In this document: one piece after another, positions 1 through 64,000 of the stretch
How positions within the stretch are numbered: the stretch's first letter is position 1
Layout: every line of letters starts with the position of its first letter
Assembly: GCA_963749085.1 (NCBI GenBank)
Contig: CAVVLG010000002.1
Coordinates: forward strand, 445,863 to 509,862
Source: Candidatus Adlerbacteria bacterium
Lineage (GTDB): Bacteria; Patescibacteriota; Minisyncoccia; Phycocordibacterales; SBAW01
Reading direction: 5' to 3'
DNA length: 64,000 nt
Program-made: the position numbers and the translations under genes
Notes under the pieces: model-generated
Told to the model about the DNA's origin: nothing
Databases searched by the model: none
What the model saw: only the letters and a program-made list of their open reading frames with translations

Positions 1-398
1 CAGCAGCTTCGGCTAACTGACAATTTGTAACTTCGTGTGCATCAAGTGCACTATAACCGCCTTACAACCCCCTAGATGTACTAGATCCTACACACGACAT
101 TGCTGCCATGCACAGAACCTAGTTTCTAGAGTTTGGGCTTTTTCGCGTTCGCTCGCCGCTACTAACGAAATACTTATTAGTCTCTTTTCCTCCAGGTACT
201 GAGATGTTTCACTTCCCTGGGTTTGCTTCTTTCTTGCGAAAGATAATGGAAATTTCTTTCCAATGAGTTTCCTCATTCGGACATCTCCGGATCGAAGGTT
301 GCTTGGCACCTCCCCGGAGCGTATCGCCGCCACGCCGCGTCCTTCATCGCCTTTTAAAGCCTAGGCATCCACCATACGCCCTTATTTGTTCCTTCTCC
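1..398 (-). rRNA. rrl: 23S rRNA, 5' portion (continues beyond window start)
   Basis: Reverse complement contains GGTGGATGCCTAGGC...GGCGATGAAGGACGCG and GGAAGTGAAACATCTCAGTACC, conserved 23S 5'-domain motifs. No 16S rRNA or tRNA within 700 bp upstream. Confidence 0.85.
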
Positions 399-1121
399 CG
401 TTAGTGAGAGAGAAAGGAAGCTTGAGAACCGCAATAATTTGTTGTTGTTTTCGAACTTTCATTTATTTCTTTACCTGCCCACCTACGCATCCACAAAAAG
501 ACCCACATTGGAAGTGGCTACGTGATGGAATTCGTATGTCAAAAAACACCGGCACCTGTGACAGATTTTTACCATTAAAAAATCCCGCCTCTGAGCGGGA
601 CAACGAGCAACAAAAAAGTCGCCTACTGACGCCGCTTATGAAGATGATTAGTGGTTAACATATCTGTACTGACGAGTATATATGAGAGGGGTGTGGGTGT
701 CAAATAAAGCCTAGAGTGGATTAATACTCTTGCAATATAAGGCTGCTTTGCTAGCATGTGGATACGCCTAGGTTGCTAGGCCAGGAAGGAAGGTTCGTCA
801 TGAACGACTTCGAAACCGATAACGGCTTCATCAGTCCGATCGAGTCGATTATCGAAGATAACGGTAGAATCTTCGGAACCGAAACCAGCGGTCTCGATGG
901 TGATACCAGTCTCATCGAAGGTGTCGACTTAGGCTAAGCAGCCAAAGACCTGCACAGGACCCTGCGAAAACGTGGGGTCATTTTTTATAAATCCAGACGA
1001 TGTGGTAGAGGCAGGAGTAGGTGGTGTGCGAGGTATGGCGATATTGGCCGCCCATATGCATCTCATCATACCAAAGTCTCGGACTAAAGTCCGGAGTTTT
1101 CCTCTCTAAGAAGAATAAAAC

Positions 1122-1150
1122 AAAAACGCCCCGTACGAAGGGCGTTTTTG
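1122..1150. terminator. Rho-independent terminator hairpin (aacgcccc...ggggcgtt + T-run)
   Basis: GC stem-loop followed by TTTTT, immediately 3' of the minus-strand CDS ending at 1170. Confidence 0.6.
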
Positions 1151-1169
1151 AAAACACTTTTGCACATGA

Positions 1170-1859
1170 TTACATTTTGCTATGAATTTGCTCACGGGTG
1201 CGTTCGATAAAACGGGCGGCCGCCTCCTGGCCCCCTAAACCAAATGCGAGACCGAACGCGAGCGAAAGCGCAACAACGATACCGGTGAAGAGCGTCTGGA
1301 AGTACGCGCTCGCGATGCCAAGCTGCGAAAGTGCAACAACAATGGCGAAGATCCAGATGGCCCAGCGTGCGATAGTGCCGGCAAATCCTGCAGAGCGAAT
1401 ACCTGCCGCACGGGCTGAGCCAACAACGACACCGTAGGCCGCTTCAGCAACCACTGCACCCACCAATACGATGAGTACGGCGACAATAACCTGCGGTATG
1501 AACGAGAGGACTATCTGCTGGAGGAAAAATGTCACCTCGGAGAGCCCCAGTATCTGGAGCGCAAACATGAAGAACACAACTATGACAAACCACTTCACCA
1601 AAACTCCCAGGAATTTTCCCGAGTTGAGGTTATAGCCGCTGCGATTGACTATTGATTCAACACCGGCAGTTTTAAGCGCGTGATCAACGCGGATTGCCTT
1701 AACCGCCTGCTCAATGACGTTATCGAGCAGAACGCCTATGGCCCAACCGATGATAAAAATAATAACGGCGGCCAAGAAGTTCGGGAGAAACGTTCCCACC
1801 CCGTACAGCAGAGTGTAAAACGACTGCTGCAGCGCCTGAGTCCATGTCTGTAGATACAT
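1170..1859 (-). CDS. Multi-pass membrane protein with repeated conserved TM helices (possibly MscS-associated); function unknown
   Basis: 229-aa ORF, highly hydrophobic with repeated helix motifs; followed by a terminator. Confidence 0.6.
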   Translation of the reverse strand: MYLQTWTQALQQSFYTLLYGVGTFLPNFLAAVIIFIIGWAIGVLLDNVIEQAVKAIRVDHALKTAGVESIVNRSGYNLNSGKFLGVLVKWFVIVVFFMFALQILGLSEVTFFLQQIVLSFIPQVIVAVLIVLVGAVVAEAAYGVVVGSARAAGIRSAGFAGTIARWAIWIFAIVVALSQLGIASAYFQTLFTGIVVALSLAFGLAFGLGGQEAAARFIERTREQIHSKM

Positions 1860-1977
1860 AGAAAATAAATGACAAATAATACTTGTTTATAATCGACACC
1901 CTAATTGTAGCAAGCGGACAACTCCTCTTTGAGGAGTGTGTGGATAGCCCTTATGCCACCCATGAGTCAAAAAATCA

Positions 1978-2556
1978 TTATTGTAAGCCAATATTTAGCT
2001 TGTCCAGCACGATGCGGTGCGGATAGTCGAGCACATCACGCAGCAGATGGTCGTTCATATTGATGCGGTAGAAAAAATCCTCGCTTGTGAGAAGCGCGTA
2101 GCGCAGTTCTTTGCCGATTTCACTTTCGAGTCGGCGAATGCGTCCCCGTAATGCGCGTTCGTTAACCTTATCCCCCACAATAAAGAGATCGAGCCGTCCT
2201 TCCCATTCACCCAGAAAAATTCCTGATAGTATCAGGAGTTTCAATATCCCAGTCCGTCGAATGCGCTCATAGATATCCTTGCCCCGCTCCGGCGCATTAA
2301 GAAGTAAATTCTGAAGTGCTTGCAGATATACGAATTCTTCGTTAAGTCCATAGCGAGGAGTCTTTGAACGGCGGACGCGTTTGATAAGCCGTATATCCAA
2401 AAAAATGTTCAATTCACGCCTTGCTTCCTTGCCACTGATGCGGGCATGTTCCATAGCCTCGGGGAGACTAAAAGATTCCTGGGGGTTAAAAAGAAAAAGC
2501 CGAAGCAATTTCACTCGCGCCGCGCTCCCGAAGAGTTTCTGTAATCCATCGGTCAT
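1978..2556 (-). CDS. Hypothetical protein, possible winged-helix DNA-binding protein
   Basis: 192-aa ORF, basic N-terminal region; no recognisable catalytic motif. Confidence 0.45.
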   Translation of the reverse strand: MTDGLQKLFGSAARVKLLRLFLFNPQESFSLPEAMEHARISGKEARRELNIFLDIRLIKRVRRSKTPRYGLNEEFVYLQALQNLLLNAPERGKDIYERIRRTGILKLLILSGIFLGEWEGRLDLFIVGDKVNERALRGRIRRLESEIGKELRYALLTSEDFFYRINMNDHLLRDVLDYPHRIVLDKLNIGLQ

Positions 2557-3182
2557 ACAAGGATAATTCAGCGTTACTCGGCCATTCTAGTTGAAGGTGT
2601 CCACCAGTGCAAAGGTGGATAAAAATAGCCGACATCAGATGATGCTGGCTGTAAACAGGAAGAAGGAACGGGATAGAGAAAGTAGGAGACGGAAAACTGT
2701 GGGGATATGAGCGGAATGGAAATGGAAGGAACAAGAGAGTAAGGGCGAGAGGATAAGAGGGACGAGCGTGATAAAAATCAGAGGCTCAAAAAGTGATGTG
2801 GAGTTTGTGTAACGCCAACGTTTTGGTTTTACCCACAGACCTACGCTGTCAGTCCGTCTATGTATGAGTACCTCCCTATGATGTAAAAGGTTACAAAAAA
2901 GGAGCCTCCGATGGTGGAGGCTCGAAAGAACAATTATGCTGCGTTTGCAGGAAGAAGAGGCTCCTCCGTTCTCTCTGGGTGAGAAAAAACTTCTCGTTCA
3001 TCCTCACCATGAAAGTCCTTGACTGGGTTTTTGCTCGGCAGTGGCAAGTATGCTTCCGCCATCCAGAAACCAAGGCGAGATAAGATCTCCAAGCCAAGCA
3101 TGGCAAACTCCCCTATGAGGCGTCCATTCTGCGATTAAGTATGTGCTTGCTTAGACTGTTAGCAAGGTGTCAGGGTGCGCGA

Positions 3183-3207
3183 AAAACCCCGCTTTTGCGG
3201 GGTTTTT
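3183..3207. terminator. Rho-independent terminator after rplL
   Basis: aaaaccccgc-tttt-gcggggtttt hairpin 25 bp downstream of the rplL stop. Confidence 0.7.
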
Positions 3208-3230
3208 GGTTGACCTATTGCATGTGGAAT

Positions 3231-3605
3231 TTATTTCAGCTCAACCTTGCCTCCCGCGGCCTCGACAGCCACTTTAAGCTTGTCTGCATCTTCCTTCTTC
3301 AATCCTTCTTTAAGCACCGTAGGCGCCGCGTCGACAAGGTCCTTAGCCTCTTTGAGGCCAAGCCCCAAGGCATCCTTGACCGCCTTGATGACCTGTACCT
3401 TCTGCGCGCCCGCGTCAATGAGATGAGCGCTGAAGGCACTCTTCTCCTCGCCTGCTGCGGCACCAGCGGCGGCACCGGGCGTTGCGACCGCAACCGGCGC
3501 TGCGCTCACGCCCCAGCGCGACTCGAGAGTTTTGACGAGCTCGTTAAGCTCCAAGACCGACATTTTCTCTACCTGATCGATGATATCTTTGTGTGTATCC
3601 GCCAT
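3231..3605 (-). CDS. rplL: 50S ribosomal protein L7/L12
   Basis: 124 aa; N-terminal dimerisation region, Ala/Gly/Pro hinge and C-terminal [23 protein letters not shown]...[20 protein letters not shown]-like domain. Confidence 0.95.
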
Positions 3606-3620
3606 ATAGTTATTTTTTAT

Positions 3621-4109
3621 TTAGTCTGCTTTTTTTGCTTGCTCACTGAGCACAACCGCGAAGCGCTGCAACGGACTGTTGAGAATTTGCGCGAACTGCG
3701 CTCGTAGCACCTCAAGTCCTGGTATCGTCGCGATGGAAATAATCTTTCCCTTGTCGACATACGCGCCGCCAAAGACACCCCCCACAAATGAAAGCATGCC
3801 GGGAAATTTCTTAACGAAGGCTGCGAGTTCCCGCGCGGGAGCGAGTTCATCCGCTCCGTACGCTATTGCTATCTCCCCCTCAAGCACAGGCGCTTCCCCC
3901 GTGAAGCCCGCACTTCCAAGTGCCCGGCGAAGAAGGGATTTCTTTGCCACGGTGTAACCGACATGCTGTGCGCGAAGTGTTTTGCGCATTTCGTTTTGTG
4001 CAGACACGTTAAGTCCTTTGAAATTGGCAAAGACGATGGTCTTCGACTTGGCAGCGATATCGCCCACTTTTTCTACAATTTCCTCTTTTTTCTTTTGTGT
4101 GATTGCCAT
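3621..4109 (-). CDS. rplJ: 50S ribosomal protein L10
   Basis: MAITQKKKEEIV...TVAKKSLLRRAL...GIAYGADEL pattern; immediately upstream of rplL. Start chosen at the internal Met of the 185-aa ORF. Confidence 0.9.
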   Translation of the reverse strand: MAITQKKKEEIVEKVGDIAAKSKTIVFANFKGLNVSAQNEMRKTLRAQHVGYTVAKKSLLRRALGSAGFTGEAPVLEGEIAIAYGADELAPARELAAFVKKFPGMLSFVGGVFGGAYVDKGKIISIATIPGLEVLRAQFAQILNSPLQRFAVVLSEQAKKAD

Positions 4110-4414
4110 ATATGTTGGGTACAAAAAATACCCATTTAAAGGGCTTGTGTTCGACCTCGGCAGGATGGATTGCTCCAATTAACGCTTCGTGGCTACCTGC
4201 TATCTGTGGCCCTTATGAGGAAAGGCTACTGCGGTGCGGCTACGTTGTCAATGGTTGGTGAGACTTTTGAGGCGGTAAACAGCAAGATACCGAATGCGAC
4301 GCCTATAATGACGAGAAAGGCAAAAAAGAATCTGAAAAACGTCTTGGTAAAAAACCGATCCATGCTATTATTTTAACATAGAGATATATTACGTCGCAGC
4401 CGAAGCGCATATAC

Positions 4415-4450
4415 AAAAACCGCCCCTCGATCTCTCTTGGAGCGGTTTTT
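4415..4450. terminator. Putative terminator hairpin downstream of csp
   Basis: aaaaccgc...gcggttttt stem flanking a loop, 3' of the minus-strand csp. Confidence 0.4.
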
Positions 4451-4464
4451 GCTGCGAGAGCGGC

Positions 4465-4665
4465 TTATGCGCGCGTAACGTTAGTGGCGCTGAGGCCTTT
4501 TGGCCCTTCGACTACGTCAAAAGAAAGCGTATCGCCTTCTTTTAACTCGTCAAACATGACGCCATTGAGCTCCTTGGAGTGGAAGAAGAGGTCCTTCGTC
4601 TCGCCTTCGCGAGCGATGAATCCAAATCCCCTGTCCTTGACGAGCGTTTTGATTGTTCCTGTCAT
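4465..4665 (-). CDS. cspA: Cold-shock protein (CspA family)
   Basis: 66 aa, MTGTIKTLVKDRGFGFIAREGETKDLFFHSKEL... RNP1/RNP2 motifs. Confidence 0.92.
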   Translation of the reverse strand: MTGTIKTLVKDRGFGFIAREGETKDLFFHSKELNGVMFDELKEGDTLSFDVVEGPKGLSATNVTRA

Positions 4666-4758
4666 CTTTTTTTATATTTTCTGTGGGAAACCCGACCCTG
4701 TTTCTTAGTCTTCTAGACCATCTCCACTCTACCACCTAAGGTATTTTATGTCAACCAG

Positions 4759-5767
4759 TTATCCCCTCGTATTTGCCCTTTGGACATTCTGATAGACGAC
4801 TTTTGAAATCTGCGCAATGATGCTCTCAAGCGTCGGCAGGGGTGCCGAGCCCCGCGTCATGACACACAAGAAGATAGGGGTCGTTTGCGTAGACAATGCC
4901 GCAGTCGTGTAGTTCGTGCTCGGTGGTAACGCCGTTGGGCGCGATGCCGACAAGACCGAGCTTATGGGAGACGACGCGTCGAGCTTGCAACCCCCGCCAC
5001 AATTCCTTGCGTAAAACTAACCTGGCTCATCAGTTGAAGGGCTTTTTCAGAATCGTCTCTGCGAGAGATAGGTCGCGTTATACAGTACGCGGAACAGGGT
5101 TGAAATCTGGTGAGCGGTTATAAAGTCGGCATTTGCCAACGTGACGTTATCTTCCGAAGGAATACCGAGGTCGCCGTACACTCGTGCTGAGCGTATCCGG
5201 GTCAATGTTGGCGTCCAAGAGAGCCGTGGCGTTGTTGTCGGAATATTTGATCATATAGCCAAGAAGCTGCTCCACTGTATAGGTGCGTCCTGGCACAATG
5301 GCTTCCGGCGGCGGAATATCCTGCATCTGGTTTAAATCAGTGCTACCTACTGGATAGGTAAGTTCTTTGTTTAAGACACTGGGATTATTTTCGGACTCTT
5401 GATAATAGGCAATGAGTATCGGTATTTTCCCGAGGCTTGAGGGGTAAAATAGTTCATTTCCGTATACGCTTGCCCAAGCGCCGGTGGTAAGATCCGTAAA
5501 ATAAACGGAAGCTTTGCTGATGTCTCCATCGTTTGTGTGAGTATCGATGATACTCTGGATCTCTTTGCCGAGAAGCGTATTTTCGGTATATACATTTGAG
5601 TTATTGATATTGCACGCAAGAAGCGGATCAATAAACTTGTATCCGCTGAGTCGAAGTGACTGCGCAGGTACAGTATAGTCGCGTGCTCCTTTTATAAACC
5701 ATCCCGCTCCAAATCCAGCCGCACCGATGACGACTGCCACTGCCACTAGTAGTACAAGGTTTTTCAT
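4759..5767 (-). pseudogene. Class A beta-lactamase-like serine hydrolase, disrupted by at least 2 frameshifts and an internal stop
   Basis: 206-aa N-terminal ORF has a signal peptide, an SLGK (SxxK) motif and YSDNNATALL (SDN motif). The downstream sequence continues in two other frames (LGIPSEDNVTLANADFITAHQISTLFRVLYNATY...; ...HKLGLVGIAPNGVTTEHELHDCGIVYANDPYLLVCMTRGS), resembling the KTG / C-terminal region. Confidence 0.6.
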
Positions 5768-5772
5768 CCCTT

Positions 5773-6111
5773 TTATTGTGTACCGTTTGATTGCAGTTGC
5801 AGGAGTTCTGAACTATTTGGGTTTGCTTTTAGTCCGGCTTGTAGTATCGCGGTAGCAGCCGCAGGATTGTTATCGTCATAGCGATAGAGGTTATAGAGAT
5901 CGAGGTAGTAATCCGGGACATTCGGATTTATAGCTATTGCCGCTTGATAGCTAGTCACGGCTTTTGCGTAATTGGTGTCAAAGTTTTGATAGAGGTCACC
6001 CAGATTGCCATAGGCAATATAGTTTATGGAAGAAGGTCCTGTTTGCGCCACATAATTCCACGCCGCTATAGCTCCCGCGTAGTCGCCGCCTATCTTTCGG
6101 TCGACGCCCAA
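5773..6111 (-). CDS. TPR-repeat protein (probably TTG start, possibly truncated)
   Basis: Tetratricopeptide-like repeats (AWNY..YGNLGDLY..NYAKAVTSYQAAIAINPN..YYLDLYNLY). Confidence 0.5.
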   Translation of the reverse strand: MGVDRKIGGDYAGAIAAWNYVAQTGPSSINYIAYGNLGDLYQNFDTNYAKAVTSYQAAIAINPNVPDYYLDLYNLYRYDDNNPAAATAILQAGLKANPNSSELLQLQSNGTQ

Positions 6112-6496
6112 CTGTAGCCACAGATCAACGCGGGTTGGCGTTTGCTTAGTTGTGAGATAAGTGTCTCCTCCTGCGTGCGTAGCGCGGCCTGCGCATCGGC
6201 AGGAAGTGAGGAGGAAATCTGTATTGGGCCACTAAGCGACGGCGGAGGCGTTGTGATAACAGCGGTTATCGTGGCACCCGCAGGAAGGGTCGCTGTGATA
6301 CCGTTACCGAGGTATACGGTGGTAGTGGAGCTAGTGCGTTAGTGCTTGTAGATATATTTGATGCCGGAGCCACTGCCGTGTGCGGTCGCAAAAAGAGTAT
6401 ACCGCCTATAAGAGGAGGGCGACAACAACGCCAACTCCCACCCACATATAGTTGTTCTGCATATATAAGTAGTGTACTGAAAAAATAAGAAACACA

Positions 6497-6524
6497 AAAG
6501 CCCCCTCTTTCGAGGGGGCTTTTG
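6497..6524. terminator. Strong rho-independent terminator (aaaagccccctc-tttc-gagggggctttt)
   Basis: Perfect 12-bp stem plus T-run, 3' of the giant minus-strand surface-protein locus. Confidence 0.7.
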
Positions 6525-6594
6525 TTGCCTGCTGCCTGTATTGGCGGGAGGACTTTGGTGTCTAAGCTCGATCAAGACTCCGAGGAATCAGACC

Positions 6595-9500
6595 AGAGGT
6601 TAGCATTCGACTAGAAACCAGTCGACGGGAGACCAGAGACACCGTAACCGTTCGTCCAGTCGTTGCCTGTCTACAGCAGCCGAAGTGGTTGCGTTAGGAG
6701 ACCAGATGAAGTTATCGGCTGTTGAACCGAGACTGGCTGCAACTTGAGCCGCGTACCCATGAGGACCTATGCCCGTCGGATAGGCAGCGTCGCCCTGGAG
6801 CTGTCGAGGTGATGGTCCAGTTGTTCGCAGTAGCGTTCGGCGAAACATTGCCGGTGAGGATGAAGTACATGGTCGTACCTGCACCAATTTCAAGCGGAGA
6901 GTTCGTACCCTGGTTGAAGTACAAGGTCGGGTTTCCGGTGAGCGTAGCCGTGGTGTAGGCCGTGCCTCCACCGCTGGCGGTATCACCGTCAGTTACACCG
7001 AACTGACCGTTGTAGAACCAGGAACATTTGCAAGACCCGTGTCATAAGACGGGGTGTACGCATGAAGCTGAAGGTTGTTTACGCTTGCCGAAGAAGTCGC
7101 GATCGCGATAGCAAGCTGATAGAGACCGACCGAGCCGTTGGAACCAGCAGTGATGCTGAACTCCTTAAGCACCGCATTCGAACCATTCGGATTGGACGTC
7201 GCTGACAGGACCAGCTGCGAGAGTCGGAACAGTCTTGAAGGTGCGGAAGCCTGCGGACGCAGTGCTGCCGGTGCCATTGATGGTCTTGCCGGAGTTTGCA
7301 CCGATTCCTTGTGAGTTGAGGTAGTCAAGCGCTATGAAGCCTCCTTCTTGGCCAGGCTGGCTGGTGCCAATCTGAGCAATGTCGGCCTTCACAACGAGGT
7401 TCGCATCTTGGTTATTCGGCAACTGGACCGGATTGGTAAGCGTCGAGGTCGCGACGGTAGCATTACCCGTGAAGGATGCCGTACCGAGCAGCGTGCCCGG
7501 GCTTATTGCCGTGCCAGTAGTCGTGAAGATGTTACTACCTGCGTAGAGGTAGACCTGCGTCAAGTCAGACGGTGACGAAGATGCCGCGTTGGTGAGCGTG
7601 AGGCCAACCTTCTGAAGATTGACCGGCTCGTTCGTAGCGCGGAACTTGATCACGTTTGCTGTAACACCGGTCGTACCGCCTGCGACAAGGAAGTAGGACG
7701 GTGATGACGGGTCAAGCGAGGCCACGAGAGTCGCGCCGCTAGAAGCCGTCATGCTAGGACCAGTGCCGCCAGCAAGCGTCACAGTAACTGTGCTGCCGGA
7801 GGTTGCACCCGTAGCTGAGAGGCAGAGGCCGCTGAGAACTGGTAGAGAGCGCCTGCAGCCGCAGAGGACGACAGGTTGCACTCAAGATTGAGCGTCGTGA
7901 CGGTGCCTTTCGGTATTGTCAGCGAATTGTCGAGGCTGAAGGTAAGGGCAAGTTCATGCCGCTGGTTATCGAAGTGCGTTGCTGCCGTTATCGAGACGGT
8001 GCTGCGGTGCCAGCAGGACCGCTGCTGCCGTTGAACACGCGAGTACCGGTGTTAAGAGCGGTCGAACCGTTCCACAGCTGGCAAGCACTCAGGTCAGCCT
8101 CAGTACCGCTCCTGCGGTCGACGAGAGTGAGCGGAATAGATGAGAGACGGACATTCTCACCCGATTGCGATGCATCAAGCTGGATGCCAGCGAAGACGAT
8201 ATTGCTGCCGCCTGCGACAATCGTCTGCGAGGTCGGTGACGTCGAGTTGCCGACAGTGAGCGTTGCGGCCTTAACCGTCATCGTATTCATCGAGAAGGTC
8301 CGTCACGCCCGGCGAGATGTTATTGCCAGTCGTTACACCGGTAATGTTTGTCCAGTCGGAAGACGGATTGGTGGATGCGACGATGGTTGCGCCGTTGATG
8401 CCAGTTTGCGCACCAATCTGACCCTCAATGGTGTAGGTGTTGGTTCCTGTCGGGAACGTTGTCGCACCCGAGAAGGTCACAAACTGATAGCGCCAGTGCC
8501 ACAGAGAAGTGCCGAGCGTTGTGACCATTGTTCGTAGTGGCAGTTGCACTAGAAGCACAATCCGCGTTGTACGGACCAGAAATAACTTGGCCGTTCTGGT
8601 TGACAAGCGAGACGTTCGTGAGCGGACAGAGCGGTAGTGCTCGATCGTGAAGTGCACGATGAGTGACTGCACCTGGATAGCCTCACCGGTGAGATTCGTC
8701 TGGAATCCGCCGAGAGGCTGATTGGGGACGTTAATCGCAATGTTCTGCGCACCAACAGATGTTGCATTCTGGATGGTCGAGAACGTACCCGCGGTGACCG
8801 TAACCGTCGAGCCCTGGATCTACGGAGTCGAGTTCGTACCGGAGACGAAGATCGACGCGTGGCGAAGAGGTGCTGCTGTAGCTCGCAGTACCAGCGCCTG
8901 TGGTCGGCGTTATGCCGTAGCCATAGGTGTTGCCGACAAGGTAGATGTCGGTGTTTCGGTAGATGTCGAACTCTGCGTAGGTGTTGGCCGTTACGCTTGC
9001 ACTCAAGGTCACCCTGCACGTAGACGTCAACCGACTGGCCTTCCTGTATGACGATCGGGATCGGGAAGACAGTCGTGTAGTAGCGGCCGGTCGAGTCAAG
9101 TGTCGTCGGGTACGAAGTACCGTTGACAACGGTCACGACATTGGCAAGACCTGAAGCCGAGCCGGACTGATACCACGTTATCGACTTGAAGCTCAGGTTC
9201 TCCTGCGAACCTGCCTGGATGCGGATAGCCGAGAAGCGGTAGCCCGTAGTGCCGATAGGTTGGCTGGAAGCTGAGTTCGGGTCATACGATGACGTGTATA
9301 TCGTTGCCGAGCCGATGAGCGCGGTGTTGTTGAAGGTGTTGCTTGCACCGGTTATCGGGAGCGAGCCCGATACCGTGGAAGCAGTGTTGACTGCCGTCAC
9401 CGCAAACGACGCGATGTCTCCGGAATTGACGGAGCCTGCTGCAGCAACGTTTGCCGCAACCCAGAAGGTCACGGACGTGCCTGCTGGGATGGTTATCGGA

Positions 9501-10202
9501 TTGCCGATAGCTGCAGTGTGGTTGGCGTCAAGTATGTGCGAAATGCCGAGCTGGATACCGGTCGAAGCATTGATAAGTTCAACGCCTGCAATGTCGGTAT
9601 CAACCGACGGACCCTGGCGCACGACTTCGACACTGTTGATTGTTACCGGAGCGCCATTTGCCGATAACGGTGAAAGCCGTAAACGGAACGCGCGCCGCAC
9701 CTGCCGGAGCGACTGTGTTTGCCGGCTGCGTACTTGCAGTAACGACTGCAGTACCAGCGACAGTGCCAGTGGTTGTGGTCGTAGTGGTCGTGGTCGTCTG
9801 AGCGGTGCCGCTGCAAAGCGCATTAGCCTCAGCTCGAGATGCCGAGAAGAAATTGCCCGTCGGGCTCGAAAGACCGAGAGGAGTCAAGATCTGCGCAGCA
9901 TACTTTTGCTGGAAATTGTTGACCGCTGCTTCGGTGAGATTACCGAAATATTCAGTCTCATTTCCTGGAGAACCGGCGCCGGACGATGCAACCATTGTGT
10001 CCGGATCCATGTTCAAGAATTGCTGGAGTGCCAAGACAGCCGGGCCGGACGAACCGTGTCTAAGGTTCACCGAGAACGTCGTGCCAGGGCACACCGCAGC
10101 CTGCGCCGAGCCGGCCATCGCCATACTGAGCGCAATTGCCACGATCGCTGCGACGCCGAGCGTCAGTGCAGTGATACGTGTAGAACTGTGAGTAATAGTC
10201 AT
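6595..10202 (-). pseudogene. Giant secreted/cell-surface protein gene, fragmented into at least 7 reading frames
   Basis: N-terminal ORF (9600-10202) has a signal peptide, a peptidoglycan-binding-like domain (LQQFLN...GNETEYFGNLTEAAVNNFQQKYA) and a poly-Thr linker. The body continues as overlapping minus-strand ORFs (8549-9823, 8731-9129, 8271-8672, 7988-8290, 7165-7881, 6993-7328, 6712-6924) with Thr/Ser/Gly/Asn/Ala-rich beta-repeat sequence and frame switches. Confidence 0.6.
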
Positions 10203-10658
10203 ACTTTATAATTCGAACGTTAATAATTACTTTTAAAACTACGAATAAAAAGAACGCGAACTGAACAGAAATAACCTACCTATTTTCTTCTCCTTTCGTT
10301 TCTCCGCATCTTATAAAGAAGCAAGAAACTGATGGGGAAGAAAAACTGGGTAGCAAGAGGGGATTTTGAGTTTCAACCGGTGCAGCCGTGGTGGGACAAG
10401 GAGTTCGGTATCACACAACTCTAATGACGCCCTAAGCAGCGAGTGCTCACAGCGTCTTCGAACGTTGACTATTCAATTGTCAACGAACTGCTCTCTACCA
10501 GAGCCTAGCACCCAGTATAGATGCTTATCGGCAAGGCTGCAAAAAGGCCTTGTGGATAAGGCTTTGTGGATAAAGGCCTAAGATCGAGCATACATCTCCC
10601 CCAGTCGGGGGTCAACCGGGCTATAAAGCCTATAAGTCCATAGCAGTATACGCAAAGT

Positions 10659-11396
10659 CTAGGCCAACCGGTACACGCTCCAGCGTCTTTCCCCCTCCTT
10701 ACGAACAAGACCCTTCTTAATAAGACTGGCAAGCTCGCGCTGTATGGTCTTCTCGCTGCAATTCTTGACAACTGCAGATATATCCTTTATAGATAGATTA
10801 TCGTTGCGTTTCAATAAATTAAGAATAACGGACACCCTTTCTTCAGCAACCGCAGAGTGTCCTTTTTTGTTATTTGAGTGTCCTTTATAATGTCTTTTAT
10901 CAATGTCCTTTAGACTAGTGCCTGCGCCCAAAGAGCGGGTGGCGTCCGGGGAGAGCATCGGGGACTCGACATCAACTTGAACAGAAGGGACAGAAAAATC
11001 TTCCCGGGTAATAAAAGGGGAAAGCTGACCTGCACCGGCCATTTTCTCTGCTATCTGTTCATATTCTTGAATAAGAATAAGGCTATTTTCATTACTTATC
11101 AGACCTTGCGTGGTACTCAATCTCACCGCTGAAAGCAATCCTAAAATATCGGCAAGCACTACGGCGAGATCCATTTCCCCTGCTACAAAATGAAGCATGG
11201 TTTGAGGCAATTGTATAGCTGAATGAACCAAATTTCTAAAGGTCTGAATGTCCGATGAGCGCGAACGCTCCGCAAGTACAGCGAGCACATGCGCAATTTT
11301 TTCAGCTTTTAAATAACAAAAATACCAATCTGCTCGTCCTTTAAAAAGGATTGATTTTAAAGCGAATTCATGAAATTTTTTCGGTATATCAGACAC
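10659..11396 (-). CDS. Hypothetical protein with C-terminal winged-helix (DeoR/MarR-like) DNA-binding domain
   Basis: 245 aa; C-terminus ...LSIKDISAVVKNCSEKTIQRELASLIKKGLVRKEGERRWSVYRLA. Confidence 0.55.
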   Translation of the reverse strand: MSDIPKKFHEFALKSILFKGRADWYFCYLKAEKIAHVLAVLAERSRSSDIQTFRNLVHSAIQLPQTMLHFVAGEMDLAVVLADILGLLSAVRLSTTQGLISNENSLILIQEYEQIAEKMAGAGQLSPFITREDFSVPSVQVDVESPMLSPDATRSLGAGTSLKDIDKRHYKGHSNNKKGHSAVAEERVSVILNLLKRNDNLSIKDISAVVKNCSEKTIQRELASLIKKGLVRKEGERRWSVYRLA

Positions 11397-11515
11397 GTTT
11401 TGTCTCTTATATGTCTTTAATAATTTAGCTTATTTTATCGGACATTCAGTATGGGACTACTGTCCTTAGCGTAACCGTAAGAGTTGATTGATGCAAGCAG
11501 TGGTATGATGTTGAC

Positions 11516-13702
11516 ATGGTTGCAAGATATTCCAAGAACGGCAAGAAAAATGGCAGGCAATCTAGCATAGTGAACATTCCCCAGGAGACAAAACGGGCCA
11601 TAGGAGCCGTTCTCCTTATCCTAATAGGTCTTTTGTTGGTGCTTGCAGGGTTTGGCGTCGCTGGTACCGGCGGCACGGACATCTATGGCCTTTTTGGCTC
11701 TTTGCTTGGGGCTATTGGGTACTTTCTCTTGCCGCTCCTTTTCTTTATGCTCGCGGGCAATGCTCTGCGTGAAGATTCGACCGGCTTTACGCCTTTGAAA
11801 ATTACCGCGGGAGGTATCTTTGTGCTCTCAGGACTAGGGTTTTTGGCGCTGGTAGCAAATAGTGGCGGACTCGTGGGGACGCTTATTGCAAACCCTGCAG
11901 TGCATTACTTCGACATCTATGCCGCCCTCCTTATACTGGGGAGTGTCTCCCTTATGTCCCTCCTCATTCTCCTTGAAGGAAGGATTTCCTTGCAACCTTT
12001 CTGGGCTTTGAAAAATCTGCTGATGCGACTCTTCGCACGCATGAAAAAGACTGGGGAACCAACAATGACCGGGCTTGAAGTAGATGAGGAGGTGGAAGAG
12101 CCGGTATATGAAGAAGCATACGAAGTAGATGAGGAGGAGCTTCGCGCGGTGGTCGAGGCTCCATCACACGCCGTGAAAGCGAAGCGGGCAGCGGACACGC
12201 TGAAATCCTTGCTCGGAACGTACAATCCTCCGCCGTTGTCCTTGCTTGAGCGTGATCGAGGCCGACCAGGAGTCGGAGATATTAAAGGTAACGCCAATAT
12301 TATTAAACGAACGCTTGCAAACTTCGGCATCACGGTTGAGTTGGATGAAATCTCTATCGGTCCGTCGGTCACGCGCTATGCGATAAAACCAGCCGAGGGC
12401 GTGCGTTTACAAAAAATAGTTTCCCTGCAGACGAACCTTGAGCTCGCACTTGCCGCGCATCCAGTGCGCATCGAGGCGCCTATACCGGGTAAGTCGTTGG
12501 TCGGGATTGAAGTTCCTAATTCTTCGAAAGTAACCGTGGGCCTTGGCACTATGTTGGAGTCGCCGGAATATACCGAGTCAGGAAAACCATTGTTGGTTGC
12601 GCTCGGACGCAATATCGCAGGAGCGTCCATTTTCGGCAACCTCGGGAAGATGCCCCACATGCTCATTGCGGGTGCAACAGGATCCGGAAAGAGCGTCGCC
12701 ATACACGCAATAATCAACTCGCTTTTGTACCGCTGCGGCCCGCAGCAATTGCGCTTCTTGATGATAGATCCCAAGCGTGTTGAGCTCACTATGTATAACC
12801 AGATCCCTCATTTGCTGACCCCAGTCATTACCGATGCCAAACGCACCATTACCGCCCTGCGCTGGGCGGGCAAAGAGATGGAACGGCGCTACAACGTGCT
12901 TGAGGCAGAGCACGTTCGCGATATCGAGTCGTACCATCAAAATATTTTGACTCCGGAGCTTGAAAAAATACGCAAGCGCGGCGGGGTTGAAGAAGGTGAG
13001 AAAATTCCAGAATTGATGCCGTATATCGTCATTATCATTGACGAGCTCGCCGATATCATGCAGGCCTATCCCCGCGAGCTTGAGGCCGTGGTGGTGCGCT
13101 TGGCCCAAATGAGCCGCGCGGTCGGCATACACCTCATACTCTCAACTCAGCGGCCGAGCGTTAACGTCATTACCGGGCTCATCAAGGCAAATATACCCGC
13201 GCGCGTGGCGCTCCAAGTAGCCTCCCAAATAGATTCCCGCACTATCCTTGATCAAGGAGGGGCTGAGAAGCTCCTTGGAGCAGGTGATATGTTATGGCTC
13301 TCCGGCGACATGGGTAAACCAATCCGCCTTCAAAGCGCGTTCATCAGTGAAGGAGAAGTAAAAAAGGTCGCGTCATTCATCGCGAAACATAACGAAGCAG
13401 AAATCCCGATTGATATTGGTACTCCATTGCCCACCACAAGCGGCATGGGCACGGGCGGTGGATTTAGCGATGAGGAGGACGTGGATGATGAGGTATACGA
13501 AGCGGCACGTCAAGCGGTTATTGAGGCTGGTAAGGCCTCAACGTCCTACATCCAGCGCAAGCTGCGCATTGGATATTCGCGCGCTGCACGCATCATGGAC
13601 ATGCTGGAGGAGCGCGGCGTCATCGGCGCCCAAGATGGGTCCAAGCCACGCGACATACTGGAAAAAGGCATGGACATGGCGCCGGAAGGCCGGGAGGAAT
13701 AG
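11516..13702 (+). CDS. ftsK: DNA translocase FtsK/SpoIIIE
   Basis: 728 aa; N-terminal TM segments; Walker A GATGSGKSV; FtsK alpha/beta motor motifs; C-terminal gamma winged helix (YIQRKLRIGYSRAARIMDMLEERGVIG). Confidence 0.95.
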   Translation: MVARYSKNGKKNGRQSSIVNIPQETKRAIGAVLLILIGLLLVLAGFGVAGTGGTDIYGLFGSLLGAIGYFLLPLLFFMLAGNALREDSTGFTPLKITAGGIFVLSGLGFLALVANSGGLVGTLIANPAVHYFDIYAALLILGSVSLMSLLILLEGRISLQPFWALKNLLMRLFARMKKTGEPTMTGLEVDEEVEEPVYEEAYEVDEEELRAVVEAPSHAVKAKRAADTLKSLLGTYNPPPLSLLERDRGRPGVGDIKGNANIIKRTLANFGITVELDEISIGPSVTRYAIKPAEGVRLQKIVSLQTNLELALAAHPVRIEAPIPGKSLVGIEVPNSSKVTVGLGTMLESPEYTESGKPLLVALGRNIAGASIFGNLGKMPHMLIAGATGSGKSVAIHAIINSLLYRCGPQQLRFLMIDPKRVELTMYNQIPHLLTPVITDAKRTITALRWAGKEMERRYNVLEAEHVRDIESYHQNILTPELEKIRKRGGVEEGEKIPELMPYIVIIIDELADIMQAYPRELEAVVVRLAQMSRAVGIHLILSTQRPSVNVITGLIKANIPARVALQVASQIDSRTILDQGGAEKLLGAGDMLWLSGDMGKPIRLQSAFISEGEVKKVASFIAKHNEAEIPIDIGTPLPTTSGMGTGGGFSDEEDVDDEVYEAARQAVIEAGKASTSYIQRKLRIGYSRAARIMDMLEERGVIGAQDGSKPRDILEKGMDMAPEGREE

Positions 13703-13738
13703 ATTTGGAGGTACCTATCTTTGTGCTAAAATCCTCCC

Positions 13739-14086
13739 ATGACACGGTGGCTTATCGCTCTTGTTGCCATAGTAATTATCGGCTACGGGTTATTTGAGGC
13801 GCGCAAGCTTATTGAGGGACCAGTGGTGATCATACAATCGCCTACAGACGGGAGCGCAACGTCGAGTACCGCAGTCGTTATCTCCGGCGAAGCGGAGAAC
13901 ATCTCGTTTTTGACCATCAATGACGCGCCTGCCTATACCGATGAGCAGGGGCACTTTTCCGAGTTGCTATCTCTGCCAGCGGGATTTACCATATTGACCG
14001 TTGCCGCGATAGACCGGTTTGGGCGAAGAGTATCAAAGTCGGTCTCAATAAACGTTCTTGATTATTGTACTATTACTAATGCATAA
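13739..14086 (+). CDS. Small membrane-anchored hypothetical protein
   Basis: 115 aa, N-terminal TM helix then a beta-rich domain; sits between ftsK and recA. Confidence 0.5.
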
Positions 14087-14093
14087 CTATTGT

Positions 14094-15152
14094 ATGGCCA
14101 AAGGAAAAAATAAAAGTGCGGCAAGAAAAGACAGTACCGCGATAGATGCCGCTATTCGCGAGATAAAAACGAAATTCGGCGACGAGGCTATTATGAAGCT
14201 CGGTGATTCACCCAAGGTGGATGTCGACGTCATACCGTCGGGCTCCATCGGCCTTGATTGGGCGCTCGGCATTGGCGGGTATCCGCGCGGCCGTATTATC
14301 GAAATATACGGGCCAGAATCGTCCGGCAAGACAACGCTCGCCCTCCATGCTATTGCTGAAGCGCAAAAAAAAGGAGGCGTATGTGCATTCATTGACGCCG
14401 AACACGCGCTTGATCCAGAGTACGCCAAGAGAATAGGCGTTAAAATAGACGACCTACTCGTGTCGCAACCCGACACGGGCGAACAGGCGCTTGAAATAGT
14501 TGAATCGTTGGTGCGCTCGGGGAAAATAGACATCATTGTGGTTGACTCCGTGGCGGCGCTGACCCCAAAGGATGAAATAGAAGGCGATATGGGCAGCCAG
14601 CAGATGGGCAAACAAGCACGGCTCATGAGCCAGGCGCTGAGGAAGCTGACCGCCATTACCTCTAAATCAAAGACCCTCATCATCTTTATCAACCAGATCC
14701 GCATGCAAATTGGCATGATGTTCGGCAATCCTGAAACGACCACCGGTGGAAAGGCATTAAAATTTTATACCAGCGTCAGACTCGACATACGCCGCATCGC
14801 CCAAATCAAAAAGGGTGAAGAAGTCGTAGGAGGGCGTCATCGCGTCAAAGTAGTGAAAAATAAAATTGCGGCGCCGTTCCGCAAAACCGAATTCGATCTA
14901 CTCTATAACGAGGGCATATCTCGCGAAGGCGAACTGCTTGCGCTCGGCGAGAGCCTCGGCATTATCCACAAATCGGGTTCCGCGTATTCGTTTGGCGAGG
15001 AGAAGCTGGGTCGTGGATACGACGCATCACGCACTACGCTGCACGAAAATAAAAAGCTTGCTAATGATATCCTCAAGGAAATTCGTACACGACTCTCAGA
15101 GGTGGGCATAGCCGGCGGCAAAATAACCGGTGAGGAATCTGGTGAGGGGTAG
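14094..15152 (+). CDS. recA: Recombinase RecA
   Basis: MAKGKNK...[21 protein letters not shown]...[13 protein letters not shown]...[10 protein letters not shown]; start placed at the internal Met of the 364-aa ORF. Confidence 0.96.
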
Positions 15153-15161
15153 ACTCCCTCT

Positions 15162-15491
15162 TTAAAATGCCATTTGGTGCTGAGACGTAAGCGATTTAAC
15201 GATATCTATTACGAGTGCCGTAAAGGCGCATATGGCTATCAGTAGCGTGAATTGGACCGCACTGTTGGTGTGTTCAACTGCAAACAAGAGATAACCGCTC
15301 GTGGCATTGAGACCGCCACGCTCCACCGCAAGAAAATTTTGGAGCACGTGGGTGACACTGACCAGCCGCCACAGGGCTACCGCAGCCAGAATAAGCACAT
15401 AGAACTCAAGCGCTGTGCGCGAAAGGAGCTTGCGCACGGTATAAATGACCGCCACACCTGCCATTACTTGTCGTTCGATAGTCGTTTTCAT
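15162..15491 (-). CDS. Small membrane protein, possible anti-sigma factor partner of the upstream ECF sigma
   Basis: 109 aa, 3 predicted TM helices, directly downstream of the ECF sigma gene on the same strand (positional inference only). Confidence 0.4.
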   Translation of the reverse strand: MKTTIERQVMAGVAVIYTVRKLLSRTALEFYVLILAAVALWRLVSVTHVLQNFLAVERGGLNATSGYLLFAVEHTNSAVQFTLLIAICAFTALVIDIVKSLTSQHQMAF

Positions 15492-15502
15492 ACGGCTTTA
15501 AA

Positions 15503-16108
15503 CTATTGTCTAACACTAATGGTTTCGTAAATCTTTCTGAACTCCTTTTTGGCGCGGTGCACTCGCGTTTTTATAGCACCGACGCTCACCCCCTCTTCTC
15601 TCGCCATCTCCTCTTGGGTTTTCCCGTCTATAAAAAATGACGAGAGTGCCTGAGCAAACATGTACGGCATACGTGAGAGCACCGACGCTACCTCGTCCCT
15701 TAGTTCTTTTTTCTCAAACTGCCTGAGATTTTTATCTGGAATGAGCGCCCAAATTTCATCATCAAGCTCAGCGGTCATGGCCCCTGCTTTCTTCTTCTTT
15801 TGATAGTGCGTGAGCGCGGTATTGATGAGGATTCGATAGCCCCAAGAGGAGAAACTAGCGCCTTCCTGTTTTTTAAATTTCGCCGCGTTGAGATAGATCT
15901 TAGTGAAGGTCTCCTGCACGATATCCTCGGCCTCTTCCCGCTCACGCACTATGCCATGCGCCTTGCGCAAAAAAGGTTCCTCGTACTTGCGCACCAGAAG
16001 CGCGAACAGTGACGGATGCGCTAAAGAAGCCGCGAGCAGCTCTTCGTCGCTTCTTTCAGCCCTTTCCTCTTCTAATGATAGGTACGCCATGCCTACAGGA
16101 TATATCAT
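15503..16108 (-). CDS. ECF-type RNA polymerase sigma factor (sigma-70 family)
   Basis: Region 2 (EDIVQETFTKIY) and region 4 HTH (EEMAREEGVSVGAIKTRVHRAKKEF). Confidence 0.85.
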   Translation of the reverse strand: MIYPVGMAYLSLEEERAERSDEELLAASLAHPSLFALLVRKYEEPFLRKAHGIVREREEAEDIVQETFTKIYLNAAKFKKQEGASFSSWGYRILINTALTHYQKKKKAGAMTAELDDEIWALIPDKNLRQFEKKELRDEVASVLSRMPYMFAQALSSFFIDGKTQEEMAREEGVSVGAIKTRVHRAKKEFRKIYETISVRQ

Positions 16109-16204
16109 AAGAGCCGTCGTTTACAACTACCGAGCTTGCCGAAAGGTTGCATGACCTATGTTTTTATGTACAATGCATCTAATCGCCTGAGGGCGATTTT
16201 ATAT

Positions 16205-16774
16205 ATGCTCGAATATAATGAAATTCTTCCTAAAAAAGTGATACTTCTCGAAGGCGAGCCGTACGAGGTTCTCGACGCTCATGTCTTTCGCAAACAGATG
16301 AGAAAGCCCGTGAACCAGACCAAGTTGCGCCATCTCATCACCGGTAAGGTGACGGAGCAGGCGTTCCATCAATCGGAAAAGGCCGAAGAAGCCGATCTGA
16401 GCCTCAAGCCTATAAAGTATCTCTATACTAACCGCAGTGAATGGTGGTTTGCCTCGCCGGAGAATCCCGCTGAGCGCTTCAAACTTTCTGCTGAGACCGT
16501 GGGCCCCGGAAGTCAGTTTCTCAAACCAAATTCAGTACTGGACGCAAATCTGTTTAACGACAAGATTATTTCGCTGCGTATACCCATTAAAGTAGACCTG
16601 CTCGTGAAAGAAGCGCCGCCTGCAGTAAAGGGAAATACGGTACAAGGAGGTACCAAGCAAATAGTGCTTGAGACCGGTGCTATGGTGCAGGCTCCCCTTT
16701 TCGTCAACGGGGGTGACGTGGTTCGCGTCAACACGGAGCTCGGCACGTACGTCGAGCGGGTTGATAAGAAATAA
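16205..16774 (+). CDS. efp: Elongation factor P
   Basis: KVILLEGEPYEVLDAHVFRKQMRKPVNQTKLRHLITGKV... three OB/KOW-like domains; start trimmed to the internal Met. Confidence 0.88.
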   Translation: MLEYNEILPKKVILLEGEPYEVLDAHVFRKQMRKPVNQTKLRHLITGKVTEQAFHQSEKAEEADLSLKPIKYLYTNRSEWWFASPENPAERFKLSAETVGPGSQFLKPNSVLDANLFNDKIISLRIPIKVDLLVKEAPPAVKGNTVQGGTKQIVLETGAMVQAPLFVNGGDVVRVNTELGTYVERVDKK

Positions 16775-16851
16775 GACGAACTTCATCATAGTTCCATATT
16801 TCTTCTGATACGTTTGGGCGAGTCGAAAATTTAACCGACAAGATAACGAGC

Positions 16852-17175
16852 TTGATGCTCGAACATAGTATGTGGAAACAATGGACAAATGCGATGCTAG
16901 GACTAGCGGTAGTGATCCTTGCCTTTTATAGGCTTTTAAGCCTAAGTGCGTCGTTCACGTGGGTCTTAGTGGCTTTTGGAATTATCATTTCTGTCTTGGC
17001 TATTTGTAGTACCAACGAGGTTATTGCTTCAGAAGATACTCCAAATCTTATACCTGCGGATATGGACGTTATAAAACAAAAGTTCGTACGATCCTACTCT
17101 CAGTCTAGGGAACTTCTTGGGCTGTATGATGTAAAAAAAATAACTATCGGACGATATACGGCAGAAGTGCCATAA
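16852..17175 (+). CDS. Hypothetical small membrane protein
   Basis: 107 aa with two TM helices; overlaps the 3' end of convergent rpsR by about 30 nt, so lower confidence. Confidence 0.35.
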
Positions 17176-17341
17176 AACGCGCGCGCTTAACGGCTTCGGC
17201 CAGTGCCCGCTGGTTGGCAGACGAGAGGCCCGTGCGGCGGCGTGCCATGATTTTGCCATGCGGATTTAGAAACTTCTTGAGAGTCTCAATATCTTTATAA
17301 TCAATCCGCTGGAATTGTGGGCCGTAAAAATCTTTTTTCAT
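17144..17341 (-). CDS. rpsR: 30S ribosomal protein S18
   Basis: 65 aa; ...[42 protein letters not shown]. Confidence 0.93.
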
Positions 17342-17343
17342 AA

Positions 17344-17787
17344 TTAGAAAGGAATATCATCAGGGTTAATATCCTCCTCCGGATACTCTATAGCATCTTC
17401 TTTGGACGCTTTTGGTGGAGCCTCAGCGCTTGAGGGAGCTCCCGAGTAAGCACCCGCGCCGCTTGAGCGAGGGCCGAACTGCACGCGTTCGGCAACTATC
17501 TCAGTCTTGTACTGTTTGCCTTTCTCTCCTTCCCAACTGCGAGTTTGAAGTCTCCCTTCGACATACGCGGAACTGCCTTTTTTAAGATACTGAGCACAGG
17601 TCTCGGCTTGGCGGCCAAAGACGACAATATTGTGAAACTCAACCTGCTCGGCTTTGCTGCCATCAGCTTTTTTGTATACGCGGTTTGTTGCAATGCCAAA
17701 CGAACAAACTTGGCCGCCACTTGGAAGCGCGCGAATCTCCGGGTCGCGGGTGAGGTTACCGAACACCATTGCCTTGTTGAGATACAT
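17344..17787 (-). CDS. ssb: Single-stranded DNA-binding protein
   Basis: OB fold ([19 protein letters not shown]...), C-terminal acidic tail ending DIPF. Confidence 0.93.
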
Positions 17788-17792
17788 AATAT

Positions 17793-18311
17793 CTAGTTTA
17801 CCAATGCGTCTATTGATTTATTGAGTTCCTCTTCGGAGACTTCGCTACTTTGCTCTTTCGTTGAAACGGGTTTTTGTATCGTTTCGCCCTCAAGTCGGTC
17901 AGAGGTGAAGATGAGACGACGGGGACTTTGAACCTCTTCACGCACGGTCTCAATAAGCAGATAACGCAACGTATCTTTGCTTCCGCGCAGATACGAGTCA
18001 ATGGCCGAGATGTCCTCCCGCTCAAGTGCAAATTTTATCGCTCCAAAATATGCGTTGACGTATTTCTCGTGCTTGCCTGCGGCCGCACGCTCAATGGTGT
18101 AGGCGAGCACTAGTTTGCGCGGAAAATCTTCTTTGATGATCTCAGCGTTATGCTTCAGAAGCTCAGCACGCAGTTTTTCGACAATACCAAGAATACCCTC
18201 TTCTCCAACGGTGGGCACGATATGAAAACCGATCTCATAGACCGGCTGTTTGCTGTGCTCCGCTTGAGATGAGGTCTGAGTGACCTGCGGCGACTCTGCC
18301 ATGCGTGGCAC
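17793..18311 (-). CDS. rpsF: 30S ribosomal protein S6 with N- and C-terminal extensions
   Basis: YEIGFHIVP...core typical of S6; classical rpsF-ssb-rpsR order. Confidence 0.8.
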   Translation of the reverse strand: MPRMAESPQVTQTSSQAEHSKQPVYEIGFHIVPTVGEEGILGIVEKLRAELLKHNAEIIKEDFPRKLVLAYTIERAAAGKHEKYVNAYFGAIKFALEREDISAIDSYLRGSKDTLRYLLIETVREEVQSPRRLIFTSDRLEGETIQKPVSTKEQSSEVSEEELNKSIDALVN

Positions 18312-18329
18312 TATAGCAGAGCAGGCTTT

Positions 18330-19109
18330 TTATTGCAACTTGAAAATTCGTTGTGAATTAAGGACGATTTGGTGACTTAGTTCTTCAACTGACATATGTT
18401 TGATCGCGGCCATTTTTTTTACTACTTCTTCCACATAAATCGGCTCGTTGCGCTTCCCCCTAAACGGCACAGGTGCGGCAAAGGGCGAGTCAGTTTCACT
18501 TAATATTTTATCGAGCGGGGTAATCCGTATAGATGCATCATACATATTGGTGTAAGTTATCGGCCCGGGAAAGGAAAGAAAGAAACCGAGGTCGAGATAT
18601 TTTTGAGCAAGATCGGCAGAACCCGTAAAAAAATGTATGACGGCTTGTAATGTATTATATTCTTTTTTATAACTTCCTAAAATCTCAAGCATGTCATCGT
18701 GTGCATTTCTACAATGAATGATGAGTGGTTTCTTTACTTTCAAAGAAAGTTTGATTTGCAATATAAAGTGCTGCTTCTGTACAATTTTTTCTTCATCAGT
18801 GCTGCCAGAGCGAAAATAGTCGAGGCCACACTCCCCTATTGCGACAACGTGGCGCTCGCCTGCAAGCTTCTCGTACTTTGCTATATCAAAATGCTCTTTT
18901 TTATTATCATTGGGGTGCAAACCAACTGAGGCCCATAAAAAATCGTGTTGTTTTGCGAGTTCAAGCCCCGCCATGCTGGTGTCTATATCCGTCCCGACAA
19001 CAATGCCTCCAACCTCCCTTTCCTGCATTCGCAGGAGTACCGCCGCCTGATCAACGTTAAACTGCGGCAACTGCAAATGACAGTGCGAGTCAAAGGATTT
19101 CAGCCTCAT
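18330..19109 (-). CDS. tatD: TatD-family metal-dependent DNase/hydrolase
   Basis: SHCHLQ...GLHP...AIGECGLDY...motifs of the TatD amidohydrolase fold. Confidence 0.88.
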   Translation of the reverse strand: MRLKSFDSHCHLQLPQFNVDQAAVLLRMQEREVGGIVVGTDIDTSMAGLELAKQHDFLWASVGLHPNDNKKEHFDIAKYEKLAGERHVVAIGECGLDYFRSGSTDEEKIVQKQHFILQIKLSLKVKKPLIIHCRNAHDDMLEILGSYKKEYNTLQAVIHFFTGSADLAQKYLDLGFFLSFPGPITYTNMYDASIRITPLDKILSETDSPFAAPVPFRGKRNEPIYVEEVVKKMAAIKHMSVEELSHQIVLNSQRIFKLQ

Positions 19110-20557
19110 TCTTTGCGGGGGAAAAGGTTATCCGGTTTTTTATTTTTAATAACCGCCTGTCTAATTTTTTCTGAAGTCTCAGGCATGAACACTTGAAGCT
19201 CATTCGCCAGCAAATACACTTCTTTGACTAAATCCGTTATGAGTAGAATGCCTTTTTTCTTGTCTTCTTTCACGAGTTTGAAGGGCTGGTGAAGCTGTAT
19301 GGTTTGATCGATCTTTTGTATGTACGACCACAAAATGTTCATCACCCCCGGTATATCAAACGTCTCCATCTCTCGGTGATAGTCTATACGCGGATATACG
19401 TTGCCACTCACGTCAACCGGCCCGGTAAGATTGCCTTCGGCCATTTTCATGACGCGACTCACGACATTACCTAAACCATTGGCGAGTTCCCCGTTATAAA
19501 TCTTCTTAAACCCTTCGCGCGTGATATCGCCATCTTCAAATGGCGAGATATGTCGTGCGAGGTAGTAGCGCACTGCATCGCTACCATACTCCCCCAAGAG
19601 ATCAAAGGGATCAATGACATTCCCTAACGTTTTGCTCATTTTTTTGCCCCCCGAGGTAATAAAACCATGAACCAAAAGGGATTTAGGCAGCGGCAGCCTA
19701 GCCGAGAGCAGCATCCCCGGCCAAATCGCGGCATGAAAACGCAAAATATCTTTGCCGATGACGTGCATCCTCATTTCAGCACCTTCCCAAAACTCCTTAT
19801 ACAGTTGATCGTCCGATCTACCGAAACCGAGCGCGGTAATATAATTTGCCAGTGCATCACACCATACATACATAATCTGCGAGTCATCGCCAGGAACCGG
19901 AACGCCCAAACCGGCAGGCCAATCGCGTTTCCGCGGCCGCGAAAAACTCACGTCCTCCAGACCCTCCGAAATAAAGGACAAAATTTCGTGCCTGCGAGTT
20001 GCGGGAGCAATGAGAAGTTCGTCTGTTTCTATTTTTTCTCTTATAACGTCGGAGTATTTTGAGAGGCGGAAAAAATAATTCTCTTCTTTTATTCGCTCGG
20101 GAACGGTGCCGTGCTCAGGACATTTACCGTCAACTAATTCTTTCTCGGTAATAAACGACTCATGACCGACACAATAGAGTCCTTCATACTCCTTTTTATA
20201 AATATCGCCCGCTGCATCGAGTTTTTTCCACAGAGCAATTGCACCAGGCCAGTGTATGGCGCGGTCGGTTGTACGAACAAATTGGTCGTAGGAAATGTTA
20301 AGGGCCGTGTACAAATCAGAAAAATTATTGACTATCTCGTCAAGAAATACGAGCGGATCTTTTTTTTCTTTTTTTGCGGCATCTACCATTTTTTGTGTAT
20401 TCTCATCCGAACCGGTCAAAAAATACGTCTTGCGCGTTAGACGATGATAGCGAACAAGAATGTCGCTTAAGGTTGTGGTATAGGCATGCCCCAAATGCAA
20501 CTTAGCATTGGGATAAAAAATCGGCGTGGTGAGATAAAAAGTTTTGTTATCGGACAT
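19106..20557 (-). CDS. metG: Methionyl-tRNA synthetase (compact form)
   Basis: HLGHAY (HIGH) and KMSKTLGN (KMSKS) motifs; 483 aa. Confidence 0.95.
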   Translation of the reverse strand: MSDNKTFYLTTPIFYPNAKLHLGHAYTTTLSDILVRYHRLTRKTYFLTGSDENTQKMVDAAKKEKKDPLVFLDEIVNNFSDLYTALNISYDQFVRTTDRAIHWPGAIALWKKLDAAGDIYKKEYEGLYCVGHESFITEKELVDGKCPEHGTVPERIKEENYFFRLSKYSDVIREKIETDELLIAPATRRHEILSFISEGLEDVSFSRPRKRDWPAGLGVPVPGDDSQIMYVWCDALANYITALGFGRSDDQLYKEFWEGAEMRMHVIGKDILRFHAAIWPGMLLSARLPLPKSLLVHGFITSGGKKMSKTLGNVIDPFDLLGEYGSDAVRYYLARHISPFEDGDITREGFKKIYNGELANGLGNVVSRVMKMAEGNLTGPVDVSGNVYPRIDYHREMETFDIPGVMNILWSYIQKIDQTIQLHQPFKLVKEDKKKGILLITDLVKEVYLLANELQVFMPETSEKIRQAVIKNKKPDNLFPRKE

Positions 20558-20566
20558 GCATTGAAA

Positions 20567-21676
20567 CTACTTGGCTTCGCCGTCGGGTGCAAGCCCTTGG
20601 CGAGCAAGCGCGCGCGTCTTTTCCTTGTCGATATCGGAGACAAATTCTTGAATAGCACCTGCGATAGGCACTGACAAAAGAACGCCCAAAAATCCCACTA
20701 GTTGGAAACCAACCAGGAGGGCAAGAATAACGAGAAGCGGCGGTACGCCGACCACTTTTTTGACGACCACGGGATAAATAAGATTGGCTTCAAATTGCTG
20801 AACAATAATGAAAAGCCCTGCAACCAAAAGTGCTTCGGTGAGTCCGGCATTCGCAAGCGCGACGGCAATGGCAGGTATTGCGGCAAGAAACTGTCCGAAA
20901 ACGGGGATAAGCTCAAAGACCGCTGCCAAAACGGCCAAAAGGAGGGCATATTTAACACCTAGAATAACGAGACCGAGGTAGAGCAGCACACCAACGATGA
21001 CCGCAAGCACAATCTGTCCTTGCATCCACTTGCCTATTTTCACCTGAGAGCGCTTCCACAAATGGAGCACATATGCCTGCTCCTTGATAGGAGTGACCAG
21101 ACGAAGAAAATCATCGACCCCCGTCTCCTGGACCGAAAAATAAAAAGAAAAAACGACTACCAGCACGAAGGATACGATGCCACCGAAAAAGGCGGCCACC
21201 GTGGTGAAAACCCCGCCAGTTGAATTAGTGAGGGTGGTTGAAATATTTTGCAATAAGTCCGCCGAGTTGAAGGTCTGAGCTACCGTGCCCCACGGCAAGA
21301 GACCGTGCGTGGTATCGGATATATTGAGCGAGGAAAGAGTTTGGGGAAGCTGCTGGAGGAACGTGGCTGCATCGTTAAGCACCGGCGGTATAAAGAAAAA
21401 CAGTACGGCAAAAAATACAATCGCAACTATAAGATAGACCAGTATTACTGATACGAGCCGTGGTATACGCTGTTTCGTAAAAAAACGAATTGCTGGCTCC
21501 ATCGCCGACGCAATGACCACCCCCGTGAGGAGGACCAATACAATGTCGCGCAAATACCACAACAATCCCACCAGTAGCACAAAAAGTACCGCAGTGATTA
21601 TGGTACCCGGCGTTACAGTTACCGAGATGTTTCGATCGGCCATACGCACATGATAGCACAATGCCTCAACCGCCAA
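20567..21676 (-). CDS. AI-2E family transporter (PerM/UPF0118-like permease)
   Basis: 369 aa, 8 TM segments, typical AI-2E topology and C-terminal conserved block. Confidence 0.75.
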   Translation of the reverse strand: MAVEALCYHVRMADRNISVTVTPGTIITAVLFVLLVGLLWYLRDIVLVLLTGVVIASAMEPAIRFFTKQRIPRLVSVILVYLIVAIVFFAVLFFFIPPVLNDAATFLQQLPQTLSSLNISDTTHGLLPWGTVAQTFNSADLLQNISTTLTNSTGGVFTTVAAFFGGIVSFVLVVVFSFYFSVQETGVDDFLRLVTPIKEQAYVLHLWKRSQVKIGKWMQGQIVLAVIVGVLLYLGLVILGVKYALLLAVLAAVFELIPVFGQFLAAIPAIAVALANAGLTEALLVAGLFIIVQQFEANLIYPVVVKKVVGVPPLLVILALLVGFQLVGFLGVLLSVPIAGAIQEFVSDIDKEKTRALARQGLAPDGEAK

Positions 21677-21983
21677 TTTCGAGAAGTACTATGGCGATAC
21701 CGGCCGCGATAAGTCCGAGTATTTCCACAAATCCGATTCGCTCCTTAAAAAAGAGCCAGCCGACGATAGCCAGAATCGTAATATTAAAAAGTACCAGAAG
21801 TGCCGAGGCGACCTCAATATTCTCAAACTTATAGCTTTCAATAAGCGGAATGAGTCCCCCTATATACAGAAGCATACCAAGCCCATAGAGATACGGATTG
21901 TAATGCCCTGCATAATATTTAAAAACGATGTCGCCAAGTGTGAGCAATACTCCCCCGCCCAATAAAAGTACTGTAACGTACAT
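21666..21983 (-). CDS. Small 4-TM membrane protein (SMR/DMT-like)
   Basis: 105 aa, four hydrophobic helices; overlaps the next gene by 11 nt. Confidence 0.5.
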   Translation of the reverse strand: MYVTVLLLGGGVLLTLGDIVFKYYAGHYNPYLYGLGMLLYIGGLIPLIESYKFENIEVASALLVLFNITILAIVGWLFFKERIGFVEILGLIAAGIAIVLLEIGG

Positions 21984-21989
21984 ATAGTT

Positions 21990-23306
21990 TTATGCTATTT
22001 TTTCCTTGAGCAAAGCCTCGAGATCGGCTGTGGCGACGCGTTCCTGTTGCCCTGAATCGCGATAGCGCAAGGTTACGGTGTCTTTAAGTTCGGGTTTCTC
22101 GCCGAGCGTGTCGAAGTCTATAGTGATGCAAAAGGGCGTTCCTATCTCATCTTGCCGACGATAGCGTTTGCCGATATTACCGTTATCGTCCCACATAATG
22201 TGTGGGATTTCTTTTTTAAGCGATTCGTAAATGTCGCGTGCCTTAGCAACAAGCTCAGGTTTATTTTTGAGCAACGGAAATACGGCCGCTTTGATCGGGG
22301 CAACCACAGGCTTAAATTTCAGATACACACGGGGCTCTCCGCCGAGTTCATCTTCGGTATATGCAGAGGCAAGCACTGCAAGCACGGTGCGGCCCAAACC
22401 AAAGGTCGGCTCGATAACATGGGGAATAAATTTCGCACCATCTTCATCAACATAGGCAAGGTCAACTCCTGATTTTTCTGTGTGTTGAGAAAGATCAAAA
22501 TCCGTACGGTAGGCAAGACCGTAAAGTTCTTTGCGTCCAAAAGGAAAGTCGAACTCAAAATCAATCGTGCGTTTGCTGTAGTGGGCCCGTTCTCCATCAG
22601 GTACTTCAAGCTCGTGCACTTGTTCTTTGTAAATACCTATTGATTCCAGCCATGCCCACATCTCAACTCTCCAATACTCAAACCATTTCTGCCACTCCGA
22701 CTCTTTAACAAAATATTCAAACTCCATGAGATCAAATTCCCTCACTCGAAAAATGAAGTCGCGCGGCGCGATTTCATTGCGAAACGCTCTCCCGCTTTGC
22801 GCAATGCCAAAGGGGAGCTTGGGATGGAAGGAATCGATAATGTTTTTAAAATTGACGAACATACCTTGCGCTATCTCCCCACGCAAATAGCCGCGCGAGC
22901 TGCCTGCAGTGCTCCCCATGTCAATTGGGAACAGTAAGTTGAACATTTTCGGTTCGCCCAAGGTTCCTCCACATTCAGGACACGCGTGTCCTTCTATATG
23001 ATCGGCACGAAAACGTCGTTTACATTTTTTACATTCAACCATAGGATCTGCAAAACCTTCGAGGTGCCCGCTGGCCGCCCACACTGCCTCAGGCATGACG
23101 ACGCTAGAATCGAGTCCGTACATATCATCACGGCTTTCGACAAAGTTTCGCCACCATAGTTGCTCTATATTTTTTTTGAGCGAAGTGCCAAGTGGCCCGT
23201 AATCCCAGGTACCCGCAAGACCGCCATAAATTTCAGAGCCTTGATAGATGAACCCGCGCCGCTTGCACAGTGACACAATTTTTTCCATTAAGTCATTTTT
23301 TTCCAT
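21990..23306 (-). CDS. glyQS: Glycyl-tRNA synthetase (dimeric class II type)
   Basis: MEKIVSLCKRRGFIYQGSEIYGGLAGTWDYGPLG... class II motifs and anticodon-binding C-terminus. Confidence 0.93.
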   Translation of the reverse strand: MEKNDLMEKIVSLCKRRGFIYQGSEIYGGLAGTWDYGPLGTSLKKNIEQLWWRNFVESRDDMYGLDSSVVMPEAVWAASGHLEGFADPMVECKKCKRRFRADHIEGHACPECGGTLGEPKMFNLLFPIDMGSTAGSSRGYLRGEIAQGMFVNFKNIIDSFHPKLPFGIAQSGRAFRNEIAPRDFIFRVREFDLMEFEYFVKESEWQKWFEYWRVEMWAWLESIGIYKEQVHELEVPDGERAHYSKRTIDFEFDFPFGRKELYGLAYRTDFDLSQHTEKSGVDLAYVDEDGAKFIPHVIEPTFGLGRTVLAVLASAYTEDELGGEPRVYLKFKPVVAPIKAAVFPLLKNKPELVAKARDIYESLKKEIPHIMWDDNGNIGKRYRRQDEIGTPFCITIDFDTLGEKPELKDTVTLRYRDSGQQERVATADLEALLKEKIA

Positions 23307-23310
23307 ATAG

Positions 23311-25257
23311 TTAATTCGGTGCGACTACCCCCATCGCGCTCTGAAACCCGGTATCACTGGTGAGATCGATCGTGGGTGCCTGTGCAGTGGCATTTACACT
23401 GACTTGTGCAAAACGATCCTGGCCTGACAACTCAGTATCTCCGGTAAGCTCAGGCACCGAGCCAACCTGGCTGGTGCTCGGGGTCAACACTACCTGAAAG
23501 TTGGCTGTTTGTGCAGGTGAACTATACCCCACGCCGGGACTGACGTTGCCGAGGTTCCAGGTCACCGTCCGGTTGCCGTCATCATAACTTATACCGCTTG
23601 CTCCGGTGGAGGCGTAGGTCACGTATGGTGGTAGTACAGTAGACACCGTGGTATTGGCGAGAGGATTTGAAGAGTTGGTCACCGTCCAGGCTATGGTGTA
23701 GGAGGTATTTTGTCCGGGCACCGGGGGCATCGGCCCCGTGTTAGTTATGGGCCCCGTAAAGTGGAGCGCTTGCGCAGTGAGCGATACGACCGACGCCAGC
23801 GAGACAGTGGCCGAAGCGGCAGAAGTCACTTGCTGGGACGTCCCCGAGCCGCCCACTTCGTTGCCAGTAACACTAAGGTTAAGCGTAATAGTAGGATTCG
23901 TGACCAAGACGCTTCCAGAGCCGGCCGGCAGTGTGTTGAAGCTAAACTCGAGGGTTCCTGTCTGTCCTGGTTGTATGGTGGCAAGCGACGGATCTTGGCT
24001 GCTTCCCCACGTAATAGTGTTATCCTGCGATTGGTAGAAACCTGTTTGCGAGGAAATGGAAGTGGGATCGAGCGCCGGCCCCGACAACGATAGGCTGAAC
24101 TGAGCGTTCGATACCGCAGTCGGCAGATTGTTCTGCCAGGTGATGGCACCTTGCAAAGACGCTCCAGAAGTAACCGATATGTTTGGACCAGCCTGTCCGT
24201 TAACTGAAATGGTACCGGTGATAAACGGCTGACTGAGCGTCACGGTCACCGGGACGCTGAGGAGTGGCACGTCGACCGTGGTGTCGGTCGGATCGGCATT
24301 TGAACCCGAAAGAAATGTAAAGACGAGCGATTGGCCGTTTTGGCCCGCTATCGAACCCAGAAGATTAATAACCTGGGATGCGCCGGGCGCCAAAGTACCC
24401 AAGTTCCAGAACGTCCCGCCCGCTTGTGCCGCAGGATTGGAACTTGCGAATGAATAGCCGAACGGGTACTCCCCCTGTACAACGACACCATCAAGCGGCG
24501 TGGTCGCATTATTTTCGACCGTTATCGCTATCGGGAACTGCTGGCCCACAATGGCCTGGGTCGGTGCGTTTATGGAAAGCGAAATCGGGGAGGAACCGAT
24601 GACGAATTGCGCTTGGGCCTGTTTTTCGAAAATAGCGTTGGAGCCGGTGAGACTATACTCCAACGTCACACTGACGGTCTCCTGGGCGCCTTCCTGACCA
24701 TAAAAGAGCGCGTCCGCAGTTTGTGTAACGGACTGCCCTGCATTTATAGTGCCGACGGATTGCTGATTGTTCGAAAGCGTTTGCGTGGGATCAGAGGGAT
24801 CGCGCGTGCCAGCGGGATACGTGATGAGGAGATTGACCAGATTGAGCGAGGAAGTGTTGCGATTGTCTATTACGATTTGGAACGAAGTGTCTTTGCCGCT
24901 ATCGACGAGAGAGGGTATGACCACTTGCAGGTCGATATTTTGTGGAGAGATGAGATTGTTACCAATAAAGAATACGTATGCGGCGACGCCGGTCGCGCAC
25001 ACAAAGAACAGCAGTGACCAAATAAGGAATTTCCCGGCAAGTGACATCTTCTTTTTAGGCTCAAACTGCGCAAGCGGCGGTCTTTTTGGGCCAGAAGGTT
25101 TGGCCTTTTCTTCCTCCTGCCACGACACAGGCGCTTCGGGCCGCTCGCTTGAGAGCGGTGTGCGTATGTCGTTCATGGGGTTCCCCTCTTTTTGTCGTGA
25201 ATAGAGCTTACGTTTGAGCTCTTCTATATCATCCTTATCCTCCGAAGGCATGCACAA
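23311..25257 (-). CDS. Large membrane-anchored surface protein with Ser/Thr/Asn-rich DUF11/CARDB-like repeats
   Basis: 648 aa: cytoplasmic N-terminus, one TM helix (FLIWSLLFFVCATGVAAYVFF), then repetitive beta-rich extracellular region. Confidence 0.7.
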   Translation of the reverse strand: MCMPSEDKDDIEELKRKLYSRQKEGNPMNDIRTPLSSERPEAPVSWQEEEKAKPSGPKRPPLAQFEPKKKMSLAGKFLIWSLLFFVCATGVAAYVFFIGNNLISPQNIDLQVVIPSLVDSGKDTSFQIVIDNRNTSSLNLVNLLITYPAGTRDPSDPTQTLSNNQQSVGTINAGQSVTQTADALFYGQEGAQETVSVTLEYSLTGSNAIFEKQAQAQFVIGSSPISLSINAPTQAIVGQQFPIAITVENNATTPLDGVVVQGEYPFGYSFASSNPAAQAGGTFWNLGTLAPGASQVINLLGSIAGQNGQSLVFTFLSGSNADPTDTTVDVPLLSVPVTVTLSQPFITGTISVNGQAGPNISVTSGASLQGAITWQNNLPTAVSNAQFSLSLSGPALDPTSISSQTGFYQSQDNTITWGSSQDPSLATIQPGQTGTLEFSFNTLPAGSGSVLVTNPTITLNLSVTGNEVGGSGTSQQVTSAASATVSLASVVSLTAQALHFTGPITNTGPMPPVPGQNTSYTIAWTVTNSSNPLANTTVSTVLPPYVTYASTGASGISYDDGNRTVTWNLGNVSPGVGYSSPAQTANFQVVLTPSTSQVGSVPELTGDTELSGQDRFAQVSVNATAQAPTIDLTSDTGFQSAMGVVAPN

Positions 25258-25269
25258 AAGTATAGCACT

Positions 25270-25851
25270 TTAGAGGCCCGTGGCGCCGAGAGATTCGTTA
25301 ATGGTGCGCACCAAAAGACTCCGTGAACGCGCCGCGGCGGCGGCCAATTCTAGAGAAAAAAAGCTCTCTGATATGAATGGCTCGAGTTCGGGACGCTTGG
25401 GCAGATATCCTAAATGTGAGAGAATGCGCAGAACGATCACGCACTCTATAGCTTCGGCATCGGCATCATTGAGAGCCTGAGCCAAAGACATGAGGCCTTC
25501 CGTGACACTTCGATAAAGATTCGCCGTAGGTTCCTCCCCTTGGAGAAGACGGAGGAGTAATTTCAGCACTTGGCCGGCGCGTCTGCGACGTGGCGCCGAA
25601 AGCGGTATGCATTCTCTGGAAACAGTTTCAGCACCGGTAAGCTTCCATTCGTGTTTGCCGCGTACGAAACTGAATCGTCCACGAGTCAGCGGTTCAAGAC
25701 CGTAGCGCAATTTTGAGCGCTCAAGCCGGGTGCTTTTGGCCGATGCTTTTAGCAGACCAAACTCCACGGTGAGCACGGTGAGGAGACTGCTGGCCTCGCC
25801 CGTGGCGCGCTTCCCCAACACCAGTCCTTCGGTAATATAAATTTTATGCAT
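25270..25851 (-). CDS. recO: DNA repair protein RecO
   Basis: N-terminal OB fold (KIYITEGLVLGKRATGEASSLLTVLTVEFGLLKASAKSTR...); start trimmed to the second Met. Confidence 0.7.
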   Translation of the reverse strand: MHKIYITEGLVLGKRATGEASSLLTVLTVEFGLLKASAKSTRLERSKLRYGLEPLTRGRFSFVRGKHEWKLTGAETVSRECIPLSAPRRRRAGQVLKLLLRLLQGEEPTANLYRSVTEGLMSLAQALNDADAEAIECVIVLRILSHLGYLPKRPELEPFISESFFSLELAAAAARSRSLLVRTINESLGATGL

Positions 25852-28800
25852 CACTCGTTTGCGATTCGACCTCAAGTGAGCCAAGGCCAGCCTGCTCGAT
25901 GATTTCAGCCCTAAATTTCTCCGCTATGCGTGCTTCCTCTACAGCAAATACTTTCAGTGTATAGGTCGGCCTGTCAATTATCTGCATCTTTTGCTCTTTG
26001 CGCCACTCTTGTATGCGACGGACGATGTCGCGTACCAGACCTTCTTCTTTTAACTCCAGGGTAAGCGCGGTATCGAGCCATACTTTCTCCTCAAGCACCG
26101 TGTCTTCAACGATAGATTTGACGTTTACCTCCTCGACAATAAGTTGCTGGAGTTCAGGACGTATCGCCAGCATGCGAACTTTAAGGGTGGCGAGCGGCTG
26201 ACGGATCTTGATGCCTGCTTTCTCGCGCATATGTAGTGCCTCAGAGGCAATAGTTCTAGTTTCGCGCATGTCAGCCACCAGAGGCAGATCAATAGGAAGA
26301 ATGTCCGGCCAGTCGCACAGATGAACGCTTTCTTTATCATCTGCGCTTCTCATGGCCCTAAATAGCTCCTCAGCAAAAAACGGCATGACCGGTGCCATTA
26401 CTTTAGATAGCGTATAAAGCACGAATCGAAGCGTCTTTAGGGCATCATCTTTATCTACCTGTTTGGTCTTAAACCGATCGCGCGAGCGGCGCAGATACCA
26501 GGTCGAGAGATCGTCGATAAAATCCGCAAGCGGCCGCGTCGCAGCATCCAGTTCATAGCGCTCGAATCCTTCGGTCGTCTTCTGTATCAACTCGCCGAGT
26601 CTGGAAAGTATCCAACGATCCAGAATATGAACTGATGAAGCGGAGATTTCTAGACTTGGTTTTTTAGAATCATACAGCTCATAAAAACTACGAACGTTAC
26701 TTAAACGCATCAACAATTTTTTCGATACCTCCTCCACCCCGCGCGCTGAGAAGCGCAAGTCCTCTCCGCGTATGACTGAAGAGGAAAGGAGGTAATAACG
26801 GAGGGCGTCAGCGCTGAACCGCTCGACCAGCTCCATAGGATCGGGATAATTCTTCAGCTTTTTGGACATCTTCCGGCCATCCTCGGCGAGCACGAGCCCG
26901 TTGGTTACCACCGCCTTATAAGGGCTCCTTCCAAACAACCCTACCCCAAGGACAATGAGCGAGTAGAACCACCCGCGGGTCTGGTCGATGCTTTCGGCAA
27001 TAAAATCCGCTGGATATCCTTTAGGAAATAGACCCAAAAGACGCTTGGGATTAAATGAGTGCTTGTCGTTGAATGGATAATGATTACTCGCAAAAGGCAT
27101 CGAGCCGGACTCAAACCAACAGTCAAACACATCAGGCACCCGTTGCCATATACCGTTTATTGAATCGCCAAGCGCGATATCATCGATGTACGGGCGGTGC
27201 AAATCAAGTTCGTAGTTAGCATTGTGCGGAAAGGGAACAAAATGAAGCCTCATATACTGACCTTTGTCGAGGTAATTATCTTGTTTCCTCAGATGTTTTA
27301 AATCGGGAAGTGAAGTCCTATCCGCAACACGAGCCAAACACCAGGCAGGGTCTCCATGGGTCACCATGAGAATATTTTTATTAGTATAACGTCGCTCTAT
27401 ATCGAAAAGAAATTCTGCAACCCGACTACGCAGTTGCATAAGTGTCTCTGCGCCTCCCGGAGACTTCACAAAGTGATCACTAAAAGAAGGAAATTCGTCA
27501 TGCCATTTCTCTAGAGATGCTCCACTGAAGGTCCCCAATCGACGTTCCCCTAGACGCTCATCGGTCATTACTACTGAGGGAGGGAGCCCGAAGGTAGCTT
27601 GTGCAATAGCAGCAGTTTCCTGGGCGCGAGCGAGGGGAGAAACAACTATGACGTCAATGTTTACTTCCCTCTTCAGTTGCTCAACACTTCTTTTAATGTC
27701 AATTTTTCCTTTTTCGGTTAAATGATTCTCGATGACATTGTCTGAACTTACAAAATTCTCGATGTTACTGCGCGCCTCTCCGTGCCGTAATATAAAGTAT
27801 GTGTTCCCGCTTCGGCGAACCATCGAGAGCAATTCATTGACTGAGCTGACTATTTTTTGTTCTTTCGTTTTACTGTGGTGCCACACTGGCAGAGGAGCTC
27901 CCCAAAAACGACTGCGCGAAATCGCCCAATCGGGCGCGGTCTCAAGCCCTTTGCGGAATCGTCCCGCTCCAACATATCGGGGTACCCAGCGAATTTTTTC
28001 GTTCTCTGAAATAAGTTTGTTTTTTATTTTTTGTACACTGACGAACCACGAATTGGCCGCCCAATTGAGAAGTGGGGTCTCGCAGCGCCAGCAATGCGGG
28101 TATGCGTGTTTTATTTTTTCCTCTGTAAACAGGAGCCCATGCACACGTAACCACTCGGCAATTTTTTGATCGGTCTCCTTCGGGTTGCCTTTCGGTTTGA
28201 CTGGAAGGTGTGCGAAGTCGGTGACGGTCGCGATGAATTTACCTTCATCGGTCACGTGATGAATGAGCGGTATTTTTTCCTTTTGCGCGAGTGTAAGATC
28301 ATCCTCTCCAAACACCGGAGCAATGTGCACTATACCGGTGCCTTCGGTGAGCGTTACGAACGGTGCGGCATAGACCCGCCATGCGTGCGTCTTGTGTTTG
28401 TGGAGTTCATCTTTAAAGTAAGCAAACGGCGGCTCATAGCGCTTGCCTACCAACTCTTTGCCTTTGAACTCTTCGACTATATCTGGAGAAGAAAGAGCGG
28501 GAATCTTTTCTAGAAGGTCCTTGGCGACGATGACATATGCATCCCCTGCCTTTACTTTCACATAGTTGGCATCAGCGTTTACTGCGACGGCAGTGTTGCC
28601 TGGAAGAGTCCACGGCGTGGTTGTCCATATAAGAAGAGCGGTTTGCGGCTCATCCACAAGCGGCAACCTCACAGTGACGGCAATATCATCGATATCCTTA
28701 TACCCTTGCGCCACCTCGAAATTCGAGAGGGTCGTCCCGCAGCGCGGACACAGTTGCATGGACTTGAACCCCTCGTAGATGAACCCGCGGTCGTAGAGAT

Positions 28801-29329
28801 TCTTGAAAGCCCACCATACTGACTCGGTATAGCTCGCATCCATGGTGCGGTAGTCATTTTCCATATCAATCCAGCGCCCGAAACGCGGAATGATCCTTCT
28901 CCAATCATCCGCATAGCGCAAAACAGCATTCCTCGCCGCGGCATTAAACTTCTCTATCCCGAACTTCTCGATATCGCGCTTGGTCTTGATGCCAAGTTCC
29001 TGCTCTATCTGGTTCTCCAAGGGCAACCCGTGACAGTCCCACCCCCAGCGGCGTTCAACGTGAAAGCCCCGCATGGTTTGATAACGCGGTATTGCATCTT
29101 TAAGAGCACTCTGGAGCAAATGTCCATAATGGGGCAGTCCTGTTGCGAACGGCGGTCCATCATAAAAGATATAGTCGCCTTGTGGTGAAGGCTTATCAAG
29201 CGATTTCTCAAAGATTTTCTCGCGATTCCAAAATTCAAGAATTTCCTCCTCTCGATGTGCTGCTGGGGATTTGGCCAAGTACGGAGGTACATCCCGCTCC
29301 TCCCCACCCTGTTTGAGGTCATCAACCAT
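25844..29329 (-). CDS. ileS: Isoleucyl-tRNA synthetase (type 2) carrying an inserted histidine-phosphatase (PGAM-like) domain
   Basis: HYGH (HIGH), editing CP1, KMSKKLKN (KMSKS). Between PVWHHS and LHRPYIDD there are about 220 aa instead of about 45, including FILRHGEARSN...VVSPLARAQETA...MVTHGD, the signature of the histidine phosphatase superfamily. Confidence 0.92.
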   Translation of the reverse strand: MVDDLKQGGEERDVPPYLAKSPAAHREEEILEFWNREKIFEKSLDKPSPQGDYIFYDGPPFATGLPHYGHLLQSALKDAIPRYQTMRGFHVERRWGWDCHGLPLENQIEQELGIKTKRDIEKFGIEKFNAAARNAVLRYADDWRRIIPRFGRWIDMENDYRTMDASYTESVWWAFKNLYDRGFIYEGFKSMQLCPRCGTTLSNFEVAQGYKDIDDIAVTVRLPLVDEPQTALLIWTTTPWTLPGNTAVAVNADANYVKVKAGDAYVIVAKDLLEKIPALSSPDIVEEFKGKELVGKRYEPPFAYFKDELHKHKTHAWRVYAAPFVTLTEGTGIVHIAPVFGEDDLTLAQKEKIPLIHHVTDEGKFIATVTDFAHLPVKPKGNPKETDQKIAEWLRVHGLLFTEEKIKHAYPHCWRCETPLLNWAANSWFVSVQKIKNKLISENEKIRWVPRYVGAGRFRKGLETAPDWAISRSRFWGAPLPVWHHSKTKEQKIVSSVNELLSMVRRSGNTYFILRHGEARSNIENFVSSDNVIENHLTEKGKIDIKRSVEQLKREVNIDVIVVSPLARAQETAAIAQATFGLPPSVVMTDERLGERRLGTFSGASLEKWHDEFPSFSDHFVKSPGGAETLMQLRSRVAEFLFDIERRYTNKNILMVTHGDPAWCLARVADRTSLPDLKHLRKQDNYLDKGQYMRLHFVPFPHNANYELDLHRPYIDDIALGDSINGIWQRVPDVFDCWFESGSMPFASNHYPFNDKHSFNPKRLLGLFPKGYPADFIAESIDQTRGWFYSLIVLGVGLFGRSPYKAVVTNGLVLAEDGRKMSKKLKNYPDPMELVERFSADALRYYLLSSSVIRGEDLRFSARGVEEVSKKLLMRLSNVRSFYELYDSKKPSLEISASSVHILDRWILSRLGELIQKTTEGFERYELDAATRPLADFIDDLSTWYLRRSRDRFKTKQVDKDDALKTLRFVLYTLSKVMAPVMPFFAEELFRAMRSADDKESVHLCDWPDILPIDLPLVADMRETRTIASEALHMREKAGIKIRQPLATLKVRMLAIRPELQQLIVEEVNVKSIVEDTVLEEKVWLDTALTLELKEEGLVRDIVRRIQEWRKEQKMQIIDRPTYTLKVFAVEEARIAEKFRAEIIEQAGLGSLEVESQTSDA

Positions 29330-29343
29330 ATTTAAAAACTATA

Positions 29344-31017
29344 CTACATCTCCTCAGGAGCGGGGATGCCGAGTACTTGCAAACCTTTTGACAACGTGTG
29401 CTCAACCGCGCTTGCAAGCAAAAGACCGTAAGACGGATGTGCTCCACCAATGACGCGTTCGCTTGCATACCAACTATTAAATGCCGAGGCAAGTTCCGTA
29501 AGATAGGTGGTAACGTAGTGAGGATCAAGTTCCCGCGCCGCGCGGGCGAGCACTTCCGGATAGTGCACGAGCATGCGCTCAGGTATAGTGGGAGTATTCG
29601 GTGCATCGGCAATGGAAATTCTAATTCCTGCTGCTTTGGCGGCCTGTACCAGCGAGTGAGCCCGTGTGTGTGCGTATTGCAGATACGGTCCTGAGTCTCC
29701 CTCAAGCGAAAGTGATTTTTCAGGATCAAATATAATATCCTTTCCTCTTCCCTGCTTGAGGACCGCGTATTTAATCGCGCCAACCGCCACTTGCTCGGCA
29801 ATCAAATCCGGACGTTTTAACTCGCGCAAAGACATTTTACCTTTCGCCACCTCCCTCAAATCCATCAAAAGAGACTCGCCGCTTATAACATTACCCTTAC
29901 GAGAAGACATTCTTCCAGTGGTCAGCCGCAGAAACCCGTGTGCGATATGCCGGAGCGTTCTTCCGTCAGTTTTTTCGGGAAAGACTTTCTTGACAGCAGC
30001 AAACACTACCTTAAAGAAGGCTTCTTGTTCAAGCCCGGTCACCGTTATCGAAGTTTCGAAGTACGGGAACTTTTCGCTTTTGAGCTCAAAAAGGCCTATT
30101 TCTTTGGCTTCGTATGCGGGGAGACCTTGCGAGTTGAGAAACACCCGGGTGTGGAGTCCCTCCTGTTCGCCACGATACACAACCGCTCCTTCGCTCTCTT
30201 CGAACACGCTTCCGGTATGTTTTTGCACTATGTCTTTGCCCAACGGTCCGGAATCACTTTCAAAAAACTCCGCATCAAACTTTGTGCCTAACCGCTCGCA
30301 CAATGCATCGAGATGTCTGCGCGACGTCTCCACACCTTTCTTACGCAACCCAGACCAAACCGCATTTTTATTTATGTAGAGCGCTTCGTTTATTTCCTCG
30401 ATTTCCTTTTTTTGCGATACATTGGTTTCATAGGCTTCGTTGCCAGCGACATAGGCCTGACCGAGTTGTACAATATCCGCGGGATCGAGATTATTTTTCC
30501 ACAAGCCCCAGACGCCTTTTGCAACCGTCAGACCGATATCAGAAGGGTAATTCAATCGTTTCACTCCTGCCCCCGCATGTTCAAGAACTCGGGTGATAGA
30601 CTCGCCCAAAATATTACCTATAAGGTTGCCTATATGCAGTGGTTTGAAAAGATTAGGACTTGTGTATTCGACTAACACGATTTTTCCTTCATATATGTCA
30701 GAATCTCCCCAGGCTTTATTACTCGCTGCAGCTTGTATCCCCTCTATAGTTATTTCTCTCGAAAGAAAAAAATTAACAAAGCCTCCCATTGGAACCATGT
30801 TATCTACCCCGACAATTTTCCCCCTTAGGTACCCCACTAACTCTTGAGCAAGATGATCAGGATTCTTCTTTAAAAGTTGAGCGGCAGAAAACGCCGCATT
30901 TGTCGCGTAGTCACCGTGCTCCAATGAATCAGGGCGATCAACACTAAATGACACTTCGGGGGCACCGAGCGAAATAAGTTCCTCCTTTATCGCTGCATGT
31001 ATGTCGTCTCTGATCAT
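29344..31017 (-). CDS. argS: Arginyl-tRNA synthetase
   Basis: N-terminal Arg-tRNA add-1 domain, HIGNLIGNILGES (HIGH-like), DALK anticodon-binding domain. Confidence 0.93.
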   Translation of the reverse strand: MIRDDIHAAIKEELISLGAPEVSFSVDRPDSLEHGDYATNAAFSAAQLLKKNPDHLAQELVGYLRGKIVGVDNMVPMGGFVNFFLSREITIEGIQAAASNKAWGDSDIYEGKIVLVEYTSPNLFKPLHIGNLIGNILGESITRVLEHAGAGVKRLNYPSDIGLTVAKGVWGLWKNNLDPADIVQLGQAYVAGNEAYETNVSQKKEIEEINEALYINKNAVWSGLRKKGVETSRRHLDALCERLGTKFDAEFFESDSGPLGKDIVQKHTGSVFEESEGAVVYRGEQEGLHTRVFLNSQGLPAYEAKEIGLFELKSEKFPYFETSITVTGLEQEAFFKVVFAAVKKVFPEKTDGRTLRHIAHGFLRLTTGRMSSRKGNVISGESLLMDLREVAKGKMSLRELKRPDLIAEQVAVGAIKYAVLKQGRGKDIIFDPEKSLSLEGDSGPYLQYAHTRAHSLVQAAKAAGIRISIADAPNTPTIPERMLVHYPEVLARAARELDPHYVTTYLTELASAFNSWYASERVIGGAHPSYGLLLASAVEHTLSKGLQVLGIPAPEEM

Positions 31018-31637
31018 GATTGCAAAATATCTTCAACCATTTTTTTTACGTCCTTATACACTTCCTCGATTGTACGATTGGCATCTATTACCTTAGCCTG
31101 CGGGAGAGTTTTCGCGACTTCTAAAAAACCTTGCCGAACACGCTCATGAAGCTCAAGGGGCATCTTCTCCATAGTGTCGAGTACTTTCCCCGCCAACTTT
31201 TGCCGTTGTTGGCCGACCTCCACCGGAACGTCAAGCACGATCGCAAGATCAAGTGGACACCCGCGATAGATAAAATCGAGGCACTCCTGCATCAAAGAAG
31301 TGAGTTCCAAATATTGCCTACCATAGAGTTGGTATGCATAGGTAGAGAGCCACGAACGGTTGGAGATTACGTTTTTGCCGCTTTGGAGGGCAGGACGAAC
31401 GACTTCTTCAATATGTTGGGCGCGATCGGCCAAAACTAAAAAAAATTCCGCGGGGATTGAAACCGATCCCGCAGCCTCATGAAAAAGTGCTTGGCGAATA
31501 TATTGTCCAAGCGGCGTACCGCCTGTTTCGCGCGTATAAACGAACTGTGGTCCAGAAAAATCTTTTTTTAGTAGTTTGATCTGCGTGTCCTTCCCGGCAC
31601 CATCCCCACCCTCAATGACGAGAAACTTTCCATGCAT
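31014..31637 (-). CDS. tmk: Thymidylate kinase
   Basis: MHGKFLVIEGGDGAGKDTQ P-loop, DRY/LID motifs. Confidence 0.92.
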   Translation of the reverse strand: MHGKFLVIEGGDGAGKDTQIKLLKKDFSGPQFVYTRETGGTPLGQYIRQALFHEAAGSVSIPAEFFLVLADRAQHIEEVVRPALQSGKNVISNRSWLSTYAYQLYGRQYLELTSLMQECLDFIYRGCPLDLAIVLDVPVEVGQQRQKLAGKVLDTMEKMPLELHERVRQGFLEVAKTLPQAKVIDANRTIEEVYKDVKKMVEDILQS

Positions 31638-31660
31638 TGAGTTACTGTAACATGACGATA

Positions 31661-32773
31661 TTAAAGTGTCGTTGTCTTAAATTGCGGCGTGGTTGAGCTC
31701 AAAACCGCAGTAAACGAAATGCGACCGATAAGCTGGCCGTCTGCCGTTTCGACGTCACAACGCCACTGCCCTGGCGTCATCACCACGTAGCTATAGCCGC
31801 GATAGCCCCCCGCACGGCCTCCTACGAGCGAAAAGGATACGCGAAAGACGGTGTTCCAGGTTTTTGTCGCATCGTCATACTGTTCCCAACGGTGATAGAT
31901 GGGGGTATCGAAGTTAGGAGGCGCATATACCGCCGAGAAACAGTACGCGGTTTGTCCCTCTCCGTAGGTATAGGTTGTGCTAGTGTCCTGCCAAAATTCG
32001 TACCATGGAGGCGGTTCATACGTGGCGGTGTAATTACCTGCTACGTCGCGAGAAAGCGAGTGGTAGACGCCTATATCCTTAAGCGAGAGCGGTACGGGTG
32101 GAATGATGTTCAAAAAATAAAGGACGTTAAAAAATACAAAGATTGATATAACTATGATGTACGCTTCCCAGAGAAGTCTTCTCTCGCGTTTACCTCGCGA
32201 CACGGCAATACGCAGCATGATGAAAAACGGGATCATCAACACCAGGCTTATACCGCCAGTGATTAAAAAAACTTCCGGACCTATCGCGTGCAATATAAAA
32301 GTTGGGATGGAGATAGTGAGGTAGGAAAAAAGAAGAGTGTAATAGATTGCGATATTGAAGCGCAATTGTGCATAGCGCGATCGCATGTACTCGTTCCCGA
32401 AAACCATGCATAGGAGCAAACCGACGAATATGAGATCGCCTGCTGGCGTACCGCTTTTGCCATAGAGCACCAGTAAATTGCTCGCAAGACCGCCGAAACA
32501 AAATTGCAGTATGAGAAGGAGAGCGAGCGGCTCGACGGGATGACCTCCCACGAGCTCCCGTCTGCTGCGCACATTGAAGAGAATAATTATGGTTCCAGAT
32601 GTCAGAAGATACGTGCATAGAAGAATGTTATCGATGATATTGTTAGGCGTCTTTGCGAGAAATAGATCAAAAATAAAACCCGTACACAACGCGCCCACGC
32701 CGAGCCAATGCTCGTAGCGCTTCCAAAAACTGACCGCGCGGGAGAAAAGCGGTTTCATGACCTTATTGTACAA
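31661..32773 (-). CDS. Multi-pass membrane protein with C-terminal extracytoplasmic beta domain (DUF2157/DUF2914-like)
   Basis: 370 aa; about 9 TM helices then a soluble Tyr/Thr-rich domain. Confidence 0.6.
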   Translation of the reverse strand: MYNKVMKPLFSRAVSFWKRYEHWLGVGALCTGFIFDLFLAKTPNNIIDNILLCTYLLTSGTIIILFNVRSRRELVGGHPVEPLALLLILQFCFGGLASNLLVLYGKSGTPAGDLIFVGLLLCMVFGNEYMRSRYAQLRFNIAIYYTLLFSYLTISIPTFILHAIGPEVFLITGGISLVLMIPFFIMLRIAVSRGKRERRLLWEAYIIVISIFVFFNVLYFLNIIPPVPLSLKDIGVYHSLSRDVAGNYTATYEPPPWYEFWQDTSTTYTYGEGQTAYCFSAVYAPPNFDTPIYHRWEQYDDATKTWNTVFRVSFSLVGGRAGGYRGYSYVVMTPGQWRCDVETADGQLIGRISFTAVLSSTTPQFKTTTL

Positions 32774-32776
32774 GCA

Positions 32777-34057
32777 TTATGTGAATGATTCCGGAATGGG
32801 AAAAGCGGCACATAACTTTTTTATTTCCTGATGAATAGCGTCGAGCCTTGCCTCATCAGAGCGATTCTTCAGCGCCTCTATCATAAGCTCGGCGACACGC
32901 TCACATTCTCTTTCCGTAAACCCGCGAGTAGTTATTGCCGGTGTGCCAAAACGGATGCCCGAGGGATCCATCGGCTTTCGGGTATCGTCAGCTATGGCAT
33001 TTTTGTTGAGTGTAATGCCGACGCGATCAAGCACTTCTTCGGCCTCCTTTCCCGCTATCCCAAGCGAGCCAAACACATCAGCCAAAATAAGGTGGTTACT
33101 TGTGCCGCCGGCTATCATGCGCACGTCATGTGCACTGAACACTTTCTCCATTGCTTTCGCGTTCTTGAGAATTTTTGCGGCATACACTTTGAACAAAGGA
33201 TGCAAAGCTTCGCCGAAAGCCACCGCCTTAGCCGCGATGACATGCATCAAGGGACCCCCTTGCAGGCCCGGGAAGACCGCTTTGTCTATTTTTTTCGCGA
33301 TTTCTTCATTGTCACGGGTGAGAATGAGCCCCCCGCGCGGTCCGCGCAGGGTCTTGTGCGTGGTCGAGGTCATCACATCAAATCCGAAATCAAAAGGGTT
33401 TTTGGCTACATGACCGGCAATGAGCCCTGCGATGTGCGCAACGTCTATAACCGAGTATGCGCCGACTTCTTTGGCGATGGAGACGAATTTCGCATAATCA
33501 AGCTCGCGGGAATAGGCAGAAAAGCCGGCCAAAATTATCTTGGGTTTTTCTCTCTTAGCGACCTCCCGCATCTCCTCGTAGTCTATCTCTCCTGTCTCAA
33601 CGTTCTTCATCTTATAGCGAACGAAGTTGAAAAACTTGGTGATATAGGTGACCGGATGGCCATGCGTTAAGTGTCCGCCGTGGCTTAAATCCATACCCAA
33701 CACGGTGTCGTGGGGTTCAAGCAACGCGAAGTACATCGCGATATTGGCGTTCGCTCCAGAGTGCGGCTGTACGTTGGCGAACTGGGCGCCGAATAACTTT
33801 TTCGCGCGGTTTATCGCCAGCACCTCCGCCTCGTCGGTATAGGTCTGACCTCCGTAGTAGCGTCTGCCGGGGTATCCTTCGGAATATTTATTGGTGAGTA
33901 TGGAGCCCTGCGCCTCACGCACAGCTTTCGAAACGTAATTTTCGGAGGGAATGAGTTCCAGTCCTTCGCGTTCTCGAGTCTCCTCACCTTCAAGCGTTTC
34001 AAAAACTTCTGTGTCTTGTTTTTTTATAGATTCGTAGAGATTCATGGCAGTTTCCAT
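32777..34057 (-). CDS. glyA: Serine hydroxymethyltransferase
   Basis: ...GGHLTHGHPV..., PLP-lysine region TTHKTLRGPRGG. Confidence 0.96.
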   Translation of the reverse strand: METAMNLYESIKKQDTEVFETLEGEETREREGLELIPSENYVSKAVREAQGSILTNKYSEGYPGRRYYGGQTYTDEAEVLAINRAKKLFGAQFANVQPHSGANANIAMYFALLEPHDTVLGMDLSHGGHLTHGHPVTYITKFFNFVRYKMKNVETGEIDYEEMREVAKREKPKIILAGFSAYSRELDYAKFVSIAKEVGAYSVIDVAHIAGLIAGHVAKNPFDFGFDVMTSTTHKTLRGPRGGLILTRDNEEIAKKIDKAVFPGLQGGPLMHVIAAKAVAFGEALHPLFKVYAAKILKNAKAMEKVFSAHDVRMIAGGTSNHLILADVFGSLGIAGKEAEEVLDRVGITLNKNAIADDTRKPMDPSGIRFGTPAITTRGFTERECERVAELMIEALKNRSDEARLDAIHQEIKKLCAAFPIPESFT

Positions 34058-34108
34058 TACCTAAATAATCGGCCATGTGAATCGCTAGATCATACTTTTT
34101 AACTCCTA

Positions 34109-35089
34109 CTATACTTTAATTTTCCCACTTGGTTTATTATCGAGACTACGAAAACCGGCGACGGTAAACTCGGCTTTAATCGTATCATGCGGCTCATAGC
34201 CCTCTCGGGTCACATACGCGGGGCGGAAAGTCTCAAGATTTGTAACTACATCATTGATAGAGACTTTAGGAAATGGCTTCGGTTCGCGAGTGAGTTGTTC
34301 TTTAATGGCATCGACATGATCTTCGTAAAAATGTACGTCACCAAAGGTATGTATAAACTCTCCCGCATCCCGTCCAATTATTTTTGCTACCACCAGACAT
34401 AAAAGTGCATAGCTCGCGATATTAAATGGTACCCCAAGAAAAATATCGGCACTACGCTGATAAAGGTGGAGAGAGAGCTTGCCATGTTTGATATTGAATT
34501 GATACATGTTGTGACAAATAGGAAAATGACTAACCTCCTCCGGTTTTGCCATTGAATAGAGATACTCCGGATTCCATGAAGTCACAATCGCGTTATGACA
34601 AGAAGGATCGGTAATGAGCTCGTTTACCGCCCAAGCAAGCTGATCTATACTTCGGCCATCTTTTGCTGGCCAATGTCGCCACATGTCACCATAAATGTTC
34701 GGGAGTGTACCGTGTTCTCTCGAAAATGTGCCGTTAGTCTTTATTTTTTCAATAAATTCTTCCTTAGTCATTTCAGGCCATTCCCCTTGCTTTGCATATT
34801 CCATGTACGTCCGATATGGATAGTCATCCCAAATATGAACGTCGTTATCGACTAAGTATTTGATATTATTCTGCCCAGATAAAAACCAATAGAGTTCATG
34901 CAGTACACCCTTCCAATAAACCCGCTTGGTAGTGAGGAGAGGAAATCCTTCTGAAAGATCAAACCGGATTTGCTTGCCAAAAAGACCGACGGTCGTCTTA
35001 CCATGACCCGCATCAACCTGCTGGTCTCCCTTCTGTAAGAGTTCGCTCATTAAATCCAAATACTGATATTCAGGATGTTTTTTATTCAT
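34109..35089 (-). CDS. thyA: Thymidylate synthase (ThyA type)
   Basis: FPLLTTKRVYWKGVLHELYWFLSG...PCH..QF motifs. Confidence 0.95.
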   Translation of the reverse strand: MNKKHPEYQYLDLMSELLQKGDQQVDAGHGKTTVGLFGKQIRFDLSEGFPLLTTKRVYWKGVLHELYWFLSGQNNIKYLVDNDVHIWDDYPYRTYMEYAKQGEWPEMTKEEFIEKIKTNGTFSREHGTLPNIYGDMWRHWPAKDGRSIDQLAWAVNELITDPSCHNAIVTSWNPEYLYSMAKPEEVSHFPICHNMYQFNIKHGKLSLHLYQRSADIFLGVPFNIASYALLCLVVAKIIGRDAGEFIHTFGDVHFYEDHVDAIKEQLTREPKPFPKVSINDVVTNLETFRPAYVTREGYEPHDTIKAEFTVAGFRSLDNKPSGKIKV

Positions 35090-35095
35090 ATGTCT

Positions 35096-35656
35096 CTATC
35101 GCTTGGCGATTTTACGGCGCTTCGCGGGAATGATGCTTTTGAAATTATCTTTGGAATAACGGCCGACTTCCTTGTAGTTTTGTCGTGGCGAACTCGAAAG
35201 TCTTGAGAACGTAAGCTGCGCAATTGCCATATTGGGTCGCAAGAGAATTGGCACGGAATTGAGATTACATAGCTCAAGTGCTACATTTAGAAAATGTCCG
35301 GGATTGATGAGGGCGGCCGAGTTATGCACGAGAAGACCTATGCGCGCGAGTGAACTCTTTCCATTGACCTCAATAAGGTGCGTGTCGGAGCCAAAATAAT
35401 CCTTTGAATAACCGAGAATGGAGACGCCAGGGTGAAGCACAAACACGTCGTCTTCGCTGATCGTTATCTCGTTCATCTTCGGATAAATCTTTTTGACCGG
35501 ATCGATGAAAGTGGAGGAGTGCGCATCAGTGACAAAGAAGGTGTTGCCGAGCAAAATATCGTAGCTCGCGGGCTGTAGGCGCGACTCATCGAAAGGACGA
35601 AGGACTATCTCCCCTTTCTCAACCGCTTTTTTTATATCAACATCAGAGAGAAACAT
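35096..35656 (-). CDS. dcd: dCTP deaminase
   Basis: MFLSDVDIKKAVEKGEIVLRPFDESRLQPASYDILLGN... dUTPase-like fold. Confidence 0.9.
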   Translation of the reverse strand: MFLSDVDIKKAVEKGEIVLRPFDESRLQPASYDILLGNTFFVTDAHSSTFIDPVKKIYPKMNEITISEDDVFVLHPGVSILGYSKDYFGSDTHLIEVNGKSSLARIGLLVHNSAALINPGHFLNVALELCNLNSVPILLRPNMAIAQLTFSRLSSSPRQNYKEVGRYSKDNFKSIIPAKRRKIAKR

Positions 35657-35662
35657 ACGTAT

Positions 35663-36334
35663 TCAAGCGACTGTAAACATTTTGTCGGTTCCATAATATT
35701 CGCTCCAGTGCGCATTGTAAAACGCAAACATCCGCTCCAATCTGTCCTGCTGAAGCTCTTGTACCCCGCATTGCTCCATAAGCGCGCGGATGTCTTGGCG
35801 CGCATTCTCAACTTGCGTTTCGTCCGATACTACCTTCTCGAATTCAGCGAGCCAGCCGTAGCCTGCGTTGCGGTCAAGGCAGATTGAAATGCCACTGCAC
35901 AGATACTCTTCGCGCTCGCGCGACCACTTGGCTTGGTATTGAAAGCCGGAGGAGATAAGAAGCTGGTCGAGATCATCGAGCGATAGATCGACTTCCTCCT
36001 CAAATTCCATGCGCGCAACACCATTGGCGCTGGTATCGTCGCCTACGGACGCTTTCATCACCAAAAGCACGCTGCTGTCTTTATCGCGGGTACGAATGGA
36101 AAATTCTTTGCCCTGGGCAACCATATCCTGGAATTTCTTGAGTGCTTGAGGTGAGAGGTGCGGCGCAATCAGTCCTTTAAGTTTGGAGAAATCGCCGCCG
36201 GTAAAATAGTGATTGAGCTGTTTGTTGCGGGAAGTGAGCTTAGAGTTCGAGTCAACTTGTTTCATTCGCTCGCGCAGATTTTGAGCACTTTCTTCGCTTC
36301 CCAAGAGCGACTTTACTTCGACTTCGTATTGCAT
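35663..36334 (-). CDS. CYTH-domain protein (triphosphate tunnel metalloenzyme/CyaB-like)
   Basis: N-terminal EVEVKSLL motif (ExExK), acidic conserved glutamates across an 8-strand pattern; 223 aa. Confidence 0.55.
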   Translation of the reverse strand: MQYEVEVKSLLGSEESAQNLRERMKQVDSNSKLTSRNKQLNHYFTGGDFSKLKGLIAPHLSPQALKKFQDMVAQGKEFSIRTRDKDSSVLLVMKASVGDDTSANGVARMEFEEEVDLSLDDLDQLLISSGFQYQAKWSREREEYLCSGISICLDRNAGYGWLAEFEKVVSDETQVENARQDIRALMEQCGVQELQQDRLERMFAFYNAHWSEYYGTDKMFTVA

Positions 36335-36415
36335 CGCTTTATACTACCGCAGATGATAATCCCCATTCTATCCACATGATATCTACAGTATGAGATACTA
36401 CAAATGTAAAACTAC

Positions 36416-36931
36416 ATGCCAAAAAAACCTCGTATTAGCATAGTCGTTGCCATGGGCCGAGACCGCAAACACAATCGAGTCATCGGCAAGACTAACGAGC
36501 TTTTGTGGCCCATACCCGATGATTTGAGGCGGTTTAAGCAATTGACCCTTGGGCATCCTGTCATTATGGGGCGCAAGACTTTCCAATCTATCGTTGGAAG
36601 GCTTGGCAAACCTCTTCCTGACCGGACGAATGTGGTCATAAGCCGGGACAAACACTGGTCGCATAAAGGAGCGCTTATTGCCCATTCGCTTGAAGAAGCA
36701 ATAAAAAAAGCGAGCGATATTGATAGTGAGGAGATATTCATCGGTGGGGGCTCACAAATTTATGAGCAGGCGCTCCCTCTTGTTGATCGTTTATATCTCA
36801 CGCTCATCGACGACGAAAAAGAAGGGGATTCCTACTTTCCTCCGTATGAATCCCTCTTTACCAGGATGATCCGTCACGAGCACCGCGAGCACGAAGGGCT
36901 GCGCTACACATGGGTGGATTTTGAAAGGTAA
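36416..36931 (+). CDS. folA: Dihydrofolate reductase
   Basis: ISIVVAMGRDRKHNRVIGKTNELLWPIPDDLRRFKQLTLGHPVIMGRKTF... Confidence 0.93.
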   Translation: MPKKPRISIVVAMGRDRKHNRVIGKTNELLWPIPDDLRRFKQLTLGHPVIMGRKTFQSIVGRLGKPLPDRTNVVISRDKHWSHKGALIAHSLEEAIKKASDIDSEEIFIGGGSQIYEQALPLVDRLYLTLIDDEKEGDSYFPPYESLFTRMIRHEHREHEGLRYTWVDFER

Positions 36932-37279
36932 TCAATGAGTGCGGAGAATAGTGATACCAGGAACGCCGTTATCCCAGACTTCTGCCTTTTTGATAGTTAT
37001 TTCTGCAGACGTAATTCTTTTGTCTTCGAGAATTTTCTGCGCGATATCTTCTGCCAACGTCTCTATGAGATAGCGGCTTGATCCTTCAATAACCTGCTGA
37101 ATTTTATCCTTCACCTCCGCATAATCCACCGTGTCGGCAAGCTTATTGCTTTTGCCGGCTCGGGAAAGGTCAACGCCAAGTCGCACCTCAATTGAAAATT
37201 CCTGTTCCACCTTGCGCTCAGCGGCGTAGGCTCCATGTTTGCCCTTGAAAAACAGGCTGTCGATGTGTATGTAATCCAT
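36932..37279 (-). CDS. folB: Dihydroneopterin aldolase
   Basis: MDYIHIDSLFFKGKHGAYAAERKVEQEFSIEVRLGVDL...; 115 aa. Its stop abuts the folA stop. Confidence 0.8.
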   Translation of the reverse strand: MDYIHIDSLFFKGKHGAYAAERKVEQEFSIEVRLGVDLSRAGKSNKLADTVDYAEVKDKIQQVIEGSSRYLIETLAEDIAQKILEDKRITSAEITIKKAEVWDNGVPGITILRTH

Positions 37280-37314
37280 AACAATTTAAAAACCCCGCTT
37301 TCGCGGGAGTTCCT

Positions 37315-37737
37315 TTATTTAACGTCCACGCCCATGCTCCGTGCCGAGCCAGCGACGATTTTCATCGCCTCGTCTATCGTGTGCGCATTGAGGTCCGGCA
37401 TCTTCTTTTCGGCAATTTCCCTCAACTGCGCTTTAGAGAGAACTCCGATTTTACTGGTGTTGGGCTTACCGCTTCCTTTCTCCTTGCCAAGGGTTTTGAG
37501 AATCAGGGAGGAGGCCGGGGGAGTTTTGAGGATGAAAGAGTAGGAGCGGTCTTCGTACACTGAAATTTCAGCGGGCACCATGTCGCCGCGCATGTCTTTG
37601 CTCGCGTCGTTGAACTTCTTGAGAAACTCGCCAATGTTGATGCCGGCGGGGCCCAGCACCTGGCCCATAGCAGGAGTCATCGCGGCCGCGCCGCCGTTGG
37701 CGATTATCTTTATTTTTTTTACTATCTTTTTTGCCAT
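37315..37737 (-). CDS. rplK: 50S ribosomal protein L11
   Basis: MAKKIVKKIKIIANGGAAAMTPAMGQVLGPAGINIGEF... Confidence 0.95.
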   Translation of the reverse strand: MAKKIVKKIKIIANGGAAAMTPAMGQVLGPAGINIGEFLKKFNDASKDMRGDMVPAEISVYEDRSYSFILKTPPASSLILKTLGKEKGSGKPNTSKIGVLSKAQLREIAEKKMPDLNAHTIDEAMKIVAGSARSMGVDVK

Positions 37738-37774
37738 AGAGATTGAGGAGAATACCGCAATTTGTATATTTTTG

Positions 37775-38326
37775 CTAGATGCGCTTCACCTGGAGAAAGT
37801 CGAGTTCGACGGGAGTCTCGCGGCCGAACATGGCCACCAGGACCTTCACCTTGCCGCGACTTTCATCGACTTCGCCGATTTTGCCGTCGAGTTCTTTGAA
37901 GGGCCCATCTACAATGACTACCGAATCGCCTATGGAGAGATCTATCGCATGTTTGACGATACCCTCAGTTGCCTGCATGCGGCCAAGCAGCGTGTCAACT
38001 TCGTGCTGCTGAAGCGGCACTGGGTTGACGCCGGAGCCAACGAATCCGGTGACTCGCGGCGTATTGCGCACCACAAACCATGACTGATCGTCGACTACCA
38101 TATCAACGAGCACATAGCCCGGATAAACTTTTTCCTCCTCCTCCACACGACGGCCGCCTTTTATCTTGACGGTACGCTCCGTCGGCACTACCACGTTGAA
38201 TATTTTGTCGCCGAGACCGAGCGACTCAATGCGCTGCTTTAAATTGCGCGCGACCGCGTTCTCGTATCCCGCATAGGTATGTATGGCGTACCAGGCCCGT
38301 CCGACGCTTGTGTCTTGTTTTGCCAT
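37775..38326 (-). CDS. nusG: Transcription termination/antitermination factor NusG
   Basis: WYAIHTYAGYENAV... NGN domain and C-terminal KOW (GDSVVIVDGPFKELDGKIGEVD). Confidence 0.93.
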   Translation of the reverse strand: MAKQDTSVGRAWYAIHTYAGYENAVARNLKQRIESLGLGDKIFNVVVPTERTVKIKGGRRVEEEEKVYPGYVLVDMVVDDQSWFVVRNTPRVTGFVGSGVNPVPLQQHEVDTLLGRMQATEGIVKHAIDLSIGDSVVIVDGPFKELDGKIGEVDESRGKVKVLVAMFGRETPVELDFLQVKRI

Positions 38327-38330
38327 ACTA

Positions 38331-38501
38331 TTAGATAATTTTTTGAATAAGTGCCGAGAGTATGTAGTCCCACGCTCCGAGATAGATAGCGGTCGCGAGC
38401 GAGACTGCCACCACGACAATGGTATAGATAATAGTCTGCTGGCGTGTGGGCCAGGACACATGCTTCATCTCCGCCCGCACTTCTTTAAAATAGTTCCACA
38501 T
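38331..38501 (-). CDS. secE: Preprotein translocase subunit SecE
   Basis: Short protein with KEVRAEMKHVSWPTRQQTIIYTIVVVAVSLATAIYLGAWD TM helix, upstream of nusG. Confidence 0.85.
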   Translation of the reverse strand: MWNYFKEVRAEMKHVSWPTRQQTIIYTIVVVAVSLATAIYLGAWDYILSALIQKII

Positions 38502-38582
38502 ACTATATGGTAATTTTGGCAATTTTAAAAGCCCTCGCGGGCCGTCGTTGAGCATCTTATCTTACCGTTGGTAGAAAGTCAA

Positions 38583-39401
38583 CTACTTAATTTCGTACGT
38601 AATGGTCACATCGTCAGTGACTGTATTTTGACCAGCGGAGATGGTGGGCGCTGCAGGAGCACTAGAGATACTTGCACCCGAGGCCGTGGCATAGAGCGGC
38701 AGGGGCTCTATACCGCCGGTGTTTTCGTTGAAGGAGACCACCTGCACCAGCGAGACTCCGAGTTCGCTTGCGAGCACCTGCGCTTTTTGTTTTGCGTCGG
38801 CAATCGCCATGGCACGCGCCTGATCCTGAGGCGCATTCGGATCGGCAAAGGTAAAGGTAAGCCCGCTCACTTGGGTAGCGCCATTGCTGCCCACACCTGA
38901 AAGTAGCGCCCCCGCCTTGGAAGTGTCTTCCACCTTGACTGTGGTCGTTTGACTTACTTCATATCCGGTAAGCATCTGTTTACCCGATGGACACGGGTAC
39001 GGAGCGCCGCTACTCGTTTCTAGCATGGGACATGCTTGCTGGTACTCATACTGCGGCTCTATGGAATAATCGGTCGTTTGAATATCAGCGGCACTTATTC
39101 CCTGGCCCGTGAGGTAGTTGGTTATCGTGTTTATTTCTGCCGTTGCCTTTGCTTGCGCACCAGCGACAGTTGCATTATCGGCTACCACACTAAAAGTGAA
39201 GGTAGCAATATTAGGTACCGCGAGCACTTGTCCGTGGCCGGTAACTTCTATGGTATTCGCCGCCGCAACACCGGTGCCGATGTACCGTAGCCCCTCAAGA
39301 CCCGAGACAACCTGGACTGCCAGAAACGCAACGAGAAGCCATAGTGCCACGACAGCCGCACAACGCATCTGCCTATTCTCCGGTCCTTCAAGAAAAGCCA
39401 T
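38583..39401 (-). CDS. SIMPL-domain (BP26/DUF541-like) secreted protein
   Basis: Signal/TM, then SIMPL-like beta-sandwich sequence (TGHGQVLAVPNIATFTFSVV...AKQKAQVLASELGVSLVQVVSFNE). Confidence 0.7.
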   Translation of the reverse strand: MAFLEGPENRQMRCAAVVALWLLVAFLAVQVVSGLEGLRYIGTGVAAANTIEVTGHGQVLAVPNIATFTFSVVADNATVAGAQAKATAEINTITNYLTGQGISAADIQTTDYSIEPQYEYQQACPMLETSSGAPYPCPSGKQMLTGYEVSQTTTVKVEDTSKAGALLSGVGSNGATQVSGLTFTFADPNAPQDQARAMAIADAKQKAQVLASELGVSLVQVVSFNENTGGIEPLPLYATASGASISSAPAAPTISAGQNTVTDDVTITYEIK

Positions 39402-39432
39402 GGGTATATTGTATTACAATCTAGACAAATGC

Positions 39433-40140
39433 CTATTGTCCGCTCTGCGCCTGGCTTATGATGGCCTCTATCTGTGCCTCAGGCAGAGCGCCGGCAATGG
39501 GATATTGCTTGCCGGTTTTGGTGTTTACGATGACGGTAAAGGGCGTGCCGGTTCCCCCGCTGGTTTCAGCATCAGCTATCTGCTGCTCGATTTTTGTTTG
39601 ATAGGTGCTCGCGGAGACGCACGCATTATATTCGGTCATATTGACACCTAATTTTTGCGCCTCTGCGCTATAAAAAGCGGAGCCGATGTCGCTTTGGTTG
39701 GCAAAATCATCGTCAGCAAATTGCCACCAGCCGGCGTTGCCTAGCTGCGCCGCGATGCACTCGGCGGCGTTTGCCGCGGGCAGTGCTTGTGGATGGATTT
39801 GATAGAGCGGGAAGTTGCGCATCACCCATGCTATTTGCCCGTTACTTTTGGCAACAATGTCTTTGAGTTCAGGGTAAATAAGTTGGCAAAAGGGGCATTC
39901 AAAGTCGGAGTACTCGACGATGACGATAGGAGCGGTTGGAGAGCCCGTGATGTGATCGCTTAAGGAAGGCGCGGGTACGTTAGCGCTCGCAGTGGTACTT
40001 CCTGCCGCTGCAAGGGCCGCAGGCTGTGCGGCGGGATAACGGTTCACAAAGACAATAGCGCCAGCGATAAGGACACCAGCGATAAGGATGGAGACCGAAG
40101 GCGTAAGTTCTATCTTAAAAGGTATTTTTTCCTCGGACAT
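39433..40140 (-). CDS. Membrane-anchored thioredoxin-fold protein (DsbA family, CPFC active site)
   Basis: N-terminal TM, EYSDFECPFCQ active-site motif. Confidence 0.85.
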   Translation of the reverse strand: MSEEKIPFKIELTPSVSILIAGVLIAGAIVFVNRYPAAQPAALAAAGSTTASANVPAPSLSDHITGSPTAPIVIVEYSDFECPFCQLIYPELKDIVAKSNGQIAWVMRNFPLYQIHPQALPAANAAECIAAQLGNAGWWQFADDDFANQSDIGSAFYSAEAQKLGVNMTEYNACVSASTYQTKIEQQIADAETSGGTGTPFTVIVNTKTGKQYPIAGALPEAQIEAIISQAQSGQ

Positions 40141-40210
40141 AGCTGAAGAGTACCATGCAGGTGCTCAAAAAAGGAAGGGCTCCATACGTTCGAGCACGCA
40201 TCCCACTAGC

Positions 40211-40588
40211 TTAAGACTTTCTTCCTTTCAAGAGATCGCGGATTTCTTCAAGGAGGCGCTCTTCGGCGGCTTGCACGGGGGTTGCGGGGGGACCCTTGAA
40301 GCGCTCCATGAGTTTGTTAACCGGAAGGACGACGAAGAAATAGATGGTGACCGAAACAATTAAAAATGCAATGAACGCATTGAAAAAATCGCCATACAGA
40401 AACTGACTCCCGTTGATAGTAAAGGTGAGCGCCGAAAAATTGGGCTGCTTTATCAGCGCAGCAATAAACGGCGTCATTAGATCCTTAACTAATGAGGTGA
40501 CCACCGTCCCAAATGCCGCACCGACCATCACGCCGACCGCTAGGTCGACAACATTGCCTCGCAAAATGAAATCTCTAAACCCTTTCAT
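40211..40588 (-). CDS. mscL: Large-conductance mechanosensitive channel
   Basis: MKGFRDFILRGNVVDLAVGVMVGAAFGTVVTSLVKDLMTPFIA... canonical MscL. Confidence 0.92.
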   Translation of the reverse strand: MKGFRDFILRGNVVDLAVGVMVGAAFGTVVTSLVKDLMTPFIAALIKQPNFSALTFTINGSQFLYGDFFNAFIAFLIVSVTIYFFVVLPVNKLMERFKGPPATPVQAAEERLLEEIRDLLKGRKS

Positions 40589-40661
40589 ACACGTACTGTA
40601 CGTCCTGTTATACAATTTTTCAACTTCTAATCTTCCTATGTAGATAGGTTACTCTTTTTCG

Positions 40662-40790
40662 TATGCAGATAAAAGATAAGGTGGCGGTGGTAACGGGTGC
40701 ATCCGGAGGTATAGGACTGGCGATGGCACGGGAACTGGCAAAGCGTGGCGCACAACTAGAGTCTGAGGTTGCGGAAGCACACATGTAAAG
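40662..40790 (+). pseudogene. Remnant of a short-chain dehydrogenase/reductase gene (N-terminal 42 codons only)
   Basis: MQIKDKVAVVTGASGGIGLAMARELAKRGAQLE... (TGxxxGxG Rossmann motif) followed by a stop; marks the edge of the GC-rich islet. Confidence 0.6.
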
Positions 40791-41068
40791 CGGGGCGGCG
40801 TAACGGAGGTGGTATCTCCCACCTTCATTGACATCTCATACTGCTTTGTATATTATTCAACTATATGGTTGAACATAATGCCAAATTATCCTATCAGATC
40901 CTGAGTACATGGCGGGGATTAAAGAGAAGTTGACACTTATTACCACCCTTTCAAATACAGAAGCCGCCCATTAAAGAGCGGCTTTTAGTTTGCGCGTTCT
41001 GTTCCGAGGTGCGCTAACCCGGGTGGTTCGTAACGACCTTGCGGTCTCCCACCAGACGCCGAAGGGGC

Positions 41069-41257
41069 TTAGCCCTTCTTCGGCGGACGGGGCTTGGTAG
41101 CGCCCGTCGAGCCAGTGTTTGCACCGGCCATGTTTCTCACCTCCTTTCTGGGTTGAGTTGCGGAATCCTTGGGACGGCGTGGTGTGGTTGCACCTGCCGA
41201 ACCTGTATTTGCTCCAGTGGCATGGGCGCCAACAGAGCCCGTGTTCGCTCCAGACAT
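41069..41257 (-). CDS. Small repeat peptide (62 aa) with three GANTGSxGA repeats separated by Pro/Lys/Arg-rich segments
   Basis: MSGANTGSVGAHATGANTGSAGATTPRRPKDSATQPRKEVRNMAGANTGSTGATKPRPPKKG. RBS AAAGGAAA 7 nt upstream of the ATG. The three DNA repeats differ mainly at synonymous positions, implying selection on the peptide. Directly downstream of the radical-SAM gene. Confidence 0.6.
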   Translation of the reverse strand: MSGANTGSVGAHATGANTGSAGATTPRRPKDSATQPRKEVRNMAGANTGSTGATKPRPPKKG

Positions 41258-41485
41258 GAGGTTTCCTTTCACAAAGATCTTCACACAAGGGACTCCCAAA
41301 CCGTTCTAGGAATCCCATAGTGTGCCGGAAAGAAGTTCCGGCGGCTTGTCACTTTTATATTCCGTCCGACAAACCAAACGGAGATAGATTTTGTTTTTAT
41401 TTCTGTTGCCAAGTTGGATATCAGCCAACTCCGAATCCGCAGCTGTGTCCTGTCACTTCCGCATATCGCGTTGTGATCTTTAGGA

Positions 41486-42730
41486 CTATGCAACCGCTTT
41501 TTCATTCCCCTGGCTCCGTTCTTTCCGACCATTAAGTTTGCCGGTTAAGAACCGCTGCACAGTCGCACGCTCGGCGTTGAGACAGTCTCTCCCGATAGCC
41601 TTCCACCACGTCTTAGCGGCTTCGACATATCGAGAAGAAACGTCCAACTCCTGTGACACTGGCGCGACGTTGAAGTGGGAGATGTCTTGTCCCATCTGAT
41701 CCACACCGGCTTGGAGTTCATCCAGCCTGTGATGGATACAGAAAGGCAGACGCCACCAACTATCAGCATCGACTGCCAATGTTTCGTTGACTTGCAGAGA
41801 CTTCGGATAGAAGTAGAGCGGGACTCCGATATCGAGCACGATGGCGTTGTACGTCACCCGTGCCTTCATCAGAGCTTTCCGCGCTGTCTCCTTTCCGAGA
41901 ATCTCAAGCAGCCAAACGAAGTCCGGTGTGGAGTAAGTCCGCAAGAATACGGGCTTCTCCTTCCGAACCGACAAGAGTTGTTCCAATGCAGAGTCGAGCG
42001 CTCGCTTACTTGCTCGCATATGCTCGAGTCCTGGCCTCAACGACATAGTCGTGAGATGCCATTCATCGACGAGGGGCATGACGGTTTCAGCCGTCTCCCG
42101 CACACATGAGTAGTTGAGCGAGGTGAGCGTATAGAGGGAGGTCAGCTTGCCCGTCGGAGTTAAAATCCGTCGCGCATGCTTCATTCCGTCCATCGCCCAC
42201 GTCCAAGCTTGTTTGCTTGAACGCTGTGCATTGTGGATTGCGGGTGTCCCGTCGACCGATACATCAAGTGCATCGACCGCAAGACCTTCCCGCTCACAGA
42301 GCGATAGCAAGGCTGGCTGAGTGTAAGTCCCATTGTTAATGAGAGATACACCAAACCCTGCCTGCTTGATCGCTGCGAGGACTGGCACTTGGGACTTGAG
42401 CAGTTGCCTGCCCTCGTGCACCAAGGTCCGAGGTCCACAGAGTTGCTGAAAGCGCGTCCGCGCCTTCGCACCTCCTGTGAGCTGCCGAAGCATGGAGAGC
42501 ATTGTCTCCACACTTGGCTGTTCGAGTTGGCCTTTCGGCCCCTCGAACGGGAAGATGCAGTGTTGGCACTGCACCGCGCAACCACCGCGTACGATCCAGG
42601 AAAGTAGGGGTGGAATTTCCCGCTGCAATAGCAGAGGGATTTTCTCGCTCCTGTCCTCTCCAAGAATCGCGTGACTCCGCCAGGAGTCGATTGCCGCCGC
42701 GTCGGCGGGTAGCTTGGCCCTTGCTGTCAT
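41486..42730 (-). CDS. Radical SAM enzyme (CX3CX2C at residues about 51-58; no SPASM Cys cluster)
   Basis: 414 aa; GGCAVQCQHC motif; AGGAGG RBS; local GC clearly higher than neighbouring genes. Confidence 0.8.
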   Translation of the reverse strand: MTARAKLPADAAAIDSWRSHAILGEDRSEKIPLLLQREIPPLLSWIVRGGCAVQCQHCIFPFEGPKGQLEQPSVETMLSMLRQLTGGAKARTRFQQLCGPRTLVHEGRQLLKSQVPVLAAIKQAGFGVSLINNGTYTQPALLSLCEREGLAVDALDVSVDGTPAIHNAQRSSKQAWTWAMDGMKHARRILTPTGKLTSLYTLTSLNYSCVRETAETVMPLVDEWHLTTMSLRPGLEHMRASKRALDSALEQLLSVRKEKPVFLRTYSTPDFVWLLEILGKETARKALMKARVTYNAIVLDIGVPLYFYPKSLQVNETLAVDADSWWRLPFCIHHRLDELQAGVDQMGQDISHFNVAPVSQELDVSSRYVEAAKTWWKAIGRDCLNAERATVQRFLTGKLNGRKERSQGNEKAVA

Positions 42731-42929
42731 GGCAGCCTCCTGGGGTTGGGTTGAGGGGGTTTACAAGGTACAGAATAACTGCGCAATATTATGAGTGATT
42801 TAGCAAGAGTAGTCCAAAATCCTGTCTATACTGAGTAATAAAAAGCCTTATTTGTAGGCTTATAAAGATTATAAATAGTTTGTTGTCAAAACTATTGACA
42901 GAAATAGAGTTTGGCCCTATACTGGAGCT

Positions 42930-43667
42930 ATGCCTAATCAAGCAAATACCCTTCAAAAGCTAGGTTTGAGCGATAAAGAAAGCCGGGTTTACCTGGGGAT
43001 TCTCACCCTTGGCCAAGGGTCAGCCAATGCCATAGCGCGTGCCGCAGGGCTAAAACGCCCTACTACTTATGTCGTCCTTGAAGATCTCCGTAAGCGGGGA
43101 CTGGTATTGAAAATGCCCGGTTCTAAAAAACAGATGTTTAGCGCTCGTTCGCCAGAGGAGCTCGTCTATGAAATGAAGAAAAATGTAGCTGAGGCTGAAC
43201 ATGCCCTGCCGGAGTTGATGAACGCATATAGCAGCAACACACCGCATGTTCGCACGATTCACTTCGAAGGCTTGGCGGGTATGCGGGAGGCATTGTGGTA
43301 TCGCATCGAAACACTCAAGGATAAAGAAATAACTGCTTTCTACGGCAGCGCGGAGGAGGCAAGCCCCGAGCTTGTTGCTCTGTTCCATGAATGGAATGAA
43401 AAGCTTGCCAAGCAGGGTACTAAAGTTAAATCGCTCGTACCAGATAATAAGAGCTTGAAAGAATTTAGAGAGAAAGATTTGGCCTATGGTTTTTTGCCTA
43501 AAATCCTTCCTGCCTCAATGTATACATCGGAGGTATCTATAGACATAACGGATAACTTCGTACGTATTCTCATGTTTCAAGAACAGCAGGCGACTATAAT
43601 TGAAAACCCGAAAGTTGCTAAAGCCATGCGCGAAATATTTGAAATCATATGGGAAGGCAAAAAGTAA
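42930..43667 (+). CDS. TrmB-family transcriptional regulator
   Basis: N-terminal HTH LGLSDKESRVYLGILTLGQGSANAIARAAGLKRPTTYVVLEDLRKRGLV plus C-terminal TrmB-like effector domain; divergent from the radical-SAM gene. Confidence 0.8.
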   Translation: MPNQANTLQKLGLSDKESRVYLGILTLGQGSANAIARAAGLKRPTTYVVLEDLRKRGLVLKMPGSKKQMFSARSPEELVYEMKKNVAEAEHALPELMNAYSSNTPHVRTIHFEGLAGMREALWYRIETLKDKEITAFYGSAEEASPELVALFHEWNEKLAKQGTKVKSLVPDNKSLKEFREKDLAYGFLPKILPASMYTSEVSIDITDNFVRILMFQEQQATIIENPKVAKAMREIFEIIWEGKK

Positions 43668-43735
43668 ATTGCTTCAAGGTTCGATTCCCGTCACCCCATC
43701 GTCAAAACGACGCCTTAAACAAAGGCTCGAAAAAT

Positions 43736-43810
43736 CTGGGCGCCGTAGTCGAGGACGTTAGAACCGTGTTTGAGAGGAGGAATGATACGACGATTTATAT
43801 TCCTGCGTTC
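43736..43810. repeat. 75-bp direct repeat, copy 1 (95% identical to 45078-45152)
   Basis: ctgggcgccgtagtcgaggacgttagaaccgtgtttgagaggaggaatgatacgacgatttatattcctgcgttc vs copy 2, 4 mismatches. Confidence 0.85.
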
Positions 43811-43862
43811 CTACCTATCCCATGACTCACTAAATCTAAGATAATGCCGCCTTGGAGGGCGG

Positions 43863-44468
43863 CTAGTTGAACTGTATTCTTGGGCTTTTGAAAGTGAATG
43901 GACTCTCGTTCTTTGCTCCTCTGAAAACGACGAAATGAAGATGGTCACGGTCAGTCCACCCGGTCTTACCAACAATGGCGATTTGCTGGCCGCATTTCAC
44001 TAAACTCCCCACCGCAATCCCGCTCTCTTTTACTGACTGTGAAGCAAGATGACAGTACTGACTGAATTCGCCGTTCACATGTGCAATAGTGGTGTAGTTC
44101 AGCATGTCACGATATTCGCTCGTTGGCCCCCACTGAGTGGAATGCTCCTGTACCTCAACAACTTTTCCGTCTAGAGCGGCGAGCACAGGAGTTCCATCGG
44201 GCACGAGGAAGTCGATTGCCCAGCGGAATGGGCCGAGGTGCGACTGTGGACTCTTTGCGCAGACGAAACAATCCAGCTCATATGTCTCATCGATAGGATT
44301 TCCTGTGGCGAGCCGCCAACCTTCTTTTTTTGCTTTGACCGGTTCTATCGAGAGAGGATAGGCATATTTATTTCTGCTTTTCTCCTCATCCCACAAAGAA
44401 CTGCCAGCCCAACGTTGGAATTCTTCCATTTCGAAGCTCCTGAATTTGCCGCGTGAAGTTGCGTTCAT
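43863..44468 (-). CDS. M23-family metallopeptidase (LytM-like)
   Basis: HxxxD ... VKCGQQIAIVGKTGWTDRDHLHFVVF motifs. Confidence 0.8.
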   Translation of the reverse strand: MNATSRGKFRSFEMEEFQRWAGSSLWDEEKSRNKYAYPLSIEPVKAKKEGWRLATGNPIDETYELDCFVCAKSPQSHLGPFRWAIDFLVPDGTPVLAALDGKVVEVQEHSTQWGPTSEYRDMLNYTTIAHVNGEFSQYCHLASQSVKESGIAVGSLVKCGQQIAIVGKTGWTDRDHLHFVVFRGAKNESPFTFKSPRIQFN

Positions 44469-44528
44469 CTTGAGACTACAACAGCTTATTAAGCTAAAAG
44501 GTTAACTCGCTTGTCAGGTCCAATTTCA

Positions 44529-45008
44529 TTATTTTTCTATTTGCTCCGTATATACAGGGATACTTTTAGTAATAGCGTCTAGGGATGCGCGAATACGGTA
44601 ACTCAATCGAGGTCGTAAAAGCTTGAGTGCTTCTTCTATTGAACAAAATTTATACTCCTCAAGTTCTTCCTTCTGCAAAATAATTTTTGAAGTCTGCCCT
44701 TCTGTCAGAATACCGCCATAGAAGGTGCACTGGATGGAATCATATAATTCGCCTTCATCAGAAAGATTACGATTGTACTGGATACCCAAGAACTTCAATT
44801 CAGGTATATCAAGCCCTATTTCTTCTTTGATTTCACGAACACAGCCTTCCAATGGAGATTCAAGGGCTTCTATTGAACCACCAGGCACAAGCCAACCGCT
44901 TTGATAGCTCGGCTTAACAATTAACAGTTCTTTCTTATCATTGAAGAATATGGCTGCGGAACCTATGAGCTTTTTCGGACGTGATTTTATGTAATCGATT
45001 TTTGCCAT
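44529..45008 (-). CDS. NUDIX hydrolase
   Basis: Nudix box GGSIEALESPLEGCVREIKEEIGL. Confidence 0.88.
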   Translation of the reverse strand: MAKIDYIKSRPKKLIGSAAIFFNDKKELLIVKPSYQSGWLVPGGSIEALESPLEGCVREIKEEIGLDIPELKFLGIQYNRNLSDEGELYDSIQCTFYGGILTEGQTSKIILQKEELEEYKFCSIEEALKLLRPRLSYRIRASLDAITKSIPVYTEQIEK

Positions 45009-45077
45009 ATTGAAAAGTATACCAAGTTCGAACTGAAAAGCCCTTACATGGTAAAGGATTTTTAACTAAAAGTATCG

Positions 45078-45152
45078 CTGGGCGCCGTAGTCGAGGACGT
45101 TAGAACTGTGTTTGAGAGGAAGAATGATACGACGATTTACATTCCTGTGTTC
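45078..45152. repeat. 75-bp direct repeat, copy 2
   Basis: See copy 1; the two copies bracket the M23 peptidase-NUDIX pair. Confidence 0.85.
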
Positions 45153-45157
45153 GAATC

Positions 45158-45847
45158 TCACTCATCAAATACCACGAGCGTACTGGTGTCCAAATTGTAT
45201 TGAGCCCCGCCGTAAAGATTTGCATCTTCTTTTTGAGGTAGGATTTTCTTTTTCCATTGGTAGATGTCTGAGAGAAGAGGCTCCCCTGGGTAAGCGATGA
45301 GACGCCAAGCATCCGTGCGGACAAGCGTTCTCGGTAGCTCGACCAGCTTCTGTCTTAAGATGTGAGCCACTGCTATTTCTTCTACCAGGAAATTAGCATT
45401 TGCCTCAGTGGGCTCTCTCCCGTCAGCGTCTTTGGATAGACTATCCTTAAATGTCGCGTCCTCTGCCTCAAGCTTTTTTAAGAGGTCGAAGCATTCCTTG
45501 AATTGAGGGGAGTTTACCATCACATAGTCTATGGGTAGATAGTGAATGGCGTTGGGGATGAACTGTTTCCTGCTTTCAATCAGATGACGTAAGGCGGAGA
45601 CGTGATTGAGTATCTGCTGATTGGTTTTCTTCCTGTTTTCAGAAGATACTTCATCGGAGTTGAAATAGAGACCATTGGTGTACAGAAAGACCACATCATT
45701 GGAGAACGTTTCTATCTTTTGTAGAAACTTGCTCAACACTTCATAACAAAACTGGGGTGTCTGGCCTTTTGCTAAACGGCTCATGGAAAGGGGTAAAATG
45801 AGATAGCCGTCTTCTTGAATCCTGTTGATATCGAATCCCGATTTCAT
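45158..45847 (-). CDS. Hypothetical protein
   Basis: 229-aa ORF without recognisable motifs; ends 5 nt from repeat copy 2. Confidence 0.5.
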   Translation of the reverse strand: MKSGFDINRIQEDGYLILPLSMSRLAKGQTPQFCYEVLSKFLQKIETFSNDVVFLYTNGLYFNSDEVSSENRKKTNQQILNHVSALRHLIESRKQFIPNAIHYLPIDYVMVNSPQFKECFDLLKKLEAEDATFKDSLSKDADGREPTEANANFLVEEIAVAHILRQKLVELPRTLVRTDAWRLIAYPGEPLLSDIYQWKKKILPQKEDANLYGGAQYNLDTSTLVVFDE

Positions 45848-45944
45848 TGCTTGAAATTATATCTTACTTCTTGAGAGCGGCGCCCAGTTCTAATTTTCAC
45901 TAGGGTAGTAAAATCACCCTTGAAAAATAAAGTCCAAAAACCTG

Positions 45945-46017
45945 GGCGGCTACAGGGAATCGAACCCTGATCGAGAGCTCCACAAGCTCCAGTGTTAACC
46001 GTTACACCATAGCCGCC
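45945..46017 (-). tRNA. tRNA-His (anticodon GTG) with encoded G-1, no encoded CCA
   Basis: Reverse complement folds as g-GCGGCTA tg GTGT aacggtta ACAC t GGAGC ttGTGga GCTCT cgat CAGGG ttcgatt CCCTG TAGCCGC c; G-1:C73 pair typical of tRNA-His. Confidence 0.85.
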
Positions 46018-46044
46018 ATACACTGACTCGCACGTTATAGCATT

Positions 46045-47091
46045 TTAGGGGTGAAAAAAGAAGGCGAAACCGATGATGGCGTAGGCGCCGAGGAGTTGTA
46101 CGCCTTCAAGCCAGTTGCTCTCGCCGTCGGCGATAATAAGATTTAGTATGAGCACGGACAGGACGATTGAAACAAGTTCGAAGGTGTTAAAAATAAGGTT
46201 CATTGGTTGATGCAACACCAATCCCGCGAGCACCAAGACGGGCGCTACGACCATTGCTATTTGTGTTGCCGAGCCGATAGCAATCTGAAGTGAAAGATCC
46301 ATACGATTTTTTCGCGCTACAATGACCGCCGATAGATTCTCAGCGGCATTACCAATAATAGCCAGGAAGATAACGCCTACAAAAAGCTCTGACCATCCGA
46401 GCGTGGCAACCAAAGGCTGTATGGAATTCACCAATAACTCGCTTATCCATGCGACTACGAGCGTTGCGACACACAATGTAAGCAGACTGCGCGAGATACT
46501 CCAACGTGGTTCAAACTTTCCTGCCTCCTCCATATAGAGGTGCTTGTGCGTGTGGAGGGAAAAAAAGAGGCTGGCAGCATAGAGTGCTAAAAGTGCGAAC
46601 GACACCCACACGCTCAGATATTCAACGACGCTATTGCTAAGTAGAGGCACGCTTTGCGATAAAATCGCAGGCATGACGAGCGCTATGACGGCGATAAAAA
46701 GCGTCGAGCCACCAATAAGTACGGCAGTCTTGTTGAACATCTGCTTCTCGCGCGACCATCCTCCCGCGAGCATCGAGAGTCCGAGTACCAAAAGCAAATT
46801 GCCGATGATCGAACCGGTGATGGACGCTTTGACCACTTCAATGAGTCCGGCGCGTAGCGCAAAAAAACCGATAATAAGTTCTGTCGCATTGCCAAAGGTT
46901 GCTGAGAGAAGTTCGCCTACGGCAGGCGACGTGCGTGTTGCGAGTTCCTCAGTCGATTCGCCGATGAATTTGGCAAGCGGCACGATGGCGAGCGCACAGA
47001 GAAAAAACACAATGGTTGGCGATACACCAAGCACCTGCGCCACAATGGCGACTGGCACGAAAATAAGCAGGATGAGAAAAAATTTATCCAT
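46045..47091 (-). CDS. Ca2+/H+ antiporter (CaCA family), copy 1
   Basis: Two alpha-repeat signature regions: GNATELIIGFFALRAG and GNAAENLSAVIVARKNRMDLSLQIAIGS; 348 aa. Confidence 0.9.
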   Translation of the reverse strand: MDKFFLILLIFVPVAIVAQVLGVSPTIVFFLCALAIVPLAKFIGESTEELATRTSPAVGELLSATFGNATELIIGFFALRAGLIEVVKASITGSIIGNLLLVLGLSMLAGGWSREKQMFNKTAVLIGGSTLFIAVIALVMPAILSQSVPLLSNSVVEYLSVWVSFALLALYAASLFFSLHTHKHLYMEEAGKFEPRWSISRSLLTLCVATLVVAWISELLVNSIQPLVATLGWSELFVGVIFLAIIGNAAENLSAVIVARKNRMDLSLQIAIGSATQIAMVVAPVLVLAGLVLHQPMNLIFNTFELVSIVLSVLILNLIIADGESNWLEGVQLLGAYAIIGFAFFFHP

Positions 47092-47393
47092 TAGTTCAGG
47101 TTTGAGTGCATTTCAAATACGTGTTGGGTTGGGTTGTGTTCGGCATGAAAGACTGTGGTGTGAATTTTATCGCCTCGCATTTCATAAAGCGGATGGGCAC
47201 TTTTACCTTCGGGATGAAATTCAGTCGCATACCACTTGCCGTCATGCACGCTGTAGAGCGGCTTGTCGGCAGAAGCGGTGTGGTTGAAGCGAGTCGCATA
47301 GACCTGACCTCCCCTCAGTTCATACTGCGGCCGCATAGAGTGAACTTCACCCGCATGACCATAGTGAGCCTGATGAATATACTGGGTATCCAT
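47091..47393 (-). CDS. Small repeat protein (3.5 x 16-aa Y-x-x-R-G-x-x-x-Y-x-T-x-F-H repeats), translationally coupled to the antiporter, copy 1
   Basis: PQYELRGGQVYATRFN / PLYSVHDGKWYATEFH / PLYEMRGDKIHTTVFH; stop overlaps the antiporter start; a paralogous pair exists at 56735-57070. Confidence 0.65.
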   Translation of the reverse strand: MDTQYIHQAHYGHAGEVHSMRPQYELRGGQVYATRFNHTASADKPLYSVHDGKWYATEFHPEGKSAHPLYEMRGDKIHTTVFHAEHNPTQHVFEMHSNLN

Positions 47394-47562
47394 TGTCCAT
47401 ATTTTACACCCAAATAATAGTATGGATCACACTGCGGGGTTAGAACCCCACACATGGACGGTACAAAGCGGGGCTGGAACTTGTCCCCAATAGAAAACGA
47501 CGCAGAATAGCTGGATAAATCGCGACAAAAATTGGAAGCAAGCTCTGAACTTTTTTGGGGGA

Positions 47563-48156
47563 TTACGGGGTCAATATATTGCCAGGAGTCGGCGGCAGAA
47601 GCGGTTGGTTGAGTACATAGATGATACCGTTGCTCGCTTTGTATTCCTCCAGTGCAAACGAGCTATTGACCTCGACTAAGCCGTTGGGCTGGACCTTAAA
47701 GTTGAGCTCGTCACCGGAGAGCGCCTTAACCGAGCCATTGTTGGTGGCATCGATATCAAGTGCCTTGCCGGAAACAATGCTGTACTGGATCAGCCGTTTT
47801 TGCTCGGCGGCGGTCATATTGCTGATAGTACCCGGCTTCAAAAGTGCATATCCTGCGTCGGTTGAAACGAACACTGTATAAGGACCGCGAGCGCCGAGGG
47901 TGGCGCCCACACCCGTGCTGTTGAACAAACTCGTATACGTCGAGACACCGGGAAGGCTTGCCAAAACCTCTGCTATGCTGCTGGAGGTTTGATTCACAAC
48001 GGTCACTTGGTCAGTGGCGCCGGTAGTCGTGGTTGTCTCAGTAGTCGCCTGGGTTGGTGCGGATGTATTTGACTGGTCAATCCACCACCAGATGCCCGCG
48101 ATTACGACGAGGACAAGTACGATGACTACTACCCAAACCCATGTATTATTTTTCAT
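47563..48156 (-). CDS. Fasciclin (FAS1) domain protein, membrane anchored
   Basis: N-terminal TM, Thr-rich linker, FAS1 motifs (YTVFVSTDAGYA...IIYVLNQPLLP). Confidence 0.8.
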   Translation of the reverse strand: MKNNTWVWVVVIVLVLVVIAGIWWWIDQSNTSAPTQATTETTTTTGATDQVTVVNQTSSSIAEVLASLPGVSTYTSLFNSTGVGATLGARGPYTVFVSTDAGYALLKPGTISNMTAAEQKRLIQYSIVSGKALDIDATNNGSVKALSGDELNFKVQPNGLVEVNSSFALEEYKASNGIIYVLNQPLLPPTPGNILTP

Positions 48157-48236
48157 ATATATATTATTTAAATCTTCATCAAACTAACGCACGTAGCTTA
48201 CGACTCTCTTCATGAAAAGCAAGTGAAGATTTGAAG

Positions 48237-49087
48237 TAGAACCAATCTCAAAAATACCGTTGTAGACTAAAGGCACAGGGCGTTACCCGTAATTTGCCTG
48301 CCCATGCCTCTCACCAACGAGCAGTGGAGCGTCATCGCTCCGTTTGTCACACCCCTCAAGCGTTTGGAAACCCGCGGCCGTCCCCGGCAGGACGACCGCA
48401 AGATACTGGAAGGTATCCTCTGGGCACTGAAGACCGGCGCCCAGTGGAAGCACCTGCCGAAAGACTACCCGCCCTACCAGACCTGCCATCGCAGGTTCCA
48501 GCAGTGGGTGGAGAGCGGCGCCTTTGACCGCATCGTCGAAGCCCTGGCCATGGACATGGAATACCGGGGGCGCATCAAGCTCAGGAGCTGCTTTCTCGAT
48601 GCCACCTTCGCGGGGGCAAAAAAGGGGGTCTTGGCGTGGGACCCACGAAGCGTGGGAAAGGCACCAAGATCATGGCGATTGCGGACGAAGGCTCTCTTCC
48701 AGTCGCCGTCTATGTGGCCTCTGCTTCTCCGAGCGAAGTCCGGTTGGTTGAAGACACGCTTGCCCGGCGATTTACCCGACAGAATCCGCTTCGCCTCACG
48801 GCTGACCGAGCATATGATTCCGATCCGCTGGATGGAACGCTCCTGAACAAATACCGCATCAAACTCATTTCACCGCATCGCAGAGGCCGGGTGCGCAGAG
48901 CAACACAGGACGGCAGGGCGCTGCGCTCCTACAAGCGCCGGTGGAAGATTGAGCGGCTGTTCGCGTGGATGCACAACTGGAGAAAGCTCGTGACTCGCTA
49001 CGAATACAAACTGCAGAACTTTGCCGCCTTCGTGAAGCTCGCGTGCATCATGCTATTACTCAAACATTATTTTTGAGACTGGTTCTA
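48237..49087 (+). mobile_element. IS5-family (IS427-group-like) insertion sequence, copy 1, 851 bp
   Basis: 17-bp terminal inverted repeats (TAGAACCAATCTCAAAA / TAGAACCAGTCTCAAAA). Two overlapping transposase ORFs with an A_AAA_AAG slippery site at 48617-48623. 100% identical to the copy at 49937-50787. About 60% GC versus about 50% for the host. Confidence 0.9.
48304..49076 (+). CDS. IS5/IS427-like DDE transposase (orfA-orfB fusion by -1 programmed frameshift)
   Basis: orfA HTH region then orfB ...GPTKRGKGTKIMAI...TADRAYDSD...KRRWKIERLFAWM DDE motifs. Confidence 0.85.
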
Positions 49088-49286
49088 GTCTTAATTTTGT
49101 TGACACATAGCGAAATAAACAACCTGAGACGTGCCCATGGTTGTTTATTTTCAAAACGTCCGACTCAGTGAAGCCTTCAAAAAAATAATGACTTTTCTGC
49201 CGGTGCGGAACATACGGCGGAGTCAGAACTCCGCATACGGGCAGTATACCTCTCGCAAAAGAAGAGGCCGTCTTTTTAGAGGCGGC

Positions 49287-49625
49287 CTAAGAATCGGGAC
49301 TGGAATCAAGTTCATCTAGTTGGGCAAGTTTCCGATATAGCGTCGATCGCCCTATGCCAAGTCTTCGGGCGACTTTGGTCATTTTGCCCTCATAGAACCT
49401 GATTGCGAAGCGAATGATTTTCAGCTCGATTTCTGCCAGAGTATAGATTTCACCCGCCTTATTGATTAACCTTATCCGGTCAACATCGATGTCAGCTTGA
49501 GCGATGTCATCGGGTGCCGGGCGGACTTCGTTCCCGTACGCATTACGCCGAGGTTTTACGCTTGAACTTTTCTTACCTGCTGTCTCGCCTCGCATGGCAA
49601 GTCTAGCGTCTGCTGTTGCACCCAT
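49287..49625 (-). CDS. Fis-family HTH DNA-binding protein (or C-terminal remnant of a sigma-54 activator)
   Basis: C-terminal KMTKVARRLGIGRSTLYRKLAQL; sits in the 849-bp segment between the two IS copies. Confidence 0.6.
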   Translation of the reverse strand: MGATADARLAMRGETAGKKSSSVKPRRNAYGNEVRPAPDDIAQADIDVDRIRLINKAGEIYTLAEIELKIIRFAIRFYEGKMTKVARRLGIGRSTLYRKLAQLDELDSSPDS

Positions 49626-49936
49626 GGCACGTGGTCCTCAAAAGTTATCCGGAATGGATATTACAGCGTATTTATTCAGAAGTCATTAGCTGGGAGCGTG
49701 GGACGATATTGGAACTTTGCTCAATAAAAACCTTATTGCTCCGTCCGACCATTCATACTAAGATACCATTCGGAGTTGCTTGAAAAGCTCGGTTATATGC
49801 CGTGCACCCGATAGACTCGGGTTCTGTAGGCACTCCAGGAGAACAAAGTGAAAAGATGGAACCAGACGACCATTGTATGGCCCATGTGGAGCTATCACGT
49901 AGACGGATACAACGACATCGGATATGGAGAAAAGAC

Positions 49937-50787
49937 TAGAACCAATCTCAAAAATACCGTTGTAGACTAAAGGCACAGGGCGTTACCCGTAATTTGCCTG
50001 CCCATGCCTCTCACCAACGAGCAGTGGAGCGTCATCGCTCCGTTTGTCACACCCCTCAAGCGTTTGGAAACCCGCGGCCGTCCCCGGCAGGACGACCGCA
50101 AGATACTGGAAGGTATCCTCTGGGCACTGAAGACCGGCGCCCAGTGGAAGCACCTGCCGAAAGACTACCCGCCCTACCAGACCTGCCATCGCAGGTTCCA
50201 GCAGTGGGTGGAGAGCGGCGCCTTTGACCGCATCGTCGAAGCCCTGGCCATGGACATGGAATACCGGGGGCGCATCAAGCTCAGGAGCTGCTTTCTCGAT
50301 GCCACCTTCGCGGGGGCAAAAAAGGGGGTCTTGGCGTGGGACCCACGAAGCGTGGGAAAGGCACCAAGATCATGGCGATTGCGGACGAAGGCTCTCTTCC
50401 AGTCGCCGTCTATGTGGCCTCTGCTTCTCCGAGCGAAGTCCGGTTGGTTGAAGACACGCTTGCCCGGCGATTTACCCGACAGAATCCGCTTCGCCTCACG
50501 GCTGACCGAGCATATGATTCCGATCCGCTGGATGGAACGCTCCTGAACAAATACCGCATCAAACTCATTTCACCGCATCGCAGAGGCCGGGTGCGCAGAG
50601 CAACACAGGACGGCAGGGCGCTGCGCTCCTACAAGCGCCGGTGGAAGATTGAGCGGCTGTTCGCGTGGATGCACAACTGGAGAAAGCTCGTGACTCGCTA
50701 CGAATACAAACTGCAGAACTTTGCCGCCTTCGTGAAGCTCGCGTGCATCATGCTATTACTCAAACATTATTTTTGAGACTGGTTCTA
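49937..50787 (+). mobile_element. IS5-family (IS427-group-like) insertion sequence, copy 2 (identical, direct orientation)
   Basis: Same TIRs and ORFs as copy 1. Confidence 0.9.
50004..50776 (+). CDS. IS5/IS427-like DDE transposase (frameshifted orfAB), copy 2
   Basis: Identical to 48304-49076. Confidence 0.85.
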
Positions 50788-50867
50788 ATCTAAGGGTATC
50801 CGTTTCGGAAGAAGTAGCTTTTCTTCGTTGCGTATCTATCACCGCTCAATCAGATCTTTCACATCAA

Positions 50868-51248
50868 ATGAGGATCTACATATCTCTTAAGCCTGAAGGC
50901 AAAGAGAAATGGCCTAACCCAAAAGATCTTCAAAACGCCGCCTCGGTGGTTACGAGGGCTCTGTACTTCCAGAATTTTCAAGAAGAGAGAGCCGAAGCAG
51001 TGCACGACCACATCGTCATTACCATGAAATTGTCGCCGGGCGAGCAATTCTGCGAAAAGGCGATTGCATTAGTTGGCAGAATTATGTATCTGTTCGGGAT
51101 ACAAGACAAAGATGGTCGGCTCGTTGGAAATTTCAACATAAGCCAAACGACTCACATTTTGCGCAACGGTCGTTGGGAAACTTATGCGGACGTGTTGCGT
51201 AAAAAGCTTAGGCTCCAAGGCCCATATATCTATTGTTGGACCAACTAA
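50868..51248 (+). CDS. Hypothetical protein
   Basis: 126-aa ORF followed by a clean terminator. Confidence 0.5.
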   Translation: MRIYISLKPEGKEKWPNPKDLQNAASVVTRALYFQNFQEERAEAVHDHIVITMKLSPGEQFCEKAIALVGRIMYLFGIQDKDGRLVGNFNISQTTHILRNGRWETYADVLRKKLRLQGPYIYCWTN

Positions 51249-51263
51249 CACTTTCTACTCAAG

Positions 51264-51290
51264 AGTAGCTCCACTTCGGTGGAGCTTTTT
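51264..51290. terminator. Rho-independent terminator (gagtagctccac-ttcg-gtggagcttttt)
   Basis: Hairpin plus T-run 16 bp after the stop of 50868-51248. Confidence 0.7.
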
Positions 51291-51465
51291 GTTGGCTTAG
51301 CTGGGAAGATTAGAAATCGAACTTTTAATGACAGATTAGGAGAATGGCTCGAACCTTACCAAATCCTTATTCTTAGGTCTATTTTATAAATCTACTCAAA
51401 ACCAGAGGTTCTAACCGCCAAAAACCTGGCTCAACAAAGCCTTGAAAAATAACGGTTTTTAGGCA

Positions 51466-51551
51466 GGTGCCCAGGAGAGGACTCGAACCTCCATGCCCTT
51501 GCGGGCGCTACCACCTCAAGGTAGTACGTCTACCAGTTTCGCCACCTGGGC
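51466..51551 (-). tRNA. tRNA-Leu (anticodon GAG), type II with long variable arm
   Basis: Reverse complement GCCCAGG tg GCG aaactggtaga CGT a CTACC ttGAGgt GGTAG cgcccgcaagggcat GGAGG ttcgagt CCTCT CCTGGGC a. Confidence 0.85.
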
Positions 51552-51557
51552 GTTCGT

Positions 51558-52031
51558 CTACTTTACAGCAGCTTCCTCTTTTTGAGGAGTAGTTTCTTCG
51601 GGAGCACGCGATCCTTCTTGAGAAGACTGCGGCGTAAAGGCAAGCTGCTTTCGCATAGCGCGCTTGACGTCGTGCGCGGCCTTGCGGCGGATAAAGTAAA
51701 GTTTTGCGCGACGAGTACGCGTGCGGCGCAGCACCTCTATCTCCTGGATCATCGGAGAATAAAGTGGAAATATTTTTTCAACCCCTACTCCGCTTGCCAC
51801 GCGGCGCACCGTGAACATGGCACCCGGCTCCGTGCCATGCTTGACCGCAAGTACCAGACCTTCAAATGCCTGTTTGCGGACGTTCTTGGTCGTTACTTCT
51901 TTTTTATTGGCTGCTTTGCCTTTTTTAAGCTCGACGATGTTTTGCCAGACACGCACCGTGTCCCCAGCACGCAGTCCCAGGTCCGCTCGCTCCTTCATAT
52001 TTACGGGGGAGATTTTGACTCCAGATTTCAT
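51558..52031 (-). CDS. rplS: 50S ribosomal protein L19 with C-terminal extension
   Basis: ...RAGDTVRVWQNIVELKKGK...RKQAFEGLVLAVKHGTEPGAMFTVRRVASGVGVEKIFPLYSPMIQEIEVLRR... Confidence 0.9.
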   Translation of the reverse strand: MKSGVKISPVNMKERADLGLRAGDTVRVWQNIVELKKGKAANKKEVTTKNVRKQAFEGLVLAVKHGTEPGAMFTVRRVASGVGVEKIFPLYSPMIQEIEVLRRTRTRRAKLYFIRRKAAHDVKRAMRKQLAFTPQSSQEGSRAPEETTPQKEEAAVK

Positions 52032-52060
52032 GACTTGTGTGCAAGGACTTTATCACAGAG

Positions 52061-52810
52061 CTACTCTTTGCGCAATTCATTTTCTGCTCTTACAAAATCT
52101 TCCGGCAGCGGGGCTTGAAACATCATCTCCTTTCCATTCGGATGAATAAAGGTAAGTGAGTGAGCATGGAGTGCGAGGCGGTTGAATCCGAGAAGCGGCG
52201 GACGAGTGGGCGCATAGAGTTGATCGCACACGATAGGGTGTTGTATCGCCGAGAAGTGCACTCTGATTTGGTGCGTGCGGCCGGTTTTTGGAAACGCTTC
52301 CACGTAGGAAACGCCAGCACCTCTCTGTATTACCCGATAGAGAGTTTCGGCTTGGCGCCGAGTGCCGTGCGGACGCGTGGCTGAGCGAGGCCCTAAGCCC
52401 CCGCGTGCAGAGCCGATAGGCCTCTCAATTATGCCGCGGTCATCTTTTAATATGCCGTATACGAAGGCACGGTAGGTCTTTTTTATTTCTCGGTCTTGAA
52501 ATTGCCTTTTTAAAAATTCGTAGGCTTTCTCGGTTTTTGCAATCAGTAAGATACCAGAAGTTTCTCTGTCGATTCGATGTACGAAATGAAACTCCGAATA
52601 TTTCTTCCCAAGCCACGCATCAAGCGCCGGGTAGTCATGCTTGCCGTCCGGATACACGATCATCCCGCTCGGTTTATCGATGACTACGACAGAGTCGTCC
52701 TCAAAAATAATCTTCGGTTCCATGTGCACCCTCACGGTAGCGCACCAGTCCAAGTGAAGCAACGTAAGGGTTCTTCGGGCACCATTGATCGTATTGTCAC
52801 GAGGTCTCAT
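52061..52810 (-). CDS. RluA-family pseudouridine synthase
   Basis: VIDKPSGMIVYP...HRIDRETSGILLIAKT motif (catalytic Asp); start position uncertain (52723-52900). Confidence 0.8.
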   Translation of the reverse strand: MRPRDNTINGARRTLTLLHLDWCATVRVHMEPKIIFEDDSVVVIDKPSGMIVYPDGKHDYPALDAWLGKKYSEFHFVHRIDRETSGILLIAKTEKAYEFLKRQFQDREIKKTYRAFVYGILKDDRGIIERPIGSARGGLGPRSATRPHGTRRQAETLYRVIQRGAGVSYVEAFPKTGRTHQIRVHFSAIQHPIVCDQLYAPTRPPLLGFNRLALHAHSLTFIHPNGKEMMFQAPLPEDFVRAENELRKE

Positions 52811-52816
52811 GGTCAG

Positions 52817-52880
52817 CGGCAAAACCGAACAAACCGAACACCAAAAGGCATAGTTTGAAGTGTTCGGTTTTTGTTCGTTT
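52817..52880. repeat. Hairpin repeat element A (ggcaaaaccgaacaaaccgaacac...gtgttcggtttttgttcg), related copy at 62507-62565
   Basis: 24-nt identical 5' arm plus complementary 3' arm in both copies; flanking 100-150 bp is also about 70% similar. Confidence 0.7.
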
Positions 52881-53419
52881 TTTGGCGTTCCAGCAAGCAC
52901 CCCAAGGGTATTCGCTGGATGGAAGGCTCAAAAAGCACCGTTCGCTTGGAGCCTCGTGGTTGCGAACCAAAAATGGACGAATTGGACGAAAAAACCGGGG
53001 TATTTGGATGTCCAATTTTTCAGCATAGTGTTACAAACTGTTACACTTTTCTAAGGGTACAAAAAATGAGGCGGTTGCAGAATACGCCTAAGGAAAAGAA
53101 CATTCTACTGAAGGAGGTGCATAACACTATTCGGAGGGCTGTACCACTGTAGCAAAAATCCATTGGACGGATGGATTGGACACAAAATCGTCCAATGGAG
53201 AACGTCCTACCACAGCGGGCAGTGAAATGCCAAGAAATGCCTAAAAATTGGGTGAGTTGTGCTTAAGAAGGTCGACATTTTGGCATTTGCCGCTCCAGCG
53301 ATTTTATACCGAATGGGACACGGAATGACGTGTCATATGTGTAATTTCAAGCCCTTTACCCCTGCAGCCCGGGGCCAATGATACCGAATGAGACTCCAAA
53401 ATAGGGCTTCATTTGGGAG

Positions 53420-53593
53420 CTATCTAATTTTCTGCTCAGCATTATCTCTGGACTGAGGCAACTCTGTAGTTACCCACGCGTCGTCCGCCTTGCAAACATA
53501 AACCGTGCGAGCATATGTCTTCCCATTATCAGAATTATGACTACTATCCGACCGCTTAATTTCCATTGAGAGATCGCAAACAGGACATTTCAT
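53420..53593 (-). CDS. Small zinc-ribbon-like protein (57 aa, MKCPVCD...YVCK)
   Basis: Found by manual translation (below the ORF-track cutoff); CxxC near the N-terminus plus a third Cys; TATAAT box 8 nt upstream suggests a leaderless transcript; sits in an 830-bp intergenic region full of repeats. Confidence 0.3.
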   Translation of the reverse strand: MKCPVCDLSMEIKRSDSSHNSDNGKTYARTVYVCKADDAWVTTELPQSRDNAEQKIR

Positions 53594-53733
53594 ATGTCGC
53601 CATTATATACCCTGCGCGTGGTGTACCATAATCAACAATTGCCTTCCAACTAAAAATTGCAGGGTATACTATCCTAAAGAGGGTCAGCAACCTTTTTTAT
53701 ACAATAAGCGCGATTCCAATTAACACTATTGCC

Positions 53734-54486
53734 ATGAGCAACAGCACAAGAAATTCCTTACTATGGGTTATAGGGTTCGTGGTGGTGTACTCGATTTTTG
53801 TCATAAAGGTCTCATCAACGGTCAGCGATTACTCGGATATCATCGTCGGCACGACCTTCTTTTTCACGTTGTTTATCGGTTACTTTATTGGGCGTCAAAA
53901 TGATCGATACTCAGAAATCTCTGACCAGCTCACTTCCAACGATGGCTGGTTCTCGTATCTATATCGCATTAGCGGTCTTGTGCCGCGCATCCAAGGTGAG
54001 GTGCGGGATATTCTCAAGGATCATTACTCAAAAATCATCGAGAGTAAGAATCTCGCATATCATGTCACGCACCCCTCCAACACACTTACAAGAATGACAA
54101 AAGCTTTGGGAAGCATCACAGAAGAAGAGAGTGGTAATCCAGCTGCGGGAGAGGCGTGGCCTTTTACTTTTGAGGTTATTTCTGACTTGCAGATAACTCG
54201 CAAAAAAATACTTAATCTATATGGAGAAAAATTGGTGCCGTTCCAATGGTCCATCGTTTACATACTGGCTGCCCTGTTGGTGGTCTCCTTTAATTTTGTT
54301 CCATCAACGTCTTGGCTCGTCACTATTTTGAAAATATGTTTTGGTACTGCCGTCTTCATTTCGATCATATTATTGCATCAGCTCGATAATCTGACGCTTT
54401 TTGGAGACAGCGCTGGAATGGATTCGGCGCACGATGTTATGCGTATTGTCGAAGAAAAAGATGCGGCCGAGCTTGGGAAAAAATAG
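53734..54486 (+). CDS. Hypothetical membrane protein
   Basis: 250 aa, 4 TM helices. Confidence 0.55.
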   Translation: MSNSTRNSLLWVIGFVVVYSIFVIKVSSTVSDYSDIIVGTTFFFTLFIGYFIGRQNDRYSEISDQLTSNDGWFSYLYRISGLVPRIQGEVRDILKDHYSKIIESKNLAYHVTHPSNTLTRMTKALGSITEEESGNPAAGEAWPFTFEVISDLQITRKKILNLYGEKLVPFQWSIVYILAALLVVSFNFVPSTSWLVTILKICFGTAVFISIILLHQLDNLTLFGDSAGMDSAHDVMRIVEEKDAAELGKK

Positions 54487-54495
54487 CTTGTATTT

Positions 54496-55686
54496 TTATC
54501 GGATATCCTGTAGCGCGAAAGAATACTTAAGTCCGAGCGCCATCACAACCGCCAGTACCAAAAAACTCCATTGTAGTGAGAACAGTTGGAGCGAGATCGA
54601 TGCGACTACGGCCGCGGCGACATACGTTGCAGGACGTGCGACACGGAAAAGGCTGATGGTGTCGGAGAAGGAGCTGTCGACGTGTTTGAAGAAATAGCTC
54701 TCCGTTGCTATCTCAGTGCAGCTTGCTCCAACGCGGCTGACAAACAAGACCACAGTCCAGAAGAGAAATACAGGTGTCGTAAGAAACGGCATGAGAGCAA
54801 CCATAAGCGCCATGAGCACAAAGCCGACTATCATTATTTCTTTTTCGTCGTATCGCATATCCGCAATTCTGCCAAGCGGCAGCTCAAGCAGTAGGAACGG
54901 CAGAAGCATGATGGCAAACATTATCCCTATCTGCGCCCACGTAAACCCAACGTAGCGGAATAAATAGAGCGGTGTATAGATGACCATCCACGCGTAGAAA
55001 AAGCGTAGAAGGAATTGCGCCGCGAATACGTTATATAGATTGGGACGCTTAAAAACGTATGCGAGGGATTCCCGCAAGGAACGGTGATTGTACGAAGCAT
55101 CATGGAATGTTCGCAGCCGCGAAACAATGACCGCCAGTCCTATCAGTAAAAAGGCCACTGACACGAGGTATACTTTCCAAAACGCATCGGTAGAATCGAG
55201 TAGCAGTCCAGCTATGAGCGGACATACTACCTGCGCGATATTGATCATGGTGAGAAAAAGCCCGCGCATCCCGCCAGTGACTCGCTCATCCTTTATGAAT
55301 TTCTCGAGAAAAATGTCGAGGTTGAGGTAAATCACCGGCGAGATAGCGAGAAAGACAGTGAAGAAAAACAATACCGCCATAGAGCCGTGCGCGAACGCGA
55401 GACCCACAAGCGATAGGGCTTCGAGCAGGATGAAAAATGATATCAGCCTGTAATTTCCGATCCTTTTTAAGATGCGGGAGAAATACGCAAAGAAAAGGAG
55501 ACTTATAAGCGAGCCTATGATGTAAAGTATGCTGATTCCGCTGTCGCTGAGATACTGGCTTAAAAAAGAGGAGTTTATGTAGATGATTAGGAAGTAGTGA
55601 AAAGAGACGAACAGATTGGCAATATATACCGCGCTTACATCCGAGTCCTTACGCCTCCACAAAAAATCAGCCATTGACGTGCGCAT
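54496..55686 (-). CDS. MFS-type transporter
   Basis: 396 aa, 12 predicted TM helices, MFS-like loop motifs. Confidence 0.65.
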   Translation of the reverse strand: MRTSMADFLWRRKDSDVSAVYIANLFVSFHYFLIIYINSSFLSQYLSDSGISILYIIGSLISLLFFAYFSRILKRIGNYRLISFFILLEALSLVGLAFAHGSMAVLFFFTVFLAISPVIYLNLDIFLEKFIKDERVTGGMRGLFLTMINIAQVVCPLIAGLLLDSTDAFWKVYLVSVAFLLIGLAVIVSRLRTFHDASYNHRSLRESLAYVFKRPNLYNVFAAQFLLRFFYAWMVIYTPLYLFRYVGFTWAQIGIMFAIMLLPFLLLELPLGRIADMRYDEKEIMIVGFVLMALMVALMPFLTTPVFLFWTVVLFVSRVGASCTEIATESYFFKHVDSSFSDTISLFRVARPATYVAAAVVASISLQLFSLQWSFLVLAVVMALGLKYSFALQDIR

Positions 55687-55688
55687 GT

Positions 55689-56735
55689 TTAGGGATGAAA
55701 AAAGAAGGCGATGCCGATGATCGCGTAGGAGCCGAGGAGCTGCACGCCTTCAAGCCAATTGCTCTCGCCGTCGGCGATTATGAGGTTGACGATAAGCACG
55801 GAGAGAACGATCGAAACGAGTTCGAAGATATTGAATATAAGGTTCATCGGCTGGTGGATTACCAATCCCGCGAGCACCAACACCGGCGCCACGACCATCG
55901 CTATCTGTGTTGCAGAGCCCATGGCGATTTGGAGCGAGAGATCCATGCGATTTTTACGCGCTACGATAACTGCAGAGAGATTCTCCGCGGCATTGCCGAT
56001 GATGGCCAAGAAAATAACGCCGACGAACAGCTCAGACCATCCCAGTGTGGCAACCAGCGGTTGAATGGAATTAACCAATAATTCGCTTACCCATGCGACT
56101 ACGAGCGTCGCGGCACACAAAGTAAGAAGACTGCGTGAGACGCTCCAGCGCGGTTCATACTTTCCCGCTTCTTCCAGATATAGATGCTTGTGGGTATGCA
56201 AAGAGAAAAAGAGGGTGGCGCCGTAGAGCACGAGGAGCGCTACTGATACCCACAGACTCATGTCTTCGACAATGCCGCCCGTGAGAAGCGGAGCGGTCTG
56301 CGACAAAATGGCTGGCATCACAAGTGCTATAGCGGCGATAAAAAGGGTTGAACCGCTGGCAAGCACGGCGGTTTTGTTGAACGTCTGCTTCTCGCGCGAC
56401 CAACCGCCTGCGAGCATTGAGAGCCCGAGCACCAAAAGCAAATTACCGATAATGGAGCCAGTAATCGATGCCTTGACCACTTCTATAAGCCCTGCGCGCA
56501 GGGCAAAAAAACCGATAATAAGCTCAGTCGCGTTACCGAACGTCGCTGAAAGAAGCCCGCCTACGGCGGGCGATGTACGTGTCGCCAGTTCCTCAGTTGA
56601 TTCCCCGATGAATTTGGCGAGCGGCACTATGGCGAGCGCGCAGAGAAAAAATATAATAGTGGGCGATATGCCAAGAGCCTGCGCTGCGATGGCGACGGGC
56701 ACGAACACCAGCAGGATGAGAAAAAATTTATCCAT
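55689..56735 (-). CDS. Ca2+/H+ antiporter (CaCA family), copy 2
   Basis: About 85% aa identity to copy 1, same alpha-repeat motifs; DNA differences concentrated at third codon positions. Confidence 0.9.
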   Translation of the reverse strand: MDKFFLILLVFVPVAIAAQALGISPTIIFFLCALAIVPLAKFIGESTEELATRTSPAVGGLLSATFGNATELIIGFFALRAGLIEVVKASITGSIIGNLLLVLGLSMLAGGWSREKQTFNKTAVLASGSTLFIAAIALVMPAILSQTAPLLTGGIVEDMSLWVSVALLVLYGATLFFSLHTHKHLYLEEAGKYEPRWSVSRSLLTLCAATLVVAWVSELLVNSIQPLVATLGWSELFVGVIFLAIIGNAAENLSAVIVARKNRMDLSLQIAMGSATQIAMVVAPVLVLAGLVIHQPMNLIFNIFELVSIVLSVLIVNLIIADGESNWLEGVQLLGSYAIIGIAFFFHP

Positions 56736-57070
56736 TAGTGCAGATTTGCCCTCACTTCAAATGAGTGCTGGGTCGGATTGTAATCGGGATGAAAGGTAGT
56801 TGTGTGGATTTTATCGCCCCGCATCTCGTAAAGCGCATGCGGCGATTTTCCTCCTGGATGGAATTCCGTCGCGTACCACTTGCCGTCGCGCACGGTGTAG
56901 AGCGGCTTGTCGGCGGGAGCCTCGCGATTGAAGCGGGTCGCATACACCTGACCTCCCCGCAGCTCATACTGAGGCCGGAGTGAGTGCTCCCCGCCCGCAT
57001 GGCCATATTCAGCCTGATGAATGTATTGGATATCCATAGCTAAAACTCTAACATTTAAGAGGTTTTTCAA
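56735..57070 (-). CDS. Small Y-x-x-R-G...T-x-F-H repeat protein, copy 2, coupled to antiporter copy 2
   Basis: PQYELRGGQVYATRFN / PLYTVRDGKWYATEFHP / ALYEMRGDKIHTTTFHP repeats. Confidence 0.65.
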   Translation of the reverse strand: MKNLLNVRVLAMDIQYIHQAEYGHAGGEHSLRPQYELRGGQVYATRFNREAPADKPLYTVRDGKWYATEFHPGGKSPHALYEMRGDKIHTTTFHPDYNPTQHSFEVRANLH

Positions 57071-57100
57071 AACTCAGTTACCAACAGCTTGCCAACTCAC

Positions 57101-57141
57101 CCCTACTGGACTCTTAGGAGGGTTGGCGTCATCCATTGACC
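57101..57141. promoter_or_regulatory. Conserved inverted-repeat element upstream of serine recombinase 1 (putative recombination/operator site)
   Basis: ccctactggactcttaggagggttggcgtcatccattgacc, homologous to 60921-60962 upstream of recombinase 2. Confidence 0.5.
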
Positions 57142-57177
57142 TGTCGAAATTAGCAGACACATAACAGGCCTAGACAT

Positions 57178-58509
57178 ATGGAAGCACATATAGCAGAAGG
57201 TTTGGAGCAGATGGGCGTAGCCGCTCCGCAGGAGAAAGCAGCAGTGCAAATTAAATATTGCCTCTATGCTCGAAAGAGCACCGAGGACGATGAGCATCAA
57301 GCGCTCTCCATTGATAGTCAAATCAAGGAGATGACCACGCTGGCGGTGAGAGAGAAATTAGACGTAGTCGAAGTGCGGTCGGAAAAACACTCCGCCAAGG
57401 CCGCTGGGCAGCGTCCGGTGTTTCGGCAGCTGCTCGCTGATCTGAGGACAGGTGTATTTAACGGCATACTCACCTGGGCACCCGACAGGTTGTCGCGCAA
57501 CGGCGGCGATCTTGGCGTAGTAGTCGATCTCATGGATCAGAAGTGTTTGGCAGAGATACGGACGTACACGCAGAAGTTCACCAATAACCCCAATGAGAAA
57601 TTTCTGCTCATGATATTGGGTAGCCAGGCTAAACTCGAGAACGACAACAAGAGCCTGAACATAAAACGCGGGCTCAAAGCTCGCGCCGAGATGGGGCTGT
57701 GGCCTGGCATAGCGCCTACGGGCTACCTCAATGACAAGAGGAGTGACCACAAGTGCGAAGTGCTGGTGGACCCCCTGCGTTCCTCAGTGGTGAAGCAAAT
57801 ATTCGAGAAGGTCGGACGCGACAGGTTGAGCGGAAGAAAAGTCTATGCGTGGTTGCGGGGTGATGTCCGCTTCACCACACGGTATGGCAAACCGCTGAGT
57901 TTGAGCAACATCTACAATATGCTGAGAAATCCCTTCTACTGCGGCATGTACGAGTTCCCCCGCAGGTCGGGACAGTGGTACACCGGCAAACACACGCCCC
58001 TCATCACCAAGGAGCTGTTCCAGTTGGCGCAGGAGAAACTGGCGGAGGAGAATAGGCCACGGAAGAAGTTCCAGGACTTCACCTTCACCCGTCTCATGAC
58101 CTGCGGGTATTGCGGGTCAGGTATCACAGCCCAGGAGAAGGCCAAGAACCTCAAAGACGGCTCGGTGCGTTGGTACATTTACTACAGCTGCAACAAGCAC
58201 AAAGATCACCACTGCAAGAATCCATATATCAGGGAGGACAATCTCATATCCCTCCTCCTAGAGATATTGAACCAAGTATCCATAGATGAGATAGGGGCAC
58301 GCCATCTCATCGAGCGAGAGGTGGCGCGGTACAACAAACTCAGAACCGCTATGGGTTATACCGACAAAGACACGGCGAAGGATATGGACACCAGAAAATA
58401 TGCTAAGTATCTCCTTCAGCATGGGACGCCTCAGGAGAAACGCGAACTGCTTGAACACCTCAGAAACAGGATTGTGATGAAGGACAGGAAAATATCCATA
58501 TCAGATTAG
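57178..58509 (+). CDS. Large serine recombinase (resolvase catalytic domain + recombinase domain + zinc ribbon)
   Basis: [19 protein letters not shown] (catalytic Ser), recombinase domain, [10 protein letters not shown]...CNKHKDHHC zinc-ribbon; 443 aa. Confidence 0.88.
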
Positions 58510-59216
58510 TTGCCTTTTTCACACATACGCACCTCACCGGTCTCAGGATCTTGTATGACGTTTTCAGCCCATGTTCTGCCTCCTAAAGGAGAAAGCGGCT
58601 TATCCAGTGAATACAGTGGGGCAAGACCACGACCCGCATACTCGAGTGTTTTGAAAACGTATCCCAAAAAGGAACCCGTGAATCGATAGCGACGAATACA
58701 TGCGGCAATTTGTTCTTCTAGAATGTCGCCAAAGCCACCCCAGCGCTGAAGTACATAATATTTCTCAACCCAGTCGTCGACTGCATATCTGATGAGTGTC
58801 ACGGCCTCTTGCCGTGCAAGCACATTGCCCTTTTGAGCGACTCGTACGAAGGCGACAAGTATGCGATCCCGCGTCCGGCGGTCTTGGTCATCCAACGCAG
58901 TAATCAAAGTATAGATTTTGTCACGATATTTAGTGAGTACCAGATCAACCTCACCTTGATTCTCATACGGTTTCTTTGCTCTACGTCTGCGGCCATTCCA
59001 TTTAGGTTGAAGCGATCGATCAAGAACGCTAGTGACCGCATCCCAATCAATATTGCCCGTTGGTGTTCTGAGATTGAGTCGGATGAATCGGTATGCTCGG
59101 GGAGCGTGCTGATATACCCAAGTGCCGGAGAACGACTTAGGATTCTTTTTGGAGAGAACGGTGCTTAAGATGTAAATCGCCTTGTCAAAGTTCACACTGT
59201 GTAAGTGTAAGACCAA
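58506..59216 (-). CDS. Hypothetical protein (mobile-element associated)
   Basis: 236 aa, convergent with and overlapping the recombinase 1 stop. Confidence 0.5.
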
Positions 59217-59296
59217 AAAGTTTTGTTCGTTGACCCCTCTAGGTTGCGAACCAACCTCGAGATATTTCGAGGCCTAGTGGACGGCTAGATGGGCCG

Positions 59297-59369
59297 CTGA
59301 CTGCTGTGCACGCTGCAGGACTCGAACCTGCGACCTTCCCCGTGTAAAGGGGTTGCTCTACCAACTGAG
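59297..59369 (-). tRNA. tRNA-Val (anticodon TAC)
   Basis: Reverse complement GCACGCT ta GCTC agttggtag GAGC a ACCCC ttTACac GGGGA aggtc GCAGG ttcgagt CCTGC AGCGTGC a. Confidence 0.85.
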
Positions 59370-59912
59370 CTAAGCGTGCGTGCCCCTCCACGGTATCGCA
59401 CCGTACCAAGCGAGGCAACGCAAGGGCCGTTTGGCCCATCAGCGACCTCTTGATTCGATGCCTCACGGTAGGGTTGTAAATGAGACATAATGAGACACTA
59501 CTCGCGCATATCTGTAACTGTCTCATTTACGGCATTCCGGCAAGCAGAATAAGGGGATTCGAGGATTTAGGTGCTGTCTCAGGAGCTTTTCGAGCGCGCC
59601 GCACGGTATCGCACCAGAATCTTACAAATCTGACAGGGGGTCAGGGTTCAAAATGCTACAAAAGTGACACGAGAACGATACGTTCAGCTGTAACTTTTCG
59701 GGATCAAAATGCCACGAATGCGACAGTCGAAATGGCACACTTTGGCACACAGATACGGTGTGTGCCGAACGTATGATTTTCACCCCTTTCTACTGCCCGA
59801 CTCAAGGCAGACCCTTGCTCGTTTAACGAAAATGGCATAGCACACTGTTCGGGGAGAGTGTGCCCTTTCTTAAACGCTAAAAACGCCGATCGTGAGAAAT
59901 CGCTAGGTGTAG

Positions 59913-60842
59913 TTATTTCTTTAGCGACAAAGTACGTCTTAAGGAAGCTAGGGCTTTCTCTTGAGCATCCATGTCCTCGTTGATATTTCCAGACGACTCA
60001 GCAAAGGCCATCTCGATAAGTCTTAAATCCTGCTCCGAAGAAGCACTTTCAACCATATTTAGCATATGCGCTTCATAAGGAGCCCAAGGTAGTTCCTTTG
60101 AGCCTTGTCTCATTTTCTCTGCTTTCTTTGTCCCGAGCAACGAGTCGACTTTTTCCTGAAGTTGTATCGCTTCGGTCGTTTGAGTCTCGTAACGCTCCTT
60201 GAGCTCGCCAAAGATACGCTTAATGTCTGTCGACAACTTTTCCTTGCCTTCTTCCAAAGAATCGAGTTCTTCCTGACTAAATGACCGTGGTTGATTTGCT
60301 CGAACTGCTAAAAAATCTACGACATTATTTTCTCGACTAACGCCGCCTTCTTCCTGTCCCGTTTCTGCCGGATGGACTTCACCGTAAAGCGAAGATCCAA
60401 GAAGATTCATTCTGTTCTGAAATTCCAGAAACTTATCAGGAGGAATTCCTCCTTTTTTTTTCCAATCACGGAGCCTTGTTTGCGCGTCAGCGTGCCAAGA
60501 TTTTGCTGAAGCGATATCTTGTGTCGCGAAAAAACCGTCAGCTCGCGCAAGCACGTTAGAGATTTCAGCACTCGGGAGTTGAGCAATCATTTCGCGCGCC
60601 TCATCATTAAAAGCAGACACGTCTACTCCCGCCTCTTCAGCGGAGGTTAAATTTTTCTGAAGATCTTCCCACACGGTATCTCCAAACATACGCTCCCCTC
60701 GCAAGGTCTTGCGAGCATGAGCCATTCTTGACTTAAGCACTTGAATTTCCCGAGAATCCTCAGGACTGCTTTCCAAGTCTTGATCTGGAGCGACTTCAGG
60801 TTTTTTCTTGGGTGGCGAATTAAAAGGATTTTCAGCTGACAT
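59913..60842 (-). CDS. Hypothetical acidic coiled-coil protein
   Basis: 309-aa ORF, no recognisable motif. Confidence 0.5.
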   Translation of the reverse strand: MSAENPFNSPPKKKPEVAPDQDLESSPEDSREIQVLKSRMAHARKTLRGERMFGDTVWEDLQKNLTSAEEAGVDVSAFNDEAREMIAQLPSAEISNVLARADGFFATQDIASAKSWHADAQTRLRDWKKKGGIPPDKFLEFQNRMNLLGSSLYGEVHPAETGQEEGGVSRENNVVDFLAVRANQPRSFSQEELDSLEEGKEKLSTDIKRIFGELKERYETQTTEAIQLQEKVDSLLGTKKAEKMRQGSKELPWAPYEAHMLNMVESASSEQDLRLIEMAFAESSGNINEDMDAQEKALASLRRTLSLKK

Positions 60843-60917
60843 GGCTCGTTCGGTTAGAGTTTATAAAGCAAGATGGACTTTCAATATTATAACTCATTTC
60901 CGTGTTTTTGATGTCTC

Positions 60918-60962
60918 CAGACCCTCCTGGACTCCCAGGAGGGTCTGCGTCATCCATTAGAC
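60918..60962. promoter_or_regulatory. Perfect 13-bp inverted repeat with 4-bp spacer (cagaccctcctgg-actc-ccaggagggtctg) plus conserved gcgtcatccatt box, 23 nt upstream of recombinase 2
   Basis: Palindrome seen directly; shares about 75% identity with the element upstream of recombinase 1. Confidence 0.6.
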
Positions 60963-60984
60963 CGTTAACAATTAACGGCAATAT

Positions 60985-62310
60985 ATGGAAACAGCAACGA
61001 TTCAAGGTGGTTTTGGGGCGGCAGTCGCTCCCGCAGAGGCCGTGTCTCTTAAGTACTGTCTGTACGCGAGAAAAAGCACGGAATCGGAAGAACAGCAGGT
61101 GTTGAGCATCGATAGCCAGATAAAGGAGATGCTAGCCTTAGCTGAGAAAGAGAAGTTAGAGATCGTAGAGATCAAGCGCGAAAGCCATTCCGCCAAAGAA
61201 GCCGGAGCGCGTCCGGTCTTCAACGAGATTGTGGACGAGATACGCACTGGGAAGTTCAACGGGATATTAACGTGGGCACCCGATCGTATATCACGCAATG
61301 CCGGAGACTTGGGACGCATAGTGGACTTGATGGATAGTAAGCACCTCGTCGACATCCGCACCTATGGCCAGCGCTTCGGCAACAATCCGAATGAGAAGTT
61401 TCTTCTGATGATTCTCGGGAGCCAAGCGAAGCTCGAGAACGACAACAAGCGCATTAACGTAAAGCGCGGATTGAAGGCGAGAGCGGAGATGGGGTTGTTC
61501 CCGTGCACCGCGCCGACGGGATACTTCAACGACAACCGAAGTGACCATCGCTGCGAGATTGTCATCGATCCGATTCGCGCGCCCTTGATGAAGCAGATGT
61601 TCGAGAAGGTTGGTCAGGAACGGTGGAGCGGGAGAAAGACCTACTTGTGGCTCAAGAACGATGCTCGATTTACGAGCAAGAGCGGCAAGGCCTTGAGCTT
61701 GAGCAATGTATACAACTTGCTTCGCAATCCCTTCTTCTGCGGCGTGTTCGAGTATCCAAGAGGCAGTGGGAGCTGGTATACCGGCAAGCATCAGTCGCTC
61801 ATCTCACAGGAGCTGTTCCAAGCAGTCCAAGAAAAGCTCGCCGAGGAAACGCGCAAGAAAACCGCCCGCAACGACTTCACCTTCACCAAGCTCATGACCT
61901 GCGGTCTCTGCGGCTCCGGCATCACGGCTCAGGAGAAATCGAAAGCGCTCAAGGACGGTTCGACCAACTGGTACATCTATTACTCCTGCACCAAGAGCCG
62001 AGACAAATCCTGCAAGAACCCATTTGTACGTGAGGACTACCTTGTCACACAACTTCTCGGTATCATCGACCAAATCAGTATCGACGAGATTGGGGCACGC
62101 TCACTGATTGAACGTGAGGTTGCGAGATACAACACGCTGCGTGCGGAGGTGGAGGGTGTGCCGGAAACCCTTAAAGCCAATGAAATGGACTTCAGAAAGT
62201 ATGCGAAGTATCTTCTCAAGAACGGGAGTCCAACTGAGCAACGAGAATTGCTTGAGCACTTGCGGAACCGACTTGTGCTGAAAGACCGACAAATCGCACT
62301 CGAGAGCTAA
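60985..62310 (+). CDS. Large serine recombinase, paralog 2
   Basis: [19 protein letters not shown]..., [10 protein letters not shown]...CTKSRDKSC zinc ribbon; about 70% identical to 57178-58509. Confidence 0.88.
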
Positions 62311-62313
62311 CGC

Positions 62314-62340
62314 AAAAGCCGGAGCGAATCTCCGGCTTTT
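62314..62340. terminator. Rho-independent terminator after recombinase 2 (aaagccggag-cgaat-ctccggctttt)
   Basis: Hairpin plus T-run. Confidence 0.7.
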
Positions 62341-62506
62341 ACGGGCAAACACCCTGCACGGTATCGCACTTTTTACGATGCCTCACGGACGTTAATTAGG
62401 TCTCTGACTGCGGTGCCCCTGCTCGGTCTCGACCCTGTGTGGGTGAGACCCTGTAAGGCTTCTTTAGGGGATTCCAGTATAGCAGAGCGAGGCCGCTCGG
62501 TCTGGG

Positions 62507-62565
62507 GCAAAACCGAACAAACCGAACACGGAAACAGGGTGTTTGAGTGTTCGCTTTTTGTTCAG
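62507..62565. repeat. Hairpin repeat element B (related to 52817-52880)
   Basis: ggcaaaaccgaacaaaccgaacac...gtgttcgctttttgttc. Confidence 0.7.
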
Positions 62566-62758
62566 AAATGGGACGAATGGGACACTTTTTGCATGATTTT
62601 GAAGTGTCCCATTTTGAGAGACAGGTGTCTTATTCGCCTCTAGAAAATGGCTCAGCCATATAAAAATGAGACAAATGAGACACTATTTGAGGGTATTTGA
62701 GGAGTGCCCCATTTTCAGGAGGCTCCAAAATATGCCTTAATCGCAGGACCTTGATGGC

Positions 62759-62787
62759 TTGACAAAACCGTTTTTTGGGTATATAAT
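62759..62787 (+). promoter_or_regulatory. Consensus sigma-70 promoter (TTGACA-17 nt-TATAAT) with structured about 120-nt leader
   Basis: ttgacaaaaccgttttttgggtatataat; the leader contains a perfect 10-bp inverted repeat cgccatagcg...cgctatggcg (62822-62879) and an AAAGGAA RBS before the ATG at 62919. Confidence 0.65.
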
Positions 62788-62918
62788 TGCCAACAAAGTT
62801 CCTTTATAACCTACTTGTAATCGCCATAGCGTAGAGATGCTTATTGATAGGCATTTGTGCGCTATGGCGAAACGCAATACCGTGTTAGCCCGCTAGCGTA
62901 GTCCGAAAGGAACTGACC

Positions 62919-63311
62919 ATGTCAGAACATGCTCAGCTGATGGTCCGCGACATTCGCGGCCCGTTCTCGCAACTGCTCGTCAACCTCTCTGGAGACAACG
63001 GTCAGGAATGGCTCAATGCGCTCCAGTGGTTTCTCCGTAAGGAGAACCCGTGGTCTCATTGCACCGATACGTCCATTCTGGACAAGTTAATTAAGGACGT
63101 TTTTACGTCAGAAGTCGTTATGAAGCAGGGGATTAAGAATGGCCGTCGTGTAATCTCGGACCGTCTTGCTCTTGATCAAATTCTCACTATCGGAGATCTT
63201 GTCAAGCTTTCGGAAAGAGAACTGTTTCGTATTCCATTTTTCGGCAAAAAGTATGTCGGCGTCATTAAGGAAGTGCTCGCCGGCTACGGACTCCATCTCG
63301 CTAACGACTGA
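62919..63311 (+). CDS. Small protein with RNA polymerase alpha-subunit C-terminal-domain-like (helix-hairpin-helix) region
   Basis: C-terminal LDQILTIGDLVKLSERELFRIPFFGKKYVGVIKEVLAGYGLHL resembles the alphaCTD consensus (IGDL...TExELL...NFGKKSL.EI...L...GL.L). Confidence 0.55.
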   Translation: MSEHAQLMVRDIRGPFSQLLVNLSGDNGQEWLNALQWFLRKENPWSHCTDTSILDKLIKDVFTSEVVMKQGIKNGRRVISDRLALDQILTIGDLVKLSERELFRIPFFGKKYVGVIKEVLAGYGLHLAND

Positions 63312-63325
63312 TGCAATCTGTTCGC

Positions 63326-63354
63326 AACCCCACGCAATTCGGCGTGGGGTTTTA
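63326..63354. terminator. Rho-independent terminator (aaccccacgc-aattc-ggcgtggggtttt), first of a tandem pair
   Basis: Second related hairpin at 63405-63435 (gaaccccacacaatttggtgtgggggttttt); the pair lies between convergent genes. Confidence 0.7.
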
Positions 63355-63449
63355 CTTTGAAAATTGAGCCTTTGAATGAAGGCATCGAATAGCCTCTCAA
63401 ACGGGAACCCCACACAATTTGGTGTGGGGGTTTTTACTTTACATAGATT

Positions 63450-63998
63450 TTATTCTACAGGAGGTACGGGATAACCCACAGCCTCAGCCAGTTCCCAAAA
63501 ATCCATTTTCTTCCTCTCAATAAGCACCTTTTGACACTCTGCCACTGCCTCGTCATAAGTAGTGAAAAGAGCACGGACAGCCTTCTTTTGTTTCTCATCT
63601 AAGCCTTCAAGTTCAGTCTCGATTTGACCTTGTCTCTCACGGGCGTACTCGGCCTGTCGCTCTATCCAACCGAGCATTTTCTTTCTGAACATTTCTTGCA
63701 TCTGAGGGTCAAGTTCCTCGCGAGTCTTTAGGCCCCGCATTTTCCTTGTCATATCAATTTGAAACTCTCTAAAGAGTGCGTCGGCTTCGCGCGTAAATAC
63801 CACTCCATCCATGCCCGAGGTGTTAAGGTCTGCAAGCGCCACACTACGTTCTACAAGACTCGATTCCGGTTTTAGATTTGGCTGGTATAAAACCTGCTTT
63901 TTTTGAGTAAGGCTAAAAATATGTCCGGGCACTGTTACCAATATTGCCTTCCTTACTAGCTCGCATTCTGCATCAGTAAACACTTTTTGCTCTTTCAT
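63450..63998 (-). CDS. Hypothetical coiled-coil protein (N-terminus may lie beyond window end)
   Basis: 182-aa ORF reaching the window edge. Confidence 0.45.
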   Translation of the reverse strand: MKEQKVFTDAECELVRKAILVTVPGHIFSLTQKKQVLYQPNLKPESSLVERSVALADLNTSGMDGVVFTREADALFREFQIDMTRKMRGLKTREELDPQMQEMFRKKMLGWIERQAEYARERQGQIETELEGLDEKQKKAVRALFTTYDEAVAECQKVLIERKKMDFWELAEAVGYPVPPVE

Positions 63999-64000
63999 CC

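Follow-up and report, generated by a model that had tools for sequence, protein, structure and literature searches.

Single-base frameshifts in a large surface-protein gene of a candidate-phyla-radiation bacterium most likely reflect a consensus artefact at a strain-heterogeneous locus

Introduction

Bacterial pseudogenes formed by neutral decay are well known, for example, in Mycobacterium leprae and Rickettsia. In natural mutation spectra, roughly ten or more substitutions occur per indel, and the indels are concentrated in homopolymers, biased toward deletion and varied in size. Nanopore consensus errors typically favour homopolymers. Indel-related frameshift errors in long-read metagenome assemblies are the subject of proovframe (bioRxiv 10.1101/2021.08.23.457338) and also of the IDEEL test used by Sereika et al. 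(2022; PMC9262707).

The protein family closest to the locus considered here is that of the Paceibacterota/Patescibacteria “peptidoglycan-binding domain-containing proteins” (P0001, P0019 and P0020), which are colinear over their full length with the product encoded in the window, i.e., the 64-kb stretch of DNA analysed in the present study, at 56–64% identity for the closest members. The Thr/Gly linker, the conserved motifs FTAFTVTANGAPVTINSV and GSTVTVTAGTFSTIQNATSVGAQN, and the C-terminal motif DWTNGYGVSGLPSTG are common to the family and the window copy, and the N-terminal PG_binding_1 region of the family has a probable counterpart in the window copy. The gene in the window is broken in many places, for which the first-pass annotation had offered three explanations: active pseudogenisation, a hypervariable locus collapsed by assembly, and slipped-strand phase variation. 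Read literally, the locus would count as a decaying adhesin and would be cited in support of genome reduction or phase variation in a bacterium of the candidate phyla radiation.

Results

The large surface-protein gene extends from 10202 to 6611 on the minus strand and comprises about 1190 codons. An intact ORF was looked for by three-frame translation of this interval, and none was present. The gene could be read through only with 12 frame switches, corresponding to 13 single-base indels, and one in-frame TAG (Table 1). The frame switches were mapped by frameshift-aware alignment with seven intact homologs and the close intact ortholog from ENA contig L011, all 12 being reproducible, and every homolog retrieved was intact. 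The initially claimed shattering into at least seven reading frames, with a body coherent only after at least six frame switches, was therefore real and even exceeded, since 13 segments spread over three frames were found. The switch designated as frameshift 12 falls between two compensating indels that distinguish haplotypes V and Z.

The stitched product is 1191–1198 aa long. Its N-terminus, rightly described earlier as intact (10202–9666, unbroken), includes a signal-peptide-like hydrophobic segment, a PG_binding_1-like region, a run of ten Thr residues and the start of the first beta domain, and the domain layout proposed previously, with a signal peptide and a PG-binding domain ahead of a poly-Thr linker and a beta-rich body, was supported. 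The PG_binding_1 (PF01471) match at residues 53–101 of the window copy is weak (20.1 bits, E = 7.5e-4; Pfam cutoff 23); the same domain scores 35.7 bits in the homolog P0019.

Table 1 Features of the damaged locus and its immediate surroundings (window coordinates)
Feature	Coordinates	Strand	Details
Cold-shock protein gene	4465..4665	-	Intact; first undamaged gene left of the block
Class-A beta-lactamase-like (Beta-lactamase2) gene	4762..5767	-	4 frameshifts, one extra base each
Indel-dense block	4870..9665	.	20 single-base indels: 14 extra, 6 missing; ~1 per 240 nt
TPR-repeat membrane protein gene	5773..6462	-	3 frameshifts, each one missing base: 6414, 6337, 6149
Intrinsic-terminator-like hairpin	6494..6525	-	14-bp stem, then T run; ~85 nt past the surface-protein stop
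Frameshift 12	6671..6677	-	V-like phase, then Z-like
Frameshift 11	6804..6805	-	One extra base; window G+A in tandem, Z = G, V = A
Frameshift 10	7012..7013	-	One missing base, variable site
Frameshift 9	7205..7207	-	One extra base; window G+T in tandem, Z = G, V = T
Frameshift 8	7822..7823	-	One missing base, TCT-GCCTC vs TCTGGCCTC
Frameshift 7	7996..8005	-	One missing base; window V-like there except GG -> G
Frameshift 6	8297..8298	-	One extra base, GAC[C]TTC
Frameshift 5	8523..8526	-	One extra base, variable protein part
424-aa ORF, partly out of frame	8549..9823	-	Public protein P0242, from the 518,058-bp source contig
Frameshift 4	8638..8645	-	Two separate 1-nt insertions (8645, 8638) vs V and Z, net +2
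In-frame TAG	8820..8822	-	TAC (Tyr) in Z and V, Trp or Phe in other homologs
Frameshift 3	8861..8862	-	One extra base, TCG[C]CAC
Frameshift 2	9004..9007	-	One extra base, CTT[G]AGT
Frameshift 1	9664..9665	-	One extra base, GTTA[T]CG vs GTTACG in Z and V
Intact N-terminal part, 179 codons	9667..10202	-	100% identity to Logan contig L001 and ENA contig L011

The stitched product matches more than 800 intact Paceibacterota proteins of 1130–1220 aa end to end (100% coverage; best identity, 64%), and over 100 members of the family are covered to 96–100% at E = 0; among GTDB representatives, the relatives are only 39–61% identical (Adlerbacteria and Paceibacterota MAGs). Its identity to the intact 1195-aa L011 ortholog is 89% over 1190 aligned codons; a search with the C-terminal quarter for an intact protein of the window's own haplotype gave nothing closer than 70%. 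The window copy ends in TGNDWTNGYGVSGLPSTGF, which carries the C-terminal DWTNGYGV-GLPS-G motif of the family. The PG-binding domain is the sole Pfam annotation of the family, and a sequence search of the PDB with P0001 gave no match. In the AlphaFold2 model of P0001 (pLDDT 86), a helical PG-binding domain at residues 40–135 is followed by about seven beta-sandwich domains, and the best Foldseek matches of the family model are tandem arrays of Ig-like beta-sandwiches (E from 6e-16 to 6e-9). The family layout is a signal peptide, a PG-binding domain, a Thr-rich linker and about seven Ig-like beta-sandwich domains.

The damage is not restricted to the surface-protein gene. It forms a contiguous block of about 4.8 kb that crosses three genes, and no such indels are present in the other 59 kb of the window, where the ORFs are densely packed; a concentration of all 19 frame switches in 7.5% of the window far exceeds what chance would produce. 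The TPR and beta-lactamase-like genes adjoin the surface-protein gene, and all three are co-oriented. The extra bases in the beta-lactamase-like gene are located at 5185, 5061, 4976 and 4870; intact 331-aa versions of its product are P0121 (L011), P0122 (L013) and P0241 (L014, 95.6% nucleotide identity), and intact 228-aa orthologs of the TPR gene are found in L011 and L015. The suggestion that the damage is locus-specific holds in that no gene between 10.6 and 64 kb, ftsK (11516–13702) included, is broken, but not with respect to the two adjacent downstream genes, which are also frameshifted.

All 20 frame-breaking indels are 1 nt long, with insertions and deletions in a ratio of 14:6. The 20 indel sites were searched for homopolymers of at least three bases and for tandem repeats, and all lacked them; within 4 nt on either side of any indel, no run exceeds two bases. 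TRF detected only three trivial two-copy repeats in the region 4700–10300, none of them at a shift point. The mixed sizes, deletion bias and homopolymer enrichment of natural decay were not observed.

At the same time, the stitched frames of all three genes bear the marks of strong purifying selection in comparison with intact orthologs. The dN/dS values against the L011 orthologs are 0.16 for the surface protein (dS 0.52), 0.07 for the TPR protein and 0.028 for the beta-lactamase-like protein; the first-pass annotation had been right about breaks in the last of these genes, which has 4 frameshifts, but its value of dN/dS speaks against the decay that had been proposed. The residues flanking each indel are conserved, and their codons differ synonymously. 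Across 118 homologs, 325 columns are conserved to at least 80%; in these, three lineage-specific changes were counted for the window and one for its sister. For the TPR and beta-lactamase-like genes together, the window branch has accumulated 21 private substitutions (9 non-synonymous and 12 synonymous) and 7 indels, compared with 60 substitutions and no indels in the sister haplotype L014; the indel-to-substitution ratio of the window branch is therefore about 1:3, with the substitutions still biased to synonymous ones. Neither dN/dS, nor the conserved columns, nor the private substitutions displayed the relaxed selection of a genuine pseudogene.

Independent assemblies bear on the edges of the block. 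Logan contig L001 (run ERR12036785), a 100% match over 9667–23702, terminates at 9667. Full (100%) identity to ENA contig L011 extends over 9667–12225, after which this contig leads into the intact 1195-aa gene, its identity dropping from 100% to about 90% at 9665. The right edge of the block thus lies within 2 nt of both the end of L001 and the point at which L011 diverges. On the left, the Logan contig stops at 4165, and frameshifts are detectable from 4870 onwards. The block lies inside the gap 4166–9666 between two Logan contigs that match the haplotype of the window itself. The Logan assembly of ERR12036785 recovered the flanks at 99.96–100%, without the block's own haplotype, and instead contained L014, which is 93% identical over 4737–6520. 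In L014, the beta-lactamase-like gene is intact; the TPR gene is truncated by the start of the contig but otherwise reads without a break and has the base missing from the window at three of three sites; L014 and the window differ by 1-nt indels exactly at the seven TPR and beta-lactamase-like frameshift sites of the window.

At least four other haplotypes of the locus, 78–96% identical, are present in the same sample: L013 and L014 from run ERR12036785, and L011 and L015 from assembly ERZ25039587. No paper mentioning these run and assembly accessions was found in the literature. The locus is highly diverse among the co-occurring populations. Two of these haplotypes have all of their covered locus genes intact. 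The other two, L015 and L011, carry frameshifts of the same type in the essential genes for L10 and L7/L12 (18 and 1, respectively), and the indel density is about 4 per kb in the block versus about 2 per kb in the low-quality contig L015. Among the independent contigs, none combined the exact haplotype of the window with an intact frame, the closest being 93–96% identical (84–89% for the surface-protein gene), and a search for an intact beta-lactamase-like protein of the window's own haplotype yielded only the L014 allele.

The sequence of the block itself has features expected of mixed haplotypes. The insertions at 4870, 4976, 5185, 7206 and 6804 place both alleles of a between-haplotype SNP in tandem. 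Four of 13 insertions were scored in this way by an automated test and the fifth, at 4870, by inspection; about five of 13 against approximately 1.25 expected is moderately significant (about 0.01). Only 2% of the window's alleles are private, the fewest of all of the haplotypes (8–26% in the others). Along the surface-protein gene, the frameshifts showed no clear coincidence with switches of the nearest haplotype, with 7206 and 6677 as the exceptions. Simple mixing of just the L011 and L015 haplotypes was rejected as the origin of the block owing to the many window-private sites in the region 8000–9000.

Discussion

The breaks in the three genes are, very probably, a consensus artefact at a strain-heterogeneous locus, and the surface-protein gene is most likely an ordinary, intact one. 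Collapse of a hypervariable locus by assembly, one of the options initially put forward, is supported by the co-occurring haplotypes, by the stop of a contig at the first frameshift and by the double-allele insertions. The damage clusters across gene borders, several haplotypes coexist, and the boundary of the block is located at an independent assembly break. Two observations are at odds with an artefact: indels that avoid homopolymers are unlike typical nanopore consensus errors, and the TAG is a substitution rather than an indel. However, because the errors are confined to the block, off homopolymers and often on between-haplotype SNPs, they point to strain collapse or failed polishing and not to generic homopolymer error. 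The tandem double alleles hint, albeit indirectly, at heterogeneity at the individual indel sites.

The following course of events may be proposed. Several closely related populations, 80–96% identical over the locus, would coexist, and their reads would have been collapsed or mis-polished over the locus in an error-prone long-read or hybrid assembly, with the flanks being resolved or polished cleanly; the contig naming and the error patterns suggest that the sequencing and assembly technology was of the long-read type. Approximately 4.8–5.5 kb of the source contig (about 4166/4870 to 9666) would then represent poor consensus with about 0.4% of single-base indels, in which a few substitution errors, including the TAG, are probable. 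The organism itself would carry an intact gene and express it as a surface protein anchored to the wall. As to the mosaic ancestry of the block, natural recombination could likewise account for it.

Within the artefact reading, the contig may alternatively be chimeric, with the block 4166–9666 derived from a low-abundance relative and spliced between the flanks of the abundant organism; the frameshifts would then be long-read errors at low coverage rather than the outcome of a mixed-haplotype consensus. This variant is possible although rather unlikely: it accommodates the Logan assembly of ERR12036785, which has the flanks and the intact L014 in place of the block haplotype, the junction in L011 of an identical right flank with a different, intact allele, and the resemblance of the indel density in the block to that of the low-quality contig L015, but the small share of private alleles and the tandem double alleles are more readily explained by a mixture than by one rare haplotype. 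Recent real pseudogenisation of a three-gene envelope cluster, with small indels accumulated after a first inactivating hit, appears improbable. The frameshifts do stand in the deposited sequence, with the nonsense codon at 8822–8820 alongside; the three adjacent, co-oriented genes could perhaps have been lost together as one functional unit, and gene loss does occur in the reduced genomes of the candidate phyla radiation. Such a loss is disfavoured by the purifying selection and the synonymous bias at an indel-to-substitution ratio of about 1:3, by the lack of excess change at conserved residues (3 vs 1), by indels that are exclusively 1 nt long, insertions in 14 of 20 cases and never in runs of at least three bases, and by damage that ignores gene boundaries and has its right edge at a contig end and haplotype divergence point; moreover, frameshifts of the same type hit essential ribosomal genes in sister contigs of the dataset.

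The remaining explanations have still lower probability. It is very improbable that the sequence is real DNA of a real population, in which a surface-protein/TPR/beta-lactamase-like envelope cassette exchanged by recombination among co-existing Paceibacterota populations was silenced by a burst of single-base insertions outside homopolymers; this reading draws on the identical flank, the mosaic ancestry and a dS lower than that of neighbouring housekeeping genes, and, if true, it would imply an unknown indel-prone mutational process or a shift-tolerant translation. A phase-variable (contingency) locus switched on and off by slipped-strand mispairing is practically out of the question: phase variation is classically found in genes for surface adhesins, and 1-nt changes break the frame here, but slipped-strand variation had to be rejected, as homopolymers of at least three bases and short tandem repeats are absent from all 20 sites, and twelve simultaneous “off” switches, together with seven in two neighbours, make no regulatory sense. 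Equally slight is the probability that the gene is expressed despite the shifts via programmed ribosomal frameshifting or other recoding or editing. The coding potential is perfectly preserved on either side of every shift, which would suit such a process; against it, inspection of the 19 sites revealed no shared slippery motif or downstream structure, the shift direction is mixed (+1 and -1), recoding is needed neither by the orthologs of four co-occurring haplotypes nor by more than 800 homologs, there is a TAG stop besides, and the window's other genes are read with standard code 11.

If the breaks are a consensus artefact, as we favour, the locus most likely corresponds to a faulty consensus stretch of about 5 kb within a deposited 518-kb genome. 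Its out-of-frame fragments already stand in public databases as separate “proteins” (P0202, P0242, P0243 and P0263); the DNA source of P0202 was looked for and could not be traced, and the exact look-up of window fragments gave no record for the N-terminal 200-aa fragment and several others. The combination of frameshift-aware ortholog alignment, dN/dS, relative-rate tests, the indel spectrum and independent assemblies provides a recipe for distinguishing artefact from decay without recourse to reads. Additionally, the locus draws attention to a family of wall-binding surface proteins with multiple Ig domains that is very widespread and well conserved in Paceibacterota.

As to known systems, the wall adhesins of Gram-positive bacteria (Ig-like PrgB, 8beg; antigen I/II C123, 7l0o and 4tsh) are likewise Ig arrays in wall-attached surface proteins, with a resemblance in fold class only (identity, 8–13%; global TM, 0.1–0.2). 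Unlike these adhesins, the window family has no LPXTG sortase signal, and its attachment would use the N-terminal PG_binding_1 domain. The breaks resemble long-read frameshift errors in being single-base indels that split conserved genes, as they also do in essential genes of the sister contigs, and they differ from the generic errors of this kind in being confined to about 5 kb of a 64-kb window that is clean elsewhere, in avoiding homopolymers and in often falling on haplotype SNPs. Like pseudogenes produced by neutral decay, the window copy has several frameshifts and a stop codon where relatives have an intact gene; in contrast to such pseudogenes, selection on it is not relaxed, its indels are 1 nt long and insertion-biased, and its damage is bounded by an assembly breakpoint rather than by the limits of genes.

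Reading frames of the surface-protein gene and its neighbors

The surface-protein gene contains no intact ORF in the window. Three-frame reading gave 13 coding-looking segments, the joining of which resulted in a protein of about 1195 aa that matched more than 800 intact proteins (1130–1220 aa) from Patescibacteria/Paceibacterota metagenome genomes over 96–100% of its length; the best match, P0001, was 64% identical, and these homologs, where named at source, are called "peptidoglycan-binding domain-containing protein". Comparison with orthologs in related genomes, as proposed in the first-pass annotation, was performed by a frameshift-aware protein-to-DNA alignment written for this analysis: seven intact homologs and the intact ortholog on L011 (an ENA contig described below) located the same 12 frame switches, and one in-frame TAG was found at 8822–8820. 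The earlier description of a shattered gene lacking a coherent frame was confirmed and extended.

Two downstream genes of the same strand, encoding a TPR protein and a class-A beta-lactamase-like protein, were frameshifted too. The frame switches per gene, counted by aligning the L011 proteins to the window, are listed in the table; in total, 20 single-base indels (14 extra and 6 missing bases, about 1 per 240 nt) were located in 4870–9665. The L10 and L7/L12 genes of the window were intact, as were all of the densely packed ORFs from 10.6 to 64 kb. The damage, earlier described as specific to one locus, affects a block of three genes, not one. Otherwise, the window, which carries three tRNAs, looks like part of a small candidate-phyla-radiation genome.

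Coordinates of genes, contig matches and database fragments in the window
Feature	Strand	Position	Frame switches	Remarks
23S rRNA gene, bacterial, 5' end	−	1–395		Runs off window start (Rfam RF02541, 221 bits)
Match to L010 (Logan, run ERR12036785)		1871–4165		99.96% identical; left flank only
Cold-shock gene		4665–4465	0	Intact
Beta-lactamase-like gene	−	5767–4762	4	One extra base each
TPR gene	−	6462–5773	3	One missing base each
Strong terminator hairpin		6525–6494		3' of surface-protein gene
Surface-protein gene	−	10202–6611	12	ATG 10202, stop codon 6613–6611; 13 one-base indels (10 extra bases, 3 missing)
Conserved 245-aa protein gene	−	10659–11396		Between ftsK and surface-protein gene; L011 830–1567, L001 993–1730
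Match to L001 (Logan, run ERR12036785)		9667–23702		100% identical, ends at 9667; intact right flank only
P0242, 424 aa		8549–9823		Database protein
P0202, 206 aa		5147–5767		Database protein
P0243, 112 aa		5773–6111		Database protein
P0263, 195 aa				Database protein; 195-aa ORF of same contig

Synteny of the 245-aa protein gene is kept in all haplotypes; its product may be a regulator, the C-terminus giving only helix-turn-helix matches (HTH_36, DeoR-like) under the Pfam cutoffs. The G+C content over the surface-protein gene (bins 6501–7000 to 9501–10000) was 0.56–0.58 against 0.39–0.56, mostly 0.45–0.53, in the surrounding bins, which probably reflects a Thr/Ala/Gly/Ser-rich composition, though a distinct history of that gene would fit too. 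Public protein databases list fragments of the damaged block, some of them partly out-of-frame ORFs, as individual proteins of the 518,058-bp source contig, and P0202 is the cluster representative even for the intact 331-aa P0241 of contig L014.

Independent contigs and other haplotypes

Independent contigs were recovered through exact-protein look-ups. L011 (ENA ERZ25039587 contig_64783) has the gene order of the window and intact versions of the three locus genes (1195, 228 and 331 aa). It is 100.0% identical to the window from 9667 to its own end at 12225 (2559 nt), yet only 72–93% identical over 6.4 kb from 9665 leftwards, and the first difference is the 1-nt indel producing frameshift 1 of the surface-protein gene; for L015 (contig_64782 of the same assembly), identity is about 84% (82–84%) on either flank. 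The step in the identity of L011 implies that one of the two sequences, L011 or the window, is chimeric, or else that DNA was recombined or transferred very recently with a breakpoint inside the surface-protein gene. The Logan contig L014 (run ERR12036785), 93% identical to window 4737–6520, carries an intact beta-lactamase gene and a TPR gene that is uninterrupted, though cut at the contig start; at precisely the seven positions where these two genes are frameshifted in the window, 1-nt indels separate L014 from it. Another Logan contig, L013, about 81% identical, also carries an intact beta-lactamase-like gene. An intact copy of exactly the window's haplotype was not found among these contigs.

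Compared with L011 and L015, the surface-protein gene in 6611–9666 had a dS of about 0.4–0.5 versus 1.5–1.9 for the TPR, beta-lactamase-like and L10/L12 genes, and its nearest relative varied (L015-like at about 7700–8060, L011-like at about 6800–7250, private at 8100–9650); either the gene has recombined among populations that co-occur, or the mixed consensus produced this pattern.

Origin of the frameshifts

Three readings of the broken gene had been offered: pseudogenisation, a heterogeneous locus collapsed by assembly, and slipped-strand phase variation. The last was rejected, since the suggested check of the shift points found runs of three or more bases or tandem repeats at none of the 20 indel sites; programmed frameshifting was rejected as well. 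Real pseudogenisation of the three-gene cluster is improbable, its place among the candidates being kept because of the missing intact copy of the window's haplotype. In bacteria, indels arise spontaneously about ten times less often than substitutions and are concentrated in homopolymers; those of pseudogenes are deletion-biased and of mixed sizes. Unlike this natural spectrum, all of the frame-breaking indels were of 1 nt, with insertions in the majority and outside homopolymers. Nor was selection relaxed in the stitched frames, which gave, against L011, dN/dS of 0.16 (dS 0.52) for the surface-protein gene, 0.07 (dS 1.55) for the TPR gene and 0.028 (dS 1.9) for the beta-lactamase-like gene. 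For the latter, the same decay had been claimed: its four frameshifts are present, but natural decay is disfavored by this ratio, and the C-terminal 125 residues holding all four differ from L011 at only 2 residues. At 325 columns at least 80% conserved among 118 homologs, lineage-specific departures numbered 3 in the window and 1 in L011, whereas a dozen or more are predicted for 12 natural indels if each came with as few as five substitutions. In a relative-rate test against the closer sister L014, with L011 and L013 as outgroups, the window branch carried 21 private substitutions (9 non-synonymous and 12 synonymous, a still synonymous bias) and 7 indels, against 60 substitutions and no indels on the L014 branch.

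The collapsed-locus reading was the best supported of the three: a consensus artefact at a strain-heterogeneous locus, including the variant with a block spliced in from a rare relative, is very likely, and the real surface-protein gene of the organism is probably intact. The heterogeneous locus would lie at 4166–9666, between the ends of the two Logan contigs; its consensus in the source contig was probably built or polished with mixed or too few reads, so that single-base indels remained at about 0.4%. Both alleles of a between-haplotype SNP stand adjacent in the window at 4870 (C/T), 4976 (C/G), 5185 (A/C), 7206 (G/T) and 6804 (G/A); the automated double-allele test detected 4 of 13 insertions, or 5 of 13 with 4870 added by inspection, against about 1.25 expected, which is suggestive of mixed haplotypes, though not conclusive. 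At 6677, between two compensating indels, the window passes from L015-like to L011-like phase, and at both 7996 and 7823 its sequence is that of another haplotype with one G removed. Private alleles made up 2% of the variable sites of the beta-lactamase-like gene in the window, the fewest of all haplotypes (8–26% in the others), and every outgroup lay nearer to the window than to L014, the window's sister, as would be expected of a consensus from mixed reads. The TAG could be a chimeric codon: the window reads TAG ATC, L011 and L015 read TAC TTC, and other family members have Trp-Ile.

Note that L015 carries 18 frameshifts and several stops across L10, L7/L12, the 245-aa gene, the beta-lactamase-like gene and the surface-protein gene, and that L10 is broken in L011 at about 8327. 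Since L10 and L7/L12 are essential, such lesions, which are of the type found in the window, can only be errors, and indel errors are thus numerous in the public contigs of ENA ERZ25039587. Taken with contig names in the Flye style, they suggest error-prone long-read assemblies.

Protein family and predicted structure

The family (P0001–P0120; about 1150 aa, more than 800 matches) is very widespread and well conserved in Paceibacterota; an alignment of 59 sequences contains 61 invariant columns, two invariant Cys residues and the C-terminal motif DWTNGYGV-GLPS-G. Pfam matched only the N-terminal PG_binding_1 domain (clearly in homolog P0019, at 35.7 bits; weakly in the window's copy, at 20.1 bits against a cutoff of 23), beyond which the family has neither a Pfam model nor a solved relative, and a PDB sequence search found no relative. 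The AlphaFold2 model of P0001 (m56c3c7dd0beb, 59-sequence alignment A1, mean pLDDT 86) consists of a helical peptidoglycan-binding domain at residues 40–135, a disordered Thr/Gly linker and about seven confidently predicted beta-sandwich domains; we infer a wall-anchored surface or adhesin-like protein. Foldseek with this model returned only generic Ig-like arrays with low global TM scores, the matches being PrgB, antigen I/II C123, alpha-2-macroglobulin MG domains and integrin legs.

What the first reader, a model, noticed from the sequence alone, without database searches (positions are those of the whole stretch)
27230..27817. Isoleucyl-tRNA synthetase carries an in-frame histidine-phosphatase (PGAM-like) domain insertion
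Seen in sequence:
- The 1161-aa IleS is intact, with HIGH, editing domain and KMSKS motifs.
- Between the conserved PVWHHS and LHRPYIDD...VPDVFDCWFESGS blocks, where type-2 IleS normally has about 45 residues, there are about 220.
- The extra residues contain RHGEARSN (catalytic His), VVSPLARAQETA and a second HGD.
- Together these are the motifs of the histidine phosphatase superfamily (phosphoglycerate mutase/phosphatase).

Inference:
- This is a complete enzymatic domain inserted into a synthetase, not a linker expansion.
Basis: partly seen in the sequence, partly recalled or inferred. Interest (0 to 1): 0.75.

Follow-up and report, generated by a model that had tools for sequence, protein, structure and literature searches.

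The report
Phosphatase domain embedded in isoleucyl-tRNA synthetase
An essential translation enzyme (isoleucyl-tRNA synthetase) of an uncultured Parcubacteria-group bacterium carries a complete, apparently active phosphatase inserted into one of its surface loops; hundreds of related species keep the same phosphatase either inside the enzyme or as a gene directly in front of it, which suggests an undescribed partnership whose substrate is unknown.

Summary
The ORF at 25844-29329 (minus strand, 1161 aa) is an intact type-2 IleRS. About 205 residues (503-707; window 27209-27823) replace the ~10-residue tip of the CP3 zinc knuckle.

- **Domain identity:** the insert is a branch-1 histidine phosphatase (Pfam His_Phos_1, E=5.5e-29). 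Its catalytic Arg, His, Arg, Glu and His are essentially invariant in 161 full-length relatives.
- **Not a mutase:** the residues specific to cofactor-dependent phosphoglycerate mutase are not conserved, and about 27 of 161 sequences lack the cap subdomain.
- **Distribution:** all 120 listed closest IleS relatives and all 80 best GTDB loci carry the insert. At least 588 candidate stretches from GTDB species genomes encode a relative.
- **Alternative architecture:** related lineages encode the same phosphatase as a separate gene between argS and ileS. In 40 of 48 such loci the ileS ATG lies within -10 to +24 nt of its stop codon, and that ileS has no insert.
- **Exchange:** domain and IleS-core histories disagree. 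Free and embedded copies can be 68% identical while their IleS cores are 42-51% identical.

I found no published description. The substrate and the reason for the coupling remain inferred. Interest is about 0.7, as a new variant of a known kind.

The parts
25844..29329 (-). ileS ORF, 1161 aa, type-2 isoleucyl-tRNA synthetase with an embedded phosphatase domain
   Evidence: ORF listed. TIGR00392 scores 857.6 bits against a cutoff of 621.4. The best PDB matches are type-2 and eukaryote-like IleRS.
27824..29329 (-). IleRS N-terminal part (residues 1-502): first half of the Rossmann fold, CP core, CP1 editing domain, CP2, and the first strand of CP3
   Evidence: tRNA-synt_1 stretch 30-502. Residues 26-503 align to yeast and Thermus IleRS. 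The editing domain matches 1wk8/1udz.
29120..29131 (-). HYGH, the class I 'HIGH' signature (residues 67-70)
   Evidence: H67, G69 and H70 are at least 90% conserved in 120 relatives.
28595..28624 (-). Editing-site threonine-rich motif TTTPWTLPGN (residues 236-245)
   Evidence: T236, T237, T238, W240, T241 and N245 are invariant in 120 relatives.
27899..27937 (-). CP2-CP3 linker APDWAISRSRFWG (residues 465-477), equivalent to yeast 453-ARDWNVSRNRYWG-465, which lines the pocket for the tRNA CCA end
   Evidence: Sequence. The role of the yeast segment is taken from PMC7955072.
27209..27823 (-). Inserted histidine phosphatase module (residues 503-707), including an N-linker (MVRRSGN) and a C-linker
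   Evidence: Delimited against 1ile and 8wnd and against uninserted relatives L002 and L004. Pfam PF00300 E=5.5e-29. pLDDT is 93-98.
27779..27787 (-). RHG motif: R515 and the catalytic nucleophile H516, plus G517
   Evidence: R515 and H516 are 161/161 and G517 is 154/161. They align to the RHG motif of PhoE.
27764..27766 (-). N522, phosphate-pocket Asn
   Evidence: 152/161.
27626..27628 (-). R568, the second phosphate-binding Arg (in SPLARAQETA)
   Evidence: 161/161.
27545..27547 (-). E595, the putative general acid
   Evidence: 154 Glu plus 6 Asp of 161. It aligns to the Glu of 'REIHLG' in PhoE.
27356..27358 (-). H658, the second catalytic His (THGD)
   Evidence: 160/161.
27209..27241 (-). 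C-linker FVPFPHNANYE (residues 697-707), which returns the chain to CP3. It is shared by all embedded forms and absent from free-standing forms.
   Evidence: F697 and P701 are invariant, and H702, N703 and E707 are at least 90% conserved.
25844..27208 (-). IleRS C-terminal part (residues 708-1161): second CP3 strand, second half of the Rossmann fold, KMSKS, anticodon-binding and C-terminal domains
   Evidence: Residues 708-1074 align to yeast IleRS. Anticodon_1 and DUF5915 match.
26858..26872 (-). KMSKK, the class I 'KMSKS' signature (residues 820-824)
   Evidence: K820, M821 and K823 are invariant.
29344..31017 (-). argS (arginyl-tRNA synthetase), the conserved upstream neighbour. In relatives with the free-standing form, the phosphatase gene sits between argS and ileS.
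   Evidence: Pfam. Synteny.
25270..25884 (-). recO-like gene, the conserved downstream neighbour
   Evidence: Pfam RecO_N and RecO_C. Synteny.

Best explanation
This is a working type-2 isoleucyl-tRNA synthetase. Its CP3 subdomain, a zinc knuckle in canonical enzymes, carries a complete branch-1 histidine phosphatase at its tip.

Shown:
- The synthetase's catalytic and editing motifs are intact.
- The insert has the full catalytic set of the superfamily, held essentially invariant across the family: nucleophile H516 with R515, N522, R568, H658 and acid E595.
- It is of the small PhoE/CobC-like phosphatase type, not a mutase.
- The same module is a conserved partner of IleRS in the Parcubacteria/Paceibacteria group. 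It is either embedded in CP3 or encoded by a separate gene tightly coupled immediately upstream of ileS, and it has been exchanged between lineages and between these two arrangements.

Inferred:
- The domain hydrolyses a phosphomonoester through a phospho-histidine intermediate while tethered beside the synthetase.
- Both arrangements are maintained because the phosphatase works with IleRS, on something that IleRS binds or is, such as a phosphorylated tRNA end, the synthetase itself or an IleRS-bound ligand, rather than in unrelated metabolism.
- The variable or missing cap subdomain suggests that substrate positioning comes largely from the synthetase and not from the phosphatase's own pocket.

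The substrate is not identified.
For: IleRS identity and intact motifs.

His_Phos_1 E=5.5e-29, and alignment to PhoE with catalytic residues matched. Catalytic residues in 161 full-length relatives: R515, H516 and R568 at 161/161, H658 at 160/161, E595 at 154 E plus 6 D, N522 at 152/161. Overall the insert is only 43% identical pairwise against 60% for the core. The insert folds confidently (pLDDT 93-98).

Distribution: all 120 listed relatives carry PF00133 plus PF00300. In a 1.84-billion-protein library, 75 cluster representatives match at E<=1e-30 and 646 at E<=1e-10. At least 588 GTDB candidate stretches match, and the best 80 are all embedded.

Alternative architecture: argS, phosphatase, uninserted ileS, recO. 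There are 51 separate-ORF loci against 19 embedded among 80 metagenome loci. The ileS ATG lies within -10 to +24 nt of the phosphatase stop in 40 of 48 loci.

Exchange of the module: 6-8 architecture changes on IleS-core trees in 30 of 30 bootstraps. Lineage-specific IleS signatures are shared by both architectures. Free and embedded domain pairs are 68% identical while their cores differ by p=0.49-0.58.

Insertion site: CP3 follows the linker that lines the tRNA CCA pocket (PMC7955072) and has no assigned function (PMC10810186).

Cap subdomain absent in about 27 of 161 sequences.
Against: - No substrate, activity or interaction has been measured.
- Conserved adjacency might partly reflect inheritance of a compact housekeeping operon (thyA, glyA, tmk, argS, ileS, recO..., metG) rather than functional coupling.
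- argS is as close a neighbour of the free-standing gene as ileS is.
- The trees are neighbour-joining only, so the number and direction of architecture switches are approximate.
- Identical junction linkers in all embedded forms are hard to reconcile with repeated independent insertion.
- Two loci have the free-standing gene without ileS nearby (L138 and L163).
Confidence: 0.6

Rival explanations
1. Independent metabolic phosphatase. The domain is an ordinary small-molecule phosphatase (sugar phosphate, nucleotide, phosphoserine or similar) whose chemistry has nothing to do with aminoacylation. In these tiny genomes it simply rides on, or next to, an essential and constitutively expressed gene.
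For: The closest solved relatives are broad-specificity or metabolic phosphatases: PhoE, phosphoserine phosphatase and CobC. The weak NCBIfam hits are to the same kinds. The locus is a compact housekeeping operon. Fusion of unrelated enzymes is common in reduced genomes (general knowledge).
Against: A co-expression argument predicts terminal fusions or loose linkage. It does not predict insertion into an internal surface loop of an essential enzyme in hundreds of species. It also does not predict retention of linkage to ileS specifically while the module is exchanged between lineages and architectures. The substrate-defining cap is variable or deleted, which is unexpected for a specific metabolic enzyme.
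Confidence: 0.25
2. Missing glycolytic enzyme. The insert is the cofactor-dependent phosphoglycerate mutase of these organisms, filling the gap in lower glycolysis reported for some Parcubacteria.
For: PGM is reported as absent in several shallow Parcubacteria clades, possibly through divergence (PMC7304191). The superfamily includes dPGM. There is a weak hit to archaeal dPGM, NF038349, at 73.7 bits.
Against: All dPGM equivalog models score far below their cutoffs (73.7 vs 225, 35 vs 316, 31 vs 366). The Arg after the catalytic Glu is present in only 8 of 161 sequences, the HG-N Asn is not conserved, and the cap that carries the second phosphate site is deleted in about 27 of 161. The domain is about 170-205 aa and lacks the C-terminal tail of dPGMs of about 250 aa (tail and size from established knowledge of dPGM).
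Confidence: 0.04
3. Structural replacement or pseudoenzyme. The domain is catalytically irrelevant and merely substitutes for the lost zinc knuckle of CP3, for example as a tRNA- or protein-binding surface.
For: The window's subclade has lost all four Zn-ligand cysteines flanking the insert. CP3 is structurally variable among IleRS types (PMC7191050).
Against: The catalytic residues are the most conserved positions of an otherwise fast-evolving domain. 25 of 161 insert-bearing enzymes keep the zinc knuckle as well. The free-standing form keeps the same catalytic set.
Confidence: 0.04
4. Artefact or selfish insertion. On this reading the insert is an assembly chimera, a frameshifted gene fusion, or an intein-like mobile element that is spliced out.
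For: The module's history is incongruent with that of its host gene. GC3 is lower in the insert (0.405 vs 0.542).
Against: The same in-frame architecture recurs in independent assemblies from many projects. Pfam finds no Hint or intein domain. The junctions lack the intein Cys/Ser at the N-junction, and the residue after the C-linker 'HN' is not a conserved Cys, Ser or Thr. The GC3 dip is small and systematic in both architectures. There are no junction repeats.
Confidence: 0.02

Closest known systems
PhoE / YhfR broad-specificity phosphatase of Geobacillus stearothermophilus (PDB 1ebb, 1h2e), histidine phosphatase superfamily branch 1
   Same: It is the best solved relative of the insert (E=5e-11 over about 157 residues). 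It is similar in size (about 200 aa) and has the same catalytic Arg-His...Arg...Glu...His arrangement.
   Different: PhoE is a free-standing protein. The insert is embedded in a synthetase loop or encoded next to ileS. Its cap region is variable or deleted, and its substrate is unknown.
Canonical type-2 (eukaryote-like) IleRS, e.g. T. thermophilus 1ile, Priestia megaterium IleRS2 8c8v, yeast 8wnd
   Same: The whole synthetase scaffold, the HIGH and KMSKS signatures, the CP1 editing domain and the C-terminal domains are shared.
   Different: Canonical CP3 is a 25-77-aa element, a Cys-rich zinc finger in Thermus (PMC7191050, PMC10810186). Here its tip carries about 205 extra residues, and in the window's subclade the four cysteines are gone.
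NCBIfam NF040702 'isoleucine--tRNA ligase, N-acetyltransferase domain-containing' (ileS_w_GNAT)
   Same: It is a curated precedent for an IleRS that carries an additional enzyme domain (listed). One relative here, P0199, has a GNAT domain right after the phosphatase.
   Different: The extra enzyme is an acetyltransferase, not a phosphatase. The window protein scores 323 bits against a cutoff of 1999, so it is not a member. I did not determine where the GNAT sits in that family.
Bifunctional RNase H / acid phosphatase (NCBIfam PRK07238, the Rv2228c type)
   Same: It is the best NCBIfam hit to the insert (76 bits, residues 503-672). It also joins a PGAM-like phosphatase to an enzyme that acts on nucleic acid, and the logic of that fusion is unresolved as well (my recollection of the Rv2228c literature).
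   Different: That fusion is terminal (N-terminal RNase H, C-terminal phosphatase), not an internal insertion. The score is far below the cutoff of 326, so the window's domain is not a member.
Toxin-driven phosphorylation of the translation apparatus and its reversal: toxSAS pyrophosphorylation of tRNA CCA ends (PMC11559606, 10.1101/2021.04.30.441581) and HipA-type phosphorylation of synthetases (from memory)
   Same: The resemblance is conceptual only. These systems show that phosphate groups placed on tRNA 3' ends or on synthetases block aminoacylation, and that some of the toxins select particular tRNAs. A phosphatase tethered by the CCA pocket of IleRS could in principle reverse such marks.
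   Different: The known antidotes are small alarmone hydrolases or antitoxins, not histidine phosphatases. No such toxin targeting IleRS or tRNA(Ile) is known to me, and nothing here tests this idea.

Membership tests
Histidine phosphatase superfamily, branch 1 (Pfam PF00300 His_Phos_1) | Profile match above the curated threshold | tested here: met
   101.7 bits against a gathering score of 21.7, E=5.5e-29, residues 512-681 covering profile positions 2-170 of 194.
Histidine phosphatase superfamily, branch 1 (Pfam PF00300 His_Phos_1) | N-terminal RHG motif with the nucleophilic His | tested here: met
   R515-H516-G517. R and H are invariant in 161 of 161 relatives, and they align to the RHG motif of PhoE.
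Histidine phosphatase superfamily, branch 1 (Pfam PF00300 His_Phos_1) | Second Arg, second His and an acidic proton donor completing the phosphate pocket | tested here: met
   R568 161/161, H658 160/161, E595 154 E plus 6 D, N522 152/161.
Histidine phosphatase superfamily, branch 1 (Pfam PF00300 His_Phos_1) | Alpha/beta fold with a central sheet | tested here: inconclusive
   The AF2 model is confident (pLDDT 93-98) and shows alternating strands and helices at E510-515, H539-555, E560-563, H567-580, E587-589, H630-647 and E652-657. The whole-protein fold search was dominated by IleRS, so the domain was not searched on its own.
Histidine phosphatase superfamily, branch 1 (Pfam PF00300 His_Phos_1) | Phosphatase or mutase activity through a phospho-histidine intermediate | not testable with these tools
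   Requires an enzyme assay.
Cofactor-dependent phosphoglycerate mutase (dPGM) | Score above the equivalog cutoffs of dPGM models | tested here: not met
   NF038349 73.7 vs 225, NF002339 35 vs 316, NF010718 31.1 vs 366, NF002901 (GpmB) 27.6 vs 261.
Cofactor-dependent phosphoglycerate mutase (dPGM) | Mutase-specific residues: Arg and Tyr after the catalytic Glu (E-R-x-Y), Asn in H-G-N, and the basic residues of the cap that bind the second phosphate or carboxylate | tested here: not met
   Position 596 is V/I/T, with Arg in only 8 of 161. Position 598 is F/L/V. Position 660 is variable (D/N/G/A/Y/T). The cap is shortened to about 10-12 residues in about 27 of 161. The list of dPGM residues is from established knowledge of E. 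coli GpmA.
Alpha-ribazole phosphatase CobC / phosphoserine phosphatase PspA / phosphohistidine phosphatase SixA | Score above the equivalog cutoffs | tested here: not met
   TIGR03162 53 vs 162.9, NF045917 46.7 vs 350, TIGR00249 34.9 vs 74.5.
Isoleucyl-tRNA synthetase (type 2) | Equivalog profile above cutoff | tested here: met
   TIGR00392 857.6 bits vs 621.4.
Isoleucyl-tRNA synthetase (type 2) | Class I HIGH and KMSKS signatures | tested here: met
   HYGH at 67-70 and KMSKK at 820-824, conserved in relatives.
Isoleucyl-tRNA synthetase (type 2) | CP1 editing domain with the Thr-rich motif and the conserved His and Asp | tested here: met
   Residues 209-412 match the isolated Thermus editing domain 1wk8 (E=4.3e-31). 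T236-238, W240, T241, N245, H335 and D344 are invariant.
Isoleucyl-tRNA synthetase (type 2) | Closer to type-2/eukaryote-like than to type-1 bacterial IleRS | tested here: met
   Type-2, yeast and Thermus chains score E about 1e-197 to 1e-205. Type-1 chains (S. aureus 1ffy, P. megaterium IleRS1, H. pylori) score 1e-71 to 1e-89. Foldseek gives the same order.
Isoleucyl-tRNA synthetase (type 2) | Aminoacylation of tRNA(Ile) | not testable with these tools
   Requires an assay. Whether this is the only ileS in the genome could not be checked from a 64-kb window.
IleRS with GNAT domain (NCBIfam NF040702) | Score above the curated cutoff and presence of an acetyltransferase domain | tested here: not met
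   323.3 bits vs 1999, and no GNAT family appears in the Pfam scan.
Intein | Hint domain; Cys or Ser as the first intein residue; His-Asn followed by Cys, Ser or Thr at the C-junction | tested here: not met
   No Hint or intein family in the Pfam scan. The N-junction reads ...LLS/MVRRSGN. The C-linker 'PHN' is followed by A, E, Q or K and lies about 5 residues before the junction.

The most novel reading that the evidence does not exclude
The module is a mobile repair or immunity phosphatase for the isoleucine-charging step. Held at the CP3 tip next to the pocket that receives the tRNA CCA end, or supplied as a partner protein from the upstream gene, it would remove a phosphate or pyrophosphate placed by a toxin. 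The target could be the 3' end of tRNA(Ile) or the synthetase itself, for example its KMSKS loop. The toxin could be a kinase or pyrophosphokinase from a phage, a competitor or a host.

This reading would account for several observations together:
- fast evolution of the domain with invariant chemistry;
- a dispensable cap subdomain;
- tandem duplication of the domain;
- spread between lineages and between architectures;
- a parallel case in a ValRS-like protein.

It is not excluded by any result here, and it is not tested by any.
Probability: 0.12. Interest if true: 0.9.

Novelty: new variant of a known kind. Interest (0 to 1): 0.7.

Why it matters
Aminoacyl-tRNA synthetases are among the most conserved enzymes known. 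Their added domains have repeatedly revealed new biology, such as editing, regulation and signalling.

Here an apparently active phosphatase sits inside the catalytic body of an essential synthetase across a large, uncultured bacterial radiation. The same partnership is kept in a second, unfused form. That argues for an undescribed phosphate-dependent step connected with isoleucine charging or with tRNA(Ile).

The case also offers:
- a natural fused/unfused pair for testing whether the proteins interact;
- a demonstration that the CP3 zinc knuckle tolerates a 200-residue enzyme, which is useful for engineering;
- a warning for metabolic reconstructions of these organisms, where an IleRS-embedded PF00300 domain could be miscounted as a phosphoglycerate mutase.

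NCBI currently names these proteins only 'class I tRNA ligase family protein'.

Tried and rejected
- **Single-sequence AlphaFold model of the whole protein:** useless (pLDDT 33). It cost one of the two structure jobs, so the insert could not be folded and fold-searched on its own.
- **Model coordinates:** not exposed to the sandbox, so I could not measure distances between the phosphatase site and the IleRS sites.
- **AFDB fold library:** unavailable. The PDB Foldseek search returned only IleRS, ValRS and LeuRS.
- **Short 'free-standing' hits P0003 and P0005:** these are pieces of ileS genes broken into several ORFs, either error-rich assemblies or pseudogenes, so I discarded them as evidence. 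P0014 is an unrelated His_Phos in a glycosyltransferase and glycerate-kinase context.
- **Mutase hypothesis:** rejected on residue conservation and model scores.
- **Intein or selfish-element hypothesis:** rejected on junction residues and the absence of a Hint domain.
- **Junction repeats:** only short matches that look like chance.
- **GC3 dip as evidence for recent transfer:** downgraded, because a smaller dip is systematic in both architectures.
- **Domain NJ tree:** too star-like to give the direction of change.
- **Source record of the window protein:** the look-up failed and the cluster carries no name.
- **Literature:** searches for IleRS or aaRS together with histidine phosphatase, phosphoglycerate mutase, Patescibacteria or Parcubacteria gave no relevant paper.
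Full report
**1. The observation**

The window holds a 1161-codon ORF on the minus strand, 25844..29329, with no internal stop. It is an isoleucyl-tRNA synthetase. TIGR00392 scores 857.6 bits against a cutoff of 621.4. The best solved relatives are type-2 and eukaryote-like IleRS: yeast 8wnd, T. thermophilus 1ile and Priestia IleRS2 8c8u/8c8v, at E of about 1e-200. Type-1 enzymes score 1e-71 to 1e-89, and Foldseek on the model gives the same order.

HYGH (residues 67-70), KMSKK (820-824) and the editing-site TTTPWTLPGN (236-245) are present and conserved in relatives.

The Pfam tRNA-synt_1 match is split. His_Phos_1 (PF00300) fills residues 512-681 with E=5.5e-29, 101.7 bits against a gathering score of 21.7. 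Pairwise alignments put query 502 opposite Thermus residue 478 and query 708 opposite Thermus 488. For yeast the pairs are 503 with 491 and 708 with 498. The insert is therefore residues 503-707, window 27209-27823: about 205 residues in place of about 10. The only correction is that the uninserted spacing is about 29 residues rather than about 45.

**2. What the insert is**

Searched alone, the insert's best solved relatives are:
- the broad-specificity phosphatase PhoE (1ebb/1h2e, E=5e-11);
- a dPGM-like phosphoserine phosphatase (4ij5);
- CobC.

The alignment to PhoE matches RHG, the Arg of S-x-x-R-A-x-E-T-A, the Glu of the D-E-R-L-x-E motif and the His of T-H-G.

I aligned 161 full-length insert-bearing relatives. 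R515, H516 and R568 are invariant (161/161). H658 is 160/161, E595 is 154 Glu plus 6 Asp, and N522 is 152/161. The insert as a whole is only 43% identical pairwise against 60% for the synthetase core. A fast-evolving domain whose catalytic residues do not change is the signature of a working enzyme, not a spacer.

With a 120-sequence alignment AlphaFold gives mean pLDDT 87.9, with 93-98 over the insert and an alternating beta/alpha pattern.

It is not a phosphoglycerate mutase. Every dPGM model scores far below its cutoff. The Arg that follows the catalytic Glu in mutases is present in 8 of 161 sequences. The Asn of H-G-N is not conserved. The ~40-residue cap subdomain, which in mutases carries the second phosphate-binding site, is reduced to about 10-12 residues in about 27 of 161 sequences, for example in Adlerbacteria-type forms of 170 aa. 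CobC, PspA and SixA models are also below cutoff. The correct description is a small PhoE/CobC-like branch-1 histidine phosphatase of unassigned specificity.

**3. Where it is inserted**

In published IleRS structures the segment between the W-G-x-P-x-P-x-W motif and D-x-W-F-x-S-G is the CP3 subdomain. It spans residues 473-534 in Candida IleRS and 459-526 in yeast. In T. thermophilus it contains a zinc-binding motif, and its topology differs between IleRS types (PMC7191050; PMC7955072). A catalogue of class I insertion modules lists CP3 as a Cys-rich zinc finger of 25-77 residues with no function assigned (PMC10810186).

The CP2-CP3 linker (yeast ARDWNVSRNRYWG; here APDWAISRSRFWG, residues 465-477) contributes to the pocket that reveromycin A occupies in place of the tRNA CCA end. 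The insert begins about 25 residues after that linker.

Relatives without the insert keep the four cysteines (W-x-C-x-x-C ... C-x-x-C) around a short loop. 25 of the 161 insert-bearing enzymes also keep them. The window's subclade has lost all four, reading HHSKTK and GDSING. So the domain sits at the tip of the zinc knuckle, and the zinc site was later lost in this lineage.

**4. Distribution**

The exact protein is in the public collection on a 518-kb contig, without a name.

- All 120 listed closest relatives (58-67% identity, 1096-1240 aa) carry PF00133 plus PF00300. The named ones are Paceibacterota, Minisyncoccia, Adlerbacteria, Nomurabacteria or 'Patescibacteria group'.
- An exhaustive HMMER search of 1.84 billion cluster representatives found 75 at E<=1e-30 and 646 at E<=1e-10. 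Most of the top hits span both IleRS flanks.
The best 80 include Kaiser-, Wolfe- and Lloydbacteria and the published Parcubacteria genome RAAC4_OD1_1.
- In all 80 the domain is colinear inside ileS, with argS upstream and recO plus a DUF11 protein downstream, as in the window.

This is a clade-wide feature, not an oddity of one genome or an assembly artefact.

**5. A second architecture**

Some short hits turned out to be complete free-standing proteins. In L002 (a 112-kb JGI contig) the order is argS, a 186-aa His_Phos gene, a 962-aa ileS, recO and a DUF11-like gene. The phosphatase stop overlaps the ileS start by 4 nt. L004 and L006 repeat the arrangement. The L002 and L004 IleS lack the insert and have the canonical CP3 loop.

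A metagenome scan seeded with the free-standing form returned 80 loci:
- 51 have the phosphatase as a separate ORF abutting ileS;
- 19 have it embedded;
- 1 looks like an N-terminal fusion;
- 9 have no ileS N-terminal match on the contig (short or truncated contigs; L138 and L163 have sequence downstream without ileS).

In 40 of 48 measurable cases the ileS ATG is within -10 to +24 nt of the phosphatase stop. The free protein corresponds to the whole domain. Embedded forms add a conserved ~12-residue C-linker (F-x-P-x-P-H/Y-N-x-x-x-E) that leads back into CP3.

**6. Evolutionary behaviour**

*6a. What the trees and distances show*

On neighbour-joining trees of the IleS core (insert removed, 775 columns) the two architectures interleave. 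Parsimony needs 6-8 switches in all 30 bootstrap replicates, and 7-8 when only the N- or C-terminal part is used.

This is not just tree noise, because distinctive IleS signatures are shared across architectures:
- WGLALPIFEC...DVGNPWLDAG in embedded P0216 and free L154 and L147;
- WASAMPIW...DTWFDSG in embedded L044 and L039, with free L110 (WANTIPVW...DTWFDSG) and L090 (WASAMPVW...DCWFESG) each sharing part of it;
- WGTPLPIW in embedded L159 and L089 and in free L094 and L129.

Domain and core histories also disagree. The embedded domain of L089 is 68% identical over 184 residues to the free protein of L087, although their IleS cores differ at p=0.49. The free protein of L154 is 68% identical over 194 residues to the embedded domain of L122, at core p=0.58. 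Vertically related pairs already reach domain p of about 0.48 at core p<0.25.

*6b. How I read it*

The module has moved between lineages and between the two arrangements more than once. The uninserted CP3 loop has the canonical length, so uninserted ileS is presumably ancestral.

All embedded forms share the same junctions. That is hard to square with repeated independent insertion, and I have no mechanism for it. I leave it as unexplained (note 5).

In the window, GC3 is 0.405 in the insert against 0.542 in the rest of the gene. A smaller dip is systematic in both architectures, so this is weak evidence. No junction repeats were found.

**7. How it most likely works**

Shown: an intact synthetase, an intact phosphatase catalytic set under strong constraint, and a partnership kept in fused and unfused forms.

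Established chemistry of the superfamily implies attack of H516 on a phosphomonoester held by R515, R568, N522 and H658, protonation of the leaving group by E595, and hydrolysis of the phospho-histidine.

Inferred: the phosphatase acts in connection with IleRS. I base this on four points:
- insertion into an internal loop of an essential enzyme is a costly way merely to co-express two proteins;
- linkage to ileS survives transfer and rearrangement;
- the unfused gene is translationally coupled to ileS;
- the cap that normally shapes substrate specificity is dispensable, as expected if the synthetase presents the substrate.

The main caveats are that the genes lie in a compact housekeeping operon, that argS is an equally close neighbour of the free gene, and that I could not examine the geometry of the model.

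I give 0.6 to the combined statement. Within it I give about 0.9 to 'active phosphatase domain in a functional IleRS, conserved partner', and roughly even odds to functional coupling against an independent metabolic role. The other rivals (glycolytic mutase, pseudoenzyme scaffold, intein or artefact) are each contradicted by a direct test here.

**8. Comparison with what is known**

At superfamily level the insert is a member of PF00300. It is not a member of the dPGM, CobC, PspA or SixA families. The host is a type-2 IleRS.

Enzyme domains inside or attached to synthetases are known. CP1 editing is the classic case, and NCBIfam curates an 'IleS with GNAT domain' family, NF040702. A PGAM-like phosphatase fused to a nucleic-acid enzyme has a precedent in the RNase H/acid phosphatase proteins, the best NCBIfam hit to the insert but far below cutoff.

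Full-text searches found no description of a histidine phosphatase in or beside IleRS. The library lacks most subscription journals, so absence is not proof. The architecture is visible in databases through precomputed Pfam hits, and NCBI labels the proteins only 'class I tRNA ligase family protein'. I therefore rate it a new variant of a known kind.

**9. The most novel reading not excluded**

The module could be a mobile repair or immunity phosphatase. On this reading it removes toxin-placed phosphates from the tRNA(Ile) 3' end or from IleRS.

Toxins that pyrophosphorylate tRNA CCA ends, some selecting particular tRNAs, are documented. Synthetase-phosphorylating kinases such as HipA are known to me from memory.

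Several features fit a conflict module: fast evolution with fixed chemistry, cap loss, tandem copies (P0283 and P0277 with two, P0231 with three), a ValRS-like host (P0231), a GNAT neighbour (P0199) and lateral exchange. Nothing here tests the idea, and I give it about 0.12.

**10. Verdict**

Interest is 0.7.

Noticed in passing
window 27824-27880 and 27140-27208 (residues 484-502 and 708-730): The four zinc-ligand cysteines that flank the CP3 loop in canonical type-2 IleRS, and in 25 of 161 insert-bearing relatives, are all replaced in the window's subclade (HHSKTK... and ...GDSING). The zinc knuckle was lost after the domain was acquired.
   Followed up: yes
P0231 (1161 aa; no locus): A ValRS-like protein. 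Its N-terminal 417 residues match valS, and the motif WGHRIPVWY is followed directly by a His_Phos domain, with at least three tandem His_Phos domains in total. This looks like a parallel insertion at the homologous CP3 site of a paralogous synthetase. It could be a misassembly, because the context was not retrievable.
   Followed up: partly
P0283 (1419 aa) and P0277 (1056 aa, partial): IleS proteins with two tandem His_Phos domains in the CP3 position.
   Followed up: partly
P0199 (1066 aa): An IleS with a REP-associated tyrosine-transposase-like segment at residues 326-472, the His_Phos domain at 680-854 and a GNAT acetyltransferase domain at 921-1065. NCBIfam also has a curated 'IleS with GNAT domain' family (NF040702). 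CP3 may be a general docking site for extra enzymes.
   Followed up: no
Relatives P0114, P0122 and P0130 (Adlerbacteria-type); alignment A1: About 27 of 161 embedded domains are only about 170 aa, because the ~40-residue cap after the catalytic Glu is cut to about 10-12 residues. This leaves what should be an open active site.
   Followed up: partly
window 27209-27823 compared with the rest of 25844-29329: Third-position GC is 0.405 in the insert against 0.542 in the rest of ileS, with GC1 and GC2 equal, and the sliding-window minimum falls on the insert. A smaller dip (-0.03 to -0.04) is systematic in both embedded and free-standing loci.
   Followed up: yes
window 19106-35089, minus strand: A long co-directional housekeeping cluster rich in synthetases: thyA, glyA (SHMT), a DUF2914 protein, tmk, argS, ileS, recO, a 648-aa DUF11 protein, a class II aaRS with an HGTP anticodon domain, an AI-2E transporter and metG. 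The argS-ileS-recO-DUF11 core is syntenic across the clade.
   Followed up: partly
window 25844-25884: The listed recO-like ORF (TTG start at 25884) overlaps the end of ileS by 41 nt. The true recO start may be the internal Met a few codons downstream.
   Followed up: no
L001 1937-7869 (ENA ERZ25039540 contig_54002): In this relative a TnpB-like (HTH_OrfB_IS605) gene and a Cas1 gene lie between argS and an ileS that is broken into four ORFs, one of which is the His_Phos piece. This is either an error-rich long-read assembly or a disrupted locus.
   Followed up: no
L138 and L163 (metagenome loci): The free-standing phosphatase gene occurs without ileS downstream. L138 still has argS upstream, and L163 has neither neighbour. 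These are exceptions to the otherwise tight linkage.
   Followed up: no
window 45944-46016, 51466-51551, 59306-59379: Three tRNA genes, all on the minus strand: His-GTG, Leu-GAG and Val-TAC. No tRNA-Ile gene lies in the window.
   Followed up: no
Public annotation of relatives (e.g. HUD02754.1 = P0030): NCBI names these proteins 'class I tRNA ligase family protein' rather than isoleucine--tRNA ligase. Domain-based metabolic reconstructions could also count the embedded PF00300 as a phosphoglycerate mutase.
   Followed up: no

Follow-up and report, generated by a model that had tools for sequence, protein, structure and literature searches.

A putative cassette of a radical-SAM enzyme, GANTGS mini-peptides and a TrmB-family regulator in CPR/Patescibacteria

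In the 64,000-nucleotide stretch of a Candidatus Adlerbacteria genome analysed here (the window), a radical-SAM gene is followed by a small open reading frame (ORF) with repeats of the motif GANTGSxG, and a TrmB-family regulator is encoded divergently. The question raised by this locus is whether enzyme and peptide belong together and, if so, whether the peptide is what the enzyme modifies. The features of the locus are as follows.

40663-40788, plus strand: truncated SDR gene, a 41-aa N-terminal fragment with TGxxxGxG; one edge of the cassette
40961-40984, minus strand: intrinsic-terminator-like hairpin (found by scan) at the end of the radical-SAM-peptide transcription unit
41069-41257, minus strand: 62-aa ORF, MSGANTGSVGAHATGANTGSAGATT...MAGANTGSTGATKPRPPKKG, 228 nt past the radical-SAM stop codon
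41251-41228, 41215-41192 and 41125-41102, minus strand: the three GANTGSxG copies within the 62-aa ORF
41069-41131, minus strand: nested 20-aa mini-gene MAGANTGSTGATKPRPPKKG, with its own ribosome binding site (RBS) AAAGGAGGTGA at 41137-41147 and its ATG at 41129-41131
41389-41445, minus strand: conserved RNA hairpin between the radical-SAM and peptide genes (TCGGAG, stem-loop, then CTTGGCAACAGAA)
41486-42730, minus strand: radical-SAM gene (ORF of 414 aa), SPASM-less, of an uncharacterised family
42736-42741, minus strand: AGGAGG, RBS of the radical-SAM gene, read directly from the sequence, with the ATG 5 nt downstream
42788-42816, minus strand: promoter-like site TGGACT-17-CATAAT upstream of the radical-SAM gene (consensus scan; consensus match only)
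42884-42900, no strand assigned: operator-like palindrome TGTCAATAGTTTTGACA, overlapping the -35 element of the TrmB promoter
42930-43667, plus strand: divergent TrmB-family regulator of 245 aa, with winged helix, coiled coil and PLD-like effector domain
43678-43698, plus strand: orphan tRNA 3'-end fragment GGTTCGATTCCCGTCACCCCA; the other edge of the cassette

The enzyme belongs to the radical SAM superfamily, as its match to PF04055 (30.3 bits) lies above the Pfam cut-off of 29.5 and its fold is a partial TIM barrel. The strong RBS and the CX3CX2C motif described in the sequence-only reading are both present, the latter as C51-x3-C55-x2-C58, conserved without exception in alignments of 26 and of 15 homologs. 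Lacking in these same alignments is any other conserved Cys. A SPASM domain was not detected by Pfam in the C-terminal 193 aa, even at E = 10, nor does any other Pfam family match this region of ~190 residues. Matches to curated NCBIfam radical-SAM families are confined to the core (approximately residues 40-230), and the best reaches 26 bits against cut-offs of 131-725 (TIGR04103, 26.4 bits vs 725). HemW, BioB, MqnE, MoaA and similar families gave only far sub-threshold core matches (NCBIfam, E <= 1), so the housekeeping identity that had been named as a possible refutation was not found. Identification as viperin (NF038283, 18.4 bits vs a cut-off of 180) or as pVip (PADLOC, 19 bits, core only) was rejected. 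Overall, searches of Pfam, NCBIfam and PADLOC with the full enzyme, with its C-terminal domain alone and with five of the peptides returned only PF04055 and sub-threshold core matches.

In structure, the core comes closest to the peptide-modifying enzymes SkfB, SuiB, anSME, ChlB, PqqE and CteB, with BlsE, viperin, MoaA and DesII also among the closest folds; anSME is the sole sequence-level match in the PDB. In the structure model only ~25 helical residues precede the core, and profile searches identified no RRE. The suggested check against subfamily models and structures placed the core near peptide maturases and yielded no curated family, RRE or auxiliary cluster. No enzyme homolog was found in phage or plasmid collections, and viral, phage and plasmid collections gave no sign of such an origin for the cassette. 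The family, of which roughly 100 representatives were listed, is undescribed, SPASM-less and so far confined to CPR/Patescibacteria. A stretch of ~90 nt around the promoter-like site is almost identical in the related locus L002 (intergenic comparison), and in locus L012 the enzyme ORF continues in frame into the peptide.

The small ORF lies where it had been placed, approximately 230 bp after the enzyme gene. Its ATG is preceded only by a weak RBS, GAAAGGAAA; the strong RBS, AAAGGAGGTGA, belongs to the third repeat, which also has an ATG of its own. Because of this arrangement, the 62-aa ORF looks like two mini-genes fused in frame, with the last 20 codons forming the second. The same layout occurs in L001, and across loci 15 of 26 motif copies have a Shine-Dalgarno (SD) sequence, an ATG and xGANTGS in direct succession. 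The motif starts at residue 3 of the precursors, the shortest of which are 11 aa long. Because only small residues occur at position 2, removal of the initiator Met is likely. Cys is absent from the 62-aa peptide, and Cys, Trp, Tyr, Phe and His are all absent from the motif; with no SPASM domain in the enzyme, the earlier argument against thioether chemistry is correct. Mini-ORFs of this type are nearly always missed by gene annotation, and a search of 5.8 billion protein sequences with the 62-aa ORF recovered three sequences only (the ORF itself and two relatives). Protein databases being useless for the peptide question, six-frame and DNA-pattern searches were adopted.

These searches show that, of 20 related genome loci, 17 have a mini-ORF with the motif [M]-[A/S]-G-A-N-T-G-S-x-G adjoining the enzyme gene; L003, among the three exceptions, is truncated by the contig end. 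The mini-ORFs encode 11-47 aa behind a strong RBS, with one to three motif copies per ORF and one to four ORFs per locus. The peptide gene may follow or precede the enzyme gene, and linkage alone is conserved. The pairing persists down to 26% enzyme identity and was detected in two of seven distant representatives looked up (L034, E 2e-53, and L039, E 2e-31); the remaining five have no peptide in the available DNA, mostly short contigs. No peptide was detected at L019, L020 and L037/L038, and the peptide of L030 adjoins a TrmB gene with no radical-SAM gene in the 3.6 kb of sequence available.

Co-occurrence also holds in the reverse direction. Scanning metagenomes, a check suggested in the sequence-only reading, with a DNA pattern (SD, ATG and xGANTGS) gave 11 matches, seven directly after an enzyme homolog and one adjoining a TrmB homolog. 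The other three look like chance matches, because they have no adjacent enzyme or TrmB homolog and differ in their downstream sequence. The pattern had no match in viral contigs. Every GANTGS copy in the related loci either adjoins the enzyme gene or shares its locus (extra copies in L009 are at most 3.5 kb downstream). GANTGS occurs in no paper, and literature searches covering CPR, radical SAM, RiPP and leaderless-precursor topics turned up no description of such a system.

The regulator was correctly assigned to the TrmB family (PF01978, 55.6 bits vs a cut-off of 25.6, residues 8-76), and its C-terminal effector-binding domain is predicted to have a TrmB-like PLD fold. Its score is far below the NCBIfam TrmB equivalog cut-off (36 vs 650 bits). 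Its link to the enzyme-peptide pair, suggested earlier for this locus, extends to 18 of 21 loci, in which it is divergently encoded and is the only other conserved neighbour. A GTCA-N9-TGA(C/T) box is present in the 16 intergenic regions compared. In the divergent promoter region, GTCA-N9-TGAC is the probable binding site of the regulator, which would thereby control the radical-SAM-peptide operon. A hairpin and T-run right after the peptide genes, like the terminator-like hairpin in the window, were recognised by eye in L004, L005, L007-L010, L013 and L017.

The gene debris reported at both flanks was identified as the SDR remnant and the tRNA-like fragment listed above; GGTTCGATTCCCGTCACCCCA is unique in the window and differs from the 3' end of the tRNA-His gene (45944-46016). 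The description of the locus as a GC-rich islet is weak. Values of 0.56 for the enzyme gene, 0.60 for the peptide and 0.46 for TrmB compare with a window mean of 0.497, and other parts of the window are equally GC-rich (NusG, 0.559; SIMPL, 0.545; 2-kb bins up to 0.568). GC content was therefore dropped as evidence for horizontal transfer, because the values lie within the normal range of the window.

We propose, with a probability of about 0.6, that the locus is one copy of a three-part CPR/Patescibacteria cassette in which the mini-peptides are the substrates of the radical-SAM enzyme. Its parts are the SPASM-less enzyme, between one and four very small genes, most of them preceded by a strong Shine-Dalgarno sequence of their own, and the divergent regulator. 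In the predicted products the motif is followed by nothing, by a single Lys, or by a tail rich in Pro, Lys and Arg. The best reading is a RiPP-like system without leader, SPASM domain, core Cys or aromatic residues, and with a putative modification. The octapeptide would be recognised directly by the enzyme; with the motif at the extreme N-terminus, there is no leader. Motif copy number varies, as expected for substrates, which favours that role, as does the in-frame continuation of the L012 enzyme ORF into the peptide. Reductive cleavage of SAM would give a 5'-deoxyadenosyl radical that may take H from a residue of the invariant Thr-Gly-Ser. The peptide would probably be epimerised or rearranged (redox-neutral outcomes), dehydrogenated, or cross-linked through a C-O, C-N or C-C bond among Asn, Thr and Ser. 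These outcomes are favoured by the enzyme's lack of an auxiliary Fe-S cluster and by a peptide free of Cys and aromatic residues.

As in RiPP systems, a short gene-encoded precursor is linked to and conserved with the enzyme (17 of 20 loci, plus the distant representatives), and this co-occurrence supports the RiPP-like pairing put forward earlier, with the enzyme-substrate relation itself putative. Most RiPP maturases require a leader and an RRE. No leader or follower and no RRE or other recognition domain were identified here, which counts against the peptides being substrates, as do the loci in which peptide or enzyme is missing. Also counted against it is the lack of a conserved protease, transporter or immunity gene nearby; across 21 loci we identified no third conserved gene of any of these types, nor an exporter or a second enzyme. 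Glycyl-radical, P-loop and MIO-like readings of the motif were considered and set aside, as the patterns do not match and the readings have no support.

Could the small ORF be accidental or a shadow ORF, or could a DNA or RNA element be what is conserved instead of the peptide, with the pairing a coincidence? That gene callers almost never annotate the mini-ORFs, and that a real conserved RNA hairpin occupies the same spacer, would fit this very improbable explanation. The hairpin has 14 copies flanking peptide genes (in the window, L001, L002, L006 and L031) and three covarying stem pairs; its covariance model found no further copy in 331 kb, and Rfam has no known family matching the locus, the spacer hairpin being undescribed there. 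The hairpin may mark a processing site. It is, however, an element separate from the motif ORFs and limited to one clade. The codons decide the matter. Between the three motif copies in the 62-aa ORF, four to five of six core codons differ pairwise and every difference is synonymous, bearing out the earlier claim of selection on the peptide. Across 41 copies the T, G and S of the motif are invariant in 40-41, while each Gly position uses three or four different Gly codons and Ser is encoded by both TCN and AGY. Because third codon positions are free to vary while the amino acids do not change, purifying selection is on the peptide and not on the DNA. Most copies also have a strong, properly spaced SD and ATG, and GANTGS, expected ~0.02 times by chance in six frames of ~190 kb of related loci (our own estimate from typical residue frequencies), occurs dozens of times. 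Homologs in nearly every related locus, conserved at the amino-acid level, likewise answer the objection that the ORF might have none. Coincidence is already refuted by this codon-level analysis.

Two alternatives accept the peptide as real. The enzyme may instead have a small-molecule substrate (nucleotide or sugar, as in viperin, BlsE, DesII and MoaA), and the micro-protein would then be an accessory or regulatory partner that might, for instance, modulate TrmB. The presence of these four enzymes among the closest folds, the weak pVip and viperin matches (18-19 bits) and the absence of RRE, leader, protease and exporter are consistent with this. We consider it unlikely, given the distance of the viperin score from its cut-off, and given that tandem or internal 8-residue repeats in one to four copies suit a substrate better than a stoichiometric partner; an 11-aa peptide rich in Gly, Ser and Thr is also unlikely to fold as a subunit. 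Alternatively, the peptide may be a sacrificial scaffold, as with PQQ and mycofactocin: once its Asn-Thr-Gly-Ser had undergone radical chemistry, housekeeping peptidases would release a small cofactor or signal molecule, which the TrmB effector domain would sense. Precursors as short as 11 aa, an octapeptide that alone is conserved (the tails being dispensable), a regulator with a predicted TrmB-type small-ligand domain and the missing exporter would all fit. Yet the cassette has no conserved peptidase or second tailoring enzyme, PQQ and mycofactocin systems depend on several further genes, and the motif repeats and basic tails are left unexplained, making this explanation quite improbable.

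The cassette resembles SPASM/twitch maturases (SkfB, SuiB, anSME, CteB, PqqE, ChlB) in having the enzyme gene beside a short peptide gene, and through the sequence-level match to anSME. It differs from them in having no auxiliary-cluster Cys, RRE or leader, in the C-terminal 190 aa without a Pfam match, in scoring below every NCBIfam cut-off, and in a putative substrate motif free of Cys, Trp, Tyr, Phe and His. PoyD/OspD-type enzymes are radical-SAM peptide epimerases without SPASM. Like EpeE/YydG, they target aliphatic or small residues in ribosomal peptides, and their redox-neutral chemistry is compatible with the missing auxiliary cluster; no sequence-family relation was detected, the cassette enzyme has no conserved Cys as hydrogen donor, and proteusin substrates, unlike the cassette peptides, have long leaders. 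In bottromycin the core is N-terminal and precedes a follower peptide. Biarylitides have 5-aa precursors modified by a P450 (PMC12951456). Very short precursors and an N-terminal core are thus shared with these two, and the optional C-terminal tail of the cassette peptides could serve as a follower, whereas a P450 or YcaO takes the place of the radical-SAM enzyme, and the cassette core consists only of Gly, Ala, Asn, Thr and Ser, with no further tailoring genes. The streptococcal RaS-RiPPs are radical-SAM peptide operons under Rgg/SHP control (PMC13361665) and likewise link a dedicated transcription factor to enzyme and short peptide; the cassette differs in its TrmB-type regulator, SPASM-less enzyme, lack of a transporter and CPR hosts. 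The regulator shares the PF01978 winged helix with archaeal sugar-sensing TrmB/TrmBL proteins and differs in being dedicated to a radical-SAM/peptide operon.

More tentatively, the cassette could represent an unrecognised class of ribosomal peptide product or cofactor, so far in CPR only. Leaderless precursors of at least 11 aa, sharing only A-N-T-G-S-x-G, would be modified by an auxiliary-cluster-free radical-SAM enzyme through sulfur- and aromatic-free chemistry (perhaps a rearrangement of backbone or side chains, or cross-linking inside Asn-Thr-Gly-Ser), and the product might be sensed by TrmB or used in episymbiosis. No characterised cross-linking chemistry (thioether, cyclophane or Lys-Trp) can apply to the core. 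Because the core lacks Cys and aromatic residues and the enzyme an auxiliary cluster, whatever modification may be detected would have a new mechanism, or at least be catalysed in a new way. Pairs of a radical-SAM enzyme and a peptide have much novel enzymology to offer, and this one is simple to probe, with a single enzyme and a synthetic substrate of 11-20 aa. To our knowledge, most genes of CPR bacteria have no assigned function. RiPP systems have been reported from these organisms only recently, as graspetides (PMC8939145). The cassette also exposes a blind spot, in that conserved genes of 11 codons escape standard gene callers.

The cassette comprises a radical-SAM gene, a peptide ORF and a divergent gene for a TrmB-type regulator, all three at the positions assigned by the sequence-only reading. 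The gene debris that this reading placed on either side is real. Features of the cassette, by window position, are:

40663-40788 (+), truncated gene, an SDR remnant, at one cassette edge
40961-40984, terminator-like hairpin after the peptide ORF
41069-41257 (-), 62-aa peptide ORF, MSGANTGSVGAHATGANTGSAGATTPRRPKDSATQPRKEVRNMAGANTGSTGATKPRPPKKG
41389-41445 (-), copy of an RNA hairpin element
41486-42730 (-), radical-SAM gene, 414 aa, C51-x3-C55-x2-C58
42884-42900, operator-like box TGTCAATAGTTTTGACA, overlapping the regulator -35
42930-43667 (+), TrmB-HTH gene, divergent from the radical-SAM gene
43678-43698 (+), orphan tRNA 3'-end fragment, at the other edge

AGGAGG lies 5 nt ahead of the radical-SAM ATG, and 228 nt separate the stop codon of this gene from the start of the 62-aa ORF. 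The latter was taken to be a single peptide gene. The ORF exists, but it is a fusion of two mini-genes of 42 and 20 codons, because an in-frame AAAGGAGGTGA-N5-ATG directly precedes the third GANTGS repeat. The residues RKEVRNM are thus a Shine-Dalgarno sequence read as protein. The related locus L001 has the same layout. Described earlier as a GC-rich islet, the cassette is not distinctive in composition (0.56 for the radical-SAM gene and 0.46 for the TrmB gene vs a window mean of 0.497, with other bins up to 0.568). The cassette is bracketed by the tRNA fragment and the truncated SDR gene and has no other neighbours common to related loci, compatible with movement between genomic sites, although its GC content is not foreign-looking. 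Elsewhere in the window, a 229-aa ORF without a Pfam family (45158-45847, -) adjoins tRNA-His (45944-46016) and has weak, sub-threshold similarity (E 1.6e-4) to the archaeosine radical-SAM protein RaSEA. At the window edge, positions 1-395 (-) match the 5' end of a bacterial 23S rRNA gene in Rfam (220.9 bits).

We scanned an alignment of the enzyme against a species-representative genome collection and inspected the flanks of the 20 resulting loci in six frames. A mini-ORF encoding the octapeptide GANTGSxG adjoins the enzyme gene in 17; of the other three, L003 is cut off at a contig end, and the two most distant, L019 and L020, lack such an ORF. Most mini-ORFs directly follow the enzyme stop codon, while those of L006, L016 and L018 lie upstream of the enzyme gene. 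Distant representatives also retain these genes. Examples of the encoded peptides are:

L004: MAGANTGSAGVGKPRRPKKGKK
L007: MSGANTGSAGTQQNPRPAKPIKRKKTKK
L009: MSGASTGSTGK
L011 and L012: MGGANTGSTGK
L013: MSGANTGSKGSRGGANTGSVGS
L034, a distant representative: MAAANTGSGGQNGSPVPVTR
L039, a distant representative: two MAAANTGSKGG... genes

The Thr, Gly and Ser of the motif are invariant in 40-41 of 41 copies. The final Gly is retained in 39, and Ala and Asn in 36 each, with Ser replacing Asn in the remaining five. Residue 2, after Met, is small in every peptide. Across 31 peptides there are one Cys and six aromatic residues (over five peptides), all outside the motif. The basic, Pro-rich tails are optional, as Moraniibacteria-type loci lack them. 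A locus may carry several paralogous mini-genes, with four in L009 and three in L016. Those of L009 (7095-10680) end in ...GASTGSAGK, an Asn-to-Ser variant, and are scattered over 3.5 kb downstream of the radical-SAM gene among other genes, one of which encodes a second HTH protein. A search of 5.8 billion proteins with the peptide returned three sequences, and no curated peptide family matched. The mini-genes have been missed by gene callers and constitute a conserved, unannotated gene family.

The reverse scan supports this association. The DNA pattern GGTGA-N3-6-ATG-NNN-GANTGS had 11 matches in a metagenome collection, where a search for co-occurrence had been proposed. Seven directly follow an enzyme homolog and one (L030) adjoins a TrmB homolog. 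The other three adjoin neither, and their downstream sequences are unrelated; roughly that many matches would arise by chance. Thus, the enzyme-peptide linkage holds in both directions. In L030 (1398-3292; 3.6 kb examined of the 322-kb contig Ga0172380_10000027), a 137-aa Cys-containing ORF without a Pfam match replaces the radical-SAM gene between TrmB and the peptide MAGANTGSGGKGKNF.... Two tandem radical-SAM paralogs adjoin a Y1 (IS200-type) transposase gene in L037 (218-2280) and L038 (1-2021), and no GANTGS peptide was seen in the DNA examined.

Clustering of all ORFs from 21 loci yielded only two conserved families, the enzyme (21/21) and the TrmB regulator (18/21), the latter nearly always divergent from the enzyme gene. 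Conservation does not extend to any protease, transporter or second enzyme. Some 30 nt upstream of the regulator start, each of the 16 divergent intergenic regions examined has the box (A/T)GTCAATA-N4-TGA(C/T)(A/G)A. This imperfect palindrome, GTCA-N9-TGA(C/T), is likely an operator; L006 and L020 have a second similar box near the radical-SAM promoter. The window and L002 hardly differ over the predicted radical-SAM promoter and 5'-UTR (~42745-42835, -; ~90 nt, with TTTTGGACTACTCTTGCTAAATCACTCATAATATTGCGCAG), whereas their enzymes share only 56-60% identity; here non-coding DNA exceeds coding DNA in conservation. An RNA hairpin element (TCGGAG, a covarying stem of 4-6 bp, then CTTGGCAACAGAA) occurs before and after each peptide gene, limited to the clade nearest the window (7145-7200 and 7485-7540 in L001; four copies each in L002 and L006; three in L031). 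Rfam contains no match to it, and scanning 331 kb with a covariance model revealed no further copy. It may serve in processing or stability, or bind a protein.

The enzyme barely passes the PF04055 cut-off (30.3 vs 29.5 bits). Subfamily models, the comparison suggested earlier, place it in no NCBIfam family (best 26 bits vs cut-offs in the hundreds, with matches confined to the core). PADLOC gave only viperin matches (19 bits), a Pfam search of the C-terminal 190 residues gave no match at all, and phage and plasmid collections contain no homolog. A word-indexed search recovered 57 homologs, whose named sources are all CPR/Patescibacteria groups (e.g., Paceibacterota, Nomurabacteria). Among 1.84 billion cluster representatives, an exhaustive profile search detected only 73 at E <= 1e-30, and weaker matches align with the radical-SAM core alone. 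By these searches the family is small and sharply bounded. The AlphaFold model of the window enzyme is confident (pLDDT 88), with low values in a 13-aa insertion (GAKARTRFQQLCG, residues about 87-100) and in a basic C-terminal extension of ~15-20 aa (TGKLNGRKERSQGNEKAVA, residues 395-414) shared only with its closest homologs, P0002 and P0006.

We consider the peptide to be the probable substrate of the enzyme (roughly 60%). Variable motif copy number, internal repeats and multiple mini-genes per locus are substrate-like, as is read-through in L012, and the nearest structural neighbours of the enzyme are peptide maturases; anSME is the sole sequence-level match of the family profile in the PDB (E 0.005). 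In L012 (5809-7131) the radical-SAM frame stays open through the Shine-Dalgarno sequence into the peptide, which may reflect a natural fusion of enzyme and peptide, chance agreement of the frames or an assembly error. Against these substrate-like features, it seems unlikely that the enzyme acts on a small molecule with the micro-protein as accessory partner or regulator. A variant in which the peptide serves as a cofactor scaffold is quite improbable. A chance ORF or an RNA element is excluded: each Gly position uses 3-4 different Gly codons, Ser is encoded by both TCN and AGY, and the three window repeats, noted earlier as differing mostly at synonymous sites, differ at 4-5 of 6 core codons per pair, all synonymously. 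Thus, it is the encoded residues that are under selection, rather than an RNA or DNA element.

The only invariant Cys residues among homologs are the three cluster ligands, so a SPASM or twitch auxiliary cluster is lacking, in line with the sequence-only reading. Without this cluster, and with no Cys or aromatic residue in the motif, thioether chemistry, which that reading held to be unlikely, is ruled out, and cyclophane chemistry likewise. If the peptide is the substrate, the reaction may be epimerisation, an anSME-like oxidation of Ser/Thr, or a cross-link or rearrangement in Asn-Thr-Gly-Ser. "GANTGS" appears in no paper found, and the libraries and papers searched did not contain the enzyme family, the motif, the leaderless 11-aa precursors, the missing auxiliary cluster, the TrmB linkage or the occurrence of the cassette in CPR-type genomes. 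Systems that pair a radical-SAM enzyme with a peptide are already known as a type. Most simply, the cassette would be a minimal RiPP-like system with direct recognition of the octapeptide by the enzyme.
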